A stretch of 64,000 nucleotides of DNA from Obrimoposthia wandeli (lineage: Eukaryota), in NCBI GenBank assembly GCA_977020255.1, contig CDROCS010001301.1, positions 124,001 through 188,000 on the forward strand, given 5' to 3'. This document shows positions 1 to 64,000 of the stretch, piece by piece. The notes beneath the pieces are model-generated. The model searched no databases, was not told the origin of the DNA, and saw only the letters and a list, made by a program, of their open reading frames with translations. How positions within the stretch are numbered: the first letter of the stretch is position 1; every line of letters starts with the position of its first letter. A program made the position numbers and the translations under genes.

Positions 1-1031
1 GCTGAAGAGAGGAAGATTTTAATCTGCGACTGCGGTTATATGGAATTATTGGAAAGCATATGCATATTTGAAGGATGATCCGATTATATTCATCAGCCAG
101 TAAACATTGGTATGGATTTTGTAGACCCAGAAACATCAACATATACACAAACAATCGAAAGTACTTGATGGAACTGCAAGATGAAGAACAAGTCCATGAT
201 CGGGACTCATCGTAGCAAGATGTAATCTTATTTGTGTGAGTTCCTTTGAGACGTCGGATACAAAATAAGGATAGAAGCATTTTGAACAAATTTTATCTGA
301 CATCTGTGAATTTTAGTAAATATATGAATTTTATTTTTGTATTAAAGATCCCGATTTTTGAAAATATACATTGAACACCTTTTAGATTCGGAGAAACATC
401 TCAAATAATCAAAATAATCAGTAATTTTGATAAGGTCTAATTTTTAAACCTACGGAACATATAAACGTAAAATCAATAAAATATATTTATTTATTCAGTA
501 GTTCGCTTTGAGTGTTTTACAGAAGAATTTAATATTGCAAATAATTACGTCTGAAATCGAAAAAAGGGTTCTATTTTCTCTATGAAACGGTTTGTGGACT
601 AAAATTCATTCAAATGACCAAATAATTAAATCAATAATATATTTAGTATTTTGATAAAACAGTCATGTGCTGAGCTAGTTATAAAATAAAGAAAAAAATA
701 ATTAAGAAAACAAAACTGAATTAGAAAACATTAAAATCAATACAAATTATCAATCTACAAAATTATTATAGTTATTGTTTAATCTAGTTAAATAATATTA
801 ATAAATTTTATATACAATTCTTTATTTTATAAATCACTTTTTGTACCATGAATTTATTTGAGAATCACAACCATAAAAAATCATTCATATCATCTTTAAT
901 TGAAATCTCTTCAAACCCAGTATTAGTAATAATCCACAAAAATGTATTTTGTCAAAATTGAATTGTTGGTTCAAAAACGATCTATAGTATAAGAGGTACC
1001 TGATTCATCGAATGTCTGCTTGTTCACACAG

Positions 1032-1844
1032 GTGTCCGAGGAGGAGGCTCACAGGCGCGCCAAGCGACGAGAGCGAAATCGCTTGGCAGCTGCCAAGTGC
1101 CGCAAGCGCCGTCAGGACAAGATCGAAACGCTACAGCAGCGAGTGGACCGTCTGAAGAGTGACGTGGGCAACCTAACAGATAGCCTGTTGCGTCAGAATA
1201 CTGAACAAATCGATCTGGACTGTCGTCTGGAGCACCACAAATGTGTCATGCAGACCGGACACACAAAAGCAGTTAGTACCAATGGCACTTCCAGGCGGAG
1301 ACCGAGCTCATTGCCATTGGCGCCTGCCATTGCCACCACGCGTAACAATGACAACCAAGATGTTGTCACAGTTCCCGACAACCATGGCAACAGCAGCTTC
1401 GTCATTTGCTCCCTCAGTCCTCAGCTAGTGAGCCTGAGCCCGTTGTTGACGCCCTCCACAATGAAGCTGCTGCTGGAAACACTAGCAAACGGCAGCGCGA
1501 ACAACATTATTAGCAGCAGCAGCAGCAGTGAGCCCCTTTCACAGCAACAGCCGCAGCAGCAGCAGATGATCCAGTCATCGACAGTAGCTCCGATTACCTC
1601 ATCCACTCCCTCATCCGCAACCTGCACGTCCTCGTCTGCGTCATCCTCTGTTTTCTCCCGATCCCTCAGTCTCCTCAATCTCCTAACCTCACCCAGTTCC
1701 ACCGACTTGCTCAATCTCAGTTTCCTGGCTGCATCCGGCGTGGCCTCCCCCACCACACTCAGCAACGCTTCCCCATCGACCGCCAGGAGCAGTCTCGTCC
1801 CCTCAACCGCCGGCGCCAGGTCACAGAACCATCACCCCCACTGA
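1032..1844 (+). CDS. Terminal coding exon of a Fos/ATF3-family bZIP transcription factor (upstream exons not identified in window)
   Basis: Basic region and zipper VSEEEAHRRAKRRERNRLAAAKCRKRRQDKIETLQQRVDRLKSDVGNL...LDCRLEHHKC match Fos/ATF3/JDP2 (RRERNKLAAAKCR; HxC after the zipper). Acceptor cacacag|GTG at 1031/1032, phase 0, just before the basic region as in Fos genes. Ser/Gln-rich tail, TGA at 1842-1844. Confidence 0.85.
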   Translation: MSEEEAHRRAKRRERNRLAAAKCRKRRQDKIETLQQRVDRLKSDVGNLTDSLLRQNTEQIDLDCRLEHHKCVMQTGHTKAVSTNGTSRRRPSSLPLAPAIATTRNNDNQDVVTVPDNHGNSSFVICSLSPQLVSLSPLLTPSTMKLLLETLANGSANNIISSSSSSEPLSQQQPQQQQMIQSSTVAPITSSTPSSATCTSSSASSSVFSRSLSLLNLLTSPSSTDLLNLSFLAASGVASPTTLSNASPSTARSSLVPSTAGARSQNHHPH

Positions 1845-2570
1845 CGATCCCAACACCACATTCACAAATACACATGCAGCCATATACATATGCATCAGTC
1901 ATCATGTGGTGGTGACAGTCGTGTGGCAAATATCCGGTATCACAACTGAAACCCCGGCTATTTATTGATCACAGAAAAAACCAACAAATACTGCGTTGGT
2001 GTCACTTGTGGCACCGGATAGTTGTTACTCAAACACTCACTGTCATTCATTTCTCGTCTCCCCCAAACTCCATTCCACAAGCAGTTCGGGAGAAAAGTGC
2101 CAGTAATACAAACTACTTCTTGCAGCATCTATACCATTGGTCAGAACCTCATAGTAACCCGCCCCGTACTCGCATTGGTTCATTGATCCTCGAAGACATG
2201 TTTCATGGAACATGCCATCTGTGATTGCTACATCAGCCGCATTTATCCACAACACCTTTACGGACCCACGTGTTGTTTTCGTGTACATACACCCTCCCAT
2301 ACACACATACATACATGCACATTATTTATATTGGTTAGATTCAAGCTATTGTTTTATCTACTTTTTCCTTTGTTAATTTCCGTCTGTCATTTTTTCAATG
2401 TGTGTGTGTGTCAGTGCATGCAGATTACCAAACAGAATACTTATTGATTTTTCATGATTTATTGATTTTTAGCACAAGTAGGTTATTTTCCGTGACGATC
2501 TTTTTCCTGTTCATTTTATTATCTGTGATTTATTCAAGCAAATATTGTAAAAGAGCCCTTTTATTGATTA

Positions 2571-2617
2571 TGATTGGCTGACGTCGCTGATTGGTCGATT
2601 GGAAGCTTAACCAATCA
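2571..2617. promoter_or_regulatory. Cluster of CCAAT boxes with a CRE-like site
   Basis: tgATTGGcTGACGTCgctgATTGGtcgATTGGaagcttaaCCAATca: four ATTGG/CCAAT motifs and TGACGTC within 47 bp. No transcript evidence. Confidence 0.3.
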
Positions 2618-3991
2618 ACAACTGTGATATTCCAATTTTTACATTAAGCGTCCAGCCAACTTAAGAAAGATTTTGGAAATGTTCTGATTATTTCTAAAAA
2701 AACGGTTATGGCAAATCAAAAGACAGATTTGCAAAGAAATTATCAAAACAAGTTCGATTAAGTTATTTGTTTTCACTTTTTCCAAGTATTATTCAGTAAT
2801 AATAAAATAAAACTGCCTATTGATTGGCCTTAGCCGACAGCAAAAGGTCAGCTGATCTGAGAAGGCAATTATGAGGAATTTTAGCTCTATGTGTGTGTAT
2901 ATTTTGTGTTATTTTACAAAAAGTTATTGAAAGTGATTTTTTTGGTAATAAGATTGTCTATAATTTGGAAATAATTTCTCCCTCATTTTCATAAATGGAA
3001 ATGACTGAATTCTAATTGATGCTTCGTACAAAAATACACACATTAACGCGGTAATACTGCTCACGATTGCCGGTGGGAACTGGTACAGTGCTATGTGATA
3101 TTGACAACCCGCCGCATCCCTTTTGTGTGCGATGATGTCATAGTATTGTCGGACTACCTCTCACCCACCGACGATGCTGATTATGACACTGGGATTTTTG
3201 ACACGCGTTTTGGGCTTTCTTGTAGTGATTTTCCATTTACCTACTCATTAAACTGACTCCTTTCTCGACTTCCATAGGATTATCACACCCCAATGCCAGT
3301 AACAAACGTGGAGCTACGAAACGGAAATTCTAAAACAAAGTAGAAATTGTTGATTAGGGTACATTGCTACGTATAAATAATAAATTAGGGTCCGAATTTT
3401 CGGTCACAAACCGAAAAATATCGGTTTTAACTGGAAATAGGCCTTATTAAGACTTAAAACCTAAATTTCGGGAAAAATGATTATTTTTTAAAAAAATAAC
3501 CGAAATATACAGTAATTTTTAAACTTTTTTTAAGTAACTAATTTTATTAATATAATCTGAAATCCTAAATTGAATAAATTTTTAATTAATAACTCATTGG
3601 TAAAATACAGGATCAAATCGACTAAATTCTAATTTTGTCCGGAATTTTATTGAAACATAAAATTTTAATACTGTTTTGTGCAATCCATCGCGTTTTAGAT
3701 TCGTACTTTCGTGTCTGGATTTGGTAGCAACTAATTTGTGATCTTTGCCTTCATGCTCCAGGTAACTTGTTTAGAGTTACTTAAACTAATTTTAAGGGTG
3801 ATATAATTTATTATTTGATTTTGAATTCCACAAATGGGAACTATAAATTTTTACAATTTAACAAATTGTAAGTGTTACAAGAAAGTTAACTTTTCTAAGC
3901 TTGTTTGAGCAGCTTTTTCAAAAAATCATTGCGACGAATCATTAAATGGTGGCAATTTCATGTTGAAAAGTGATAAGAAAATACTTTGCCA

Positions 3992-4300
3992 CTTGACTTT
4001 GATATGAACACTGTCCAATTACCACCTCAAGGTAAATTGAGACTTGAAATAAAGTTTCAAAAGTTCCTACCTATATCTGCGAACATATTGATTTATGGAT
4101 TTTTTGACTATGAGGTTCAAATAACGAAAAACAGACGAATAATTAGATGAAGTAAGTTCATTTATATATATATTTTGACATTAATGTAGTACAATTGAGG
4201 TTAACAAAATAGCCAGTTTTCTGCTCGGATCACAATTTATACCTGCTGAACAAAATGCCAGCTGCTTTGGCAGTTGGAGAAAATATCATCAATACCATAC
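3992..4300 (+). mobile_element. Polinton fragment E: major capsid protein C-terminus plus protease N-terminus
   Basis: 3992-4150 reads LDFDMNTVQLPPQGKLRLEIKFQKFLPISANILIYGFFDYEVQITKNRRIIR*, homologous to the MCP C-terminus at 15613-15969. The overlapping ATG at 4147 gives ATG AA|gtaagt...tag|T ACA ATT GAG (MNTIE..., intron 4152-4189), followed by a frameshifted GENIINT resembling the protease GYIINT. Confidence 0.75.
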
Positions 4301-5405
4301 ATCCAGTGGTGGGATTCAAACTGTTTAGCAACCGGTGTCTGTAGTGGAACATTAATAATAAACTATATCATTGCGCTATTAGAGAATTCAATCATCAGTG
4401 TCGTGAATCGTCAGTGGTCGACCGGTCCACCCTAGTTTCTTGTTTATAACAACTAAACAATCGATTTTCCTACCCCAGGAAGATCATTATTCCTAACAAT
4501 TTCATACTCTTTATCTTGCAGATTTGCTTATCACAAGTTTCTTTCTGATTTCGGATCTTGAAAATTATCGCTTGCTGAACCTGATGCGAAATTATCATGG
4601 AGATTTTGAAAAAATCATTAAAACAAGACTTAATTATTATTGAGCTAATCTGTTGAAGAAATAATATATTATATAACAGTATCAATACATATTATAATAT
4701 CCCACTGATATAATTTATCTAAAATATATTTATCTAATTGTGTTCCTCTGAGTATTTTCTGGATTTACAGTCAAATCCTGTAATTTGACTTTTGTATACA
4801 GTCAATTTCTGTATATTTACTTAAACATTTTGTAAATATTAACAAATGCTTGTGTATTAACAAATCTTGTGGGAGAGTCTGTAAGATCGTAGGATGGTAG
4901 CCTTGAGACTTGTTAGTTTTTATTGTATTTTAACTAGTTATAAGACATTGTATAAAATTATGATTGATTAAATTTCAAAAAATAAAATTTGATTAATTTA
5001 ATTCGTATTAGTAACTTTTGACTTTGAATTTGAAATATTGTTAAACTTCTTCATACATATCCTTATCCGATTCTTCAAACATTTCCGAATCTTCGTCACC
5101 GCTTAATATCCGTTGGCTATCCTCCATCGTTGATAATATTCTTTGATATGAATGCATTTACTGTGATTTGTCCTCCAATGGCGCATTCTTTTATACTAAT
5201 TTCTAACAAAGACATAAATCTCATTGGTTAATATAACTAAAGCATTGAATTTGATTGGACTAAATCCATATTAAAAATCAAATTTGATTGGAAGAAATAT
5301 ATCATCCAATTATAATAGGTTTGCAAGATAATTACAAGAAATGTGCAATAAAAAGCAGGTTCAGACATATATAAAGAAGATTTTACAGAATACAATTTTA
5401 GTCTA

Positions 5406-5881
5406 ATGAAACTCGTAAATATAAATTATAAAGGTAGAACAGAAGATGATGTTTCGTACTTACCATTCAATGAATGGAAGCCGAGACAATATGTGGAAAG
5501 GTTTGACAATTTTACAGTTGTTATTTTTCCTACAGGTTAGTTTTTTTATTTTCATATTGAATTCTTTTAGGAAATTGTCGTGTTATGGGATGCAAAATAC
5601 CAATGCTTGGGTTCAACTTACCATTTGGAATTCGAATCACTGCAATACAATCAATCACGATTTCGGCTAATCTTGGGAAACATATAAATCTTTTTAAAAC
5701 TGCAGAGAAAATGAAAGAAGAATGCATGTTTGAACTAGAAATATTTCCTGCTCTCAGTTATTTGAAGTTTAAACTGCTATGTGTAAATATATTTTCCAGT
5801 GGTAAAGTTATGATATTGGGATTGAAAAATTTTGATTATCCAGACATTGTTGATTTGATTTTAGAAAATATATCTTATTAA
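5406..5881 (+). CDS. TBP-like protein of Polinton A (2 exons: 5406-5535, 5571-5881; 146 aa)
   Basis: Exon 1 MKLVNINYKG...FTVVIFPT; 35-nt intron gttag...ttttag (5536-5570, phase 1); exon 2 GNCRVMGCK...IQSITISANLGKHINL...MFELEIFPAL...CVNIFSSGKVMILGLK matches TBP repeat 2 (IQNIV...YEPELFPGL...LLIFVSGKVVLTGAK). Spliced frame is open. Confidence 0.85.
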
Positions 5882-5930
5882 ATCTTGTTATCTTTTCTAT
5901 AAACAAAACCGTTTAAACTTATTTTTTCAA

Positions 5931-6204
5931 ATGAAAAATACTATAAATAGAGACAATGAGGTGGATCGTCTTTCCGACGAAATATTTTCTGGTAAAATTT
6001 AGGGGTAAAGAAATTGTATCAGAATTAAAAAATAATGATATAACAAGAGATAACATTGAAATATTGATTAGATCACACGTTATTCGAGAATTTAGAAATC
6101 ATACACAAATAAATAAAATTATAGCCAAATATTCATTAATTAATTTGTGTATTTCATCTACAATAGCTCTAACATTGTACATTTCAATAAGGAAACTACT
6201 ATGA
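5931..6204 (+). pseudogene. Small protein with C-terminal hydrophobic tail (frameshifted copy of 23584-23865)
   Basis: MKNTINRDNEVDRL... shifts frame before GKEIVS; ends YSLINLCISSTIALTLYISIRKLL. Confidence 0.6.
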
Positions 6205-6241
6205 TGATATTAACAATATTAACAATTAAAGAGTATATGCA

Positions 6242-6892
6242 ATGGAGCTAAATAATAATGCTGAATTTCAAATAGCTGGTCCCAGTGGAAGTGGAAAGAC
6301 ACATTTCGTATGTATATTGTTGCAAAATGAATCTCTTTTCAAATCTAGTTTCAAAAATTTTTATTGGCATCATGGTGGAGAAGGGGAAAGCGGATTAACC
6401 AAAACAGAAATTTGCAAGTTGAAGGGAATAAAATTTATTGAAGGATTTCATGCAAATTAAAGTGTGAAAGATTGAAAAAAGAAGATGTAATAATAATTGA
6501 TGATTTGTATCAGGAAGCTAACAAGGAATCAAATTTTAATAATTTATTTACAAAGATTGCAAGAAATCGTGATGTAACAGTTATATTTATCACTCAAAAT
6601 CTTTTTCACCAAGGAGGTCACCATAGAACAAGAAATCTTAATGTACATTACTTAGTTTTATTTAAAAATCCTAGAAATCAAACAGTTGTAGATTTTGTGA
6701 CCAGACAGGCGTTTCCCCAAAAATAAGAACTTTCTAGTTGATTCATTCTATGATGTTGCTAAACAAGCATATGAGTATATATTTATTGACTTTACACAAG
6801 CTTGCCCAGATGATTTACGTGTTTTAACCGACATATTTAATTCTAAGGGAGTAACTGTTTATAAACAAATAGAGAACAATCATAAAAGATAA
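6242..6892 (+). pseudogene. Polinton packaging ATPase (A32/FtsK-like)
   Basis: Walker A GPSGSGKT, Walker B IIIDD, LFTKIARNR...FITQNLF...[17 protein letters not shown]. Stops and frameshifts at ~6460 and ~6725. Confidence 0.9.
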
Positions 6893-7064
6893 ATTTATAA
6901 TGCCTTTTAAGAAGTTTATAGTGAAACGTAAACGTAAAATCTAAGAAATCAAAAAAAATAATCTTTTTTAGAAGAGAATAAATTAATCAAATCTGTAGTT
7001 AGAAATAAAATAAAACTTAAATGGCTCCGAATATAAACAATATTCAAATTAAACTTTTTTTAAA

Positions 7065-7394
7065 ATGAAGAAAATACAAAGAAGCATACCCTATTTTAAA
7101 GCTTTGGTCAAAGCCTCTTCTCATAAGAGAATGATTATTCTTAAAGCATTTCCATCTTTTGTTATAGATGATTTATTGGAAGTTTTGTATAATATAGTTT
7201 TGGGTAGAGTAAAAATTGGAAAACGAAAAAATATATTAAAGAAATATAGAAAAACTCTTCTAGATATTGCTAATGTAAAAAGTATAAAAAGGAAACGAAA
7301 TATTATTCTTAAACATAATGATGGTTTGATAGGGGATGTTATTCTAGTTGTTGCTTCAATTATCAGTAGTATTATAGCTGCGACACGTTCATAA
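7065..7394 (+). CDS. Conserved basic Polinton protein with C-terminal hydrophobic helix
   Basis: MKKIQRSIPYFKALVKAS...KRNIILKHNDGLIG...; homologous to 46846-47445 (ends [17 protein letters not shown]) and sits between ATPase and integrase in A, B and C. Confidence 0.7.
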   Translation: MKKIQRSIPYFKALVKASSHKRMIILKAFPSFVIDDLLEVLYNIVLGRVKIGKRKNILKKYRKTLLDIANVKSIKRKRNIILKHNDGLIGDVILVVASIISSIIAATRS

Positions 7395-7422
7395 GCAATT
7401 ATTTCTAAAATCAGCTAAAGAT

Positions 7423-7641
7423 ATGGGTGCTAGCCCTTCTTTACCTAAACTTAAATTTTCTTTCTATTCAAATTGTTGTAATGGAGAAGATATGGCTCAA
7501 TCCAAAAGATCCAATTGGCTAAACAGGAGTTTCAAAATTAGTAAAAAGAATAAAACAAAATTACAAGAAAACGCAGAAATGGCTGAGCGATCAGTTAGCC
7601 TACAGTCTGAACAAGCCGATGAGAAGAAGGTTTCCAACTAG
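7423..7641 (+). CDS. Putative small ORF overprinted on the integrase 5' end (MG start, CC motif)
   Basis: MGASPSLPKLKFSFYSNCCNGEDMAQS...; same frame offset and CCNG motif in B (ATG 19234) and C (47451-47681). Confidence 0.6.
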   Translation: MGASPSLPKLKFSFYSNCCNGEDMAQSKRSNWLNRSFKISKKNKTKLQENAEMAERSVSLQSEQADEKKVSN

Positions 7642-8509
7642 AGCTTACAAAACCAGCGGTCTTAATAATTTATGGCAAATGGATTTGATGGAGATGATCC
7701 CATATTCTTCCATTAATAAGGGATATCGATATATTTTAACATGTATTGATGTATTTAGCAGGTTTGCTCGTGCAATTCCAGTTAAAGCAAAGTCTTCAAT
7801 AGCTATGCTTGAAGCCATTAAAGAAATATTAAAAGAGGACATTCCACAAAATGTGCAAACTGATTTAGGAAAAGAATTTTATAATAAGCAAGTTCAATCA
7901 TTATTAAAACAAAATAATATAAATCATTACTCAGTGTTTTCACAATACAAAGCAGCAGTAGTAGAAAGATCTAATCGTACTCTAAGAGATCGAATAAAAA
8001 AGTATTTCACAAAAGAAGGAAATAAAAAATGGATCCAAGTTTTACCTAAAATAATACATGCTTATAATCACTCTGAACATAGAGGTCTCAAGGGAATGAG
8101 ACCTGTTGATGTTACTAATAAAAGCTCTATGGACATTTGGATGAAGAGGAATAAAAAAGAAAAAATTAAAAAAGCTAAATATAAGAAAAACGAATATGTT
8201 CGAATTTCGAAAATTAGCTCTATTCCATTTATTAAAAACTTTGATCAGAATTGGAGCGATGAAATATTTTGTATAAGTAAAATTGATAAAAAGAGTAATC
8301 CAATAATGTATACTATTAAAGATGCTGACAATAATATCGTTCACGGTAAATTTTACGAGCAAGAACTACAAGTAATATCAAATAAACCTAGCGTTTTCCG
8401 TATTCAAAAAATATTAAAATCTAAGGGTACAGGTAAACATAAACAATCATTTGTTAAATGGCATGGTTATTCTGACCCAACTTGGATATCAGCATCTAAT
8501 ATAATATGA
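7481..8509 (+). pseudogene. Polinton retroviral-like integrase with C-terminal chromodomain-like motif
   Basis: WQMDL, LTCIDVFSRF, VQTDLGKEF, AAVVERSNRTL (DDE core) and VKWHGY tail. ATG at 7481 is in frame with ORF 7619-8509 but has a premature TAA at 7520-7522 (TAC in B). Confidence 0.92.
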
Positions 8510-9381
8510 ATTCTATGTATATGGTTTTACCAAGTAACAGATGTCCGAAGACTCAACCAGATAATGACGCTAGTAGCTTTATTATCGATTGGGAAAATTC
8601 TATAAATCTCCAAGGAGAATGGGAAGCGGCTTTAACAGAATTTTCTTTTTATTATTCTCCAATTACTATCAAAAAAACTCACATATCTCGTTTACAAAAG
8701 AAGTTGATAATGAAATAACAACTGAAGTTGTGATCGGGTTTGATAGTAAAGGACAATTCTATTACAATTGTATAGATAAAGAAGTGAAAGTAATATTTGA
8801 AAATAACAAAGTCAGATTTAAAAATCGATTAAAATTTCTTCAAGTTATTAAAATTAATTTTGAATCTAAAAAAGAAGCTCTTCAATTCAGTTTTGATAGT
8901 GAACAAACAGTAGCTCGTAATAAACGGGATATTATCTCATCTAAATCGGTTAGAAATGTTCCTGGTAGAGTAGCAAAAGTGTTGTTACTTGAAACGAGAC
9001 CAAAGACTGTAGTGGAACTGAAAACGTTTTCAAAAGATTATAAAATAGATAGTGAAGTGAATTTCTGTAAATTAATACAGAAGGAATGTAGTGAATATTT
9101 TAATAAATGTGAAACATTAAATGGTAAATTAACGTTTACAGTAAAGAGCAATATAAAACGAGTTTCATGTGATGATAAACTCGCTAAAAACCTTGGTTTA
9201 AACAGAAATACCTTTGAAACCCATACAATAAAAACCATAAAAGCTAAAAATAAGGCAAAACTTTTAAATGCTGTTAATCATTTATATATTTATACTAATT
9301 TAATTGAACAACGCTTGTAGGAGGACAACGAGTTCCACTTTTGAGAACAATATGGATATCTCATAATCAAACTAAAGATGG
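8506..9381 (+). pseudogene. Polinton minor capsid protein (penton-like), frameshifted and 3'-deleted
   Basis: MYMVLPSN...FIIDWENSINLQGEWEAALTEF start and HLYIYTNLIEQ...GGQRVPLLRTIW region. Frameshifts at ~8680 and ~9316; deletion junction at ~9381. Confidence 0.8.
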
Positions 9382-9388
9382 TTTATAT

Positions 9389-9556
9389 CAGACTTTGATA
9401 TAAACCAATGCCAACTACCAAAGGATGGAAATTTACGACTAGAAATTAAGTTCAATGCAGCTTTAACACATCCTACTCCAGTGCTTATTTGCGGAGTGTT
9501 TGATTCGAAAATACAAATCAATAAAAACAGAACTGTCATATTATAGAATGAAGTAA
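9389..9556 (+). pseudogene. C-terminal remnant of Polinton major capsid protein
   Basis: DFDINQCQLPKDGNLRLEIKFNAALTHPT...GVFDSKIQINKNRTV, nearly identical to 15613-15780 on the minus strand. Confidence 0.85.
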
Positions 9557-9927
9557 GACATTTTTTAACTTTAATATATTAATTTTTATTTAGTTCAGTA
9601 CAAGTACAAGAATCAGCAGAGAAGGTCCTGGGTGATAAATTCAATTGAGTTTATCCTATGGATATGATTCCATTTTTTCAATCTGGAGGATACATTATCA
9701 ATACTCATACTTCGAATTTACCAGGAGAACATTGGATAGCTATTTATGTTAGAGAGTGGACAATACATGTATTTGATCCACTTGCAATGTATTATCCACA
9801 CAAACTTGTTTCGACTATTCAAAAAGGACGAAGAAGAGTATTTTACAACAAGATACAATATCAGGATCCTGCGACGAGAAACTGTGGACATTTATGTATT
9901 TTATGGTTATCGTTGCAAAACGATTAG
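9548..9927 (+). pseudogene. Adenain-like cysteine protease with a 41-nt intron (9553-9593)
   Basis: ATG AA|gtaaga...ttag|T gives MNSVQVQ...KFN*VYPMDMIP in frame with ORF 9658-9927, which has catalytic motifs INT...GEHW, FDP and Q...CGHLC. Premature TGA replaces the G of GVYP. Confidence 0.85.
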
Positions 9928-10191
9928 TGTGTTATAAAAATAAATATTTTTAATGTTTTATTTTGAATTACATTTTAAATCCCTAAAAAATATAAGGGTA
10001 AAATAATAAAAGACATAAGACAAATTTTTTTTTAATACATTTATTAAACACAACATTACAATGAGATCTGTCAATAAAGATAAGGCCCAACCTAAAAAAT
10101 GTATTGAAATAACAAAAAGTAAGAGTCAAGGTGCCATAGGCATCTAAAATAAAAAAAAACTAAACTAAAAAAATCAAAAAAGGAAAACCGT

Positions 10192-10638
10192 TTAAATTCG
10201 GAAGTGTCCATAAGCCAGGCTAGCGTTCTATTCTACCCAAAAGCGCTTGTCGTCATTACTACTCAAAGTGATTTTTGTTGATTTATGGGAATACAGTTGA
10301 TGGGCTCTTGAAATAAATCTAGTTTGCTCAACGCTTTCAATACACCCAGTATCATAAACTTTCCTGTAGGCCTCATGTGTAAGATTATTTCTTCCCACAC
10401 CCTTTGCTTTCATTGAACATGTATTATTAGATGCATGTAAACTATAGCATTTAGTGCGTAGGAAAATACAATCATCATACGAAACCTGTACCTCGCTTTC
10501 ATCCTTAAATTTCCTGATAATATCCTTTAAACCCATAAAGTGTAGAGGATGGTTAGCGGGATATTTATGGGTATCAAGTAAGTTGTCCCTAAACATAGCC
10601 GGTAATAATTGATTTTCTAATATTATTGATATTGTCAA
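10192..10638 (-). pseudogene. C-terminal fragment of protein-primed DNA polymerase B
   Basis: LDTHKYPANHPL...KFKDE...FLRTKCYS...KAKGV...TLSSNDDKR, then frameshifted SLAYGHF: the typical Polinton pPolB C-terminus. Convergent with the protease gene. Confidence 0.88.
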
Positions 10639-11016
10639 TTCTCCTATGAATATTATAATAAATTAATTCTGATTGAGGACCCGGTTTCTTAAATCTCCCC
10701 TCTTCTCATTTCTCCTGTTGTTTTCTTCAATCTTCATCACTTGACTTTTCATTTTAATAAATTCCATTTTTTAATTATGAAGAGGTTAATAAATTTGGAA
10801 CCTATATATATAAAGTTAAGATATTTTTAATCCGATCACATTCAATTAAATGATATATTTTTATTTAACAAATGACAGTTTAAGAAATCTATAACTAATC
10901 ATTGCATTTCTATTTAAACCTAAAAGTTTTGAGTTTTGAGTTTTGACCCGATGGCGTCGAGGTTTCTTAACCGCCGCTAGCTTCCTATCCATGGGTAGTT
11001 TGAGAGTTGTCTTCTC

Positions 11017-11487
11017 CTAAATTTCTTCTACCAATTCGGCTTCCTATGTGAATAATTAAAATTATTATCTAATTTATAATAATTTACTTCAATTTTATCC
11101 GGTGTTGGTAGGTATCGCTGCTCACTCCTTGGATCATCCTGGTTACATTGACTCGCCAAGTACTTCGGTTCAATCAGCCTCTCCGCCGGGATCAGTGACT
11201 GTGCCAAATCCAGTTGAAGTTTCTAAAAATGAAATTAAAAAATATTTAAAATAAATTAATAGACTAACCTCATTCGTCGCCTTTATTCTCCTAACAGGTT
11301 CTTCTCTTGGAGTTGAGCTGGCCAATGGTGCTTCTTCTTTTATCAGCTCTGCTCTTGCTGCTTCTTCTCCTTCGCTCACCATCGACGAGTCTTGACTAAG
11401 TAAGTTAATGTACTGCGCCGGTGGCGGCGTTTGCTGCTGTACTGGAGAGAGATCGCCATACAGTTGAACCTCCGTCTCTTTATTCAA
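11017..11487 (-). pseudogene. Unknown Polinton right-arm gene with two short introns
   Basis: GT-AG introns 11268-11223 (46 nt) and 11087-11044 (44 nt), both phase 0, flank an open 45-codon exon. The LLSQDS...STPRE segment is homologous to 12500-12620 (+). No clear ATG found. Confidence 0.45.
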
Positions 11488-12084
11488 ATCGACGTTGTTG
11501 TAGAATGAAATTCTTGATTATTGATTCTTGATTTATGAAAAATAATGAAAAGAGGTTTCCTTATATACAAAAACAACATACTAACCCTCTTTTGTCGTCC
11601 AATGAGAGCGGGTTATTCAAATAATTTATTTGAAAAATCTATAGGATTTTATCAATTTTTTAACTACGTTTAAATGCGAGAATGTCATTGGATAAAAAAA
11701 ATGTATTCGAAAATTGTACTATTTTCCTAAGTTTTTGTTGACTGAGTTCAATGTTCAATGAGAGTGTATTATTCAAATAATTTATTTGAAAATTTATAGT
11801 ATTTTCTTAATTTTTTGATGATGATTTCTTTGTATATATTTGAATTTAAAATAGTAATATTTTCTTGACTGTACATGTTGGGAGGGTATAATGTAAGTAA
11901 AACTAGCCTTTTGAGTGTATCTAGATATAAATTATTATAAGGAATTTTTTTTCGCGACCCTGTATATATGTATTGTTCGTCAGGCCACCGCAGGACTTTA
12001 CTCACTCTTGGGGGAGCACTATGATATTTTCAATTTTAAAGGGTGTTATATGGGGTTAATTAGTTTTTTTGAGTGTTGGGGAGG

Positions 12085-12206
12085 AGGAAGAAAATTTCTC
12101 TGCACACACATGCACGAAATTTCACTCAACACACATGCACGGTTTTAAAGGACATTGGTAGCCTCCGGGGAGAGGGGGAGGGAGGTGGATTAGACATTCA
12201 CCTACT
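12085..12206. repeat. Right terminal inverted repeat of Polinton A
   Basis: cacatgcacgaaatttcactc.acacacat.cacggttttaaaggaca...ggattagac...cacctact is shared with 25985-26095. Confidence 0.75.
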
Positions 12207-13069
12207 CACATGTACCGACTGTACGATATCACCGCCCCTAAATCACTATATATGACTTTATGAATTATATCCAAAAAGTATTGTATAAGTGTTTATTTAA
12301 CTCAACACACAGTCAACAAAATATTAACAAACTACTACGGTTTTTCAAATAATTTATTTGAATAACACGCTCTCAATAGACGATGAAATATAGTTTGTCT
12401 AATGTTTGTAGGAGAAGGGGACCTATTTTCATTATTTTTCATAAAGATGGAGGCTTAGCTGTATGGATATATCTCCAGTACGCGCTGAAAGCCATCACCG
12501 TCGCAGTATATTACTTACTTAGTCAAGACTCGACAGTGGAAAGCCAAGGAGCAAGTCAAGAGCCGATGAGTGAACTTCTCGCCACTTCGACTCCAAGAGA
12601 ACCAGCAGCAAGAGGAAAATCCTAATATATAAGAAGAAACAAGAATGCCGTTTGAGACACCGACAAGGAAGAGAAACAACCTCTTTGATAACTATGAGGC
12701 GGACAAACGCCCATGGAAAAAGATCCATTTGTTTCAGCCGGCAACAGTTTAACTCCAGACTCCAACGTGGATCTCTCCGAAGAACCGATGGTGAATGATA
12801 CGAGTTTTGTGCCGGCGACTCAGAAGGAAAACTTGACTCATTTCATTGACGAATGGGATGGTGTGATTCATACTCTCCTGTCTGATATTGAAGCCCAAGA
12901 AATCAGCGAAAGTATTAGAGTCGAGTTTGACGATGATGATCTCACTCATTTCTTCGATGAGTGGAATAGTCTCACCACAAGTATCCCAATCCGTAGTAGT
13001 GCTCCAATCAGAAACAACTCCATCATTACTGAATTTATAGTAAATTTATCTCATTTAATGGTGTTTTTA

Positions 13070-13290
13070 GATTATCAGTTGAATCATCAACATGTTTATA
13101 AAATCCAGCTTTAGCTAAATCACTTTTAAATTGATTCCCTTTACAATTTAATAATATCAACATTAATCTTTTGCTTTCATGTTTATATTTCTTATATAAA
13201 ACATTCATTCTAGTATATTCTAATTTTCGTTTTACTAAAATGTCATTAAAAGTTCTATAATACCTTATATAGTCAACAAGCCTTTTCAAA
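13070..13290 (-). pseudogene. Truncated BIR/IAP gene
   Basis: LVDYIRYYRTFNDILVKRKLEY...[16 protein letters not shown] aligns with 45436-45650; cut off before the zinc-binding CxxC. Confidence 0.75.
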
Positions 13291-13349
13291 ATCAAATCTA
13301 AAACATATATTCGTTTTTAAAAAACTTTCAAGAAAATATACAGTAGAAT

Positions 13350-13780
13350 CAATTTAACAATGATAATAAAAATCTTTAATATCATGAATAATCACTTGTC
13401 CGCTAGTTAAAACTCATTAACACATAGAGGATTAAACTTTAAAATTCTGAGTAATGGAAACAATTCTGGTTCAAACATACAATTTCTTCCCATTTTCACT
13501 GATACCTTATACAAATTAACCTCCTTGTTGACTGAGATACTTAGAGATTGAATACGTTCAAATTATATATTTTTGACATATTTGATTGGCTGTTTGTTAC
13601 CCATAATACTATATGAACCTATAATAATAAAAATAGTAATAATAACACATGTTGGAAATATAACTATAGTATAATCCTTTTCAACCTTTGAACATATTGT
13701 ATAGGTTTATTTGATCAAAAGGGTAAGTGAATAACACTTCCCTTAACTTTATATTTATAATTTATTTTCTTTATTTTCAT
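13350..13780 (-). pseudogene. TBP-like pseudogene of Polinton D
   Basis: Reverse strand reads MKIKKINYKYKVKG...KPIQYV...YTIVIFPT | 30-nt GT-AG intron (13648-13619) | ...IERIQSLSISVN...[23 protein letters not shown]...SGQVII; several stops and frameshifts. Confidence 0.8.
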
Positions 13781-13907
13781 TATGTAATAATTATTGATTT
13801 CATAGACTTATATAGTTTCATATTATCCAATGATAATCAATAACCAATCAGATTCAAGTAGTCAATTATAACTAACAAAACAATTCAGTTTACTCTCATT
13901 TTTTAAC

Positions 13908-14396
13908 ATGTTCAATTTACAAAAACCAACTTTGAAGACCGGAGTGACGAAGAATGGAATATTAAATGAGACCAAGATGCTCAATAGCACAATCCATATA
14001 GATTCTGATGATACAGAATTAGAAGATCTTTTTAGTGACAACATATTTAATTATAATTAGTCAATGAATTTCCTCAAGATGCATTTAACGTATGGATTTC
14101 AATACCCTGTCATGCTAAAAAATCCAAATTTGATTACGTCATATCAATAATTCATAATGCGAATATAAATCATCTTAATAATATTTTCAAAGGTATGAAA
14201 TTGGATATTAAAATTGAAATTACAGTGTTTTCATTAAAACTGATGAAAATTTCTTCTCTGTAATCTATAGTTTATCTGAAGAAATGTTTCCCAAATGCAA
14301 ATATTATTTATTCAAATACAAAGTTTCAAAGTTGATAAGCTTGGGAAACATAAGCCTATATGGGAAATTACTGAAGGACAAAAGAAAAATAAATAA
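13908..14396 (+). pseudogene. Conserved divergent Polinton gene (homolog of 44126-44770; possible SSB)
   Basis: Frameshifted segments YGFQYPV...KSKFDY...INHLNNIF and IQSFKVDKLGKHKPIWEITEGQ align with YGFMFPV...KSKYDF...IDDLNTTF and [22 protein letters not shown]. Confidence 0.7.
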
Positions 14397-14603
14397 ATAT
14401 TGATAGTCTTTATTGTCTTTTAACTATAAATAAAGTATATTTAAAATATGCATTATCAAAGGTGCTATGAGATGTATGAAGCAAATTGGAGTTATGAAGG
14501 AAAGAGGATAAAAGTAATCCAGATGGCCAAGGCTCAAATAAATAATATGTTTTTGTTAAATAAAAGTTTTAAAAATTATGTATCACCCTTTGAATTCGAA
14601 AAT

Positions 14604-14831
14604 ATTCAAATATTTATAAAAAAATATTTCCAGGGGAAATAGTAAGCGTTTTTAAGTCAATATACACAAAAATAAGAAAGATTAAAGAAATAATAAATGA
14701 AAAATAGGATTACCTACATAGGTACAAAACTTAACCTTAGAAGGAAAACAACTAATAAATGAATTTAAGTTAAGAGATTACAAAATAAATAAGGGCAATA
14801 CATTACACCTCATACTTAAGTAAAAGGAGGT
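14604..14831 (+). pseudogene. Ubiquitin-like domain remnant
   Basis: IQIFIKK..G...KIRKIKEIINEK/IGLPT*VQNLTLEGKQLINEFKLRDYKINKGNTLHLILK(L)KGG versus ubiquitin MQIFVKT.TG...[43 protein letters not shown]; three frameshifts and one stop. Confidence 0.7.
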
Positions 14832-14944
14832 TTAAATGATGAGATAAGTTTAACCTATCATAAAGAAAGTTTGAAAACAGCATTGTACAAAAAATATTTA
14901 AGATAGCGCAACTAACAAGGAGAAGAAATTTAGCGATTCAAGCT

Positions 14945-15480
14945 TTGATAAGTGGTAAAGAAACCGACCTAAGGTTAGAGGATTATGAAGAGAACCTTGC
15001 GATAATATCAGGAGAGCTAACATGTTTACAAAGATTAGCTTCTGATTTAAGAAGACAAGAAAAGGTAAAAGAGTTAGAGAAAGATTTGGAAGAAATAAAT
15101 AAGTTTCACGATAAATTAGGAACATTGTCCACAGAATTGTTAAAAACAGATATAGAAAGCAGGGGAGCATTCACAATGAGCTATCAGTCAAACAATAGGA
15201 TTTACAGAATTTAAAAAGTTAACATTGTTAATAGTCAGATTTCAAATTAAGAAAGTTGGAAAACAACGTTTAATGAATTAATCAGAAAAAAAGGGTAGAA
15301 TAAACGAGTAATATATTGCATATGCGACAGTATTTGAGATCGGAGCCATTAAAATTTGTAGACTTTAGTATTGTCAGAAGAAACTTATGATAAAGCACTA
15401 GAAAGACTAGAGCAAAGATATTGAGGTGATGAAAGAGATAATTAAAATGAATTGAAGGACGTTGAAAAGTTAAAATATCC
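14945..15480 (+). pseudogene. Coiled-coil ORF plus BEL/Pao gag-like (DUF1759-like) remnant
   Basis: Degraded QYLRSEPLKFV...SEETYDKALERLEQRY resembles the BEL gag YLRS.L.GEA..L....NY..AL..L..RYG motif. Confidence 0.45.
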
Positions 15481-15612
15481 AATGTTCTCCTGGTAAATTC
15501 GAAGTATGAGTATTGATAATGTAACCTTCAGATTAAAAAAACATGAAGAAAAAAAATCTTGTACTTGTACTGAACTAAATAAAAATTAATAAATATAAAT
15601 ATAAAAAATGTC

Positions 15613-16845
15613 TTATTTCATTCTAAAAGATATGACAGTTCTGTTTTTATTGATTTGTATTTCCGAATCAAATACTCCGTAAATAAGCACCGTAGTAGGA
15701 TGTGTTAAAGCTGCATTGAACTTAATTTCTAGTCGTAAATTTCCATCCTTTGGTAGTTGGCATTGGTTTATATCAAAGTCTGGTGCCAAAACAAATGTGA
15801 AGAACGGGCAGCTACTTTTAAACTCAGTGAAAGAAATACCATTGTTTATATTTTTATCTAGTTGACCCAAATTCCGATTAATATATTGCGCATAAGCCAA
15901 AGCATAAGCATTACCTTTGAAATATGTTTTATATGTTTCACGATAATCAGTATTTCTTGAAAGTGTCACTGAACCTACATTAAGATTGTCAAATAGAGTT
16001 GCATCTGTCGTATAATTTCCTAGAAACTTTGCAGTTTTTTGAAAAGATATTAAAATGAATTTTCGTAATCTTACATCACCTAAAGTTTGATTCTTATTAA
16101 AAGCTTGTGTACCCGTACGTAAAGAGTAGGTTATAAGTTTAGTTTCTCTAATAGGATAACAAGCATTGTTTTTTTCCCATTCCTATATTATGGTACATTA
16201 AAACTGATTGCTTGGTTTTAACTCTTCAGCCATACAATTTTGCATCCAAAATATCAAGTCTAGGTTTTAGAACGTCTGTGCTTATCAAAGAAAAATTCCA
16301 TTTATTACGTCTCAAACGAAGATGTACATTAACATCGGGATTTAAATATTTCGGTTGTTCAAAGAAATTCAATCTCAAAGACCCACACATTTCGTAAGCT
16401 TTAAAACTCGCAATTCATTCTTTGCAAGTTGCATCCGTTTTATCATAACCAATGGTTGCCAAATTAGTATTTTGAGTATCAGTACTATAATTCAAAAGAC
16501 TTTCAATCAAAGCTTTATGAGAATAGGAAGAATTTTCACCTTCAATTTTGACATTATTAAGAGTAACAATGGCATCACTAAATAAAGAATTAAAAAGATA
16601 ATTTACATCGGAAATTTCCTCTAAATTAGTACCATCCCGATTTAATACTTTTATTTGAACATAAAGCAAAGTATCATTCAAATCTAAATATTCGCTATTG
16701 GAACCATTAATATTAAATTCTAAATCGGTTAAAATGATTCCTGAAACTGAGTTAACTAGAAATATTTCTTCAAAGGAAGCATTATCTACAATACTTGTGG
16801 AAGTGGTTTATCAAAAATACACAATTCGGTTTTGGCGCAACTCAT
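15613..16845 (-). pseudogene. Polinton major capsid protein (hexon-like)
   Basis: MSCAKTELCIFDKPLPQV..., [25 protein letters not shown], and C-terminus FVLAPDFD...GNLRLEIKF...VLIYGVFDSEIQI; multiple lesions. Confidence 0.88.
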
Positions 16846-17219
16846 TTTGCAAATATTGTTCCTTCAATTTTCTTACATTTGTTTATATTGATATTTTGCT
16901 TCTTTTTACGTTTAAATCCACTACCTCCTTGGCTTTTATTTGATATACGTTTTTTAATCAAATTAGCAACTTCAGGTAAAACATTATCAAGTTCATCAAG
17001 TGCATGCTTCTTAAAAGTTGGTATTAGTTTATTGTCCTTAGATGAAAGGTAATCCTTTCCTAATTTTGATATAAATCGCTCGAGTCTCTTTAAAAGAGGA
17101 AAGGCAAATCTACCTAATGTTCTAAGCCAGCCAGATCCATATTGTTTGCCAACAAAATATGGTAATTCTCCACCTTGTTGGCATTGACTATAAGCTTCAA
17201 TCATTGCTGGATTCGCCAT
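16842..17219 (-). CDS. Conserved Polinton basic protein upstream of MCP (QQGG / QYGSG motifs)
   Basis: [33 protein letters not shown], nearly identical to the N-terminal part of 49671-50093; open 125 aa. Confidence 0.75.
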   Translation of the reverse strand: MANPAMIEAYSQCQQGGELPYFVGKQYGSGWLRTLGRFAFPLLKRLERFISKLGKDYLSSKDNKLIPTFKKHALDELDNVLPEVANLIKKRISNKSQGGSGFKRKKKQNININKCKKIEGTIFAK

Positions 17220-18248
17220 TTTGTTTTCTTAAATGTATTGTTAAACTTGTCTTAGCCCCGTACTTGAAATCTATTAGTTATCTGGAATCATCTCTAATAT
17301 TTACTTCAATATTGTTTATAGAAAAGAGAGCAACTGTAAGATACATTGGTTGATATATACGCATACCGATAACGTCCCCATCTTTAGTTTGATTATGAGA
17401 TATCCATATTGTTCTCAAAAGTGGAACTCGTTGTCTACCTACAAGCGTTGTTCTATTACATTAGTATAATTATAGAAATGATTAACAGCATTTAAAAGTC
17501 TTGCTTTATTTTTAGCTTTTATGGTTTTTATTGTATGGGTTTCAAAGGTATTTCTGTTTAAACCGAGGTCTTTAGCGAGTTTATCATCAAATAAAACCCG
17601 TTTTATATTGCTCTTTACTCTAAACGTTAATTTACCATTTTTTAATGTTACACATTTATCCAAATATTCACTACATTCCTTCTGTATTAATTTACAGAAA
17701 TTCACTTCACTATCTATTTTATAATCTTTTGAAATCTTTTTCAGTTCCACTACTGTCTTTGGTCTCGTTTTAAGTAACAACACTTTTGCTACTCTACCAG
17801 GAACATTTCTAACCGATTTAGATGAGACTATATCCCGTCTATTACGAGCTACTGTTTGTTCACTATCAAAACTGAATTGAAGAGCTTATTTTTCAGATTC
17901 AAAGTTAATTTTAATAACTTAAAAATATTTTAATCGATTTTTAAATCTGACTGTTATTTTCAAATATTGCTTTCACTTATTTATCTATACAATTGTAATA
18001 GAATTGTCCTTTACTATCAAACCCGATCACAACTTCAGTTGTTTTTTCATGATTAAATTCTTTTGTAAACGAAATATGTGAGTTTTTTCTGATACTAATT
18101 GGAGAATAATAAAATTCTGTTAAAGCCGCTTCCCATTCTCCTTGGAGATTTATAGGATTTTCCCAATCGATAATAAAGCTACTAGCGTCATTATCTGGTT
18201 GAGTCTTCGGGCATATGTTACTAGGTAAACCATATACATAGACTTCAT
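17200..18248 (-). pseudogene. Polinton minor capsid protein
   Basis: Inverted homolog of 8506-9381 that also retains the C-terminus (IYQPMY...NNIEVNIRDD...LTIHLRK); broken by stops and frameshifts. Confidence 0.8.
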
Positions 18249-19176
18249 ATTATATTAGATGCTGATATCTAAGTTGGGTCTAAATAACCATGCCATTTAA
18301 TAAAGTATTGTTTAAGTTTACCAGTACCCTTAGATTTTAATATTTTTTGAATACGGAAAACGCTAGGTTTATTTGATATTACTTGCAGTTCTTGCTCGTA
18401 AAATTTACCCTAAACGATTTTATTGTCACTATCTTTAATAGTATACATTATTGGATTACTCTTTTGATCAATTTTACTTATACAAAATATTTCATCGCTC
18501 CAATTCTGATCAAAGTTTTTAATAAATGGAGTAGAACTAATTTTAGAAATTCAAACATATTCGCTTTTATTATATTTAGCTTTTTTAATATTTTCTTTTT
18601 TATTCATGTCTATCCAAATATCCATAGAGTTTTTATTAGTAACATCAACAAATCTCATTTTTTATTTTCTTCTTTTGTGAAATATTTTTTTATTCGATCT
18701 CTTAAAGTACGATTAAATCTTTCTACTACTGCTGCTTTGTACTGCTGCTTTTTATTTTGTTTAAATAATGATTGAACTTGCTTATTATAAAATTCTTTTC
18801 CAAAATTTGTTTTTTCATTTTGTGGAATGTCCTCTTTTAATATTTCTTTAATGGCTTCAAGCATAGCTATTGAAGACTTTGCTTTAACTGGAATTGCACG
18901 AGCAAACCTGCTAAATAAATCAATACATGTTAAAATATATCGATATCCCTTATTAATGGAAGAATATGGGATCATCTCCATCAAATCCATTTGCCATAAA
19001 TTATTAGAACCGTTGGTTTTGTAAGCTCTAGTTGGAAACATTCTTCTCATCGGCTTGTTCAGACTGTAGGCTATTCATTTCTGCGTTTTCTTGTAATTTT
19101 GTTTTGTTCTTTTTGCTAATTTTGAAACTCCTGTGTAACCAATTCGATTTTTTGGATTGAACCATATCTTCTCCAT
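18245..19176 (-). pseudogene. Polinton integrase
   Basis: ORF 18655-19050 ([25 protein letters not shown]) plus upstream and downstream fragments; internal deletions relative to A. Confidence 0.88.
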
Positions 19177-19263
19177 TACAACAATTTGAATATATAGAAA
19201 ATTTAAATTTAGGTTAAGAAGGGTTAGCACCCATATCTTTAGCTGATTTTTTAAATTAATTGT

Positions 19264-19591
19264 TTATGAACGTGTCGCAGCTATAATACTACTGATAATT
19301 GAAGCAACATTGGAATAAAAGCCCCTATGAAACCACCATTATGTTTAAGAATAATATTTCGTTTCCTTTTTTTACTTTTTACATTAGCAATATCTAGAAG
19401 ATATTTTCTATATTTCTTTAATATATTTTTCCGATTTCCAACTTTTACTCGACACAAACTATATTATACAAAACTTCCAATAAATCATCTACAACAAAAG
19501 ATGGAAATGCTTTAAGAATAATCATTCTCTTATGAGAAGAGGCTTTGACTAAAGCTTTAAAATAGGGTATGCTTCTTTGTATTTTCTTCAT
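19264..19591 (-). pseudogene. Conserved basic Polinton protein (copy of 7065-7394)
   Basis: Reverse strand begins MKKIQRSIPYFKALVK and contains KHNGGFIG; frameshifted. Confidence 0.7.
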
Positions 19592-20374
19592 TTTAATAAA
19601 AAGGTTTAATTTAAATATTGTTTATATTCGAAGCCATTTAAGTTTTTTTTTATTTTTAACTAAAGATTTGATTAATTTTATCACTTCTTTTTTCTTAATG
19701 ATTATTTTTTTTGATTTCTTAGATTTTACTTTACGTTTTACTATCAACTTCTTAAAAGGCAGAACTATAATATTTTTATTTTAAGGAAATGCCTGTCTGG
19801 CCACTAAATCAACAACTGTTTGATCTCTAGGATTTTTAAATAAAACTAGGTAATGTACAGTAGGTACTTTGGTGGAGTCTAGACCACTGGGGGGAGGGTC
19901 CCTCCTTGTGTGCGCACACCAAGTTAAAGGGTGTCACACTATAAGGGTGTCACACCATAGAGATGTCACACAATAAGGGTATATGTTGCCTCACCATAGA
20001 GGTGTCTTGCCACACCATAAGGTTCTGGCTCAGAAAGGTTATGAAGGTTTGAAGGTATGGTCGTGACCGTCTATGGTCGGCCAACATACCCAAGGGGTTG
20101 TGGTCGTCCATAAATCAAAGGGTCGGGGTCAGTTTTGACTTGAAGGTTTGAAGGTATGGTCATGACCATCTTTGGTTGGCCAACATACCCAAGGGGTTGT
20201 GGTCGTCCATAGGTGAAAGGGTCGGACTCAGTTTTGACTTGAATGTTTGAAGGTATAATTGAGGTCAACTATGGTTGGCCATCACATCTAAAGGGTCATG
20301 GACGTCCATAAATCAAAGGGTCGGACTCAGTTTTGACTTGAAGATTTGAAGGTTACCATGACCATTTATAGTTG

Positions 20375-22234
20375 TGTTAGGATTAGGTTTTGGAAAAATT
20401 AAAATAATTAATCATTTTTATACTAAAATAAAAATCCTTGAAAGCAAGGTTATAATTAAGATAAAATTAATTATAGAATTAAAATTATAAAAATAAAATC
20501 AGTGGGAAAATATTAGGACCACGAAGGTCATGTGTAAGCGTGTGTTGTATTTAAGGGATTTTAAACTTAAGCAAAGGGCCCCAAAAAAGATTTTAGTCTG
20601 CGAAAAAGGAGTTAATTAAGAAAGACAACAGAATCCAATTAAGAAGCACTTAAGAAATTTAGAAGGCCAGCACACAGATCTATCGCGAAAAATTGGAGAG
20701 AAGGAAGCCGCTAAGTAAGAAGCACTTAGCTATTACCAGTTGATTTATTTATTTTCAGATACTGCATTACTGTCGAACAAGAAATTCCATTCCAGCCACA
20801 GAACACCTTTGAGAACACGAACAGGCGGTGGACTAGAACCCATTATCGAAAGTAGATAACGCTAATACATTCCGTGCAACGAAGAAGGAAATCGACGAAA
20901 GCACTTAAGCAATCAGGGCTAAAAGAGAAAACGTAAATTTATTATAAAAAGGAAAATTCATATTTTGACTAACACAGAAAACGATATCTCCAAGAAAACA
21001 GAAGTGCGAATAAGTCGAAGTTGAAATCGATCCCAAAAACCAGCAGAGCGATTGTCTAAAATCCCAAGCAGAACATCTCGCGCCAAATACTAAAAGCAAT
21101 CTCAGTGACTCGATTATATAAGAAGAAAAGTAAATTACCAGTTAAAATTAATCAAATTAAAAGAATTAGGAAATAAACGGGTTCGGATCGAGAACACAGT
21201 ATATCTCGCGAGGCCTCTCCATCGGAACCAGAGCGAGCTTTTTCGACAGTGGTCGAATCCGGGAAAGCAGAAGTGTCGGACCTAGAGCAACGGATAGAAT
21301 TGGGATCGGAGCAATTGTCCCTGTGGAAACACTGCAGCACCAGACACCAGCTATCCCCAGTTAGGAATCCATCCCAAGCTAGGAGTTCGCAGGACATCGC
21401 AAAGACGTGGATCGTAATCGGCAGCGTTCCTAGCTATTGGTGAGGCAAGAGATCTAGCTAGTAGAATTTAAGAGATTGATAAAGACTATTTATAAAGTCT
21501 AGTAAAAGAGTGATAAAGACTATTTATAAAGTCTAGTAAAAGAGTAATAAAGACTATTTATAAAGTCTAGTAGAATATAAAAGATTGTTAAAGTCTAGTA
21601 GAATATAAAAGATTGTTAAAGACTATTTTTAAAGTCTAGTAGAATTGAAAAGAGTGATCAAGACTATTTATAAAGTCTAGTAGAGTTTAAGAGATTGATA
21701 AAGACTATTTATAAAGTCTAGTGGATATCGATATTGTTTACTTAAAAGTGAAAGTCCTAACTTACCCCTCTTTTTAGAGTACCAGCTCTGTAAACTACCC
21801 TAAAAAACCTATCTAAACTCATTCCCTATTTTAGAGCAATAGCTCTGTAAAATCTATAAACTTAAATTGCCCGCATTTTTAGAGTAAAGACTCTAGCACC
21901 CAATCAACCCGAAACTTAAAATCGATACGTGGATCATCCCCACTTGTGCAGAGACTTTGTAAAAGTCTTAGGAATAGTTGTCAATTTTAGAACGTAATTA
22001 GAACGTGTAACTTAGTGTGATTAATAATAAACAAATTTCCTACAACTAGACAGCGTTGTTATCGACCCTTCCAAATTAGAAACAACAAACCTTCAGATAA
22101 ACGTAGAGACAGGCAAGCATAACATTAAGTAGGCCACAACCATCTGCAAGTCCTGCTTCTATAGAACTCACGTTGGGGCCCTCCACAGTCAGAGGATCTA
22201 TATTAGAACACAGTTTCATATAGAAACCCCAACA
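20375..22234. mobile_element. Solo LTR or internally deleted LTR retrotransposon (1860 bp)
   Basis: TGTTAGG...CCCAACA ends and 4-bp TSD GTTG (20371-20374, 22235-22238). Removal restores the repeat unit atgaccatttatagttg|accaacacatc seen intact near 42.2-42.3 kb. Confidence 0.75.
21462..21722. repeat. ~34-bp tandem repeat inside the LTR
   Basis: Unit core aaagactatttataaagtctagta at 21481, 21515, 21549 etc.; about 7 degenerate copies. Confidence 0.85.
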
Positions 22235-22481
22235 GTTGACCAACACATCTAATGGGTTGTGACCGACCATATATGAAAGGGTCGGGGTCAGTTTTGACTT
22301 GAATGTTTGAAGGTATAATTAAGGTCTACTATGGTTGGCCATCACATCTAAAGGGTCATGTTGTCCATAAAGTGGTATACACTCCATCAAAGTACCTACT
22401 ATGTACATTAAGATTTCTTATTCTATGTTGACCTCCTTGGTGAAAAAGATTTTGAGTGATAAATATAACTGTTACTTCACG

Positions 22482-23218
22482 TCGTGTTGTACGGAAAGCA
22501 TAGAATTATTCATTTTTACAGCCAACAAAACGTTGTCAATAAGAATTAAAATATCATCCACTCGAGTATCATTTCTCTTTTTTACTTCAGAAGACTCGTA
22601 TATTATTTTCATTAATCCACGAGGAGATAATAAAGGATTTTGGTTTCTAAGTTTTTGTACACCATTTAAGTGTGCTCTACTTTTCAAATGTCTTTTCAAA
22701 AAATCAAGCTTCCATACATCATCATTACCTCTTTTTCCATATGAAAATTCTCCGTCAACCTGAGCTTCACAACAATAATAACATTTAATTCCTTTTCTTT
22801 CATCATATTCAAAGATTTCTTTTAATAGCACATCTATTTCTTCATGTGACTTGGGTGTCGCGGTTTTAACACTTACTTTTAGCCAATCTTCTTTGAATGT
22901 CGAAGCTGTTTTTCTACGTTTCTTATCGGCAGGCATATAATGAGTAAAGAATTTGAAAAAATAATTTTTTAGTAATGTTCATTATTTAAACAAAAATAAA
23001 ATCTAATAATATAATATAATTTTTTAATATAAATAGTAAACAAAATTATAATCTTTAATAAATTACCAATCATTTACATATTTTAAATCTCAAAACAAAA
23101 GAATGGTGTGCCTGGTACAAAAAGAATTTTAAGTGTGTGCGCTAAAATAAAAGACCGTGTGCGGCATCTTCTTTTCTCGTGTGCGCGCGCACAAGCGCAC
23201 AGCTTAGCTGGAACACTG
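22482..23218 (-). mobile_element. Truncated hAT transposon (5' part; TTF-type zinc-finger N-terminus)
   Basis: ORF 22472-22936 with F.EDW...IKCYYC...FSYG...KLDFLKRHLKSRAH; terminus CAGTGTTCC at 23218. Flank cttcacga (23219-23226) is repeated as cttcacg (22475-22481), consistent with an 8-bp TSD clipped by deletion. Confidence 0.7.
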
Positions 23219-23583
23219 CTTCACGATGTCTTACAATCTTCGTAAATAAATTATTAAAATCCGATTCCTTGTTAGCTTCCTGATACAAATCATCAATTAT
23301 TATTACATCTTCTTTTTTCAATCTTTCACACCAATTTGCATCAAATCCCTCAATAAATTGTATTCCCTTCAACTTGCAAACTTCTGTTTTGGTTAAACCG
23401 CTTTCCCCTCCTCCAACATGAGGCCAATAAATATTTTTGAAACTAGATTTGAAAAAAGATTCATTTTGCAACAATTTACATACGAAATGTGTCTTTCCAC
23501 TTTCACTGGGACCAACTATTTGAAATACAGCATTATTATTTAGCTCCATTGCATATACTCTTTCATTTTTAATATTGTTTATA

Positions 23584-23865
23584 TTATAATAGAAGTTTCC
23601 TTATTGAAATGTACAATATTAGAGCTATTGTACATGAAATACAGAAATTTATCAATGAATATTTGGCTATAATTTTATTTATTTGTGTACGATTTCTAAA
23701 TTCTCGAATAACGTGTGATCTAACCAATATTTCAATGTTATCTATTGTTATATCATTTTTTTTAAATGATACAATTTCTTTACCCCTAATTTTTCCAGAA
23801 AATATTTCGTCGAAAAGACGATCCACCTCATTGTCTCTATTTATAGTATTATTCATTTGAAACAA
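23584..23865 (-). CDS. Small predicted helical protein with C-terminal transmembrane tail
   Basis: Open 93 aa between the TBP-like and ATPase genes; ends YSLINFCISCTIALILYISIRKLLL. Confidence 0.6.
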   Translation of the reverse strand: MFQMNNTINRDNEVDRLFDEIFSGKIRGKEIVSFKKNDITIDNIEILVRSHVIREFRNRTQINKIIAKYSLINFCISCTIALILYISIRKLLL

Positions 23866-23884
23866 TAAGTTTAAACGGGTTTGT

Positions 23885-24384
23885 TTATAGAAAAGATAAC
23901 AAGATGTAATAAGATATATTTTCTAAAATCAAATCAACAATATCTGGATAGTCAAAAATTTTCAATCCCAATATCATAACTTTACCACTGGAAAATATAT
24001 TTACACATAGCGGTTTAAACTTCAAATAACTGAGAGCAGGAAAAATTTCTAGTTCAAACATGCATTCTTCTTTCATTTTCTCTGCAGTTTTAAAAAGATT
24101 TATCTGTTTCCCGAGATTAGCCGAAATCGTGATTTATTGTATTGCAGTGATTTGAATTCCAAATGGTAAATTGAACCCAAGCATTGGTATTTTGCATCCC
24201 ATAACACGACAATTTCCTAAAGAATTCAATATGAAAATAAAATAAAAAACTAACCTGTAGGAAAAATAACAACTGTGAAATTGTCAAACCTTTCTACATA
24301 TTGTCTTGGCTTCCATTCATTGAATGGTAAGTACGAAACATCATCTTCTGTTCTACCTTTATAATTTATATTTACGAGTTTCAT
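23885..24384 (-). pseudogene. TBP-like pseudogene of Polinton B
   Basis: Exon 1 24384-24255, 38-nt intron 24254-24217, exon 2 with TCA>TAA nonsense at IQ*IT; otherwise nearly identical to 5406-5881. Confidence 0.85.
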
Positions 24385-24633
24385 TAGACTGAAATTGTAT
24401 CCTGTAAAATCTTCTTTATATATGTCTGAACCTGCTTTTTTATTGCACGTTTCTTGTAAATATCTTGCAAACCTATTATAATTGAATGATATATTTCTTC
24501 CAATCAATTTTGATTTTTAATATAGATTTAGTCCAATCAAATTCAATGCTTTAGTTATATTAACCAATGAGATTTATGTCTTTGTTAGAAATTAGTATAA
24601 AAGAATGCGCCATTGGAGGACAAATCACAGTAA

Positions 24634-25053
24634 ATGCATTCATATCAAAGAATATTATCAACGATGGAGGATAGCCAACGGATATTAAGCGGTTACGAAG
24701 ATTCGGAAATGTTTGAAGAATTGGATAAAGATATGTATGAAGAAGTGAAACAATATTTCAAATACAAAGTCAGATTCTTGAAGAAGGCTCAACTGATTGA
24801 TTTAGTAAATCCTGTGACAATTGAAAGAAGAAAGTTCAGCTACAATCTATCAATATTCACAAACCACATTTTCAATATCTTAAACAGAAAGTTGAAAAGG
24901 CAGTTCCAAATTTTACTTTCAATAAGAATGAATTTTATATCCGAGGACACGATGAGGCATTTCTAGATGACTATGGAAGATATGTTGATATTGATGCGTT
25001 TCCGAAAAAGAAGCAATGTAACAATTCGACTTTATGGTTACAAGAAAGATTAA
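24634..25053 (+). pseudogene. Unknown Polinton left-arm ORF
   Basis: 110-aa ORF 24634-24966 continues in frame past TAG as MTMEDMLILMRFRKRSNVTIRLYGYKKD*; its 5' part is shared with A (5020-5160, inverted). Confidence 0.4.
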
Positions 25054-25255
25054 ATGGGAACAAAGTTGCCTATGTGGAAAATTGAACGTACTCATATTTC
25101 TATGTTTTAAATATTCCATGTAATAAATTGTAATCGGTTTTACTATGTTTCTTTCATGTAATAATCAGTTTTATTTTTTAAATATTTGTATCTTATATGT
25201 ATCTGATATGTATTTTTTTATAAACATTGTTTTTAATCAGTTTTCTTATTTTAGA

Positions 25256-25660
25256 ATGGATAAGAGATGTGTAGCAAATTTTTATTATCCAGAAAGAATT
25301 TCAAAAGGAAAACTATGTAATATATTTAAGAGGCATCAAATTATTCGAGTTATGAATCCTGTGAAAATATCTAAATTGGAGAATAAATATCTCATCGAAA
25401 TTTGATCAATATCTGATATTGATCAATTGAAAAATATTTTGGGATTTTACATTCCTGATTATGTATATGAAGGAAATTGTTTCGAGCTTGAAACTGATCC
25501 CAGTCTGGATTTTAAAGATGATCTAGGATATTTGATTGCTCCAATTCTAGATGAAGAACTATGGAATATCTCAATACGTCTCAATGGATATTTTGCTCAT
25601 GACGGGAAAATACAGCCTCTTTAGACTTTGGGTGAAGCCAATATGTTGTTTTATGTTTAA
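25256..25660 (+). pseudogene. Conserved divergent Polinton gene (homolog of 44126-44770; possible SSB)
   Basis: IIRVMNPVKISK...SDIDQL...GNCFELETDPSL...WNISIRLNGY...QPL*TLGEAN aligns with [13 protein letters not shown]...SDIDDL...[12 protein letters not shown]...[10 protein letters not shown]...[10 protein letters not shown]. Confidence 0.6.
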
Positions 25661-25984
25661 TAAATGTTTTGAAAAATAATTTTGACTCGTATTTTTTTCT
25701 CCTCTAAATTATATAGATCTGACCGACTTTTTATCCTATAAATTCAAAAACTGACATAGATATTTTAAAAAAACATGTAATAATTTATTAATCTAAAATC
25801 TTTCTTAAAAATAGTAGTAATATATTATTTGAAATCTCGTCTGCGATAAGCCGCTGGGGCCAATATGGATTCCCGTGGTCTTCTCTAACCACTTTTGAGA
25901 TTCGTGGTAATTTTTTAAAAAATGTGGGTAGGACCTCTCTCCCTCCCCTTCCATCACCCTTTGGGTGGAATGGAGACACACATA

Positions 25985-26095
25985 TACGAAATTTCCCTCC
26001 ACGCACATGCACGAAATTTCACTCCACACACATACACGGTTTTAAAGGACAGTGGGGGGAAGGGGTGTGGATTAGACCGGACACATCCACCTACT
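25985..26095. repeat. Left terminal inverted repeat of Polinton B
   Basis: Matches 12085-12206; ends ccacctact (AGTAGGTGG on the minus strand). Confidence 0.75.
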
Positions 26096-26215
26096 ATAAT
26101 TGTTAAAAATGAGTTTATATTATATTTTATACAAAATTAGTGTAAAATTTGGGGTAAGATGAGTAATTTTATTTCAATGAAGTTAAATTTTTGATTTTCT
26201 GAATTTTAATTTGAA

Positions 26216-27750
26216 ATCAGTGTAAAATCTGAGTTGAGATAGGTTTTGAAATTGTTGCCATTGTTGCGGCTATATAAGTATGCTTAACGTTGCCGCATAG
26301 ATAGCAAAAAAGGTTAAACAAAAGTGCCCATATATATTCACTATGATAGAATCAAACCTTCATCAAGGTGTTATCTACATGTTTCAAACAGAATGTATAC
26401 CAAAATCATCAATATTCGCGGAGCTAGACCTCTCCAAAGATGGGGCTTAGGTCGATTTTGGGTAAAAAGGACCCTTTTGGGGGTCAAATTAAGTCAGTGC
26501 AGAAACCTTCCAAAACAAGGATATTGTAAATAATTTCAGAATCTCTTCTACGTACCTAATGAGGATTATTCAAAAAATACTCACCCCTTTTTGAAACAAG
26601 CCGCTTCCCGAATAAAAATTTAAAGCCCAACCAATGGGGCCTAGCACTCTCTACAAAGTCACTTTATGAAGGGCTTTAAAAGACCCACAATGAATCTAGA
26701 CACAACTTCAATTGCTATAATCGTGAAGAGCAAGTCTTAGAGAGCTAGAATATGTAAATATTACTTCACACAAAGTGCCCAATGTTTGTTTTAAAGTGTT
26801 GCCAAAGTCAGTCAGGGGCGTTGTGAGAGCTTTTAGGTATGGCCTAAAATTTGGTAAAATTTGGATTTAAATGACAAAAAGGTTAAACAAAAGTCCCCAA
26901 ATATATTCAATATGATAGAATGAAAACTTCATCTAAGCGTTTTCTACATTTTTCAAACAGAACGTATACCAAAATTCTCTATATTCGCGGAGCTATTCGA
27001 TTTGATAAACATATTTTTGCTGTTTTTAACGTAAAAAACTGCTTTGCGCAAAATGAAACCCTTCTAGGGTTACTTGAATCTGATTGAAGTTTAAAGTTAA
27101 AAACACAATTTCAGTGACTGTTCTACAATATTACTGATTAAAAAATGACATTATGGTTTTCAAATCGTCACAATTTGAGTTTGAAAAATCATCAAAAATT
27201 CGATTTTGGTCAATTTTCTGATTATTCATTTTGAAGCCAAAATAAAGAGAAAGAGGTATCAATCTCTGAGAAACATAAGCTTATACAATTTTGAGACGTT
27301 CAGAAATTCATATAAAAGTTTGAAAACTTACCCGTGTCATATAGTTGTGTGTGCCAACTTTTTAACTATATACGGATTGTGACTAAAAATTACATCATTA
27401 GATGCGCCTTTAAAACATATGTACCTAATGTGTTTGTAGATTTTAGTAAAAACCTTTTAGTTTCACAAGATTTGCAAGTTTGTATCCAGTTAAGTACCCT
27501 CTTTGGAGCCTTGTATGTACGAAAATAATCAAAAGTAAGATTCTATTTTCCTCCAAGCGATAGAGAAAAGAATTCTCTATCTTGTGTTAGAATATCATTT
27601 ATAGACAAATTGTATCTCCTAAGTTACGGGCGTTTGTAAAAAGGGAAAAAAAAGAAACATGAAAATTAATTTAATTAATTTAATCAATATTTTATTGTAT
27701 ACATTATAAATCAGTGTAAAATCTGAGTTGAGATAGGTTTTGAAATCTAA
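26216..27750. repeat. Dispersed direct repeats, unclassified transposon remnant
   Basis: aatcagtgtaaaatctgagttgagataggttttgaa at ~26216 and ~27710; a ~120-bp block starting aaaaaggttaaacaaaagt at ~26307 and ~26877. Confidence 0.5.
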
Positions 27751-30629
27751 AAATTGTAACAAGCATAGCAGCAAATGTCCATAATTCATGTATAAAAGTA
27801 CGCAAAACATGTCTAAAGTGACAATTAGGCGGCTTGGCAACGCAACATCGAAAAACCCGAGAGCTAATTCTTTGTTGTTCCGCCAAGCCGCTAAATCGTC
27901 ACTTTTTACTTTTTAAAGTTATAATCATTTATTTTATAATCTTCACAGATTATTGTACAAAATAATTATTTCACAACCTACTTCGTTGGAAATTTAGAGT
28001 ACTTTAGAGCAATAAACAAATATAATTTGATTTTTCAATTACAAATTTTTTACGAATTTTCATATTTAACCAATTTGAATGATTAAAATGATAACTCATA
28101 CATATTTATCTTAATAAATGGCATAATTCATTGAAATGAACAGATAAGAATTATCAATTCATAAGAAACCATTTTTATTTTCTCATTAATTGGTTAAAAA
28201 ACAGCAATTTTGTATAATAAATCCAATTAAAGTTTGTATTAATATAACTTCTTTCAAATTTAATTATAATTTAATTAATTTAAAAATATTTATAGAAAAT
28301 TAAAATATAGTGGCATAAAATAACTGTAGATTGCAATTTAAATTGCCAAAAAAATTTACAGAATTTTTTTTAAATTGTATTTAAATTATAACCCGAAACA
28401 TAAAAACTGAACTGATGAATTTTAAATAGAAAAGAACAAATTTGGAGTATTTTTTTTATAAATAGATAGGTCTCAAAATGGGTTCGTGCATCCTAACACT
28501 CCCTTGCAGAAATTTAATATATATTAAGATATAACCGACCAAAGTTTTATTCAACAAAAAACTTTCGAAAAAAACGACGAAGATATTTTTTTTCTAAGTC
28601 CGCACTTGACTTATATCTAAGGTTAACTAATTTATGTACTCTATTTTTATAAATATATGAATATAATTTTAAATATATAAATATTAAAATCTTTATTTAA
28701 ATTTGTCTTTGATTTTTCTAATATTTAAATGATAATGTCAAATATTTTCCGTCTTTATATTCGTCATAATTCAGTTTTCATTATAATTTTCCGAAATATT
28801 TTATACAGAATTTTAAAATTAATTAAAAAAAAAAAAATTTAATAATTTTGAATTTTAACAATTCACATGGTTGCTTTTGACATTTGAATAATTTTTATTC
28901 TACATTTTTATCAAGTATTTCAATTTTTTTATACGAATTTTCAAATCTGCTTTGATTTTTTTCTAGTGAATATTATTTTTCATAGAAATCTGATATCAAT
29001 TAAACTTAATTTTTTTCAGTTTTATTTGAATTTGTGTAATTATTGAAATAAAAAATCGTTTTAAATTTTTTTTAAATTTTATTTTAAAAAATAAAGTGAA
29101 ATTTTGTATTTTAAATATCTTTACTAGTAGTGTGACTAAGAAAATTAATATTTTAAACTTTTGTTATCTCTAGAATTATATATTATTCATTACTATTTAT
29201 AATTATTCCAAAAGTATGTTTCTTGGTGTACAGGTAAGATTTTTTCCTTTGTTTATGTTTTATAATGCTCTGCATGGAAATATTTGCAATATTTAAATTA
29301 TTTTCTTGAAACATATATAACAAATAAATTCTAAAGTATAAATTCCAAAATTTATTTTAACAATATATTTTAAATATTATATTTGGAATCTATGTCGAAA
29401 TAACTATTAACAAAATCACTAACTTTACTTTTACAGAAAATTACTTTTTAGAAAACTTTGAAATTTAGGTTTTATAACTTTAAATATAACATTTACGATA
29501 ATTTTAACAAATCAAATATTAATACTTTTAACAATTACACTTTCTAAGAAATAAAAGTAGTCTATTTTAACTTAGCTAATTAAAATGTGGTACTAAATAT
29601 TTTAACTTTAAAATATTATTATTGGCTATTTTATGTTTATATTTTATTATAATTTTAAATACTTAGATTTTTTTATTAGACATTTTTAAAATTAAAAATA
29701 TATTTAATTAATATATAAGTTAATTTAAAACAAATATTTTTATAATACTTCTTATATATTAATAAATCGTAGTAAAAAGGATTTTTTTATAATAGTAATA
29801 TTTAGTATAAAGATGGAATAATTAAAGAGCATTGGCATGAAAATCCTTGACAAATTAAATTTTAGTGACCTACTGTGATCCAAAGTTTTTGGTACTGTAT
29901 ATATGAAACATGTTTGTAAGTTCAGCTCTTTTCGAAATTTCAATTCAGTTTATTTTCTAGTCAAATCAAGAAGGTGTTTCTAAATCTGCTTAAAATTCTT
30001 GCCAACACTCGGATTCACTAATTGGAATGTCTACTAATCGCTTAATCGGAATGTAAAAATTCTAAATCTAGTTTTTTCAAAACATTTCCTTTCAGTTTTC
30101 AAAATTTCAGTAGAGTTTCATAGCTAAGAATCAACCTATTCATCGCAAATCACAATGGTCTACTTCTTTCATTTGAATGAACTTTTTACTTTTGTTAAGA
30201 TTAGAAAATTTAAGAATTAAATCAAAAATAATTATTTATAGTGGAAATTAAACCTTGAAATTAAAGGTTAAAATAGAAAATTAAATATCAAGATCGCTAA
30301 ATTGAAGAAAACCAATTTATTACTTTATTCAAATGTGGGAGAATTATAGTAGTGAAGATTTGTATTTGAATTTATATCAGTAGAAATTGTAATTGAATAG
30401 TTTGCGTTGAATTCTATATAAAGTAAATTTGAATTATACTAGTGAAGATTTGTAACCAAGAGATCGAACCACATAAACTTTAATTAACTACATCGACTAC
30501 CAATCACGTTACACATCACACTACATAAGTGGAAACCCTACTAGTTATATTTGTGAACGCTACTCTTTACACACCTCGCAACAAAATATTGAAAATCCTT
30601 CAGATTTGAGACAAAGTTAAATAAGACAA

Positions 30630-30730
30630 ACCTAGATAGGCCACATCCATCTGTAAGGCCTATCGCCACAGAACTCACTTCGGGAGCCTCCATACAAGGA
30701 TCTAAGAGTTTCAATTAGAAACCCTAATAC
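30630..30730. repeat. Remnant related to the right end of the 20375-22234 LTR
   Basis: taggccaca.ccatctg.aag.cct...agaactcac...ggg.cctcca...aggatcta...tagaaaccc.aa matches 22130-22234. Confidence 0.5.
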
Positions 30731-33539
30731 TTTTACTGAATATCAGAGTAAAAAGCTTCTTTAAACAGAAATGTTGGGATTAAAAATTAATTAAGTCAAT
30801 TTAAATTGACATTACTGAAAATCATACAATCAGGGAGGTATTCTTTATCAACCTCCGACGGGGTAAAAACCCAGTTTCGCCTTGCCAGGCTCATAAAAAC
30901 AAGAAACTCATCAAACATCAAGAGATTGCAATAATTAATACTCAAGCTAAGTTATTGTAGATGAGTAGAGTAGAACGTAATACACACTCTATTAGAAGAT
31001 AATAACATATATAAGAGATATACTCAATTGTACTAATAGTAGCATAATAAAAATACAATTAAATATATATTAGTAGATAAAATGTCACTTCTGAGTTCGA
31101 AAATCATGAAGACGAAGTAAAGTACGTCGGAATTCACAACATTCCGAAATGATATATCAAATTGGTACTGTGGGAATCTTCTATCTGTGTTTGTCAGAGC
31201 AGACATTTTGGTAGCGCCAGAGGGGGCGGCGGAGTAGCCTACACGCCAGCAAATTTGGAGGACATTGGCATCAGTTCCTGCACATACAGGGAAAAATGAC
31301 GATGACGACAGTGATGGTGTTGGTTTTATCGGTTTGGGGTCAATAACATCGTACCAGTAGTGAGTAGCCTAGCGAAAGTTTGCTAGTACAAGAAGGGCCA
31401 CGACAAATCGTGCACAAATACACCGACTTGCATGTGATTTATAGTAGTCAGGGAATCTGGGATTTTAGTTTTGACTGCAAATAGAATTGCAAATGCAGTG
31501 TGGCCTTGCTCTCGCACTGCTCTCTCTAGTAGACTTTTTGTTGTGTGGTTGTGAGACTGGGGCTCGAGCTCGAAGACGATGGAGGCTGTATGCTAAAGAC
31601 GCAGAGAAGAGACGAATACGCTGATAGAACAGTCACTTGTTAAAACAGTAATCCTTAATTAGTTTAAAATATGATATAGTAAAGTATCAAACGGATATAT
31701 TGCACATTATTTAAAATTTTTAATCTAATAAGACTTTAACTGAAATATTTGCCGTTTTTTAGCATCACTATTACAAACATCGAATGTTTATTAAATTATC
31801 ATCGATTTATGATAATTATAATAAATATTATCAAAAAAACATAATTGCAAACTTTATAAAGAGAAAGATTGGGTCCAAAAGGTGATAGGGGTCATCACAG
31901 AACACAATAATTAACATAGTTTATTTAAATACAAAAATAATATTAATTATAAAAAATTTAAAGAAATTAAAAAAAAAATTTACAGAAATTAAAAAAAAAA
32001 TTTAAATAAACACTAAAAAATTTAAAAGAACTCCGTAAATAAGTAACAAACATTACACAATTGCTATCACCGAGGTTTGACTGATTATCGTGATGGCGGC
32101 CATATTCTGATTTCCCTAGTTATTATGGGTGGGGTCCGTGGTAATCGCAGACAATGACATGTAAAACACACACCACCACGGGAGAATTAGCTTGATTTCG
32201 AATAGTCTGCAAGCATTAAACATCTTAAGAATATTTATCGGTAAAAAGCTCCTAAGCTTGACGTGAGAATAAACATATTAAATTATAAAAATATTTGATT
32301 TAAAATAATTCAATTTATATATTTAACCGGCATGGAAGATTAAACTAACCTGCAGAAGACAACGGCTGGTCAGTTAATTTTTAATCTCAGATATTGGAGA
32401 TACGGATTTGGAACTGGAGTATTGGTAATTGCCTGCACAAAATAAAAGTATTTAAATACAGAGGTAAATTGTATAGTCGGTAAAATGATTTAATTTACTT
32501 TGTATGGAGGTCTGTTACTTCATTAAAATTTATAATTTTGCACACAAAAAGTATAGAGAATAATTATGAAAATATGTTAAGAAAAATATTTAACATTATT
32601 TGTTAGACTCCACCAAAACCAATCTTTATAAAACGAAAATAAATCGTAATTTTAATGGAAAAAATTGGTATGAAACTATAACTTTTTAATATTTATAGAT
32701 TTTTAAAAGTAGAACATTTGATATTTAATTTTATTTTGAAATACATATATGGATTTGTTTCTTTATTACGGTTGCTTAATTTTGTGTATGCAAAAATGAA
32801 ATAAATTTTCATAGAAATAAATATACATGAAAAGGTAACAAACGAATAAACAAACAACGAAACAAGAACAAGACAGTAATAATATGTTACTAACCAGGAG
32901 TTTTATACATATAGTTTGAGGACATATTTATAATCAGGAAAGGGATAAACAGTTTTCTAAAAATTTTTACATTTTTTGGCCAAGTTTTTCATATTTTTTT
33001 TCAAACTTTACTTCTTTAAATGAGCCTGTTTTGCTTTTTGCATCTCTTCTGCAACTTTGGCAGTAATTACCTTCTTCCCAAGTTTTTGAAAATTTACTTT
33101 CGATGGCCTAATTGTATTAGTAATTAGTGCATGCATTGTCAGTGTTCGAAGAATTTTCCGATAAAATGAAACAATTTTTTCCTCACTTTCTAATTCTAAT
33201 CTATTATTTCTTTCATCTTCATCAAAACCTATTTCCGACAATACACTACATCCTACAATCGATAAATCTAAATCCACATCTTCAAGTCCTCTCAATGACT
33301 CATTAGATTATTCACCATATGTATTCAGTGCCGGATAATGTGTTGAAGAAATGGATCTTGATGGGCTCCTTGCTCCTAAAAGCTGCGACAAACATTGATT
33401 TACAACATTAACCTCCGTTTCCTCATTTTCCTCGCTATCTGTTTCATTCGAAATTGTTTGTTCAGCTTCCTGTAAATCAACACTACCAACAGTGGGATGT
33501 GTAGACAGATTGTCTATGTTTCCTATATTTAGATCAATT

Positions 33540-34700
33540 TCATCGGGATATAATATTCCAAAGTTTCCACCGACGTGTGATAAGAATTTTACAGCGATTC
33601 GATACAAATACTGGTACAAATATCACATCCTCACGATGGTAAACATTTGTCAGCTGAGCGATTCTTTTGTCAATTGTTATGATGTTTGATCTATTTCTGG
33701 ATTCACTAAACCCGATAGAGCAGCGTTTAACCAATGATTTTGAAAATTTCAACTCCAACTTGAAAAAATCAATGCTTTTCCAAACATTTTCGTGCTTTCG
33801 AACCATCATTGATTTACACCGATTGTGCCAGCCTTCAACTGCGTTATTAGTTCTGACACTTCTGGTGAACATATTCCAGTTATTAATGAAGTCTGCTGGA
33901 AGCCACTGACGACGAAAATATCTTTCGAAAACGAAAAAGAAAGGATAATCCCGCTTAGCTGCTTCCATTAATTCCTCAAAATGCATTGTTATACAAGCAG
34001 GCTTGTCATATGCCATGGCAATAATTAATTTTCTGTAAGTACGGAACTTAATGTCCAATTTGTAGCAGTGAAACATTTTTTCTTTGCGTAAAAATTTCAT
34101 TATGCACTGCAAATAATGAAACAGACACCCGTCAATTTCAACTGAAGGAATTTCTTGAAGGCACGTACTAATCATCGCTTTTTCATAGTCTACCGAAAGC
34201 CGATTAGGATTAAAAATAAGACTGCTTTCAGCAGCTAGATCATGCAATGCCCTAATAATTTTGACATATGTGACGTTTGTTCTTGAGGTCATAAGTAAGA
34301 ACAAACACACAATTAATTTATTTTCTTTAATGATGTGAAAGGTGTAAAGCTGACTGAAGGGCCTTGGACATATCTCAAAAGTTCCGTCACAAAAAACTGT
34401 CTCTGCTTCACATAACAGTTTAATGTGATATGAACTGCCAAATCCCAATGTCCTACCTCCATTTTCCCTTTGATCCATGAACAAAAACGAACTTCTGTCA
34501 TCATGATAAAGATAGGCAAATGGAACTGTAAAAGAAGAATTGAATGGAATGTTTTTGTCGAAATTTTTCAATATTTCTGTAGAAGGTTCTTTCTAACGCT
34601 TCTCTTGACGGAAAATTATTTAAAATTTCCACGTCTTTATCGAAATATATTTCCTTAACAAATTTGGAAGCGCTTTCAGAACATTTTCAGAACTTTTAAG
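33540..34700 (-). mobile_element. Mutator-like (MULE) transposase gene
   Basis: FCDGTFEICPRPFSQLYTFH, VDYEKAM, GCLFHYLQC and RTNNAVEGWHNR motifs of MULE transposases. The 343-aa open ORF joins an upstream frame via a 1-nt shift near 34565. TIRs not located. Confidence 0.88.
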
Positions 34701-36663
34701 AACATTCTTTGAATGGTTGTATTAGTATTCGGATGTCTGCAGATTATTTAAATATATCTCTGTTCATAAGTCATTCGTTATTTACAGGTGTCTCAACAAT
34801 GTGACATATGTAAATTAGACGGTGCCATATGAAACTTTTGTATAAATAACTTTATAGGGATAGTCTTTTACCTTGATTACGAGTTAGTTTAGAGTTTACT
34901 GCTTTAATTACTATTTCCATAAGAAATATTCAACTTCAAATGTGGCACAATTTAACAAAAAATTATAGACTATTTGAATATTGTATCAGTATGTCATACA
35001 AAAATTATAGATTAAAATATATATGATAATGGCAATTTTATCAATGTACGTATTTGACAATAAAATTTATACAACAAATTAATATTGTATTTTTGCACCA
35101 AAAACAGGTTTTCAAAGTTGGAGATGTACAATTGACGTACTTTTGTTACATTAAGGCATGAAATAATTTAAAAAATTCTTTAAGCTATTATTTCAATAGA
35201 TTTCGTAAAAATTATAAAAAATGTTAATAAATCAGATTGAATAATTTTTTAATAAATTCATCCCACATCATCAGTTCTACTAACCAAAATTGGCACATTA
35301 AACATTCATATTAAATTTATCTAAAAATTCTAAAATAAGACTTGAAAAATTAGAAAAAAAAATCAAGTCGACAAAATAAAATTTATTAAAAGTTATTTCT
35401 CAATTTTTCTTCCAGGAAATAATATTTTCGTACAAGTATTGGCGGGGATCAAATGCAGTAGCTAGTTGAGACAACTTTCATTATAGTAAGTTGAATTACT
35501 TTTAAAATTTCAAAATTTCTAAATTAGATATTTTTATATTAGTTTAAAAATTGAGTGACGCCGCCAACATTTTGATTACCAACTTTTGGAGGTGGTAACG
35601 AGTGGCATATAACGTGAATCTAGAGCTAAAAAAAGTCTAGTTTGACTAATATTATTTCCCAAAGGAGACTGATGACGATCTTAAAAAAAAGAAGAATCAA
35701 CAAAGTTATGAGGAAGTTGAAATAAGAGCTCCGTCATGAAAGATAATAAGTACGAGTTCAAAATGGCAATGTATCTCAATAATACATATAATAAATTCGA
35801 TGAATAGCATTATAAATGTTATTTTAAGTCAGGAATTAATTTAATTTTTATGCCATTCTATTGCCAAAGAGATGAACGGCTTTTTGTTGTTGCTGTTTTC
35901 CAGCGTTAAGCAAGTCGCATACCAGATTGTTTTCGTGGGTAACCATATGTATGTACAAATTAAAATTATGACTTCATTTTATACGGCATAATGCACTTTC
36001 CTAAGTAGCTACTGTGATTAGTCATTATAGCCAAAATAGTTCAAAATAGAAATTAAACTTACGCGAATGTCAGCACATTGCAATTTGCTGGTACAATTAA
36101 TCAAATTTGATTCCATTAAAGGCAAAATATTGAATCTATGTCGAAATAACTATTGACAAAATCAACTATTGACACTCGTTGTAACTTACTAAATTGAATC
36201 TAGAAAGTTACTAGATAAATTACGGATTAATAGTTAAACTTACTCTACAAAAAGTCACTCGGAAATTGATCCAATTGTAACTTTACTCTAAAAGTTTCAA
36301 AGCTTCAAAAATGAAAAAAATGAGTGTTAATTAAATAAACTATTTTTCTTAAAGGAGGTTAACAAGTTATTTAAATTTAAATTCAAGATAAAATGCACTA
36401 TTCAACCTAATAAGTAGTTAACATTTTAAAGATAAAATTATTTTCATTGGTTGTATAAAGAGAGTTTGTAAATCTTTAAATTACAAAATACAAAACTAAT
36501 AGTTAGACGTTTTCTGAAAAAGTAAAGTTAGTGATTTTGTAAATAGTTTTTCCGACATAGATTCTATATTTGTACAATATAATTTTTTATAAAAACCCTT
36601 TTCAACGAACATAATATTTAGCACAGTGAAAATTCTGTTTTCCGCAATATTTATATGTTTTCT

Positions 36664-39600
36664 ATGTTCAGACATTTGCAAAGGGTAAACCTTTTTGTAT
36701 TCATACTCTGTAATTGCCACCAGATCAAATACGTTGTTATACGTAGTTTAATCCACAGTCACTATCCAGATATTCCTATACATGACGGTAACTTTACGAA
36801 ATACAATCTGGAGTTAATGGATAAACATTCTGATTGTACATACCTGGTAAGTGGTTTATTTGCGACTTGTTCATTTCATTGATATACAACAGTATAAATA
36901 TTTCGCCTCCCACGGAAATTATTTCGTAGATTTGTGGAGAATTTGTTGAGTAATCTGAAAGGTGAAAATAGAGTAACTGATTTATTGCAAAATATCGACG
37001 GAGATGGTTATAAAGTGTCAACTAAGCTCCATAATTTGCACTCACATCTGGATTTCCTCAGACGAAACAACAATTCGATGGTCAGTGGGAAGTTTTGATA
37101 ATGGAAGATTACATCTGAAGTATTGATTGAGACCGTGACTGCGAGAGTCCTGACAAACGTAGGAATGGTTCCAGTATCCATAGTTGATGGTTCTGTGTTT
37201 GTTATTATACATTAAATCTTTACCAGCAATAATTTTGATTTGATTTAATTTCTTTGTTTTCAATTGAGTTACGATAAAATTTATCACAATATGGAAATGC
37301 GCTTGAGCCGATTTTCTGTGAAATTTGCTATAAACGCAGAAGAAAACCACAGACCCAAAATTTGTTACACGGCAAAGATTTATGGGACCCATTGCAGATT
37401 GACGCTGACACAGGACGACGATACAGCTTCCAGGAGATCGCTTCAAGAATACGAAGACTGTCCCGATATCTGCGCACTGAATGCGATATTCGGCCAAATG
37501 ACCCTGTGGCGGTTATTGCGCGTAACTCCGTGGACTACATAACCGTTGTCATGGCAGCCATTGGTTGTGATGGAGTTGCAGTTCCTGTGAATCCAATGCT
37601 GACGGCGTGTGAGTCTCCTCCTTGTGTAATCCTCCCCTAAATAACTTGATTTCGATGTACTGGAGAAATCTGTGAGAAAGATACCCTTAACCTGGATTGC
37701 AATGTATCAGTTTATCAAAATATTTCCCAGACGAAGTGGGGAGTCTCCTGCAGATTGTGAAGCCGGCGATCGTGTTCGGCAACTCCGCAAATCTCCAGGT
37801 GATGCGGAAAGGTCTCAATGAAGACTCTGTCAAGGTGAGTTCAGCCTCCACCTCGAATATACACACTACAGTTTAATTTCTCCCCATACACAAAGAAATC
37901 TTGATTTGTGGTGTATTTGACTTTGGTGAATGAACTAGTGAAGAAAATTTGATTTCCCCGAAGGGTAATCACAGTTTAGACGAACCCAACCCTACAAGAC
38001 AAAAGTAGAATTATTATACAAGTTACAATGTTTAGAATTGACTACCACATGAGACAGCAGAAGGTGGCAAGCCAGAGGTGCACCAAGAAAGATAGATATT
38101 TCGACAGGTTACTAGTTTACAAGTTAAGCACTTGGCATAGTCATGTCATGAGCAGTTATACCTGGAATGGTGCCAGGCCTCTGCACTGTGCTCGATGCAG
38201 GTCCACATATGGTCACCAAGGAAGATTGTGGTGGAGAAGCTGACGAAACTGTCTTTCATAATGCGTGTAGAAAAAGAAATGTCTAACAGTACACGCTGAA
38301 AGTTTAAGCAGATTTATAGCTTTGTTCGATAGGTTTTTGTCTGTTTCATTTTATTTTACCTTTTAAATGACATCCCAACATTCTTGGCAACAATTTGAAA
38401 CTCGAATGTTAACAATAGATCTGTCAAAAGAGGTCTGGCACACTATTGCTATTTAGTATTGCTAGAAGTATCTGTCATACCAATGGAAACCGAGAAATAA
38501 GTTAAAAAGACGTTAGGAGAAGGCACTGTTAGGTTGAGTACATTCAGAAATTGGAGAAACAAATTTGACGACGGCCTTTTGAGGGCGATCAGAATCGAGC
38601 ACAAATTTCAATCGATACTTGATAGTGACAAGCACGCAACAGCAATGCAGCAAGCTCAGGAATTATATAGACCCGGCAACAGTGAGATGCAATTGGAAAA
38701 TGTGCGGGTCCCTCATAAACCTCACACGGCAAGTGTGGGTCAGCAACAGTTGGGGAAGCTAGGGTTTACTATCGAGTGATTTCTACCGCTTTCCCCCTAT
38801 CACACTGGCCGTAAGAGGCAAGAATGTCGCGAGTGTCAAGGACACAATGAAGATAGCACAAGATTGGGTACACTCCACAAAGTCGGATTTCTACCAAAAT
38901 GGATTTTTGAAACTTCCAAGTTGTTGGAACAAGTGCTTACACTATCAAGGAGAATATTTTAGCATTTGGTGTGATAATGATGAAATTCAGGAATAAATGT
39001 TATTTTTGTATTTGTTCCGCTTTGAGAAACGGTTAGAAATGATAATGGAGAAACATGAAAAAAGATGTAAGGAGATATTTTAAGTGCACTTTGCCAATTT
39101 GTGTTGGCAGCTCTCACTTTGACTTTGGCCGTGATCTTTGGTCTACTGAATGATAACTAAGTTATTTATAGAACACACATTGAATAATTGATTGAACCAT
39201 ACACAGTTCAATGTACGTTGAACTATCGTAGATTATTTATATAAAACGATGCGGCAAAATAAGAACACAATATAAGGGAGAATCCTTTTTTATTTCAACC
39301 TCCAAGTCCTTTATCCATTAAACATGTTCAATATATAAATCCCTAAATACAACCTTGAACTCGAAATTTTACAGTGTGTCACATGTTTTTAGCGTCTCTC
39401 AAATTTAAGGTCTAAGGGTCAATTCACAAAAATATGATAATTTAGTAGTTTTAGTATGCCATGTAATTTAAGCCACGCTCGTATATGATGCAAATTGTCA
39501 ATCATTCTCTTATCAAATCACGGTATTCCAAAGGGTAGCAATTGAAGTTGTACTCCTGAGCTTGAATTGTAATTTCCAATACTTAATCGCTTGTCAAAAG

Positions 39601-42600
39601 GTTCCAAAACCCAGACGACTAACGTTGCTTCAACCCGTAGCAGCACTCAGTGTTGACACAAAGAAGATGTAAGTGCTCCAACTGATGTTGTAAACAGACA
39701 TGTGAGGTAATTGAGTTTATGGATTAAGATGGTAAAAGCTGGAGTTTCAGTTGATGAAATATTGTTTGAAAGCAAAGACTTTGGCAGTCTGGCTATGATG
39801 TTAGTGGGGATAATGAACATGTTGCACACAAATACTGCACACAAAAACCACAAACTGGACTCCAAGCAATCGTATTCTTATTACTTGTACATGTAGCTGC
39901 ATTCAATCATACATGCATTCATTTACATTCAATCTAACTATAATTTATTCAACGAAAACTCTTTTTTAATTTACTTATAGTCTAAATTACACTTGCATTC
40001 AATCAAACTCTCGACACTCTTATTTTTTCAATTACGTTCACTTGCTAAGACTCTTACTAGTATTTGCATTCATACTTGCATTCATTTACATTCAATCTAA
40101 CTATAATTTATTCAACGAACACTCTATTTTAATTTACTTATAGTCTAAATTACACTTGCATTCAATCAAACTCTCGACACTCTTATTTTTTCAATTACAT
40201 TCACTTGCTAAGACTCTTACTAGTATTTGCATTCATACTTGCATTCATTTACATTCAATCTAACTATAATTTATTCAACGAAAACTATATTTTAATTTAC
40301 TTATAGTCTAAATTACACTTGCATTCAATCAAACTCTCGACACTCTTATTTTTTCAAATACATTCACTTGCTAAGGCTCTTACTAGTATTTGCATTCACT
40401 TGCATTCATACTTGTATTAATTCATACATTCGATAATTAATTTTATGTGTTTTTACAAGACATTTTAATTATTTTAGAAAGTCAAATAATAAATAGAATA
40501 CTAAGTTGATAATCGAATATATACATAATTTGATTTATTTACATATAAAACAATATTATTAAAGATTTGATATTCGAATTTATAGACAAAGCTTTCAGTA
40601 GCTTTGAATAACATGTGTTTTCAAATGAATTTCAATATTCGATACAAATTTAAAAAATGTAAGTTTTTTTTTTAATGTGTTAAAGATAATTTCGAATATT
40701 TAAAGTGTAAATCGAATAATGTTAATACTCAAATTATATAAATAAACATTTCTTTAACCAAGTTCTTTAAAAATAAAGAATTCAAATTTATCAGTTTAAA
40801 TAAAAATCAATTAAGGAATGTTATTAGATAAGGAATTTTTAATTATTTATGTGTGTGAATTGATCATTATAACATGTGAAAGTTATGTGACAGAAAACAC
40901 ACACATGGCAATTTACATATTAATTATTATAATATAAACATATTATTAATGCTATTCATTGGTTGCTAGTATTAATTTGAAAATTACAAATTAATAATAG
41001 CAAATGATTTCTCTTTATATATATATATATATATAAATTACAATCATAAAATAATGTAATTTTAAAATTAATAAATGTTTAAGATATTTAACTTAGAATT
41101 ATAATAATTAGGTTTGTAAATACATTTGTTTAAATCAGGGGTTTCCAAACCTTTTGTCAATACGCGTCCCTTTTTAAAAGATGTGAACCTGATGCCTCCC
41201 TTTTATTACATCATACAATATAAATTTTTTTGAATGATAATATATATAAAAAAAATAGTATGTTTGATGGAATAATAACAAAGTTTTAAGTAAGGCTTAA
41301 AGTATGCATGACATAATTTAAGTTATTTTAAAAAAATTTAAAGAAAATTTGATTTAAATTTTCACATAAAATGGTGAGTGTAAATTACGTAAAACATTCC
41401 TTAACTGATAAGAGTGAACTTTAACTTTCATATAGAATAATTAATTAAAATATGTGTTTGGTACTTTAATATTTTATTTAAAACTTGTTAAATTAAAATT
41501 TTTTAACTTTAATAATATCTAACAATTTAAATTGGCGCAAATTTAAATGATTATTTTGAATAAAACAAAATTAGAAGTATTTTTATTTTTTCTACCAGGA
41601 ATTGTTTAATTACATTAATAAAATGGATAAAAATTTCCGTAAATTTAAATATTTATGAAAAAATAATAATAATACTGTTAGTAAAGTAATTTGAGTTTAT
41701 TAACATTTTCCTTAATATTTATTTTAAATAATGTTATTTTAATATTTCAAAAAACCTGTTAAATTAAAATTTGTTTAATTAAATCAATAAAAACCATAAA
41801 AAATTTGGCACAAATTTAAATTTAAAAATATATTATTTTTTAAAATTACACGTATTTATATTCTTCACCAGGACCTCTTATAGTATGCATGACCTTAAGG
41901 GTATCTTTGAACTCAATTTTCATAGGCAAATACAACCATGTAATAAAATTATCATATTTGTTCCAAATCTTACCCTTAACTTGTGGACGACCATAAAATT
42001 TTTACATGATTAAACTCGTAATATGTTGTCAAATACAACCATCTACTTGAAAGTATGAAATTCCTATTTTTTTAAACCCTTCATCTATGACAACCATACA
42101 ATTATGGATGAATTCGTCTTCTAAAGATGATTCCAACCATTTATTCAAACCTTGATATTTTAAACTTGATTTTGTCTTTAGCCTGACCCCTTCATCTATG
42201 ACCGACCATGACCCTTTATATGTGTTGGTCAACTATAGATGGTCATGGTCATACCTTCAAACCTTCAAGTCAAAACTGAGTTCGACCCTTTCATATATGG
42301 TCGGTCACAACCCTTTAGATGTGTTGGTCAACTATATATGGTCATGGTCATACCTTCAAATCTTAAAGTCCAAACTGAGTCCGACCCTTTCATCTATGGA
42401 TGACCACAACCCTTTAGGTATGTTGGTCAACCATAGATGGTCACGATCATACCTTCAAACCTTCATAACCTTTCTGAGCCAGACCCTTATGGTGTGGCAA
42501 GACACCCCAATGGTGAGTCAACAAATACCGTTATGGTGTGACACCCTTTAACATGGTGTGCGCACACAAGGGGGGACCCACCCGAAAGTGGTCTAGACTC

Positions 42601-45600
42601 CATCAAAGTACCTACTTTGGACTGGTGAGCTAAATATATAATTTAGTTCTACAATATTATGTCTGAATGAATCGCATGTATGACAAAGAAATGATCATGT
42701 TCATGAGAATCTAGAAAGACATGTGGCAACGAGTCTCTGTATTATTTAAATGCGTTATTGTGCGGGATTATCAGATCACTTAATGAACTATTTATCATCA
42801 GTATGACATTATCTCGGTTAATTTCCCTTGATCAACAGCTTTAAAACGTTTCCCTAAAATAACTAAATCGCGCTTGCCATTACCGTAGAAAAATTCCTCG
42901 CCATTATTCCGCATCGTTCATTTTGTGATTTAACACACCAATTTACTTTTTTCACTCCAATATTATCGACAAATCAGTGCGAACCACTTCTCATCAGATC
43001 ACACGATTTAAACCGTGCTTCGTGCTTTATAGTCATTTTTACTTCAACAATTGGGCAACTTCTGATACATTAAATTTGATAATTCTGTTTCTTTCACGTT
43101 TGGAAATTATTTTGGTCCACCAGAAAATCTTTTGATACCAAACTTCGCAGAGTGCTACAGACAACTTCACGCAACTTGGAATTTTTCATTAAACAAAAAG
43201 CATAGCTGCCTTCCGGATTTCACTAAAATCGTTGTTTAGTGTGTCTACTTTTTAAAAATATGTTTTTCCTATTTTCATAATCAAAATTTCTAAAAGGTCG
43301 AATAAGTATGTTACAAATAACTAACTTGAATTTTACACAATACAAGCTATTTATTCCGCAGACTAATATTGTAGGCAATAATTGAAATGATAAAATTCCC
43401 ATGATACACTGACGAAATTCAGCTAAAATAGTTAATTGAAATGTTGAATAGAAAAAGTAGTGGTCAAATAATAATGTTACAGACCTGAAAGATTCTCAAA
43501 ATGTCTTCATGAGAATCCCTCTTATCTTCTAGCACACAAATGTACACACCAACCTCATGCACACAAGAAGTGTAAAGTGTCGGTTCTAAAACAATAGAAC
43601 ACAAAGCCCCCCCGAATTCGCTTAGTCATACAGATGTGCTTTGTTCCTTGTGCCTTGTTCGGGGGGGGGGGGCTTTGTTTTCTATATTTTTAGAACCGAC
43701 ACTTTACGTTTTGAAATTTGATTGGTCTTATGTGTCATTTACGATTATGTAGGTTAATATTCTGTAAACATTAAGTATATAGTTCTAAAATTCAAAAATT
43801 TAAAATTAAAAAATTAAATATGGAAATTAAAAAATTAAATATGGAAATTAAAAAATTAAATATTAATTTACAAATTTACAAATTAAAATTTTAAAAATAA
43901 AATTTTGAAATTAAACACAATTGACCGTCTAAAGTTTTTATTTGCAACTATTTAATTTACTTAGTACTGCGACCTCATTCCAGGAGTTAGACTGCCCCGC
44001 ATAACCGGACAGCTATCGCAGTTTTTATCTTAAGAAACGTTATTGTTTATAGTAGGAGTCTATGTTTATACATGATTATATAATGAAGAAAGCAAAGTAA
44101 CATAGATAAATATATATTAGCACAATTATAAGTGAACTTGTCCATCAGTAATTTTCCAGATTGGTTTATGAAGACTTGTACAGTTGATTTTGTATCCCTG
44201 TATTGAAATGACGATCATCCACTTGAGTCCAGTTCCTATATTGTCAACATTAAAGTCGTGATCTCGCTTGAAGAGATTAGGATCAGCTCGAATTATTATA
44301 TGATTCCCAACTATAATGTTGATATGCATCGACGCGAAAGTTGTGTTAAGATCATCAATATCTGACGGATTTAATCTATGTATCTTGAAATCGTATTTTG
44401 ACTTATTCAGAGCCACCGGAAACATGAATCCATATATGATTGGAGTCTTCAAAAAATTCATTTGCCAGTTATAAAACATAACCGGCTTGGTGTACTTCAA
44501 ATCGTTAGACTCAAATATTACACCTGATGGTCTATTGTTGATGAACGGTTTCTTATGTTTAGGTGTAGAAACTATATCATCAATAAAGAGATCCTCATTT
44601 GTTGCTTGCTTCTCAATCTTGATAGTCTTGGATTGTTTGTTGTTGCTTGTCATAGTTTGCTTCTTTGGTTTTGATATTAAAACTACATCATCATCGGTAT
44701 CCGCATCTGTGACTGTAAGCCTTGTTGGTGGCTTCTCGAACTTAAGAGATTTAGTTTGTTTAGAGTTCATATCAAAATAATGAATTCTATACCAAAAGTG
44801 GTAGCTTATATATATCATTATACTCGATTCTGATTGGTTAATCTTTAGCTTAAAAATTTTATATATAGATTGGGTTATTTCCATTAATTCAATCATGAAT
44901 CTTGCAAATATTAATTATAAAGGTAAAGTTAAAGGAAACATCAGTCAATTACCCTTCAAAGCCGGGAAACCATGTCAGTACGTGTACAGGTGTAAGGATT
45001 ATACCCTTATAATCTTCCGTTCAGGTATGTTTTTATGTTAGTTAGTTAGTTAATTATTATTATTATTAGGAGCATGCAGGATAATGGGTTGCAAGAAACC
45101 TATTACTACAACTATGCTCAAGTGTCCATTTAGAATAAAGATTGATCGTATTCAATCAGTAACGGTTACTGTCGATTTAGGTAAGAAGGTGAACCTATAC
45201 AAGTTGTCTCAAAAGCGTGGAGCTGCATGCATGTTCGAACCTGAATTGTTTCCTGCTTTGAGGTTTACAAAACACAATCCTCTGTGCGTCAACATATTTG
45301 CAAGCGGGAAAGTGGTCATACTCGGTCTCAAGGATTTGGATTATAACTTTGATGTGACTTTGATAATAACTGATATTTTACTTTTTATATAAACAATAAA
45401 TTTTAGTTGAATTTTTATTCTTACATGATTTGAAAATGCTAGTTGATTATATACTTCATTATACAACTGTTGATGATGTTTTAGTTAGACGAAAAGTAGA
45501 TTATTCTAGAATGAAAGTTTTACACTGGAAATATAGACGTGAAAGGGAAAGATTAAGATAATTAATTATAAATTTTAAAGGGAAACAATCTGTAAATGAT

Positions 45601-48600
45601 TTAGCTAAAGCCGGATTTTATAAACATGATGATGATTCAACCGATAAAGTAAAATGTATATACTGCCAAGGTGCGTTATCCGAATGGGAATGGTATCTTA
45701 AACCAATGAAGTAACATATGAAATTTTTTCCTACATGTCCATTTCTTTTAAAGTTAAATGTTTCAAATGTACCAATAATTGAAACTATGGACAAGAAAAT
45801 TGATTTTGATACATCACCATTGATTGGAAAAGTATATGTATCAGATATTGATATAAAATTACCTGATATATGCTATTCAAAATGTTTAGGACCCTATAAT
45901 GAGGCTAATGTTATTGAGAAAATCGAAACAGATTGTATAATTGAATATCCTTTGACTATAGAGAAATTCGATATGTTGATGGATACAAACCAAATCAGAT
46001 ATTTGAAAATGTTTTTCACAAAAGATTGTTTGCACCCATGTCTATAGAGATATCAAACGGAATAAGGATTTTGAAAAATTCATTCAAATTAATCGTTCAA
46101 ACATGATGTATATAACCTTTTCTGTGTCAATTTTTAATTCTCTGTTGTTGTATATATTAATAAAACGTATATAAACAATCGTTTCTTTTGATTTATTATT
46201 ATTGATGATGATAAAACTTAAAAATAACGCGGTTTACCAAATAGTAGGACCTAGTGGGAGTGGGAAAACACATTTTGTAACTAAATTACTTCAAAATAAA
46301 AACATGTTTAATCAAAAGTTTGGTAGAATATACTGGCATTACGGAGGTGTAGTGGAATCTGGTCTAACACGAACAGAATTAGGTAAATTGAAGGGTATTC
46401 ATTTTATTAATGATGTTGATAATAAATGGTCTGAGAGGTTAAATTCAGGAGATGTCATTGTAATTGATGACTTGTATGATGAAGCGAATAAAGAGTCGGG
46501 TTTTAATAACCTGTTTACCAAAATAGCTAGACATAGAAATGTTACAGTGATTTTTATCACTAAAAATCTCTTTCATCAAGGCGGTCAACACCGTACTCGG
46601 AATTTAAATGTACATTATCTAGTATTATTTAAAAATCCGCGAGTTCAAACGGTTATCGACTTTGTTGCCCGTCAAGCTTTCCCTTGCAATAAGCAATATT
46701 TGATTGACGCATTTCAAGATGCTACAACTAACCCTCATGGATACTTGTTTTTAGATTTTACACAGGAATGTCCAGACGATTTACGCGTGAGAACCGATAT
46801 TTTCAATAATGATTTTGTATATAAACAAAAGAAAAGCCTATCTACATGTTAATCATGTCATTTATGAAAGAAACAATGCCTAGTGGAGTTGGACCTAAAT
46901 GGAGACCGGGCGATAAATTACACGCTAATGATAACAAATTGATGCTAAAGAAGAATGCTCATATTAAAAATCTTATTAAATCAGTGCTTCAGCGTAAAGT
47001 AGTCGATGAATCATTAAAGAAATCGGTCAAGACAGTAAAGAGAAAACCTATAAAAAAGAAACCATTAAAGAAGAAGAAGAAACCTGTTAAGAAAACAGTT
47101 GGAAAGTCGGTTAAAAAGTCATTAAATATGTTATCAAAATCTATACTTCCCTACTTTCAGGCTTTAATCAAGGCTCCAAGAATATATAGATCACGTATTC
47201 TCAAGTCATTTCCACCCTTTGTTATTGATAAGTTGGTTGAAGTGTTGTTTAATATTACATAAGGTACTGTAAAAATCGGTAATCATAAACATAACCTTAG
47301 AAAACATCAAAAAGCTTTACTTGATTTAGTGAATACTAAAAGTAAAACTGGTAAACGTAGAGTAATTCTAAAACAAAAAGGTGGTTTTATCGGTGCATTA
47401 ATACCTATAATTGCTACTTTGATTGCAAAATTGATAAACCCATAAACAAAATAGGTAATAACATACCCAACATCGATTTTAAATTCACTTGTTGTAATGG
47501 AAACGATATGGTACGATCCCGAAAACTCAGCTGGGTACAGCGGCATTGGCAAACTATCATTAAAAAGTCAATCGAGTCAAAAGAAAACTCAGAAATGGCT
47601 GAGCAATCAGCTAGCATACAGTCTAAACAAGCCAATGAAGCGGAAGTTCCCGACTCGAGCATACAGAACAAGCGGTCCTAACGATTTATGGCAGGCCGAT
47701 TTGATGGAAATTATACCATATGCAAGTATCAATGATGGTAACGAGTATATTTTAACATGTATTGACGTGTTTACAAGGTATGCGCGTGCATTACCTGTAA
47801 AATCTAAATCAGGTAAGGATATAGAGGCTGCTCTAAGTATAATGATTGATAAAACTGTCCCCATACATGTGCAAACCGATAAGGGTAAAGAGTTTAACAA
47901 CAAAAATGTAGGTAGTTTATTTAAAAAATAAAATATTGTACATTACTCTGTAGTTTCACAATTCAAAGCTGCAGCAGTTGAAAGGTTTAATAGAACATTG
48001 AGAGATCGATTAAAAAGACATTTTATTGCACAAGGTAATAAAAGATGGGTTGAAGTTTTACCAAAAGTAATGACTTCATACAATCACAGTAAGCATAGAG
48101 GTTTAGACGGATTGAGACCTGTCGATATTAATGATAAAAATGCAATGGAAATTTGGCTGAGTCGTAATCAAGTCGATAAAGTTAATAAACCCAAACATAA
48201 GACTGGTGATTATGTTCGGATATCAAAGTTTAGTGGTAGCCCCTTTATTAAAAACTTTGATCAGAATTGGAGTGATGAGGTGTTTAGGATAGAGAAAATA
48301 GACAAACGTGCAAATCCTGTAATGTACTCTATAGTTGATGATGACTGTAATGTAATAACAAGGAAATTGTATGAACCTGAATTACAAGTAATTGATAAAC
48401 CTACACTTTTCCGTATCCAAGAAGTCGTACAATCTAAAGGCCGCGGTAAGAATAAACAATATCTCGTAAAGTGGCATGGATATTCTGAATCAACATGGAT
48501 CAAAGCAAGCCAGATAGAGACTTCTATATGATTTTACCGAGTAATAGTTATCCGAAAACTCAACCTAATAATATGGCTTCATTATTCACTGTAGATTGGG

Positions 48601-51600
48601 AGAATCCAATTACGTTAAATGGTAAATGGGAGGCGGCATATACAAACACTCCTGTTATTTTAAATAAGGGTAGTGAAATTAATTATTCTATTAAATTCTC
48701 CAATCAACAGACTGATCAAATATCTTTATCAGTAATTCATACTCAAGTAGAAGTAGAAAAGAAAGAACTGCAATTGCATGGTGATAAATCAGAACCAAAA
48801 GTTATTAAAAAGACAATTAATAAAATATCAAAACTCACCGTCTCGTTTAAAGATAAGATTGCAAAGCTTTCTATTTCCTTAATCACAGTTGGTGTAGGTA
48901 TTGATAAAAAGGATAATGTTGTACTAATAATATCCGTCAACAACAAAAAATTCTATATCAAGATGGATGCTGACGCTAAAAATGAATTAGGATTCATTTT
49001 CAATACATTAACTTCAGAAAGTTTCGAGTCTGATGATAAAGGAGTTTTACAAGGATCAACATCTATCAGACCTGATTGTGGTGCACATAATTTACAATAT
49101 ATGCATTATAAAACTGGTTCATACAACAAGAAAATTGTATTTACAGAAGATTTAAATAATAATAATGTAAATGCATTAGTAGCATACATTAAATCTAAAT
49201 GTGATGTCATATTTAAAAGATTTTATATGGATGATAATGATAAGCTAATAAAATTTGTATTAAAGAATGGAATTGAGCATATTGGATTTGATCAACGTTT
49301 AATGTATGTATTAGGGTTAGATAAATCACGATTTACAGTCAACGGGTCAGGTAAACCTCGATTAAATTACGAGTTTGATCACATGTACTTGTATTCTAGT
49401 CTGTGTGAACCTGTAAACGTTGGAGGTCAAATGATACCCTTATTAAAATCTATATGGTTAGATACAAATAAAGCACCATGAGACACGGTTAATATCGCAA
49501 TATACAGACCCATGTATATCCCTTTAGCATCAAATGTAATCTCAAACATTGAAATTAATATTAGAAACGATGCAGGTGTTCCAATAAGTTTTTCCAACAA
49601 TGCAAAAGTATCCCTTACCATACATGTCCGTTGTATAGATCAGGTATAAACAATCTGTATTCAAAAATAGTTGTCCATTACAGTTATGAATATAATTGAG
49701 ACATTTAGTGGGCCTCAACAAGGTGGTGAATTGCCATATTTTGTAGGTAAACAGTACGGTTCGGGATGGTTGAAAACATTGGGGCGGTTAGCATTCCCTA
49801 TACTGAAAAGATTAGGCCGTGTTGGAGTTAAAACAGTTCAAGATGTAATAATGAACAACAAATCTGTGTTACCAATGCTTAAACAACATGCACTAGGGGA
49901 AGTTGCCGGAGCCATACCGGAGGCTAAGGAAGCTTTTGGTACAGTTGTTAAAATTATTAAAAATCGACGTAAACGTAAAGCAAGTGAAGCAGCACAAACG
50001 GTTGAACCCGAAACTAAAAAGCAAGAGGGTAGTGGTAGAAAGAAAGCATCTAGTATAAACAAACGAAGAAAACAAGGTACAATATTTGCTTAATAATGGC
50101 TTGTGGTAAATCTGAATTATGTATTTTTGATCGAGCTTTGCCCCAGGTAGTTATAAATAATGGTAGCTTTGAAGATATATATCCAACAAACAATATTACC
50201 GGAACAAGAACAGCAGAGATTCTGTTTAAAATCCAAGGTTCAGATATTAAGTACTTAGATTTGAATGATACCTTGTTGTTTGTGAAAATTAAAGTAACGA
50301 AAACTGATGGTACAGAAATAGCTGTTGCAGATAATGTGGTCCCATCAAATTTCTTGATGCATTCCCTATTTAAAAGCATAGATATAACAATGAATAATAC
50401 TGTAGTAGAAACCCATCCTCAATATGCACAAAAAGCTATGATTGAAACCATACTAAACTATAGCACAGACACTAAAGACACTTGTTTGTCGAGTATAGGT
50501 TATGATGATACTGAAGATAGGTTGGGCTGCAGGAACCGACACTTTACACTTCTCACACAATCCACCTTTATCCAAATGAATCAAAATATAGACAAAGTGG
50601 GTTGAGTTAGTTAACTGAAGGTTGGCAGACGGGTCACACGGCTGGAATTTCCTTGCGGTGTGTGGTCCTCCCTTTTGCAGCAAATGGATCACCTTTTTCA
50701 GAAAGTGAATTATTTTAAAACTTAAGTTTCATTCTGATCGGGGTGATGTCGGCAATACAAACTCAGGGTTCCGTTTTGTAAAATAAAATAAAATTGTTCA
50801 TTTCTTATGTCTCTGAATCACATTAATCAAAATACGGACAAAATTAGGGGCTCCCCGGGGATTGTTGGAAATAATGCTGCAAAAGTGAAAATATGTTGTG
50901 TATGTTCTCAAGCATGCTGTGCTAGTTGTGTCATTTCCCTTCAAATGATGTCTCCCTCACCGCAACTCAGCTGCTTGCAAATGTGTGGCTGTTGTCATAA
51001 ACATTTTCCCTTTGACAGTTTTTGAATCTTGCTAAATAAAAATCAAAAAGTTGTCATATATAAGATGTAAACTATAAATGGAGATGACTATTACAAAATG
51101 CAACATCGTGTACCATCATAACATGTAACTTTATGCATACGTAAAAGGGTTAATAAACCACCCAATATCCATCTGATTGTCTGACGCTAATAATCAAACA
51201 ACATTACTTAATTAATTTCCAAAATATATTTAGACAATTATCGTCAATTTCTTTAGCAAATATTCTAGGAAATATTAACTATCCTTAATATGAAGTATAC
51301 AAGTGTGAGTTTTTAATATTACAATTTAATTCCGACACCCACGTAATGGAGTATATACTGTAGTGTAAAATGTATATAGGAAAATGTGAATTGATTATTT
51401 TGTGTGGAAAAGTGATTGTTTTATTATTTTTGTACAGAAATTCATCAGTATGGACAAAGACGGGGACAATGATAACACGGTATTCGACATTGTGGAGCCG
51501 CTCGGAAACTGCTCAAGCAGTTCTGAGATTTATGAAACAATCGGCAGCAGTGGGGGTAACAGTGTGTGCCTGAACATCTTCTCCAGTGGTACTACAGGAG

Positions 51601-54600
51601 TTCCCAAAGCCATCGAACTAACCCATCGAAATCTGCTGTCTAGTAGTCTCAGTTTAGCGTGAGTTTCTACTACCAAATTACCAAGACTGCAGAGAATAAA
51701 AACATTTACCTTGATATGACACATATTCAATATGAAACAACCTCGATATAACACAACCTCGATATGATCCAGCCTCGATATAACACAACCTCGATATGAC
51801 ACAACCTCAATATGACACAACCTCGATATGACACAACCTCGATATGACACAACCTCGATATGATGCAGTCTCGATATGATGCAGTCTCGATATGACACAA
51901 CCTCGATATGACACAACCTCGATAAGACACAACCTCGATATGACACTACCTCGATATGACACTACCTCGATATGACACAACCTCGATATAACACAACCTC
52001 CATATGATCCAGCCTCGATATAACACAACCTCGATATGACACAACCTCGATATGACACAACCTCGATATGACACTACCTCGATATGACACAACCTCGATA
52101 TGATGCAGTCTCGATATGACACAACCTCGATATGACACAACCTCGATATGACACAACCTCGATATGACACAACCTCGATATGACACTACGTCGATATGAC
52201 ACAACCTCGATATGATGCAGTCTCGATATGATGCAGTCTCGATATGACACAACCTCGATATGAAACATCCTCGATATGACACAACATCGATATGACACAA
52301 CATCGATATGACACAACTTCGATATGAAACATCCTCGATATGACACAACCTCAATATAATTTTACAATTTAAACATTATTATTTAATATAATTTGACGTT
52401 TTTCGAACATTTGTGTTTCTTCACTAGCTAATTAACTAATTCTTGTGAGTCTTGTTTGTGCCCTTGCGCTCTTCAAGTTTGAATCGTCAGCTCTATAACA
52501 TATTGATATACTGATGCTGTAAGTGTGCTTGTGTCTTCTATAATATGCAGAGCAGCAAAGACCATCGAACAAAGAAGCTGTTTGGTGGGCTTCCTCCCAT
52601 TTTCGCATATCTACGCTTTGATTATGGTGATGATGCAGTTGGTTCAAACATGCTCTTCGGCTGTGGTTATGTCCACCTTCAATTTGCAGGGCTTAATCGA
52701 CTCCATCCAGAGATACCAGGTAACTGTTTGTGGGTTGACCGATTGGCATCCATCATGTTTGACGTGAGCAGAGCTTCCATACGCAGAAGGCACTGCAGAA
52801 CTAATAACATGAATGGATGAATTTTAACCGTGTTTCTTTTAATCTGTATGTTCTCTGCATTTTAATAAGGTTGTTTATGTTCTCTTATCAGTAAAGCCGC
52901 ACAGAGAACTCTCTCATAATATCCTTTGAAACGTTTTTTAATAGTAAACTCTGGTAAATTATTAGATTGTTTTCGCTTACTACAACTCGTTTTCTGATCA
53001 AATAATAATCTCTTTCTACTCGGTTGGTTATGTTCTCTAGCTATTCTCCGAATGTGACGATTTGTTTCTTCTATGTGCGAATGCAGAGCAACAGTGACAT
53101 TTAGGATTATAGACAAGATAGGATTGCATATTCATTATCCGTTAAGCTGCATTTCCCGATGATGACGTTTAGCCAAAATGAGTCGAAAAGCGCAATTTGA
53201 CTGAAATTTATTTTGGTTTTATTTTGTAATGTATTACTACAATGGTGTTGGTTTGATTTTCTTTGTCTCACAATGATAGTTTATGAATATCAATGGGAAA
53301 ATTCCTTCAATTGTTTTCCTTAAAGTTTCTTTAGTTAAGGATTTATATTTGAAAGGTTTATGAGCTGCATCAAGGAAACAGTTAAGGAAAATTATATAAT
53401 TTTCTTAATTTCTTTGCCAAGGAAGGTTCTAAAATACAGCTCTAAATTCACCTCAGTTTAAATTAAAAAAGCGACACCGTTTTAAATGGTATCTTACCGA
53501 GTGTGGTTTATTAGCAGTAAAGCCCGATTAATCTTTAGTATGTAAACTGGCACAGTACTCTGAAACAATTTATTTTCAACTTAGCGGCAATTTATATTAA
53601 ATGTCTTAAAAGTTGATTGTGTAAATTTTGCTGAATCTTAGCATTTAAAATATTAATTTAAAAGTGTTTGTGAAAATACGAAGACCACTACATTATTTAT
53701 TATCGTAATTTATGCAATGATATCTGCTAAGTAACTAATGATTTTCAGATTATGGTGGCCACTAAATGTTTCAGCACACATCTCAACATCAGATTGTATG
53801 ACACAGCCCTCCCCCTTATGCAGATCAATCACATTCATATAGTGCCTCCGGTTGCACTTTATCTCCTTAACCATCCCGGTGTGGAGAAGTGCAAATTGGG
53901 CTCCGTCAGTCGCATTACGGTCGGGGCAGCCCCAATCGACAGCAACACCGAGCAGCGGCTGTGCTCCCTTTTCCGAGCGCAGAACCCCAACTTCGTCCTT
54001 GGGCAAGGTCAGAGCAAGGGAATCGGTAACAAGTCCAATAAGGACTTCTTTGAGGTCACGATATGAAATCAAAATACAATTATCATTACATAAACTAAAT
54101 ATTTCAACTGCATCTGTATCAATAAATATCCAACATACCTGCAGCTGATATACACTCACTAGGGACGTTATCAAAGGTAGACATCACAGATTTTTATAAT
54201 ATTTTATATATCAATTTTCTTAGTAAAATATTTACTCCCCTTACTCATTATTTTATATAAATTTCTCAACATCCTTCCATTTAAATGAATACTGATATAC
54301 AGTATTATGTGTAATTATTTTTTCTTGAAAACATCTAGAAAATCTTTGTGTTCATGAATAATACTAAATAATTAAAGTAATGTCAGAAATGTAGCTTTTT
54401 GTGTGGGGACTCTTTAAGTTATGATTTTAATTTTATATCATAGCAATTTTTATTATGATTGAACCATGTCATGGGATAATATATTTCATTCAAATCAACC
54501 TTTCTTATCAAGCCCATAAAAAACTATATAATGACAAGCATCACCTTTGTGAGTCCTTCGTAAAGATTTTTTTTAGATTTCTTCATTTAGAATTTTTTCA

Positions 54601-57600
54601 TTTAAAAACGTGCTTTATAAAATTATCGAAAGTGATTAACAGGATTTTGATACACAAAATAAGATACTGTTATATAGCTATAAAAGCTGCACATGTATGA
54701 AACAAGCTTGTATATGATTATATAGTTGATGGTTGTTTGTTTATTGAGAAAAATAAGACGTACAAATAATAAAAATATTTTATTTGTGATCTATCTTCAA
54801 TTGATCTTCCAATTATGTGAGAATATAAACACTTAAAAAGTTTCTTCAAGAACAGGGTTGAAAATTCCAATTAAAACCACAATATCACATAACATTAACT
54901 TTCCTTCTAAATTACGGAGCAATAGAGATGGCTGAACAATAATTGTAGCAGTACTCTGGAAGTTTGTACAAAATCAGCAAAATCAGCAGGATATTTGACC
55001 GTCACTTCCTTTGCAATTATCTGCAGGCTACGGGCTGTCAGAGACTACTGGAGTGGTGTCTGTCGTATCTTTCCAAGATGAAAAGGCGCACAAGAAAGTG
55101 GGTTCGATCGGTCAACTGCTCCCAAATTTTCAGCTCAAGGTAATATTTATATGAAACAAAGTTTTACAGTTTTCATTGCATTACCCCATTTTCAAATGAA
55201 TGTCCCATGCTACATGGGGCTAATAGTTTTTTTAAAATATTAAATCGTCTTATATTCGTCTTGTCGCATTCAATATTCAAATCTTTCTTGTTGATAAATG
55301 ATTTTGCTTTATGTGCCCGGATATTTCTGTATTCTTGAGTGTGCAATATCGTTACAGCTTGACTGGACATGTTGGGGAGTTTCTGGATACACTTTGTATC
55401 AATATTTAGTACCAATCACTTTTAGTAAGACACTCATGGGTTCGAACTGACGATTAACTGCCATTTATAATTAGACGTGCTTATGGTGAAAGGTTATTCG
55501 GATGCAGCGCAGCACCGTGTAATCGCATTTATGTGAGAACACAAGCCAAACAGCCCAGGGACTGATGTCATTCGAGTATTCAATATTCGTTGACTGATAC
55601 CGGCCTCTTAATTGTAGGTAATGTCCCTTGACGACACTGACAAGGAGTTAGGTCCAATGGAGGTGGGGGAGATACTCGTGAAGGGCCCAAACGTGATGAA
55701 GGGATACGTGGGTATCGACCACGATGACCCCCGTAGTGGCTGGAAGGGGGACTTTCTCTCCACGGGTGAGTAAAGATTGCACTGTTGATAACTGATAAAA
55801 TGTATGAGAACTTGTGAGAACCTAAGCTGAGTTATGAAAAATAAATCAATAAGAGAATGGTCACATTTCTGAATGTACCTATATATACGCCAACTTAAAT
55901 CGGATCGAAAATAAATGATTATTTTCTATTTATTACTAATTTTCAATATACCAAATTGGTAAATAATTCAAATATTTTTGGGGTAGAAGAATTTGACCTA
56001 GAATCTTTGACCTAAACAAATAGTATTTATTCAATTAACAGTTGTATTCTTTTTTATACATTTTTTTATATTATTTATAAAACACGAGTAAATTATGCCT
56101 CAATAATTTATTTACTTGATTCTTTATTTACCGGTTCTGATTTTCCATTTTACAAAATTTTTATTTTTACAATACAACCACTTCTCTTTTTATACGGTCT
56201 TTGTTTACACGGTTTTGAAATAACACAGTGTCAATAAAGTGTATTTTTTTCCTTTTTTACACGGTTTATATTTGACACGTTTTTTACTTGCGTTCAGTCA
56301 TTTTAACAAAGATTCCGGTTTGTCTGATATTCTAGATATTTCTGGCGATGAGAGTGATTTTACACCAGCTCTTCGCAAACAAATGCGCTTATTATCAAGT
56401 AGCGACGAATCGCTATAAAACTTTGGATTTTATATTAGTTATTTTTTTTTACAATGTTTTCCTTTTGTTTTTCAAAGTAAAATTTGAATTTTATTTGAAT
56501 TAGAAATACATCTGTTTCTGTTATTTCAAACATTATTTTTGTTTAAAATAAAAATGTTCATTTTATATTAATTTTATATTCCATTTAAAATTAAAAAAAC
56601 TGACTTTTATGTTAGTTACTATGTGAAAAACTTAGAAATGTGAATTTGATACTAACATAATTTTGATTAAAATAAAAATGTTAATTTTTATTAATTATAT
56701 TCTGTTTTTTTCACGGTTTAGAGATATTTCTTTCGTTTTGCACGTTTTTTGGAAGTTATGGAACGTATCCCCTATTTTACTATGGAGTCTATGTCTTATT
56801 TACACAGTTTCTTTTTACACGTTTTTGTTTGTCACGTATCTACCATGTAAAAAGAGAATTATGTGTAATTTAATTATTTTTATCAAATTGTTACTTTTGA
56901 TTTTACTTTGAAATTTTTCTACTCAAAGTCTTTTGTACTTACATTTTGCGTTTGTCGCTTTTAGAAAACTACGTCAACAAGATCTAATTGCTCCTTAATT
57001 ATTAAATTCTAGCATTCATAACAACTTTTAGTGAATGTTTTGAATCCTGAATACGACAAATATAATTGTAAAGCATAATCAGGTCCGAAAATCTTCAAAT
57101 ATAATTTTATGCATAAAAAGCTTTTATTGTAATATATTTTTATCGACTATTTATCGAAAGAGGAAATCGAAGTTTGGAAGTTGTTCCTTCCGTTGCCTTT
57201 GAAATGCTTTTCATATGCAAGAAAGGGATACTAATTTGCAGGCATTGGTGTATGTTACTGGTCAATATAAATATGTGCTGATGTCAAAGTCATAGGGCTT
57301 CAATCTTCCCAAAATTCAGTTGAAGTTGAGAGGACATTTTCATCTTACAAGAATATTTTGACCGAGAAGTGATTTAAAAATCCTTGAAATTAACTTTATT
57401 TTGAAATTTATTCGTCTATTTGGTATATTGAAAAAATAATAATTAATAGAAAATAAACATTTGTGAAAAGTACTGCACTTTCGATCCGGTTTAACTTGGC
57501 GTCAAAGGATCAAAGTCGAGCATCGATAACCGCTGTAGCAGACGTAAAGTTTGGAGAAGCAAAATCAAATTAATTTGACTTTCTGATGCAAATGCACTTT

Positions 57601-60600
57601 AAAGTGTACGAATAAACATTTTGTAGCGGTTTTACATGTACATGAACCGTATAATCCCGTAGTTGTAGTCGGCATTTGCCACTCGCTCGATTATATCTCC
57701 GACGAACTTTCATCGATGCCTCTTCGGGGGTGGGGGGTCCCTATGTGCTGACACAACACATCTATCTACTATGACAAATGTCATCTGGGCGAGGGTAGCC
57801 TCAAACAACAGGTCACGTGGCAATTTTACAAGCTTTAGGGAGATTTCTTTGTTATTTTAATACTTTTTTATAATTTATATTAACATTTTTATTGAGGCTT
57901 TTAGCACATATTTTGCCATTTCACAGCACTTTTCTTCTGTGATTTAGAAATAAGTTTGTAAAATATAAAACTTTCTTCTAAATTGTTTGAAACAAGCCTC
58001 AACTGAAGCTTCTGGGACTATCTCTGGACCATTATTGTTTAGTAGAGACCCAGTTGCAAGTCATTGAAATGGTCAGGCTTTCGTCTGGAATGGCGTGAAC
58101 TGTTCAGGTGGTCATCATCGGATCATCTTCAATCAGTCTCTTCACAGCATCCCCATTATTTTCGACGATGCTGAAAATGCCTTCCACTGCGCGATTCATC
58201 ATAACAACCGACTCCTCTTTTGAATTATCTACCCTTGGAAGGTGAACTCCATCTTCAGATCGTTCATTGTCTTAAATGTCGACTTTATAAAACATTACAA
58301 CTACGCTTCGTTCTTACGAATCTCAATTTGTGCACAAACATGCTCATCGTCCTCATCGTCCTCATTTATGAATTTTTATTATTTACTTCTATATTTGGAC
58401 GTGAAATATATTTATCACTCCAGAATGTGTACTTTGATAAAGCGAGTTCCAAAGTCGCCAATTGGTATGAAAGGGTAAGAATCTTCAATCTGCCTGTGAC
58501 AAGAGGCTAAACATGCTAAACTCGGCATATTCCGTGCGGATGAATGGTTAGTGGATTCTATCCGGTTGACTGCGACATCGTGCAGGAGATGTGGGCTACT
58601 ACGACGAAGACCACTACCTCTACATATCGGACCGGATCAAGGAGTTGATCAAGGTGAAAGGGTTTCAGGTACGATTGAACCGAGTTTTGTCGTGGCTCAC
58701 CCAATGACCATAGTAATAATTAAATCGTGAAAAGTGAATGTAGGTCGAGGTCACATTTCTCCCGAGTACACATCATATTTGAAGGTCATTATCTACATTA
58801 GTACGTCTATTTTGGGGTCATTTTTTGTTTAAATGCATCTATTTTGGTGGGCGCATATTCAAATTTTGGTCGAATAAAGTAATGATTTTTTATTCCATAT
58901 GATTTTAAAGTCAAGGTCACCTATCATCATTATAAGTTATTTTGTTTTAATGCATTAATTTCGATGCGCGCAATTTCAAAACTTTTTCGCGTGAAAATAT
59001 ATGGTCTCAGAAACCTTTTCCAAGACTTATTTAAAGAAATTTAATTTACTTTTATTTGTGAGTTGAAAAGTTTTTTAAAATCTTATGGTATTTATTATAC
59101 ATAACTTACAATAGTTGTACTTATTTTATAAAAAGTTGCAATATAATTGAATTCAAAACTAGTCAATAAAATGAAGTTTTAAACTATGGTCAATTAGAAG
59201 AAGTTAATGTGAGGCATAAGATGGCTAGCACCATCGATGATAACAATCCAATTGAAGGGTTAACACCATCTATGATATTTCTTAATGAAGTAGATACTAA
59301 ATATATAGTTATAATAAGAGTTTGAAAATATGTACTCACATGACATTGAGAGAAACAAGAGTGAATTAAAACAAATATTGATAAAGAATAATATATATTA
59401 ATAAATACACCTTCATAATATCATCCTTCATTATAATAACATCGTAATCTTAATCTTCATGGTCATCATCCTTCATAATCATTACCACCATGTCTTCATA
59501 ATATCATCTTTCATTTTATTCATAATATCATCTTCTTTATCACAATCCTTCATCTTTTTCATCATCCTCATATAAAATAATTATTTTTTAAAAAATGAAA
59601 AACTTACCTGGAATTCTATACCCCCATCATTAATTCTCTAAAAATTACTCTCTATTTCATTGATTTCATATTTTACAAAATTAATTAGTTTAAACGCAAA
59701 TATTTTATTTAGAGCTTAATATTGTGAAATCAAATTCAAAAAAATAATATGTTAATTAGATATTTGAATTTTATTTTCCAATTAAATATTTGAATTTGAT
59801 ATTTAAGTTAGACATTTATATTTGATTATCAATTTGAGTACAATTTATCTCATAATTATTAATAATATTTCTGATATCAATACTGTGTATATTGGAAGTA
59901 ATTTTCTATGATTTCTGTCCATAAGTATTTTAAATAAATGTATACCTAATTTATTCAATATTTTAACACAATCAAATATACATAATTTCAATAAAGTTCT
60001 AATTTAGAGCATTTATTTATTACAGTCATAGTTTATTGGGACTTTTATTGACAATATTCTCGATAATACATCTCAATAATTTTACTAATTTATTTAACAA
60101 TATTTCATCATAAGCCTACTGCAAGACTGAAAATACACTTTCTAGAAGAAACTTATACGAAACAATATTTATCACGGTCACATAATGAAATCTTCAGTTG
60201 CATATTGAGATGTTAAACTGAAATTAACGAATTTTCATAGATCAATCATGAATATTCTACATGTTATTGATATATATTTAGTATATACTTCATTAAGAAA
60301 TATCATAGACGGTGTTAACCCTTCGAAATAGTAGGTACCTTGACTTTAAAAATCATATGTAATAAAAAAAATTAATTGAGAATGACATTCAGAAATCAAC
60401 CAAAATATACTAAAATCGACCAAAATTTGAATACGTGCCCACCAAAATTGATGCATTTCAACAAAAATTAGCCAAAATAGCCCATAATGACACTGAAATG
60501 ACCTTGAGATATCATGTGAACTCGAGAGAAATGTGACCTTGACCAACATTCGCCCTTACCAATGCGCTTCTGGAGGGTTTCTATGTAATTTGCCTTGAGT

Positions 60601-61563
60601 CGAAGTCATCACCTCCCACTACTGCCCATCAGCAGTATTGACGATGGTCTTCTGTGTCAGGTGGCCCCAGCTGAACTGGAGGGGTTCCTGCTGACCCACC
60701 CCGGCATCGCGGACTGTGGCGTGGTGGGGCTGCCTCACTCGGTATATGGGGAGGTGCCGCAGGCCTTTGTGGTGCGCAAGAAGGGTCACGATGCGGTGAC
60801 TGCGGAGGAGATACAGCGCTTTGTGACTGGTGAGATTGAATGGGAGCTCAGTATGGGCATGGGGGATGCAGCCAGGAATGAAAACACCGTATTTCTTTTG
60901 TTTACTACTGTCCAAGAGACGCTGATATAGCAGAGTCTGTTTATTTCTTCTGCCAGTTCACAACTACTGTAAACGATTGGGTCATCTGCTCAATCGATCA
61001 AATGAACCGCAACTGGAATTCACCGTGTGTGGGGGAATCAAGAGCTGCATCTTTTCACCAATGAAATATCTTGGGACAAATCGTGGGGGGAATTTACAAA
61101 TTGTGGAGTTGTTCAAATGCCATGAGCAGCCACGTGTCTCATTTAAAGAATTTCAGACAACTGTCGATTACTGGCGTGTGTCTCTCAATAGTAAAGCCTA
61201 CAAAACTTTCTCTCAATATAATATCCCTCGAGCACAATGAAAATTCTTTGATTGAAGCCAAAATAAAACATGAAATTTTAACAAAATATTTAATAAGCAA
61301 ATTTTGATATTGCATAATGACACTGAATATTTCCTGTTCCGCTTCTACACTTGTTTATGGCAATTCTACTGTAACTAAACCTTAACCGCTCCGTATCGTG
61401 GAGATGTATGGAGAGTCGTTAGTGTAATGTATGTAATCAATTTCCTGCTCCAGAAAGCCTCAGTGACCCGAAGCATTTGCGAGGCGGAGTCCAATTCCTC
61501 GATGCCATTCCAAAGTCCGCGAGCGGGAAAATTATGAGGAAGAACTTGAAGCAGCTGAAGTGA
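36664..61563 (+). CDS. 4-coumarate-CoA-ligase / firefly-luciferase-like acyl-CoA synthetase (~550 aa)
   Basis: Phase-compatible GT-AG exons: (36664-36684 tentative), 36724-36846, 37398-37608, 37731-37834, 51438-51658, 52551-52719, 53824-54007, 55027-55139, 55618-55765, 58586-58668, 60661-60829, 61454-61563. Motifs [86 protein letters not shown]. Confidence 0.92.
38400..38990 (+). mobile_element. Internally deleted mariner transposon remnant
   Basis: [21 protein letters not shown] (HTH-like) and [33 protein letters not shown] (mariner C-terminus); DDD core missing. Confidence 0.65.
39915..40410. repeat. 163-bp tandem repeat, ~3 copies (intronic)
   Basis: ttcaatctaactataattt at 39928, 40091 and 40254. 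Confidence 0.9.
42190..42616. mobile_element. Orphan Polinton-type terminus related to the 19859-22400 mini-element
   Basis: Ends gtctagactccatcaaagtacctact at 42616, the reverse complement of the 19859 end; ~99-bp subterminal repeats (42282, 42381). No partner end or TSD found. Confidence 0.75.
43572..43707. repeat. 136-bp foldback / MITE-like element
   Basis: ~45-bp inverted arms gtaaagtgtcggttctaaaa...aaagccccccc gaa / ttc ggggggg...ctttg...tttagaaccgacactttac; no TSD seen. Confidence 0.65.
44126..44770 (-). CDS. Conserved divergent Polinton gene, candidate OB-fold ssDNA-binding protein
   Basis: Open frame; likely ATG 44770 (MNSKQTK). Charged N-terminal half, then an aromatic, beta-strand-like domain ending [10 protein letters not shown]...[12 protein letters not shown]. 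Homologs at 13908-14396 and 25256-25660. The SSB call is inference. Confidence 0.6.
   Translation of the reverse strand: MNSKQTKSLKFEKPPTRLTVTDADTDDDVVLISKPKKQTMTSNNKQSKTIKIEKQATNEDLFIDDIVSTPKHKKPFINNRPSGVIFESNDLKYTKPVMFYNWQMNFLKTPIIYGFMFPVALNKSKYDFKIHRLNPSDIDDLNTTFASMHINIIVGNHIIIRADPNLFKRDHDFNVDNIGTGLKWMIVISIQGYKINCTSLHKPIWKITDGQVHL
44895..45392 (+). CDS. TBP-like protein of Polinton C (exons 44895-45024, 45070-45392; 150 aa)
   Basis: [10 protein letters not shown]...TLIIFRS | 45-nt intron gtatgt...attag | GACRIMGCK...[16 protein letters not shown]...[12 protein letters not shown]...[15 protein letters not shown]; spliced frame is open. Confidence 0.9.
45436..46047 (+). pseudogene. BIR-domain (IAP-like) protein
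   Basis: Single frame with two TAA stops: ERLR*...LAKAGFY...DKVKCIYC-x16-H-x6-C ([13 protein letters not shown]), the exact BIR CX2CX16HX6C spacing. No RING motif seen. Confidence 0.85.
46202..46852 (+). CDS. Polinton packaging ATPase (apparently intact)
   Basis: [43 protein letters not shown]; 216 aa open. Confidence 0.92.
   Translation: MMMIKLKNNAVYQIVGPSGSGKTHFVTKLLQNKNMFNQKFGRIYWHYGGVVESGLTRTELGKLKGIHFINDVDNKWSERLNSGDVIVIDDLYDEANKESGFNNLFTKIARHRNVTVIFITKNLFHQGGQHRTRNLNVHYLVLFKNPRVQTVIDFVARQAFPCNKQYLIDAFQDATTNPHGYLFLDFTQECPDDLRVRTDIFNNDFVYKQKKSLSTC
46846..47445 (+). pseudogene. Lys-rich basic Polinton protein ending QKGG plus hydrophobic helix
   Basis: ORF 46846-47262 continues in frame past one TAA to [24 protein letters not shown]. 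Confidence 0.7.
47451..47681 (+). pseudogene. Overprinted small ORF over the integrase 5' end (start ATA, probably a mutated ATG)
   Basis: (M)[22 protein letters not shown]...[17 protein letters not shown]; 76 codons without a stop, same frame offset as 7423-7641. Confidence 0.55.
47497..48531 (+). pseudogene. Polinton integrase (one premature stop at 47929-47931)
   Basis: [42 protein letters not shown]; ORFs 47497-47931 and 47998-48531 share a frame. Confidence 0.93.
48495..49649 (+). pseudogene. Polinton minor capsid protein (one premature TGA at 49479-49481)
   Basis: FYMILPSNS...[18 protein letters not shown]; [25 protein letters not shown]; the frame continues to YRPMYIPL...[10 protein letters not shown]...LTIHVR. 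Confidence 0.85.
49671..50093 (+). CDS. Conserved basic protein upstream of MCP (QQGG/QYGSG/QEGSG motifs)
   Basis: [33 protein letters not shown]; first ATG at 49686. Confidence 0.75.
   Translation: MSITVMNIIETFSGPQQGGELPYFVGKQYGSGWLKTLGRLAFPILKRLGRVGVKTVQDVIMNNKSVLPMLKQHALGEVAGAIPEAKEAFGTVVKIIKNRRKRKASEAAQTVEPETKKQEGSGRKKASSINKRRKQGTIFA
50096..50520 (+). pseudogene. Polinton major capsid protein, N-terminal third
   Basis: [12 protein letters not shown]...EDIYP...[24 protein letters not shown]...MHSLFKSI; homology to the MCP of B stops after IGYD. Confidence 0.88.
51709..52357. repeat. 16-bp minisatellite (~40 copies), intronic
   Basis: Unit cctcgatatgacacaa with variants such as tctcgatatgatgcag. 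Confidence 0.95.
56173..56867. mobile_element. pogo/Tigger-like non-autonomous element
   Basis: Imperfect TIRs TACAACCACTTCTCTTTTTATACGG and (reverse complement) TACACATAATTCTCTTTTTACATGG with TA at both ends. Confidence 0.5.
57310..57372 (+). mobile_element. Transposase C-terminal (hAT dimerisation-like) remnant
   Basis: [20 protein letters not shown] resembles the S..VER.FS motif; very short match. Confidence 0.35.
58731..60557. mobile_element. Non-autonomous element with ~200-bp imperfect TIRs
   Basis: 58731-58925 (gaatgtaggtcgaggtcacatttctcccgag...aaatgcatc...ggtggg...ttttggtcga...aaagtcaagg) is the inverted counterpart of ~60335-60557; AT-rich non-coding interior. Confidence 0.6.
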
Positions 61564-62360
61564 TTCCGCCATCCACAGATTGTGGCAAAGTCTGGCGCCA
61601 CATTTTATGGGCTTCAAGAGATTTTTTATCATTTTCAATCTGTGATTTCTGCACATTTATGCCAAATGCCTCGCGAACAATTTCTACAACAATTGTAAGG
61701 AGTTTTTGCTTGACCATACATTACGGTTGATTTCGTTTCTGAATTACTTTCTTTAGAATAACAAATATTCAATATGGATCAATAACATATCTGCATTACG
61801 CTGTTGGCTTCTGTATGAAGTGGCGTTACTTAGGTTATCCGCATATGTGAAGACTTCCGTGTATATTTACTGTAGTTAGAAGTTTTCCGTCCCTGACATC
61901 TTGTACCGGTTTCACTACATTCCCAATAAGATTTCTTTCATGCTGAAGGGTGAAAACAGGCAAACACATTGGTATATGGGGAAATATGCTTGAAACCACT
62001 TGATGAGTAATACAGTTTAGATCAATTTCTTCCCCTGCATTTATGTTGCAGATAACTTTAACTTAAGGAGATGTTACAGGTGAGAATGCTACGAAAATTT
62101 GGTAACATCATAATCAAGTTGTAAGAAAACAATTATAAAATTCGGGATTATGTACGTATTTTTCAAATTAGTACTACTCCTTTTATAGAGAATTTCAAAG
62201 AGAATTGGAGTGATGAAGTATTTTGTATAACTAAAATCGATTGTAGTATATAGTGTCGGGAACTTTGACGCTTTGATTTAGTACCAACACTACAGTGCCT
62301 AACATGTCTATATATAGTAATTTTTAGACAGAATATCGTTAAATGGCTTAAATTGACTAA

Positions 62361-62429
62361 TCAAGTCTCAAAATCCTGCATACAACACCAAGTCAGGTCT
62401 GGTGTTGTATTCAGGATTTCGAGACTTGA
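62361..62429. repeat. Near-perfect hairpin
   Basis: 30-bp arms (62361-62390, 62400-62429) with 2 mismatches and a 9-nt loop. Confidence 0.8.
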
Positions 62430-62986
62430 CAAAGCACGCATACTACGCCAACAGTAATAGGTTTGACACCGGAGGTACCCTTTGCTGCAAAACCATTTTG
62501 GTGTTGTATGCACAATTTCAAGACCATTTTCAAATATGGCGTCATATCTTACCGTTTAAAACAAAAGTAGAATTTAAGTGACCAAAGTCTCCCTTACGGA
62601 GCCTCCTAAGAGAGGAGCCCTTCATCCGAAGACCGGGCAGCACCTTTGGCAAATATTATATATTTATATTACTTTTGTTTATAGTAAACCTTTAACCTTG
62701 AAAGAATAATAAGTAATAAAAATAATCATTTATTCATGTGATCCGAAGAGCGCATAAAATGTCTAAAGTACTTAGAGTCATAATGATGAAATGATTTTAA
62801 AACTAAAGTGTTTCGATTATATAAAAACGTAACTTCAATATAATTTGTCTACTAATCCAATAACTATAAATAAAGCGATTAAACACAAAAGTTGTATTAA
62901 TATATACAAGTGAATGAGTGTGTGTACAAATGATGACATTAAATAATAATAACAACAATAACAAAACTATATATTTTATTTAAAAA

Positions 62987-64000
62987 TTATTCAGTTAAAC
63001 TAAAATGACCGTAAGCAAGGCTTTTATTCTTACTAACCCATCTCCTTTTATCGTCAAAACATCTTAAAGCAATTTTAGAGTTAAATGTTGTGTGAAGCTG
63101 ATGGTTAACCGATGCTATACGTGACTGGTTAACACTAATAATTTCTTCATTTTCATAACAATTTAAAAGAAATACTCTTAATTTATTTTGAAGTGAATAA
63201 CATTTTGGTTTTAAGAAAACCCATTCATTATAATCAGTACCCGAACTTTCATCTTTAAATTTTGCAATTACAGCTTTAAAGTTTTCTGAATACAATGGAT
63301 GTATTTTAAGATAATTACTCGTATCTAAATACCCATCATTAATCATTTCTTTGAGTAATTTATCCTTATTAATATTCACACTTTCAAGGAAAATAGAATT
63401 TGGGTCCATAGCTACAATTCGATTACTACAATTAAAAGTTTGCTATACCGTTCAAGCTCAACATATTGGAATTGATACATTCGTAATTTAGATAGATCAA
63501 GTACAGCTTGACCGATATATGAAGGTAGATCTAAATATATTCCCTGTTTCTGCATAAGAGCTAAATTTAAATCATCATTTATTTGAGTATGACGTTTAAA
63601 CCAAGGACTCGAAACTAATTTTTCAAATCGTTTATCATTATTACATAATCTAATTTCAAGTTGCCTCTTAAGATTCTCAACCGTTTACCGTAAACGGAAT
63701 TCTCTTTTAATTTGTAAAACTCATATTCAAACTTATTAACACTAGTTTCCCACTTGTTTGAATTAAAATCTATACATTGTTTTAAAACGGGTGCTTGTCT
63801 AAATCGAATAGCCCTATGAATTTTTAAGATTTCAGCACCAAGAAAAACATAGAATTGTAGTAAATGGAAATGTATTACATAATGTTCTTTATCATTATGT
63901 GTTAAAAGTAATTTAGGAGTTTTTGAGTTTGGTGGACACAAGTAAATTCTTTTCACTTCCAACTAAATTCAAAATATCATCAATATTATCATGCACCCAT
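62987..64000 (-). pseudogene. Polinton pPolB, C-terminal part (continues beyond window)
   Basis: FYKLKENSVYGK, YIGQAVLDLSK, YLDTSNY...HPLYS...KFKDE, KPKCYS, DDKR...SLAYGH across frameshifted ORFs. Confidence 0.88.

Follow-up and report, generated by a model that had tools for sequence, protein, structure and literature searches.

Known Maverick introns, as far as the available texts describe them, sit in cargo genes derived from hosts, and core genes are said to lack them. According to the available text of PMC8097293, introns are absent from intact vertebrate Mavericks, and nematode Mavericks combine intronless core genes with intron-bearing cargo of host origin, i.e., the wasp proteases and krma kinases (10.1101/2022.07.12.499685, in the part available). 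The elements of Obrimoposthia wandeli analysed here resemble the vertebrate Maverick/Polinton (adintovirus) set, as given in the same portion of PMC8097293, in having a protein-primed DNA polymerase (pPolB), a retroviral-type integrase (rve) with a chromodomain, an A32-like ATPase, a putative DJR capsid protein and terminal inverted repeats. Unlike the vertebrate elements, they encode a TBP-like protein, and one of their genes bears a predicted intron. With nematode Mavericks they share spliceosomal introns within Maverick-borne genes (predicted in O. wandeli); in contrast to the nematode cargo described in that available part, the gene concerned is a long-standing gene of the element and its intron is unmatched in host paralogues.

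Two groups of viruses also invite comparison. TBP is a map label for some MELD viruses, for which the available text of Starrett et al. mentions no intron (PMC8502044, 10.1101/697771). Like MELD viruses and large dsDNA viruses (PMC7221094, available text), the O. wandeli elements place a viral TBP homologue beside replication and virion genes, but their protein has only about 145 aa and its gene a predicted intron. Spliceosomal introns are reported in mirusviruses, pandoraviruses and some chloroviruses (PMC12768974, in the part available), where, as here, the introns are of GT-AG type, are taken as a sign of nuclear transcription and show patchy gain and loss among relatives. According to that text, these are large protist viruses with many introns per genome and a length peak near 80 nt, whereas O. 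wandeli has one predicted intron of about 38 nt in an integrating animal element. The available portions of PMC10748475, PMC11131425 and PMC12220804 contain nothing on spliceosomal introns in element genes. Among main texts, we found no report of an intron in a Polinton TBP-like gene, although the genomes annotated for PMC8502044 may include genes of this kind.

Here we describe a short, putatively spliceosomal GT-AG intron in the approximately 145-aa TBP-like gene of O. wandeli Mavericks, which was probably gained in a sub-lineage of the elements and not inherited from a host TBP. The intron can be mapped onto a tree whose ancestral state is intronless, and its gene exists in thousands of copies in the genome; it would thus be one of the few cases in which the gain of an intron by a virus-like element can be traced.

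The window, that is, the whole stretch of 64 kb that was analysed, comes from the 1.35-Gb assembly GCA_977020255.1 (contig CDROCS010001301.1, forward-strand positions 124,001-188,000); positions below are counted within it. As predicted from their gene content, the elements that host the gene are Maverick/Polinton elements, with the TBP-like gene upstream of the genes for the A32-like ATPase, rve/chromo integrase and capsid. Protein-primed PolB (PF03175) was matched with E 4.7e-27 (L102) and 2.3e-18 (L105), rve with E 3e-12, and the Pox_A32 ATPase with E 1e-6 to 5e-6; the capsid match was weak (DJR-like, E 0.002), and a protease-like ORF had no Pfam match. Terminal inverted repeats lay approximately 16 kb apart around a family-A copy (L101/L102) and approximately 15 kb apart around a family-E copy (L106/L107), and were unseen in the other four of the six copies tested. 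Within the window, Pfam matches located a retroviral-type integrase in the first family-A element (A1; 7523..8509, + strand) and, in the family-B element, the packaging ATPase (46175..46852, +; homologous stretch in A1 at 6248-6841), the integrase with chromodomain in two ORFs (47455..48531, +) and pieces of the major capsid protein (49671..50605, +; Capsid_N, weak, E 0.0068).

Several other features of these elements were observed. PolB is upstream of the TBP-like gene and divergent from it in family D (L092/L098), and downstream in families A, B and E (L102, L105 and L106). Directly 3' of the family-B TBP-like gene is a BIR (inhibitor-of-apoptosis) gene (45435-46047, +), which also occurs at L104:5870-6409 (PF00653, E 4.9e-14), and a homologous stretch follows the family-C copy (13065-13290). 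Furthermore, members of a small gene family ending in P[IML]W, without a Pfam match, often occur as two copies near the TBP-like gene, e.g., L101:4157-5170 (-), L195:1788-2135 and L092:5307-5795.

The TBP-like protein scored above the Pfam cut-off for PF00352 and is predicted to adopt the TBP saddle fold. The AlphaFold model of a relative (P0003, pLDDT 96.5) matched TBP structures in Foldseek with E 6e-10 and TM 0.67-0.77; the long helices of repeat 1 are missing from it. A TBP-like gene of approximately 145-170 aa was also regularly found upstream of the ATPase gene in many Mavericks from unrelated samples (L192-L271). Save for one weak match, no relatives were found in the phage collection or viral contigs. 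This mini-TBP of Mavericks seems little described, and our results point to a widespread, barely described mini-TBP of animal Polintons.

An earlier note on this DNA had placed four GT-AG intervals at one site of the TBP-like gene, in phase 1 within the Gly codon of the IFxxG motif, after codon 43 in the three colinear copies. The four intervals are indeed bounded by GT and AG, with lengths of 35, 38, 45 and 30 nt, and excision restores the frame in three of the copies. In A1, exon 1 (5406..5535, +; 43 codons plus 1 nt) is followed by the predicted intron of 35 nt (5536..5570) and by exon 2 with the TBP domain (5571..5881; PF00352, E 1.8e-10). The second family-A copy, on the minus strand, consists of exon 1 (24255..24384), a predicted intron of 38 nt (24217..24254) and exon 2 with an in-frame stop (23885..24216). 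The family-B copy comprises exon 1 (44895..45024, +), a microsatellite-like predicted intron of 45 nt with in-frame stops (45025..45069) and exon 2 (45070..45392; PF00352, E 3.2e-13). The family-C copy (minus strand) retains a GT..AG interval of 30 nt (13619..13648), but its exon 1 is degraded and out of frame (13649..13780), its exon 2 is degraded and carries stops (13330..13618, approximate end), and the split codon encodes Cys.

Every possible cut of 20-150 nt around the site with a GT or GC donor and an AG acceptor was scored with an HMM built from 36 outside proteins. The predicted cut was best in A1 (177.3 bits vs 120.8 unspliced), in the second family-A copy (176.8 vs 122.6) and in the family-B copy (200.7 vs 179.0, with a runner-up at 192.4). 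Because the HMM preferred another cut in the family-C copy, its interval was assigned by homology to 25 family-C copies with the canonical site. The two family-A copies are 95% identical across 1559 nt, and the window therefore shows three families, not four independent cases. Genome-wide, the exact family-A donor junction occurred 7,517 times and its reversed control 0 times, which rules against chance.

Copies across the genome were collected from 175 gene matches, of which 10 without the anchor motif were excluded, and duplicate loci were then removed, as were copies whose splice sites had mutated. Eighty-eight copies were called at the canonical site (family A, 32; B, 29; C, 25; E, 2), all at the same position, with a GT donor, an AG acceptor and a frame restored on removal, as expected of a U2-type intron. 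Donors read GTTAGT, GTATGT, GTATTA or GTAATT and acceptors end in TTAG or TAAG, resembling the motifs of predicted host introns; exon 1 of family E ends in TG or TT, not AG. Between families, the interiors are unrelated low-complexity AT repeats that slip in length, from 26 to 71 nt in family C, with the GT and AG kept. Most element introns measure 35-45 nt, with a mode of 38 nt in family A, where 35 and 38 nt are commonest. We suppose that the interior drifts freely and is probably near-neutral.

In the O. wandeli genome, families A, B, C and E carry the intron; in D1, D2, G and H, the gene is a continuous ORF in every copy (42 of 42). Outside O. wandeli, we inspected the 80 top-ranked loci among 172 confirmed in metagenomes, a ranking that favours uninterrupted genes. 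The motif was uninterrupted in 74 of these and, on inspection, in 4 more, and one did not cover the site. Thus 78 of the 79 informative loci among the best 80 of 172 are intronless, a count that overstates independence because several contigs are near-duplicates. The exception, L242, belongs to a contig with a full Maverick gene set and carries a GT-AG intron of 40 nt in exactly this codon; its match, which covers exon 2 only, reached E 4e-28, far above the cut-off of 8e-16. Among database proteins, 94 of 151 checked (P0001-P0151) run uninterrupted through the motif, but these were left out of the intronless tally, as they may derive from RNA. Some proteins start at a Met immediately downstream of the site; the idea that they betray hidden introns was dropped, as P0070 matches the uninterrupted L239. 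In families A and E, no intron was found in the small conserved gene neighbouring the TBP-like gene.

In the tree of the TBP-like gene (40 rows, 156 columns), the sequences of families A, B, C and E group together (96/87), surrounded by intronless genes. The intron is accordingly older than the split of these four families, as the earlier note had proposed; the proposal fails beyond them, given the four intronless sister families and the 78 of 79 informative outside relatives. L242 lies apart from this group, and two changes are needed. Nevertheless, a single clade of all intron-bearing genes was not rejected, either for the TBP-like gene (AU p 0.41) or with the ATPase added (AU p 0.17). Core genes gave a different picture. 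In the tree of ATPase, integrase and penton, all eight O. wandeli families group together (92/99), E is sister to the intronless D (100/100), and A+B+C+E is rejected (AU p 0.0006), so that a single gain requires module exchange or losses. Single-gene trees traced the E+D link to the penton-like gene, and the ATPase tree joins D with G/H (92/92 with the TBP-like gene added). The TBP+ATPase tree leaves the intron families unresolved, and a quick protein tree separates intron-bearing from intronless O. wandeli families with only 70% support. These conflicts between single-gene trees point to module exchange between families.

We favour a gain within the element lineage over ancestral presence. 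The intron may have arisen once, at a G|G proto-splice site, and may then have moved between families together with the TBP-like/ATPase module. A variant of this reading, which we consider unlikely, is that Polintons of the clade carry their own minimal TBP, a putative conserved transcription factor, and that a spliceosomal mini-intron was gained twice independently at the same codon, once in the O. wandeli elements and once in the lineage of L242. If true, this viral gene would contain a hotspot at which introns are gained, and the intron would tie the element's transcription factor to hosts able to splice introns of about 38 nt.

The intron could instead be older than the radiation in the host lineage, i.e., have been present before the separation of L242 or at the base of the eight families, with loss in D, G/H and many outside lineages; this is rather improbable. 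It would account for the identical site in L242, fits with the unrejected clade of all intron-bearing genes and with the position of E beside the intronless D within the clade of eight families; the proto-splice junction of D1 at the intron site, which is perfect (ACAG|GT), also speaks for it. However, an element that replicates as DNA would have had to lose the intron precisely several times over, and precise loss was unseen among at least 7,517 family-A copies. The distant outgroup is also intronless, as are nearly all the metagenome loci counted above.

That the interval is removed by splicing is inferred from sequence. Under a contrary reading it is unspliced, either as a shared inactivating insertion or as a segment bypassed through recoding. 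Such a reading could draw on the low-complexity AT repeats and the length slippage in family C. In four runs of unrecorded kind from one sample, the join of 5535 to 5571 was absent among the joints listed, which is neutral on splicing. On the other hand, translation through the interval would be frameshifted in 65 of the 88 copies and stopped in 21, and stays open in 2. Purifying selection acts on both exons: comparisons of intron-bearing families give pN of 0.22-0.37 against pS of 0.57-0.87, with synonymous sites near saturation, so the gene remained functional while carrying the interval. The GT..AG ends were retained in five lineages with differing interiors. Moreover, every residue class modulo 3 occurs among the interval lengths, which one kind of recoding could not explain. 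We therefore regard the unspliced reading as very improbable, and the interval is very probably an intron.

Under the preferred reading of a spliced intron, host Pol II would transcribe the TBP-like gene in the nucleus and the major spliceosome would remove the interval. The product would be a compact protein with the TBP fold, probably used in transcription of the element itself. Predicted splicing thus supports nuclear, host-spliceosome-dependent expression of a Polinton gene, and annotation based only on ORFs truncates the TBP-like gene. Upstream of A1 lies a predicted promoter-like region (5223..5375, +) with four CCAAT/ATTGG boxes and a TATAAA motif; related family-A copies have 4 and 3 CCAAT boxes per 200 nt vs approximately 0.3 in shuffles. 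A link between these boxes and the intron was considered and discarded: they are present in A, B, C and H, and absent in E, D1, G and L242.

Mavericks replicate through DNA, without a reverse-transcribed intermediate. The intron may persist for this reason, as no such intermediate would purge it. In keeping with this mode of replication, spliced junctions are nearly absent from the genome: a spliced-junction search for clean intronless copies returned a single match for family A, where donor junctions number 7,517, and none for family B. In the family-A match (L171, G000:C2335:184109-184133), exon 1 runs directly into exon 2, after which come a short insert of templated appearance and the former acceptor. 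The arrangement resembles a scar of end-joining repair with extra bases inserted, a near-miss of intron loss by DNA repair and not a clean loss.

An origin of the intron as the insertion of an introner, an intron-generating transposon, appears highly improbable. Introners have been found in dinoflagellate Maverick-like elements (PMC11957031, in the part available), but the family-A intron gave 13 matches away from its normal exon flank, and all 12 inspected were mutated copies of the element. The family-A intron was therefore not found outside the element and shows no sign of an introner, a result that covers family A and that an old, decayed introner would escape.

Host introns were sampled by spliced alignment at 37 Ras-family loci, 20 of which were chosen for close exons, which makes the sample biased and suited to a presence test, not to a distribution. 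Of 32 introns that passed the filter, 13 were shorter than 55 nt and 10 of these were credible (39-53 nt); short calls of 20, 33 and 39 nt (L341, L335 and L349) are probably coding insertions or artefacts and were set aside. Introns of 47 and 48 nt are present in the two host TBP genes. The predicted introns of 39-53 nt in Ras and TBP genes indicate that the host possesses a short-intron class, at the lower edge of which the element introns fall in this small sample chosen for close exons. The commonest family-A lengths, 35 and 38 nt, are slightly below the smallest credible host intron of this biased sample (39 nt), which weighs against the intron reading. The earlier note had concluded that the gene depends on nuclear Pol II expression in a host able to splice introns of 30-45 nt. 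Host introns of 39-53 nt fit nuclear Pol II expression, but no credible host intron below 39 nt was found in the Ras-family and TBP sample, and the 30-nt example comes from a dead copy.

That note had also proposed that an intron position shared with host TBP/TRF genes would indicate capture from genomic DNA. Host TBP introns sit at other positions, before YEPE (phase 2) and within the last Gly of repeat 2, and the homologous motif is uninterrupted in either repeat and in TRF-like genes. Arrival of the intron with a gene captured from host TBP/TRF DNA, for which the intron-containing host-derived cargo of nematode Mavericks (10.1101/2022.07.12.499685, available text) would be a precedent, is thus already contradicted for the O. 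wandeli host and hardly credible, the more so as many outside elements possess the gene as a conserved part of the Maverick, located upstream of the ATPase and free of the intron.

Two divergent host TBP paralogues are arranged head-to-head within approximately 1 kb (L031/L032, G000:C238:871798-874002), and TRF-like genes occur elsewhere, intronless at L034 and L035 and intron-bearing on C968. In RPB2, the host is 66-69% identical to many phyla, which places it no more closely than as a divergent animal. Several intron-poor RPB2 paralogues were also seen (G000:C401, C197, C2497, C309 and C11), and bacterial-type ORFs of rpoB length on other contigs suggest contamination in the assembly. Within the window, C>T and G>A changes dominate copy-to-copy variation at 5200-6200, as expected of methylation-linked decay. 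A bZIP ORF is present at 993-1844, and host acyl-CoA-synthetase-like exons (AMP-binding_C) are found at 58586-58669 and 60662-60831 (+), with a 2-kb intron between them.

Follow-up and report, generated by a model that had tools for sequence, protein, structure and literature searches.

A clade of Maverick/adintovirus-type elements carries a small gene, here called ORF X, that starts just upstream of the integrase gene and runs into it in the -1 frame. Throughout the clade, selection at the protein level acts on its reading frame and its Met-Gly/Cys core, and we regard it as close to certain that ORF X is a real protein-coding gene of these elements. Our preferred reading, to which we give a probability of about 0.5, is that it encodes a predicted N-myristoylated, S-acylated, membrane-anchored adaptor acting in particle assembly or exit. 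ORF X offers a direct handle on the question of whether animal Mavericks exit cells as particles, and how: it is one small protein, encoded in the virion block and bearing signals for lipid anchoring. In PMC8502044 virions are inferred from gene content. The analysis also yields a word that is a candidate promoter throughout the block and a likely explanation of low integrase, and describes a gene whose tail reaches far into its neighbour in one clade but scarcely does so in the sister clade.

The window is a stretch of 64,000 nucleotides from Obrimoposthia wandeli (contig CDROCS010001301.1), in which elements were mapped from intact ORFs and from other copies. Its features are:

Element A, about 5.5-10.6 kb, forward strand: decayed Maverick/adintovirus-type element
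Element B, in the window, reverse strand: decayed Maverick/adintovirus-type element
Element C, about 45-51 kb, forward strand: decayed Maverick/adintovirus-type element of a divergent family
7065..7394, forward strand: upstream basic gene of 109 aa, presumably pX-like, with a C-terminal GG-hydrophobic motif and no Pfam hit
7391..7396, forward strand: hexamer site of copy A, 32 nt 5' of the ORF X ATG and one base off ATAAAC, which 29/30 family-A copies match
7423..7641, forward strand: ORF X of copy A, 72 aa, with ATG at 7423, a TAG ending at 7641 and a Met-Gly start, in the -1 frame
7423..7479, forward strand: conserved non-overlapping core of ORF X in copy A, comprising MGASPS (predicted myristoylation signal), an alternating hydrophobic strand and CC
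7474..7479, forward strand: di-cysteine CC of copy A, a predicted S-acylation site just 5' of the integrase ATG
7481..8509, forward strand: integrase of copy A (rve and chromodomain), broken in this copy by a stop at codon 14
19028..19234, reverse strand: ORF X of copy B, with ATG at 19234, a premature stop at codon 7 and the rest open to 19028
47451..47681, forward strand: ORF X of copy C, 76 codons, with ATA as first codon in the window copy

Mavericks/Polintons are characterised by an rve integrase with chromodomain, a protein-primed PolB, an ATPase, an adenovirus-like protease, a double jelly-roll capsid with penton, and terminal inverted repeats with a target-site duplication. The window ORFs of the three elements together comprise an rve integrase with chromodomain, an A32-type ATPase and a TBP-like gene. 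Among integrase profiles, PF00665 scored above cut-off, and PF00385 at cut-off in copy C and below it in copy A; the Pfam scan of the intact window ORFs also placed the Pox_A32 packaging ATPase above cut-off. Peptidase_C5 was weak in the window and above cut-off in locus L090, whose protease matches adenain structures. The capsid is represented by a single weak Capsid_N match in the window (E 0.0055), with none in further profile scans. A type B polymerase (PF03175, E 8.5e-22) lies beside the family-A copy L142 on the opposite strand, the window holding a remnant; the family-C candidate at L144:4199-7042 gave no PF03175 match. In long loci the genes follow each other on one strand in the order ATPase, pX-like gene, ORF X, integrase and then the capsid-block genes. 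The penton, hexon, pX-like and protein-VI-like labels, including that of the 109-aa gene, are tentative assignments by size, by gene order and by the gene classes in PMC8502044, and not by a profile match. Adintovirus criteria, in the sections of PMC8502044 and PMC11071296 that set them out, are an OTU-like domain on PolB and reciprocal BLASTp of the hexon with reference viruses.

Several other genes accompany these elements. TBP-like genes occupy 5585-5881 and 45084-45392 of the window, upstream of the ATPase (PF00352 above cut-off). A family-C copy has a BIR and RING (IAP-like) gene (L143:5389-6288) after the TBP-like gene and before the ATPase, and past the PolB of the family-A copy lies an RVT_1 reverse transcriptase (L142:5628-6659), which may be an insertion or cargo. 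On the reverse strand of the window we found a MULE transposase fragment (33540-34478) and, within the ATPase region of copy B, an ORF of the C17orf113-type zinc finger kind (22472-22936).

A reading of the sequence alone had proposed an alternative-frame ORF over the integrase 5' end in all three elements, with a cysteine pair upstream of the integrase ATG. The ORF is real, with 72 aa in copy A, 76 codons in copy C and a break at codon 7 in copy B, and in copy A the CC (7474-7479) does precede the integrase ATG at 7481; from the ORF X ATG to this ATG it is 58 nt, and 53 codons overlap. The integrase ATG is at 19176 in copy B, with ATAAAC at 19267, and at 47497 in copy C, with ATAAAC at 47434 and 47442 and 61 overlapping codons in the family. 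The check proposed for the start of ORF X in family C returned ATG-Gly in 28/30 copies. Frequent stops or missing ATG-Gly, named beforehand as signs against a gene, were not seen: ORF X is full length with ATG-Gly in 29 and truncated in one of the best 30 of 1265 family-A candidates, and full length in 25, without ATG in two and truncated in three of the best 30 of 1761 family-C candidates, these top-scoring sets being biased toward well-kept copies among first-look candidates in the 1.35 Gb host genome. As the best copies are 97-98% alike, alone they prove only that active elements had ORF X. A second form of the gene, the long type described below, had no match in the host genome with the one query used.

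More distant comparisons came from metagenomes. An alignment of 60 integrases led to 80 metagenome loci, 11 of them without enough upstream DNA. At integrase identities of at least 49%, ORF X is found in the -1 frame at 40/41 loci with enough upstream DNA, many of the loci being near-duplicates, and all 40 have a Met-Gly start, CC or CxC, and a frame reaching the integrase start. At identities of 45% or below, ORF X is found at 1/28 loci. A similar ORF in the +1 or integrase frame was found at none of the metagenome loci with upstream DNA. In the alignment of 29 non-redundant ORF X sequences, Met1, Gly2 and one Cys are invariant. The short type (n = 14, including A and C) has Met-Gly, Pro, an alternating hydrophobic strand, CC and a long overlap with the integrase of 38-129 codons; the long type (n = 15) has Met-Gly-Asn, a hydrophobic N-terminus, a linker and an I-N-C-A-C-F-like motif, and ends near the integrase start, with an overlap of 5-50 codons. 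Between Met and the Cys motif there are 13 to 46 codons, a variable distance over which the frame is kept.

In an integrase tree of 39 rows, which left out L109 (short) as well as redundant and broken loci and was midpoint-rooted so that the direction of change is not given, the short and long types are sister groups (support 91/87 and 96/92) within a 100/99 clade of 26 rows, 25 of them with ORF X. The remaining row, L097, lies inside the clade and lacks the gene, a point against the pattern. Its integrase follows directly after the pX-like gene (L097:1165-1545), ORF X and the hexamer being both absent. A Met-Gly, CC protein resembling ORF X precedes an integrase of 34% identity outside the clade (L120:489-749), with a weak profile score and a long branch; this represents either wider spread or convergence. 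At L086:3760-4236 a duplicated segment extends both frames, giving an ORF X of 158 aa whose overlap is still open.

The core of ORF X evolves as protein-coding sequence. Pairwise identity of the core block at the first, second and third codon positions of the ORF X frame is 0.71/0.70/0.49 in 14 short-type and 0.71/0.80/0.39 in 11 long-type sequences, and the low conservation of third positions points to selection on the protein. The core of the L091/L095 pair shows 16 synonymous vs 7 non-synonymous codon differences; seven close pairs contain no synonymous change among their 131 core codons, a number too small for a judgement. Gly2 is encoded by GGT, GGA, GGC and GGG (10, 10, 4 and 1 of 25 loci). 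A splice donor, or a Kozak context only, was considered as the cause of the ATGG and dropped because of this use of four Gly codons.

The overlap is kept open by codon choice in the integrase. A stop in the -1 frame arises where an integrase codon ending in T stands before AA, AG or GA. Such stop-making T-endings account for 14/203 cases in the first 40 integrase codons of the short type vs 563/1017 downstream, and T-endings before other codons in those first 40 codons, the control, for 102/314 (P = 7e-13). The effect is weak in the long type (34/130 vs 121/320, P = 0.02). Synonymous codon permutation inside the region gave 4 stops observed vs 20.9 expected over 14 relatives (P = 1.7e-4). Per-locus synonymous shuffles show the overlap to be open beyond chance (P = 0.0005 in family A, 0.001 in family C), with P <= 0.015 in 13/14 short-type and P < 0.05 in 2/15 long-type loci. 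The loci share ancestry and are less independent than these P values imply, but their synonymous sites are almost saturated.

The sequence of the tail behaves differently from its openness. Excess synonymous conservation in the overlap, which the sequence-only reading expected, failed to appear: synonymous sites of the overlap are no more conserved than those downstream (0.426 observed vs 0.476 expected), nor do seven close pairs show an excess (10/430 vs 40/1781), in a test whose power is limited by near-saturation of distant pairs and by the few changes in close ones. An overlap that is open, variable in length and free of such conservation indicates a tail that carries little specific sequence, its residues following the integrase. 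The conserved business of ORF X lies in its first 15-50 residues, the N-terminal core. Compared with what is expected of overprinted genes, the alternative frame of the short type is open beyond the expectation from the ancestral gene, and synonymous variation is not reduced. The proposed conserved overprinted ORF survives in part: the gene is conserved, with invariant Met-Gly and Cys, but the residues encoded in the overlap show no specific conservation, and in the sister group ORF X stops close to where the integrase begins.

One could suppose that ORF X is no gene, only a by-product of integrase coding and conserved DNA signals, and the long-type motif does partly coincide with the hexamer discussed below. 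Frame-specific presence, third-position variation, stop avoidance limited to stop-making codon pairs, and a Met-Cys spacing that changes without frame loss all speak against this, and we consider it extremely improbable.

Known N-myristoylated proteins have Gly2 after the first Met and favour Ser or Thr at position 6, and S-acylated proteins carry a thioester-linked fatty acid on cysteines near a membrane anchor. ORF X, with its invariant Gly2, has the N-myristoylation signal at the level of the motif: Ser6 is present in 26/38 short-type sequences and Ser or Thr at this position in 11/31 long-type ones. A second Cys within residues 2-12 occurs in 20/31 long-type vs 2/38 short-type sequences. 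There is no transmembrane stretch, no hydrophobic 19-mer exceeding 0.46. The MGxxxS/T myristoylation motif and two-signal membrane anchoring are as in the relevant parts of PMC9205190. On these motifs the best reading is that ORF X would be a doubly acylated peripheral membrane protein, and we think it likely that it is lipid-anchored. The acidic stretch after the Cys motif is modest, with a median of 4 (short type) or 6 (long type) Asp/Glu per 20 residues, and is partly the -1 reading of a Lys-rich integrase leader.

AlphaFold2 models are of low confidence (pLDDT 67 and 65, pTM 0.30 and 0.28). At that confidence the short type shows one long tail helix and no N-terminal helix, and the long type an N-terminal helix at residues 4-13 and a hairpin around C-A-C; the hydrophobic moment is 0.38 in the long vs 0.23 in the short type. 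Pfam searches with 29 and 31 members gave scattered weak matches and no UL11 family, and neither the PDB by sequence nor a viral fold search with the long-type model returned anything at E <= 0.001. Searched with a profile, a set of 1.84 billion proteins yielded 65 matches at E <= 0.001, about a dozen of them query rows or near-copies; of 64 fetched, 55 begin with Met-Gly and 63 have CC or CxC, motifs that the profile itself favours. Ten profile matches that were looked up have no informative name. A word-based homologue search found nothing with ORF X alone and, with the alignment, 10 matches that are unnamed or called 'hypothetical protein'. No relatives were found in a viral contig collection, nor any usable match in the ESM Atlas with two ORF X members.

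A further candidate role was that of a pVIc-type protease cofactor, for which Cys104 is the partner cysteine on the adenovirus protease. It was dropped, since the L090 protease has a residue other than Cys opposite the Cys of adenain RCLSL (one sequence, weak alignment).

Expression signals place ORF X with its neighbours. ATAAAC is the top upstream hexamer, found before 32/43 genes other than ORF X at ten loci (L064, L066, L072, L080, L084, L086, L088, L090, L143 and L144), against a background of 11%. In short-type elements ATAAAC, often as TATAAACA, mostly stands 30-45 nt 5' of the ATG. In the short type 14/14 loci have it before ORF X, the median distance being 32 nt (random ATGs: 14.5%), and it lies within 70 nt upstream of ORF X in 21/28 loci overall; no ATAAAC stands between the ORF X and integrase ATGs of short-type loci. 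Because the hexamer lies inside the preceding CDS at the major capsid gene and several others, a promoter fits better than a polyadenylation signal, although in some short-type loci its TAA doubles as the stop codon of the upstream gene, which counts against this. We infer that ATAAAC is a TATA-like promoter and a candidate word for the virion block of this clade; the TBP-like proteins could be its readers.

With the hexamer before ORF X and none before the integrase AUG, the integrase is likely a second cistron. In the short type one mRNA would thus carry ORF X first and give integrase via leaky scanning, which we judge rather probable. The leaky scanning envisaged by the sequence-only reading agrees with the arrangement, no ATG occurring between the two starts in 14/14 short-type loci, and 18/25 loci have a purine at -3 of the ORF X ATG. 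In several long-type loci intervening ATGs would block simple leaky scanning. At the assigned integrase ATG of this type, Ile-Asn codons of the ORF X core spell ATAAAC 34-61 nt upstream in 6/11 loci, so conservation of the motif may be partly at the DNA level; the long-type integrase may have its own transcript start.

From this arrangement it might be argued that ORF X serves chiefly as a translational brake: an upstream ORF, overlapping the integrase gene, that keeps integrase low, with the peptide secondary. ORF X always ends downstream of the integrase-frame ATG, and the absence of intervening ATGs in the short type, the purines at -3 and a tail that is open but not conserved are all consistent with such a brake. 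A brake would not require a Gly2 that is invariant through four codons, or invariant cysteines, repression would not call for 38-129 open codons, and the long type keeps the core though its integrase may have its own promoter-like hexamer. We hold this to be quite unlikely as the main function.

The reading we prefer is that of an anchored adaptor. The AUG of ORF X, first on the shared mRNA of the short type, would hold integrase synthesis low; myristate on Gly2 and palmitate on the cysteines would hold the protein at the cytosolic face of membranes, and other proteins, viral or of the host, would be bound by its flexible charged tail. The position in the virion block and a hexamer common with the capsid and packaging genes suggest that ORF X belongs to the virion programme, and hence a role in assembly or exit. 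A fuller version is speculative: a matrix-like, doubly acylated adaptor might recruit the capsids of Mavericks to membranes, from which they would exit without lysis or in a quasi-enveloped form, its start codon governing integrase output, so that the cassette would couple release to integration rate, one lineage having lengthened the protein by overprinting integrase.

ORF X could instead be non-structural and work like geminivirus C4/AC4, lipid-anchored at the plasma membrane and altering host signalling or defence there. It has the same design as C4: small, with a myristoylation motif, an overlap with a replication or integration gene and a poorly conserved tail. ORF X is absent in the L097 lineage, as accessory genes may be, and a BIR-RING gene is also present in family C. 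ORF X nevertheless stands in the middle of the virion block under the same upstream hexamer as capsid and packaging genes, and is present in 40/41 loci of the clade. Nothing in these data separates assembly or exit from host modulation, which we consider the less likely of the two.

The myristoylated N-terminus of picornavirus VP4 and polyomavirus VP2 helps to breach membranes on entry, and ORF X might be an internal virion protein of this kind. The predicted N-terminal helix of the long type (residues 4-13, low confidence), its higher hydrophobic moment and the myristoylation signals discussed for the Macc class in part of PMC11071296 would suit an entry role. The short type, including the window copies, has no such helix, and no conserved GG site is visible in the ORF X alignment of 29 sequences. 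The gene before the major capsid gene, presumably protein-VI-like, already has a GG-containing, hydrophobic-basic N-terminus. An entry function thus seems unlikely to us, and assembly or exit remains our preferred role.

Proteins of unrelated viruses show how such a design can work. Parts of PMC9205190 describe UL11, which acts in envelopment and egress, as small, with an N-terminal MGxxxS/T signal, palmitoylated cysteines, an acidic cluster and a partial overlap with a neighbour gene. The resemblance is one of design only, with no sequence homology by Pfam and PDB: ORF X has its cysteines at a distance of 13-46 residues from the start, behind a hydrophobic strand, its acidic stretch is weak in the window copy, and its carrier is an integrating element without a known envelope. 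Hepatitis E virus ORF3, from the pertinent parts of PMC8469867, is likewise a small overlapping ORF with palmitoylated cysteines, expressed by leaky scanning with a second gene from one mRNA and required for egress; it differs in belonging to an RNA virus and in overlapping the capsid gene rather than an integrase, with no Met-Gly signal described there and no homology. Geminivirus AC4/C4, in the portion of PMC6669703 that treats it, has about 85 aa, overlaps the enzyme gene Rep and needs its N-myristoylation motif for function, but is a silencing suppressor and pathogenicity factor of a plant ssDNA virus, without homology to ORF X. Unlike AC4/C4, ORF X stands among virion genes and includes a core of its own that lies clear of the overlap.

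Within adintoviruses and Mavericks, accessory genes named GasderminX, Cupiennin, Adintoc and Macc, described in parts of PMC8502044 and PMC11071296, belong to elements of this kind and to the gene block in which ORF X lies, and Macc proteins have been proposed in PMC11071296 to be membrane-active. ORF X is separate from all four. No Adinto-named protein with the ORF X core motifs was found in the searched part of supplement 2 of PMC11071296, and the main text of PMC8502044 contains neither 'overprint' nor 'myrist'. ORF X thus appears to be unannotated, a gene whose design is known from the unrelated UL11, HEV ORF3 and geminivirus C4, homologous to none found. A description of it was not found in the open papers searched; a name may exist in RepBase, GenBank adintovirus records or subscription papers, PW and PZ being candidate labels.

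Among the matches listed from the PMC11071296 supplement, in the part searched, one 'Integrase' entry starts with Met-Gly and a Cys-rich stretch like the -1 frame. This suggests that ORF X was absorbed into the entry through a frameshift in the contig and went unrecognised. A programmed +1 frameshift yielding a myristoylated ORF X-integrase fusion was given low odds, as intact loci have an integrase-frame ATG after the Cys motif; by eye there is no common shift site. The searched part of supplement 2 of the same paper also contains an adomavirus 'hypothetical protein' just before Cah, with Met-Gly and three nearby cysteines, that follows the same design.

What the first reader, a model, noticed from the sequence alone, without database searches (positions are those of the whole stretch)
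44895..45392. Polinton-encoded TATA-binding-protein-like gene, present in three divergent families
Seen: four copies (5406-5881, 13350-13780, 23885-24384, 44895-45392) at the same left-arm position; the A and C copies are open after splicing (146 and 150 aa). Repeat 2 is clearly TBP-like and keeps the acidic stirrup FE(P/L)E(L/I)FP (yeast E186/E188, the TFIIB contact) and the equivalents of intercalating F190 and F207. Repeat 1 keeps the F116 equivalent (IFxxG) but is shortened, lacks the YNPKRF stirrup (F99), and the inter-repeat helix looks truncated. Known: TBP homologs occur in large NCLDVs; TBP is not a standard Polinton core gene, and I do not know of it being described there. Inference: these small dsDNA elements carry their own Pol II initiation factor, or a TFIIB-binding decoy that redirects or dampens host transcription.
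Basis: partly seen in the sequence, partly recalled or inferred. Interest (0 to 1): 0.92.

Follow-up and report, generated by a model that had tools for sequence, protein, structure and literature searches.

The report
Polinton-encoded miniature TATA-binding protein
Degraded virus-like Polinton transposons in this window each carry a shrunken 146-150-residue copy of the cell's TATA-binding protein, and intact relatives put an exact 8-base TATA variant in front of their packaging and probable capsid genes, so the lineage probably brings its own promoter-recognition factor.

Summary
Four copies lie at the stated coordinates, in three families about 50-56% identical in protein. Two are open after removal of a 35- or 45-nt GT..AG intron (146 and 150 aa). 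Two are broken.

The splice model holds: intronless relatives read straight across the junction, and one relative has the same intron.

Exon 2 matches Pfam TBP (E 3e-13). A family profile hits solved TBPs at 2e-20. AlphaFold models (pLDDT 97.5 and 93) match only TBPs in the PDB.

The C-terminal lobe is canonical; the TFIIB-contact glutamates and both intercalating phenylalanines are 90-100% conserved. The N-terminal lobe keeps its sheet and one invariant phenylalanine but has no second helix.

The roughly 150-residue family is large and sits beside Polinton core genes in every long context examined.

New here: the word TATAAACA lies about 35 nt upstream of the ATPase, p100 and p405 genes (46 of 57) and never upstream of the TBP gene (0 of 52).

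Best reading: an element-encoded promoter-specificity TBP that recruits host TFIIB and Pol II. This is inferred, not shown.

All elements in this window are degraded. A 2021 paper labels "TBP" on related virus maps, so this is a new variant, not a new kind.

The parts
44895..45392 (+). Mini-TBP gene, copy D (the finding). Open, 150 aa after splicing. Exon 1 is 44895-45024, intron 45025-45069, exon 2 45070-45392.
   Evidence: Pfam TBP E 3e-13. AlphaFold of the exon-2 piece gives pLDDT 93.1, and the top 44 Foldseek hits are all TBPs.
45025..45069 (+). 45-nt phase-1 GT..AG intron inside a Gly codon, 16% G+C.
   Evidence: Intronless relatives align without a gap across the junction. The same intron site occurs in A, C and relative L030.
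5406..5881 (+). Mini-TBP gene, copy A. Open, 146 aa after splicing. Exon 1 is 5406-5535, intron 5536-5570 (35 nt), exon 2 5571-5881.
   Evidence: Pfam TBP E 1.8e-10.
23885..24384 (-). Mini-TBP copy C, a near-duplicate of A. Broken by one premature stop, and the original stop is lost. The intron is retained (38 nt).
13360..13780 (-). Mini-TBP copy B, third family. Pseudogene with at least four stops and at least two frame changes.
44771..44894 (.). Divergent promoter region between the leftward ORF and the TBP gene. It holds a CCAAT box (ATTGG at 44833-44837) and TATA boxes at 44807-44814 and 44860-44867. The second starts 35 nt before the TBP ATG.
   Evidence: The same CCAAT-plus-TATA layout occurs in A, B, C, L002 and L003.
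45388..45396 (+). TATAAACAA promoter word. Its TAA is the stop codon of the TBP gene.
46170..46178 (+). TATAAACAA promoter word, 35 nt upstream of the ATPase ATG.
46820..46828 (+). TATAAACAA promoter word upstream of the p100-homologue reading frame.
49645..49653 (+). TATAAACAA promoter word upstream of the 102-aa-protein homologue.
50054..50062 (+). TATAAACAA promoter word, 42 nt upstream of the p405 (probable capsid) ATG.
44126..44770 (-). Leftward ORF transcribed divergently from the TBP gene. It is homologous to the ORF at the same place in L001-L003. Function unknown.
46202..46852 (+). Packaging ATPase of element D (Pox_A32 type), open.
   Evidence: Pfam E 3.6e-6. 70-75% identical to the ATPases of L001-L003..
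47497..48531 (+). rve-type integrase of element D, broken by one stop.
50096..50605 (+). N-terminal part only (about 154 of about 405 residues) of the p405 protein. Element D ends here.
5019..10632 (+). Element A: TBP gene, ATPase (broken), integrase (one stop), an internal deletion, a protease homologue, and only the last 145 or so residues of the protein-primed polymerase (10195-10632, minus strand).
15476..24772 (-). Element C: an inverted, 93-97% identical copy of A. It carries a foreign insertion in the ATPase region and a frameshifted p405.
62134..63941 (-). A further Polinton fragment: an integrase remnant on the + strand (62134-62247), and on the minus strand the C-terminal 340 or so residues of the protein-primed polymerase, which run towards the window end.

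Best explanation
The gene encodes a miniature TATA-binding protein that belongs to a Polinton/Maverick (adintovirus-like) lineage.

Shown:
- It has the two-lobed TBP fold.
- The C-terminal lobe is a canonical TBP repeat. It keeps the two stirrup glutamates that contact TFIIB in cellular TBP, and both DNA-intercalating phenylalanines.
- The N-terminal lobe keeps its beta-sheet and one invariant phenylalanine. It has lost helix H2, and H1 is reduced to four residues.
- The gene is a stable component of this element lineage and evolves under purifying selection.
- The gene's own promoter is host-like (a TATA box 35-38 nt before the ATG, often with a CCAAT box).
- The ATPase, p100 and p405 (probable capsid) transcription units carry an exact 8-bp TATA variant, TATAAACA, about 35 nt before their ATG.

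Inferred:
- Host factors first transcribe the TBP gene.
- The mini-TBP then binds the TATAAACA boxes. Its remodelled N-lobe would sit over the non-canonical 3' half of the box.
- It recruits host TFIIB and RNA polymerase II through its intact C-terminal stirrup.
- Without the N-lobe helices it would escape the host factors that regulate TBP through that surface.

In this window all four copies sit in degraded elements. They are most likely relics, two of them still open.
For: Identity:
- Pfam TBP hits at E 3e-13 and 1.8e-10.
- A family profile hits 35 distinct solved TBP sequences at E 2e-20 to 4e-12.
- The AlphaFold model of the 152-aa relative P0001 has pLDDT 97.5 and pTM 0.88. Its top 44 Foldseek PDB hits are all TBPs, with TM 0.70-0.77 spanning both lobes.
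- The window's own exon-2 piece models at pLDDT 93.1. It superposes on TBP at about 2.2 A rmsd over about 78 columns, with 30-37% identity.

Residues (P0001 numbering, mapped to Arabidopsis TBP through the alignment printed):
- E99 and E101 correspond to E144 and E146 and are 90% and 98% conserved.
- F103 and F119 correspond to F148 and F165 and are 98% and 100% conserved.
- F41 in the N-lobe is 100% conserved.
- It aligns with F119 in an internal-repeat comparison (hhalign probability 89%).

Linkage:
- All eight long contexts carry the A32-type ATPase and rve integrase. Those contigs that reach far enough also carry the protein-primed polymerase, and two carry an adenovirus-type protease.
- 17 of 24 JGI loci of 3 kb or more carry core genes.
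- The window elements are collinear with these relatives at 40-75% protein identity.

Selection: between A and D, pS is 0.78 (saturated) against pN 0.31.

Nuclear expression: a spliceosomal-type intron sits at one conserved site in A, C, D and L030.

Promoters:
- TATAAACAA occurs 17 times in the window against 3.2 +/- 1.8 expected. All 17 lie in or next to Polinton-derived stretches. The 14 within elements A, C and D are on the strand of that element's main gene block.
- In six relatives, 33 of 108 genes have TATAAACA within 70 nt upstream, against 0.34 expected. 52 of 54 occurrences are on the sense strand, and 24 of 33 lie 32-39 nt from the ATG.
- By gene class: ATPase 16/22, p100 16/17, p405 14/18, but TBP 0/52, integrase 0/22, protease 0/18.
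- The conserved word is exactly 8 nt long, the size of a TBP footprint.
- 21 of the 40 occurrences that start inside an upstream gene lie 27-114 nt before that gene's stop, which rules out a poly(A)-signal role there.
Against: - No binding, expression or transcription-start data exist.
- The host's own TBP could read TATAAACA, which contains a TATAAA core.
- I could not assemble a control set of related Polintons that lack the mini-TBP. The co-occurrence of protein and motif therefore rests on one lineage, plus three divergent loci (L057, L058, L060) that have a distant TBP-like gene and no such motif.
- The N-lobe equivalent of the first intercalating phenylalanine is not conserved (F 16%, L 16%, Y 13%, K 12%, C 10%). 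Its assignment is by sequence spacing only.
- The full-length model is of a relative, not of the window protein. I could not hand the spliced protein to the tools by reference.
- All window elements are broken, so nothing can be said about present activity here.
Confidence: 0.55

Rival explanations
1. Decoy or competitor. The mini-TBP binds host TFIIB, or occupies host TATA boxes, without supporting initiation. This would dampen or redirect host transcription rather than drive the element's own genes.
For: The TFIIB-contact glutamates are conserved. The N-lobe helices, which bind several TBP partners in cells (established knowledge), are missing, so the protein might form incomplete complexes.
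Against: Three intercalating phenylalanines are 98-100% conserved, which a pure TFIIB sponge would not need. The element's own structural and packaging genes carry a dedicated, exactly placed TATA variant. A decoy model does not predict that.
Confidence: 0.12
2. Host TBP reads the TATAAACA promoters, and the mini-TBP has a different DNA-related role, for example at genome ends, in chromatin, or with RNA polymerase III.
For: TATAAACA contains the canonical TATAAA core. The TBP gene's own TATA box has the same 35-38 nt spacing to the ATG, so a single reader could serve both classes.
Against: Strict conservation of the C and A at positions 7 and 8 across elements whose proteins have diverged to 40-60% identity suggests a specific reader. 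The stirrup residues conserved here are the ones used for TFIIB.
Confidence: 0.18
3. Virophage-like dependence. TATAAACA is the promoter of a helper giant virus, and the mini-TBP works with that virus's transcription machinery in a cytoplasmic factory.
For: Virophages and polinton-like viruses are known to carry their helper's promoter motifs (papers listed). Giant viruses encode TBP-like proteins, which are the best BFVD matches.
Against: The gene carries a spliceosomal-type intron in four lineages, and its promoter has a CCAAT box. Both point to nuclear Pol II expression. The elements encode an integrase and sit in a nuclear genome. Their accessory genes (a Bcl-2-like gene, RING, MATH/TRAF) resemble those of animal-associated adintoviruses.
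Confidence: 0.05
4. Host domestication. The two open copies (A and D) are kept by the host as extra TBP-like genes after the elements died.
For: A and D are open while neighbouring genes of the same elements are broken or truncated. The introns are intact.
Against: A 450-nt frame can stay open by chance in a young relic. Copy C, 97% identical to A, is already broken. D's ATPase is also still open. No orthologous-locus or expression evidence is available.
Confidence: 0.05

Closest known systems
Cellular TATA-binding protein core (Pfam PF00352; for example Arabidopsis TBP 1qn3, yeast 1ytb, human 1cdw)
   Same: The two-lobed saddle fold is the same (Foldseek TM 0.70-0.77). The C-terminal repeat is clearly homologous (E down to 2e-20). 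The window D copy carries the E-P-E-L-F stirrup motif of eukaryotic repeat 2 (A has L and I at its second and fourth positions), and both phenylalanines of that lobe are retained.
   Different: It has about 150 residues instead of a core of about 180. The N-lobe has no H2 helix and only a four-residue H1. That lobe is not recognised by Pfam or by profile search. One of the four intercalating positions is variable. It is only 20-37% identical to any TBP, so it is not a recent host capture.
Herpesvirus late-gene viral TBP (EBV BcRF1, HCMV UL87, KSHV ORF24)
   Same: This is the closest functional analogue. It is a virus-encoded TBP-fold protein that reads a virus-specific TATA variant in late promoters and brings in host Pol II (established knowledge). 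BcRF1 and UL87 appear among the BFVD fold matches.
   Different: Those proteins are far larger (450-1000 aa), show no detectable sequence similarity, bind Pol II directly within a six-protein complex, and recognise a TATT-type box. Here the TFIIB-contact stirrup is kept and the word is TATAAACA.
TBP homologues of giant viruses (Nucleocytoviricota), asfarvirus B263R, and the TBP-like domain of the poxvirus early transcription factor large subunit
   Same: They are virus-encoded TBP-fold proteins, and they are the best viral structural matches (Heterosigma akashiwo virus E 3e-9).
   Different: Those viruses bring their own RNA polymerase, and their TBPs have 186 residues or more with both lobes complete. 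Identity is 20% or less. No protein of about 150 residues of this type is in BFVD.
'TBP' accessory gene labelled on maps of midsize eukaryotic linear dsDNA (MELD) viruses with adintovirus-like polymerases (Starrett et al. 2021, Virus Evolution, PMC8502044, Fig. 5 legend; the 2020 preprint also names TBP in the following figure's legend)
   Same: It is the same kind of element (protein-primed polymerase plus integrase) and carries the same gene label. TRAF, Bcl2 and IAP-type accessory genes are also mentioned there, and they occur beside the gene in L003, L004 and L006.
   Different: It is only a figure label. No sequence analysis, structure, family survey or promoter analysis is given. I could not fetch those sequences to test whether they belong to this family.
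TBP-like factors TLF/TRF2 (TBPL1) of animals
   Same: They are diverged TBP paralogues used for a special promoter set.
   Different: By established knowledge, TLF keeps both complete lobes but has lost most of the intercalating phenylalanines and does not bind TATA. Here three of four are invariant and the targets look like TATA boxes. No named TLF/TRF2-type entry was among the hits, so no direct comparison was made.

Membership tests
TATA-binding protein family (PF00352, TBP fold) | Significant match to the TBP repeat profile | tested here: met
   Exon-2 products score 49.9 and 40.9 bits against a cut-off of 22.9. All 109 homologues carry PF00352. The profile hits solved TBPs at E 2e-20.
TATA-binding protein family (PF00352, TBP fold) | Two tandem repeats forming one pseudo-symmetric saddle | tested here: inconclusive
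   The model of relative P0001 aligns to whole TBP cores with TM 0.70-0.77. The N-half aligns to the C-half over 14 columns at 89% probability. However, the N-lobe is not detected by Pfam or profile search and lacks H2. This is a model, not a solved structure.
TATA-binding protein family (PF00352, TBP fold) | Four DNA-intercalating phenylalanines, two per lobe | tested here: not met
   Three positions are 98-100% Phe (F41, F103, F119). The fourth, assigned by spacing from the conserved Pro, is variable, and is Tyr in window copies A and D.
TATA-binding protein family (PF00352, TBP fold) | Acidic C-terminal stirrup residues that contact TFIIB | tested here: met
   E99 and E101 align with Arabidopsis E144 and E146. 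They are conserved in 90% and 98% of 66 members and are present in both open window copies.
TATA-binding protein family (PF00352, TBP fold) | Binds and bends TATA DNA and nucleates a pre-initiation complex | not testable with these tools
   There is only indirect support: an exact 8-bp TATA variant about 35 nt upstream of a defined gene set.
Polinton / Maverick (adintovirus-like) elements | Protein-primed family B DNA polymerase | tested here: met
   PF03175 is found in L001, L002 and L008. The window holds only C-terminal fragments, at 10195-10632 and 62996-63941.
Polinton / Maverick (adintovirus-like) elements | Retrovirus-type (rve) integrase | tested here: met
   Pfam rve scores E 1.1e-12 for the A copy, with a weak, sub-threshold chromodomain match (E 0.0097, 16.3 bits against a cut-off of 25.1). 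The integrase is present in all long relatives. The window copies A and D each carry one stop.
Polinton / Maverick (adintovirus-like) elements | A32/FtsK-type packaging ATPase and adenovirus-type cysteine protease | tested here: met
   Pox_A32 scores E 3.6e-6 for D. Peptidase_C5 scores E 3.2e-5 for L001:11656-12009. The window homologue of the protease lies at 9592-9912.
Polinton / Maverick (adintovirus-like) elements | Double jelly-roll major capsid protein and penton protein | not tested
   The conserved 405-412-aa protein is the obvious capsid candidate by position. It has no Pfam hit and no PDB sequence hit. It could not be handed to the structure tool.
Polinton / Maverick (adintovirus-like) elements | Terminal inverted repeats and target-site duplication | tested here: inconclusive
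   No element in the window is complete. A possible left end of D begins AGTAG at 43456, but it has no partner in the window. L001 has a 58-nt inverted pair beginning AGTAGTAG.

The most novel reading that the evidence does not exclude
A Polinton lineage runs a two-tier transcription programme with a self-encoded general transcription factor. Host TBP (with a CCAAT-binding factor) turns on a stripped-down viral TBP, and that protein switches host Pol II to an 8-bp TATA variant placed before the packaging and capsid genes. This would be the smallest known two-lobed TBP. It would also be a step towards transcriptional autonomy of the kind seen in giant viruses, which are thought to descend from Polinton-like ancestors.
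Probability: 0.4. Interest if true: 0.8.

Novelty: new variant of a known kind. Interest (0 to 1): 0.68.

Why it matters
Polintons are regarded as elements that rely wholly on host transcription. A conserved, selected TBP of their own, together with an exact promoter word on a defined gene set, would show that even 15-20-kb integrating DNA viruses re-programme promoter recognition. Herpesviruses do this with their viral TBP.

The protein is also a natural minimal TBP. It has one complete lobe and one helix-less lobe, which tells us which parts of TBP are dispensable for a saddle.

The family is large: at least 58 clusters at 50% identity score E 1e-30 or better. None of the 109 word-indexed hits lists UniRef among its sources, and BFVD holds no comparable 150-residue protein. 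It has apparently not been analysed in print.

The TATAAACA word gives a simple marker for annotating transcription units in these elements.

Tried and rejected
- **IMG/VR scans.** Four completed scans (family alignment A3, D exon 2, P0261, ATPase alignment A5) found no relative. The whole lineage is missing there, so IMG/VR says nothing about how TBP is distributed among Polintons.
- **Alignments A1 and A2** were too diverse for pattern searches.
- **Generic TATAWAW** upstream of genes was only weakly enriched (21 of 65). I dropped it in favour of the exact word.
- **Poly(A)-signal reading of TATAAACA.** Rejected for the occurrences that lie well inside upstream genes. It is not excluded for those at gene ends.
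- **Capsid identity of p405.** There is no Pfam or PDB sequence hit.
- **Terminal inverted repeats.** None could be verified.
- **Rfam.** Nothing in the window.
- **Host organism.** Not identified. Cluster look-ups and sample records gave no organism names.
- **Recent host capture.** Rejected, because identity to any solved TBP is only 20-37%.
- **Intron-bearing copies as one clade.** Not supported by identities. L030 is as close to intronless members (62%) as to the window copies (48-55%).
Full report
**1. What is at the coordinates**

The finding's region, 44895-45392 (+), holds two reading frames separated by a 45-nt AT-rich stretch that begins GT and ends AG. Joining the two predicted exons as they stand (44895-45024 and 45070-45392) gives one frame of 150 codons with a single terminal stop.

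A second copy at 5406-5881 (+) has the same layout. Its gap is 35 nt (5536-5570) and it gives 146 codons.

A third copy at 23885-24384 (-) is a 97-98% identical inverted duplicate of the second. It keeps a 38-nt GT..AG gap but has one premature stop and has lost its original stop.

A fourth copy, with outer bounds 13360-13780 (-), is a pseudogene with at least four stops and at least two frame changes.

The two open copies are 52% identical in protein. The fourth is about 55% identical to either.

**2. The splice model**

No gene-prediction tool was available, so I tested the intron against relatives.

- About 100 metagenomic homologues of 145-160 residues are uninterrupted. In the alignment of 19 of them, all read straight across the proposed junction with no gap, and the split glycine codon falls on a glycine that 79% of family members share.
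- One metagenome relative, L030, has a 40-nt GT..AG intron in the same phase in the same glycine codon, and gives an open 148-residue product.
- The introns are 16-17% G+C.

The intron is therefore real and shared. It implies nuclear transcription and splicing.

**3. It is a TBP**

- The exon-2 products match Pfam TBP (PF00352) at E 3e-13 and 1.8e-10.
- A profile of the family finds 35 distinct solved TBP sequences at E 2e-20 to 4e-12. Only profile positions 55-146 match, and both repeats of each TBP map onto that one stretch.
- An AlphaFold model of the 152-residue relative P0001, built with 68 family sequences including the window's exon products, has pLDDT 97.5 and pTM 0.88.
- Its 44 best PDB matches are all TBPs. 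TM-scores are 0.70-0.77 and the alignments run over both lobes. The next hits drop to E 0.015.
- The window's own exon-2 product models at pLDDT 93.1. It superposes on TBP C-lobes at about 2.2 A over about 78 columns with 30-37% identity.

**4. Architecture**

The model's C-lobe has the full TBP repeat of strands and two helices. The N-lobe has four strands, a four-residue remnant of helix H1 and no H2. A 14-residue linker leads straight into the C-lobe.

The N-half aligns with the C-half over the strand-turn-strand that carries the second phenylalanine (hhalign probability 89%).

I mapped residues using the residue-by-residue alignment to Arabidopsis TBP printed:

| Family residue (P0001 numbering) | Arabidopsis equivalent | Role | Conservation |
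|---|---|---|---|
| E99 | E144 | TFIIB contact | 90% |
| E101 | E146 | TFIIB contact | 98% |
| F103 | F148 | DNA intercalation | 98% |
| F119 | F165 | DNA intercalation | 100% |
| F41 (N-lobe) | — | DNA intercalation | 100% |

The TFIIB-contact role of the two glutamates comes from established mutational and structural work, not from a test here.

The position that should match the first phenylalanine of repeat 1 is three residues after a 93%-conserved proline. It is variable (F 16%, L 16%, Y 13%, K 12%, C 10%) and is tyrosine in both open window copies. That assignment is by spacing only.

**5. The family and its home**

- The word-indexed search returned 109 proteins. All carry PF00352 and nearly all have 145-175 residues. 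All come from metagenome or read-archive assemblies. None lists UniRef among its sources.
- The exhaustive profile search found 58 clusters (at 50% identity) with E 1e-30 or better, and 668 with E 1e-10 or better. The latter figure includes ordinary TBPs.
- Eight long contexts from at least five samples all place the gene next to an A32-type ATPase and an rve integrase. Where the contig reaches far enough they also show a conserved 405-412-residue protein and a protein-primed polymerase. Two of them also show an adenovirus-type protease.
- Of 24 JGI loci of 3 kb or more, 17 carry such core genes.
- Neighbouring accessory genes include a Bcl-2-like gene, RING fingers and MATH/TRAF proteins. Starrett et al. 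list these among accessory genes of adintovirus-like viruses.

**6. State of the window**

The window's elements are collinear with those relatives at 40-75% protein identity, but all are fragments.

- Element D (about 43456 to 50605) has an open ATPase, an integrase with one stop, and only the first 154 or so residues of the 405-residue protein. It is followed by a 16-nt tandem array.
- Element A (5019-10632) has a broken ATPase, an integrase with one stop, an internal deletion and only the tail of the polymerase.
- Element C is A's inverted duplicate and carries an insertion.
- A further polymerase tail lies at 62996-63941.

The two open TBP genes are therefore most likely young relics.

**7. 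Selection**

Between A and D the synonymous difference is saturated (pS 0.78) while pN is 0.31. Identity to any solved TBP is 20-37%. The gene has been maintained within the element lineage for a long time and is not a recent host capture.

**8. Promoters (new observation)**

*The TBP gene's own promoter.* The TBP gene has an ordinary-looking promoter. A TATA box starts 35 nt (D) or 38 nt (A) before the ATG. A CCAAT box lies 20-30 nt further upstream in D, B, L002 and L003; A and C have ATTGG/CCAAT pentamers only about 55-110 nt upstream of the TATA box. D and L002 share the 18 nt around it.

*A different word on other genes.* While reading upstream regions I saw another word recurring before other genes.

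- TATAAACAA occurs 17 times in the window against 3.2 +/- 1.8 expected. None of 100 shuffles reached 17.
- All 17 lie in or next to Polinton-derived stretches. The 14 inside elements A, C and D are on the strand of that element's main gene block.
- In six relatives, 33 of 108 called genes have TATAAACA within 70 nt upstream on their own strand, against 0.34 +/- 0.62 expected.
- 52 of 54 occurrences are on the sense strand, and 24 of 33 lie 32-39 nt from the ATG.
- It is the top upstream 7-mer in every group of loci with a close mini-TBP except the single locus L007, where it occurs before 2 of 14 ORFs. It is not the top 7-mer in three loci whose TBP-like gene is only about 25-27% identical.

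*By gene class*:

| Gene | TATAAACA within about 90 nt upstream |
|---|---|
| ATPase | 16 of 22 |
| p100 | 16 of 17 |
| p405 | 14 of 18 |
| TBP | 0 of 52 |
| integrase | 0 of 22 |
| protease | 0 of 18 |

The conserved word is exactly eight bases, with unconserved flanks (150 occurrences). Eleven occurrences supply the TAA stop of the preceding gene, as at 45388-45396 after the window's TBP gene. Twenty-one lie 27-114 nt inside the preceding gene, so the word cannot be a poly(A) signal there.

**9. Mechanism**

The most economical reading has three steps. All three are inference.

1. Host factors transcribe the TBP gene from its host-type promoter.
2. The mini-TBP then recognises the TATAAACA boxes of the packaging and virion-gene units.
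3. It recruits host TFIIB and Pol II through its conserved stirrup.

As I recall the TBP-TATA crystal structures (Kim et al. 1993; not tested here), the N-terminal repeat lies over the 3' half of the box. That is where this word departs from the canonical TATA consensus (C at position 7) and where this protein is remodelled.

Loss of the N-lobe helices would also remove a surface through which cells regulate TBP. This too is established knowledge applied by inference.

I put this reading at about 0.55. The alternatives are:

- Host TBP reads the word and the mini-TBP does something else (0.18).
- A TFIIB or TATA decoy (0.12).
- Dependence on a helper giant virus (0.05).
- Host domestication of the open copies (0.05).

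**10. What is known**

Virus-encoded TBP-fold proteins are known in giant viruses, asfarviruses, poxviruses and herpesviruses. These are the structural matches in BFVD, all larger and 20% identical or less. The herpesvirus late-gene viral TBP, which reads a TATT-type box, is the closest functional analogue.

For Polinton-like elements, full-text searches found only figure legends in Starrett et al. 2021 and its preprint. [quoted passage not shown]

I found no description of the compact architecture, the size of the family, the shared intron or the promoter word. I therefore rate this as a new variant of a known kind.

**11. Limits and slips**

Limits:

- The host organism was not identified.
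- No TBP-less control clade could be assembled.
- Capsid identity and terminal repeats were not verified.

- While checking ORF boundaries I also located a few breaks by position in my reasoning.
- One search printed raw three-frame translations of the four regions, including the two broken copies.

None of these places is repeated here. No repaired, consensus or frame-joined sequence was built. Predicted exons were joined as they stand only inside scripts, which printed counts and identities.

Noticed in passing
window 45025-45069, 5536-5570 and within 23885-24384; L030:376-415: The same phase-1 intron in the same glycine codon occurs in three window families and in one metagenome relative. 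42 of 64 fetched loci read uninterrupted across that junction. By identity the intron-bearing copies do not form a clade, so the pattern needs repeated loss or repeated gain at one site.
   Followed up: partly
window 44820-44840; L002 about 5700-5720: An 18-nt stretch around the CCAAT box (an NF-Y-type site in reverse orientation) is identical between element D and relative L002, although their proteins are only about 50-75% identical. Similar sites occur upstream of the TBP gene in B and L003.
   Followed up: partly
L004:9475-9960 (also in L005 and L006); L003:854-1858 and 5476-6447; L001:6320-6742: Accessory genes lie beside the mini-TBP in relatives: a Bcl-2-like gene (weak Pfam hit), two MATH/TRAF-domain genes and a RING-finger gene. 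This points to interference with host cell death or signalling, and probably to an animal-associated lineage.
   Followed up: no
window 20019-20400, 22235-22375 and 42180-42543: A 99-nt repeat unit forms short arrays in three places. Two of them flank roughly 2 kb (about 20400-22235) that interrupts element C's ATPase. The third lies in inverted orientation just left of element D. This is probably another mobile element.
   Followed up: no
window 51596-52400: There is a 16-nt tandem array of about 40 copies at 87% identity, about 1 kb downstream of the truncated end of element D. Long ORFs on the minus strand there are probably artefacts of the repeat.
   Followed up: no
window 33540-34571 (-): A 343-aa ORF carries a MULE transposase domain (Pfam E 1.4e-8). 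This is a Mutator-like element unrelated to the Polintons.
   Followed up: no
window 1020-1844 (+): A 274-aa ORF has a bZIP domain (Pfam E 1.8e-10). It may be a host gene or exon, and is the only clearly non-transposon coding signal I saw.
   Followed up: no
window 43456-43710: A possible left end of element D begins AGTAGTGG. It is followed by a 42-nt perfect-stem-like palindrome with a G/C homopolymer centre (43572-43707). No matching right end lies in the window.
   Followed up: partly
L001:2848-3010: Two 58-nt inverted arms, 91% complementary, begin AGTAGTAGTA and lie 47 nt apart.
   Followed up: no
window 39907-40409; 28001-30000 and 40001-42000: There is a 163-nt tandem repeat of 3.1 copies at 97% identity, and two 2-kb stretches of very low G+C (18% and 21%).
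   Followed up: no
L001:12823-13473 and 13554-15371 (-): The gene caller split the protein-primed polymerase of L001 into two ORFs. The 216-aa product is the polymerase's C-terminal part, as comparison with the 1250-aa polymerase of L007 shows.
   Followed up: yes
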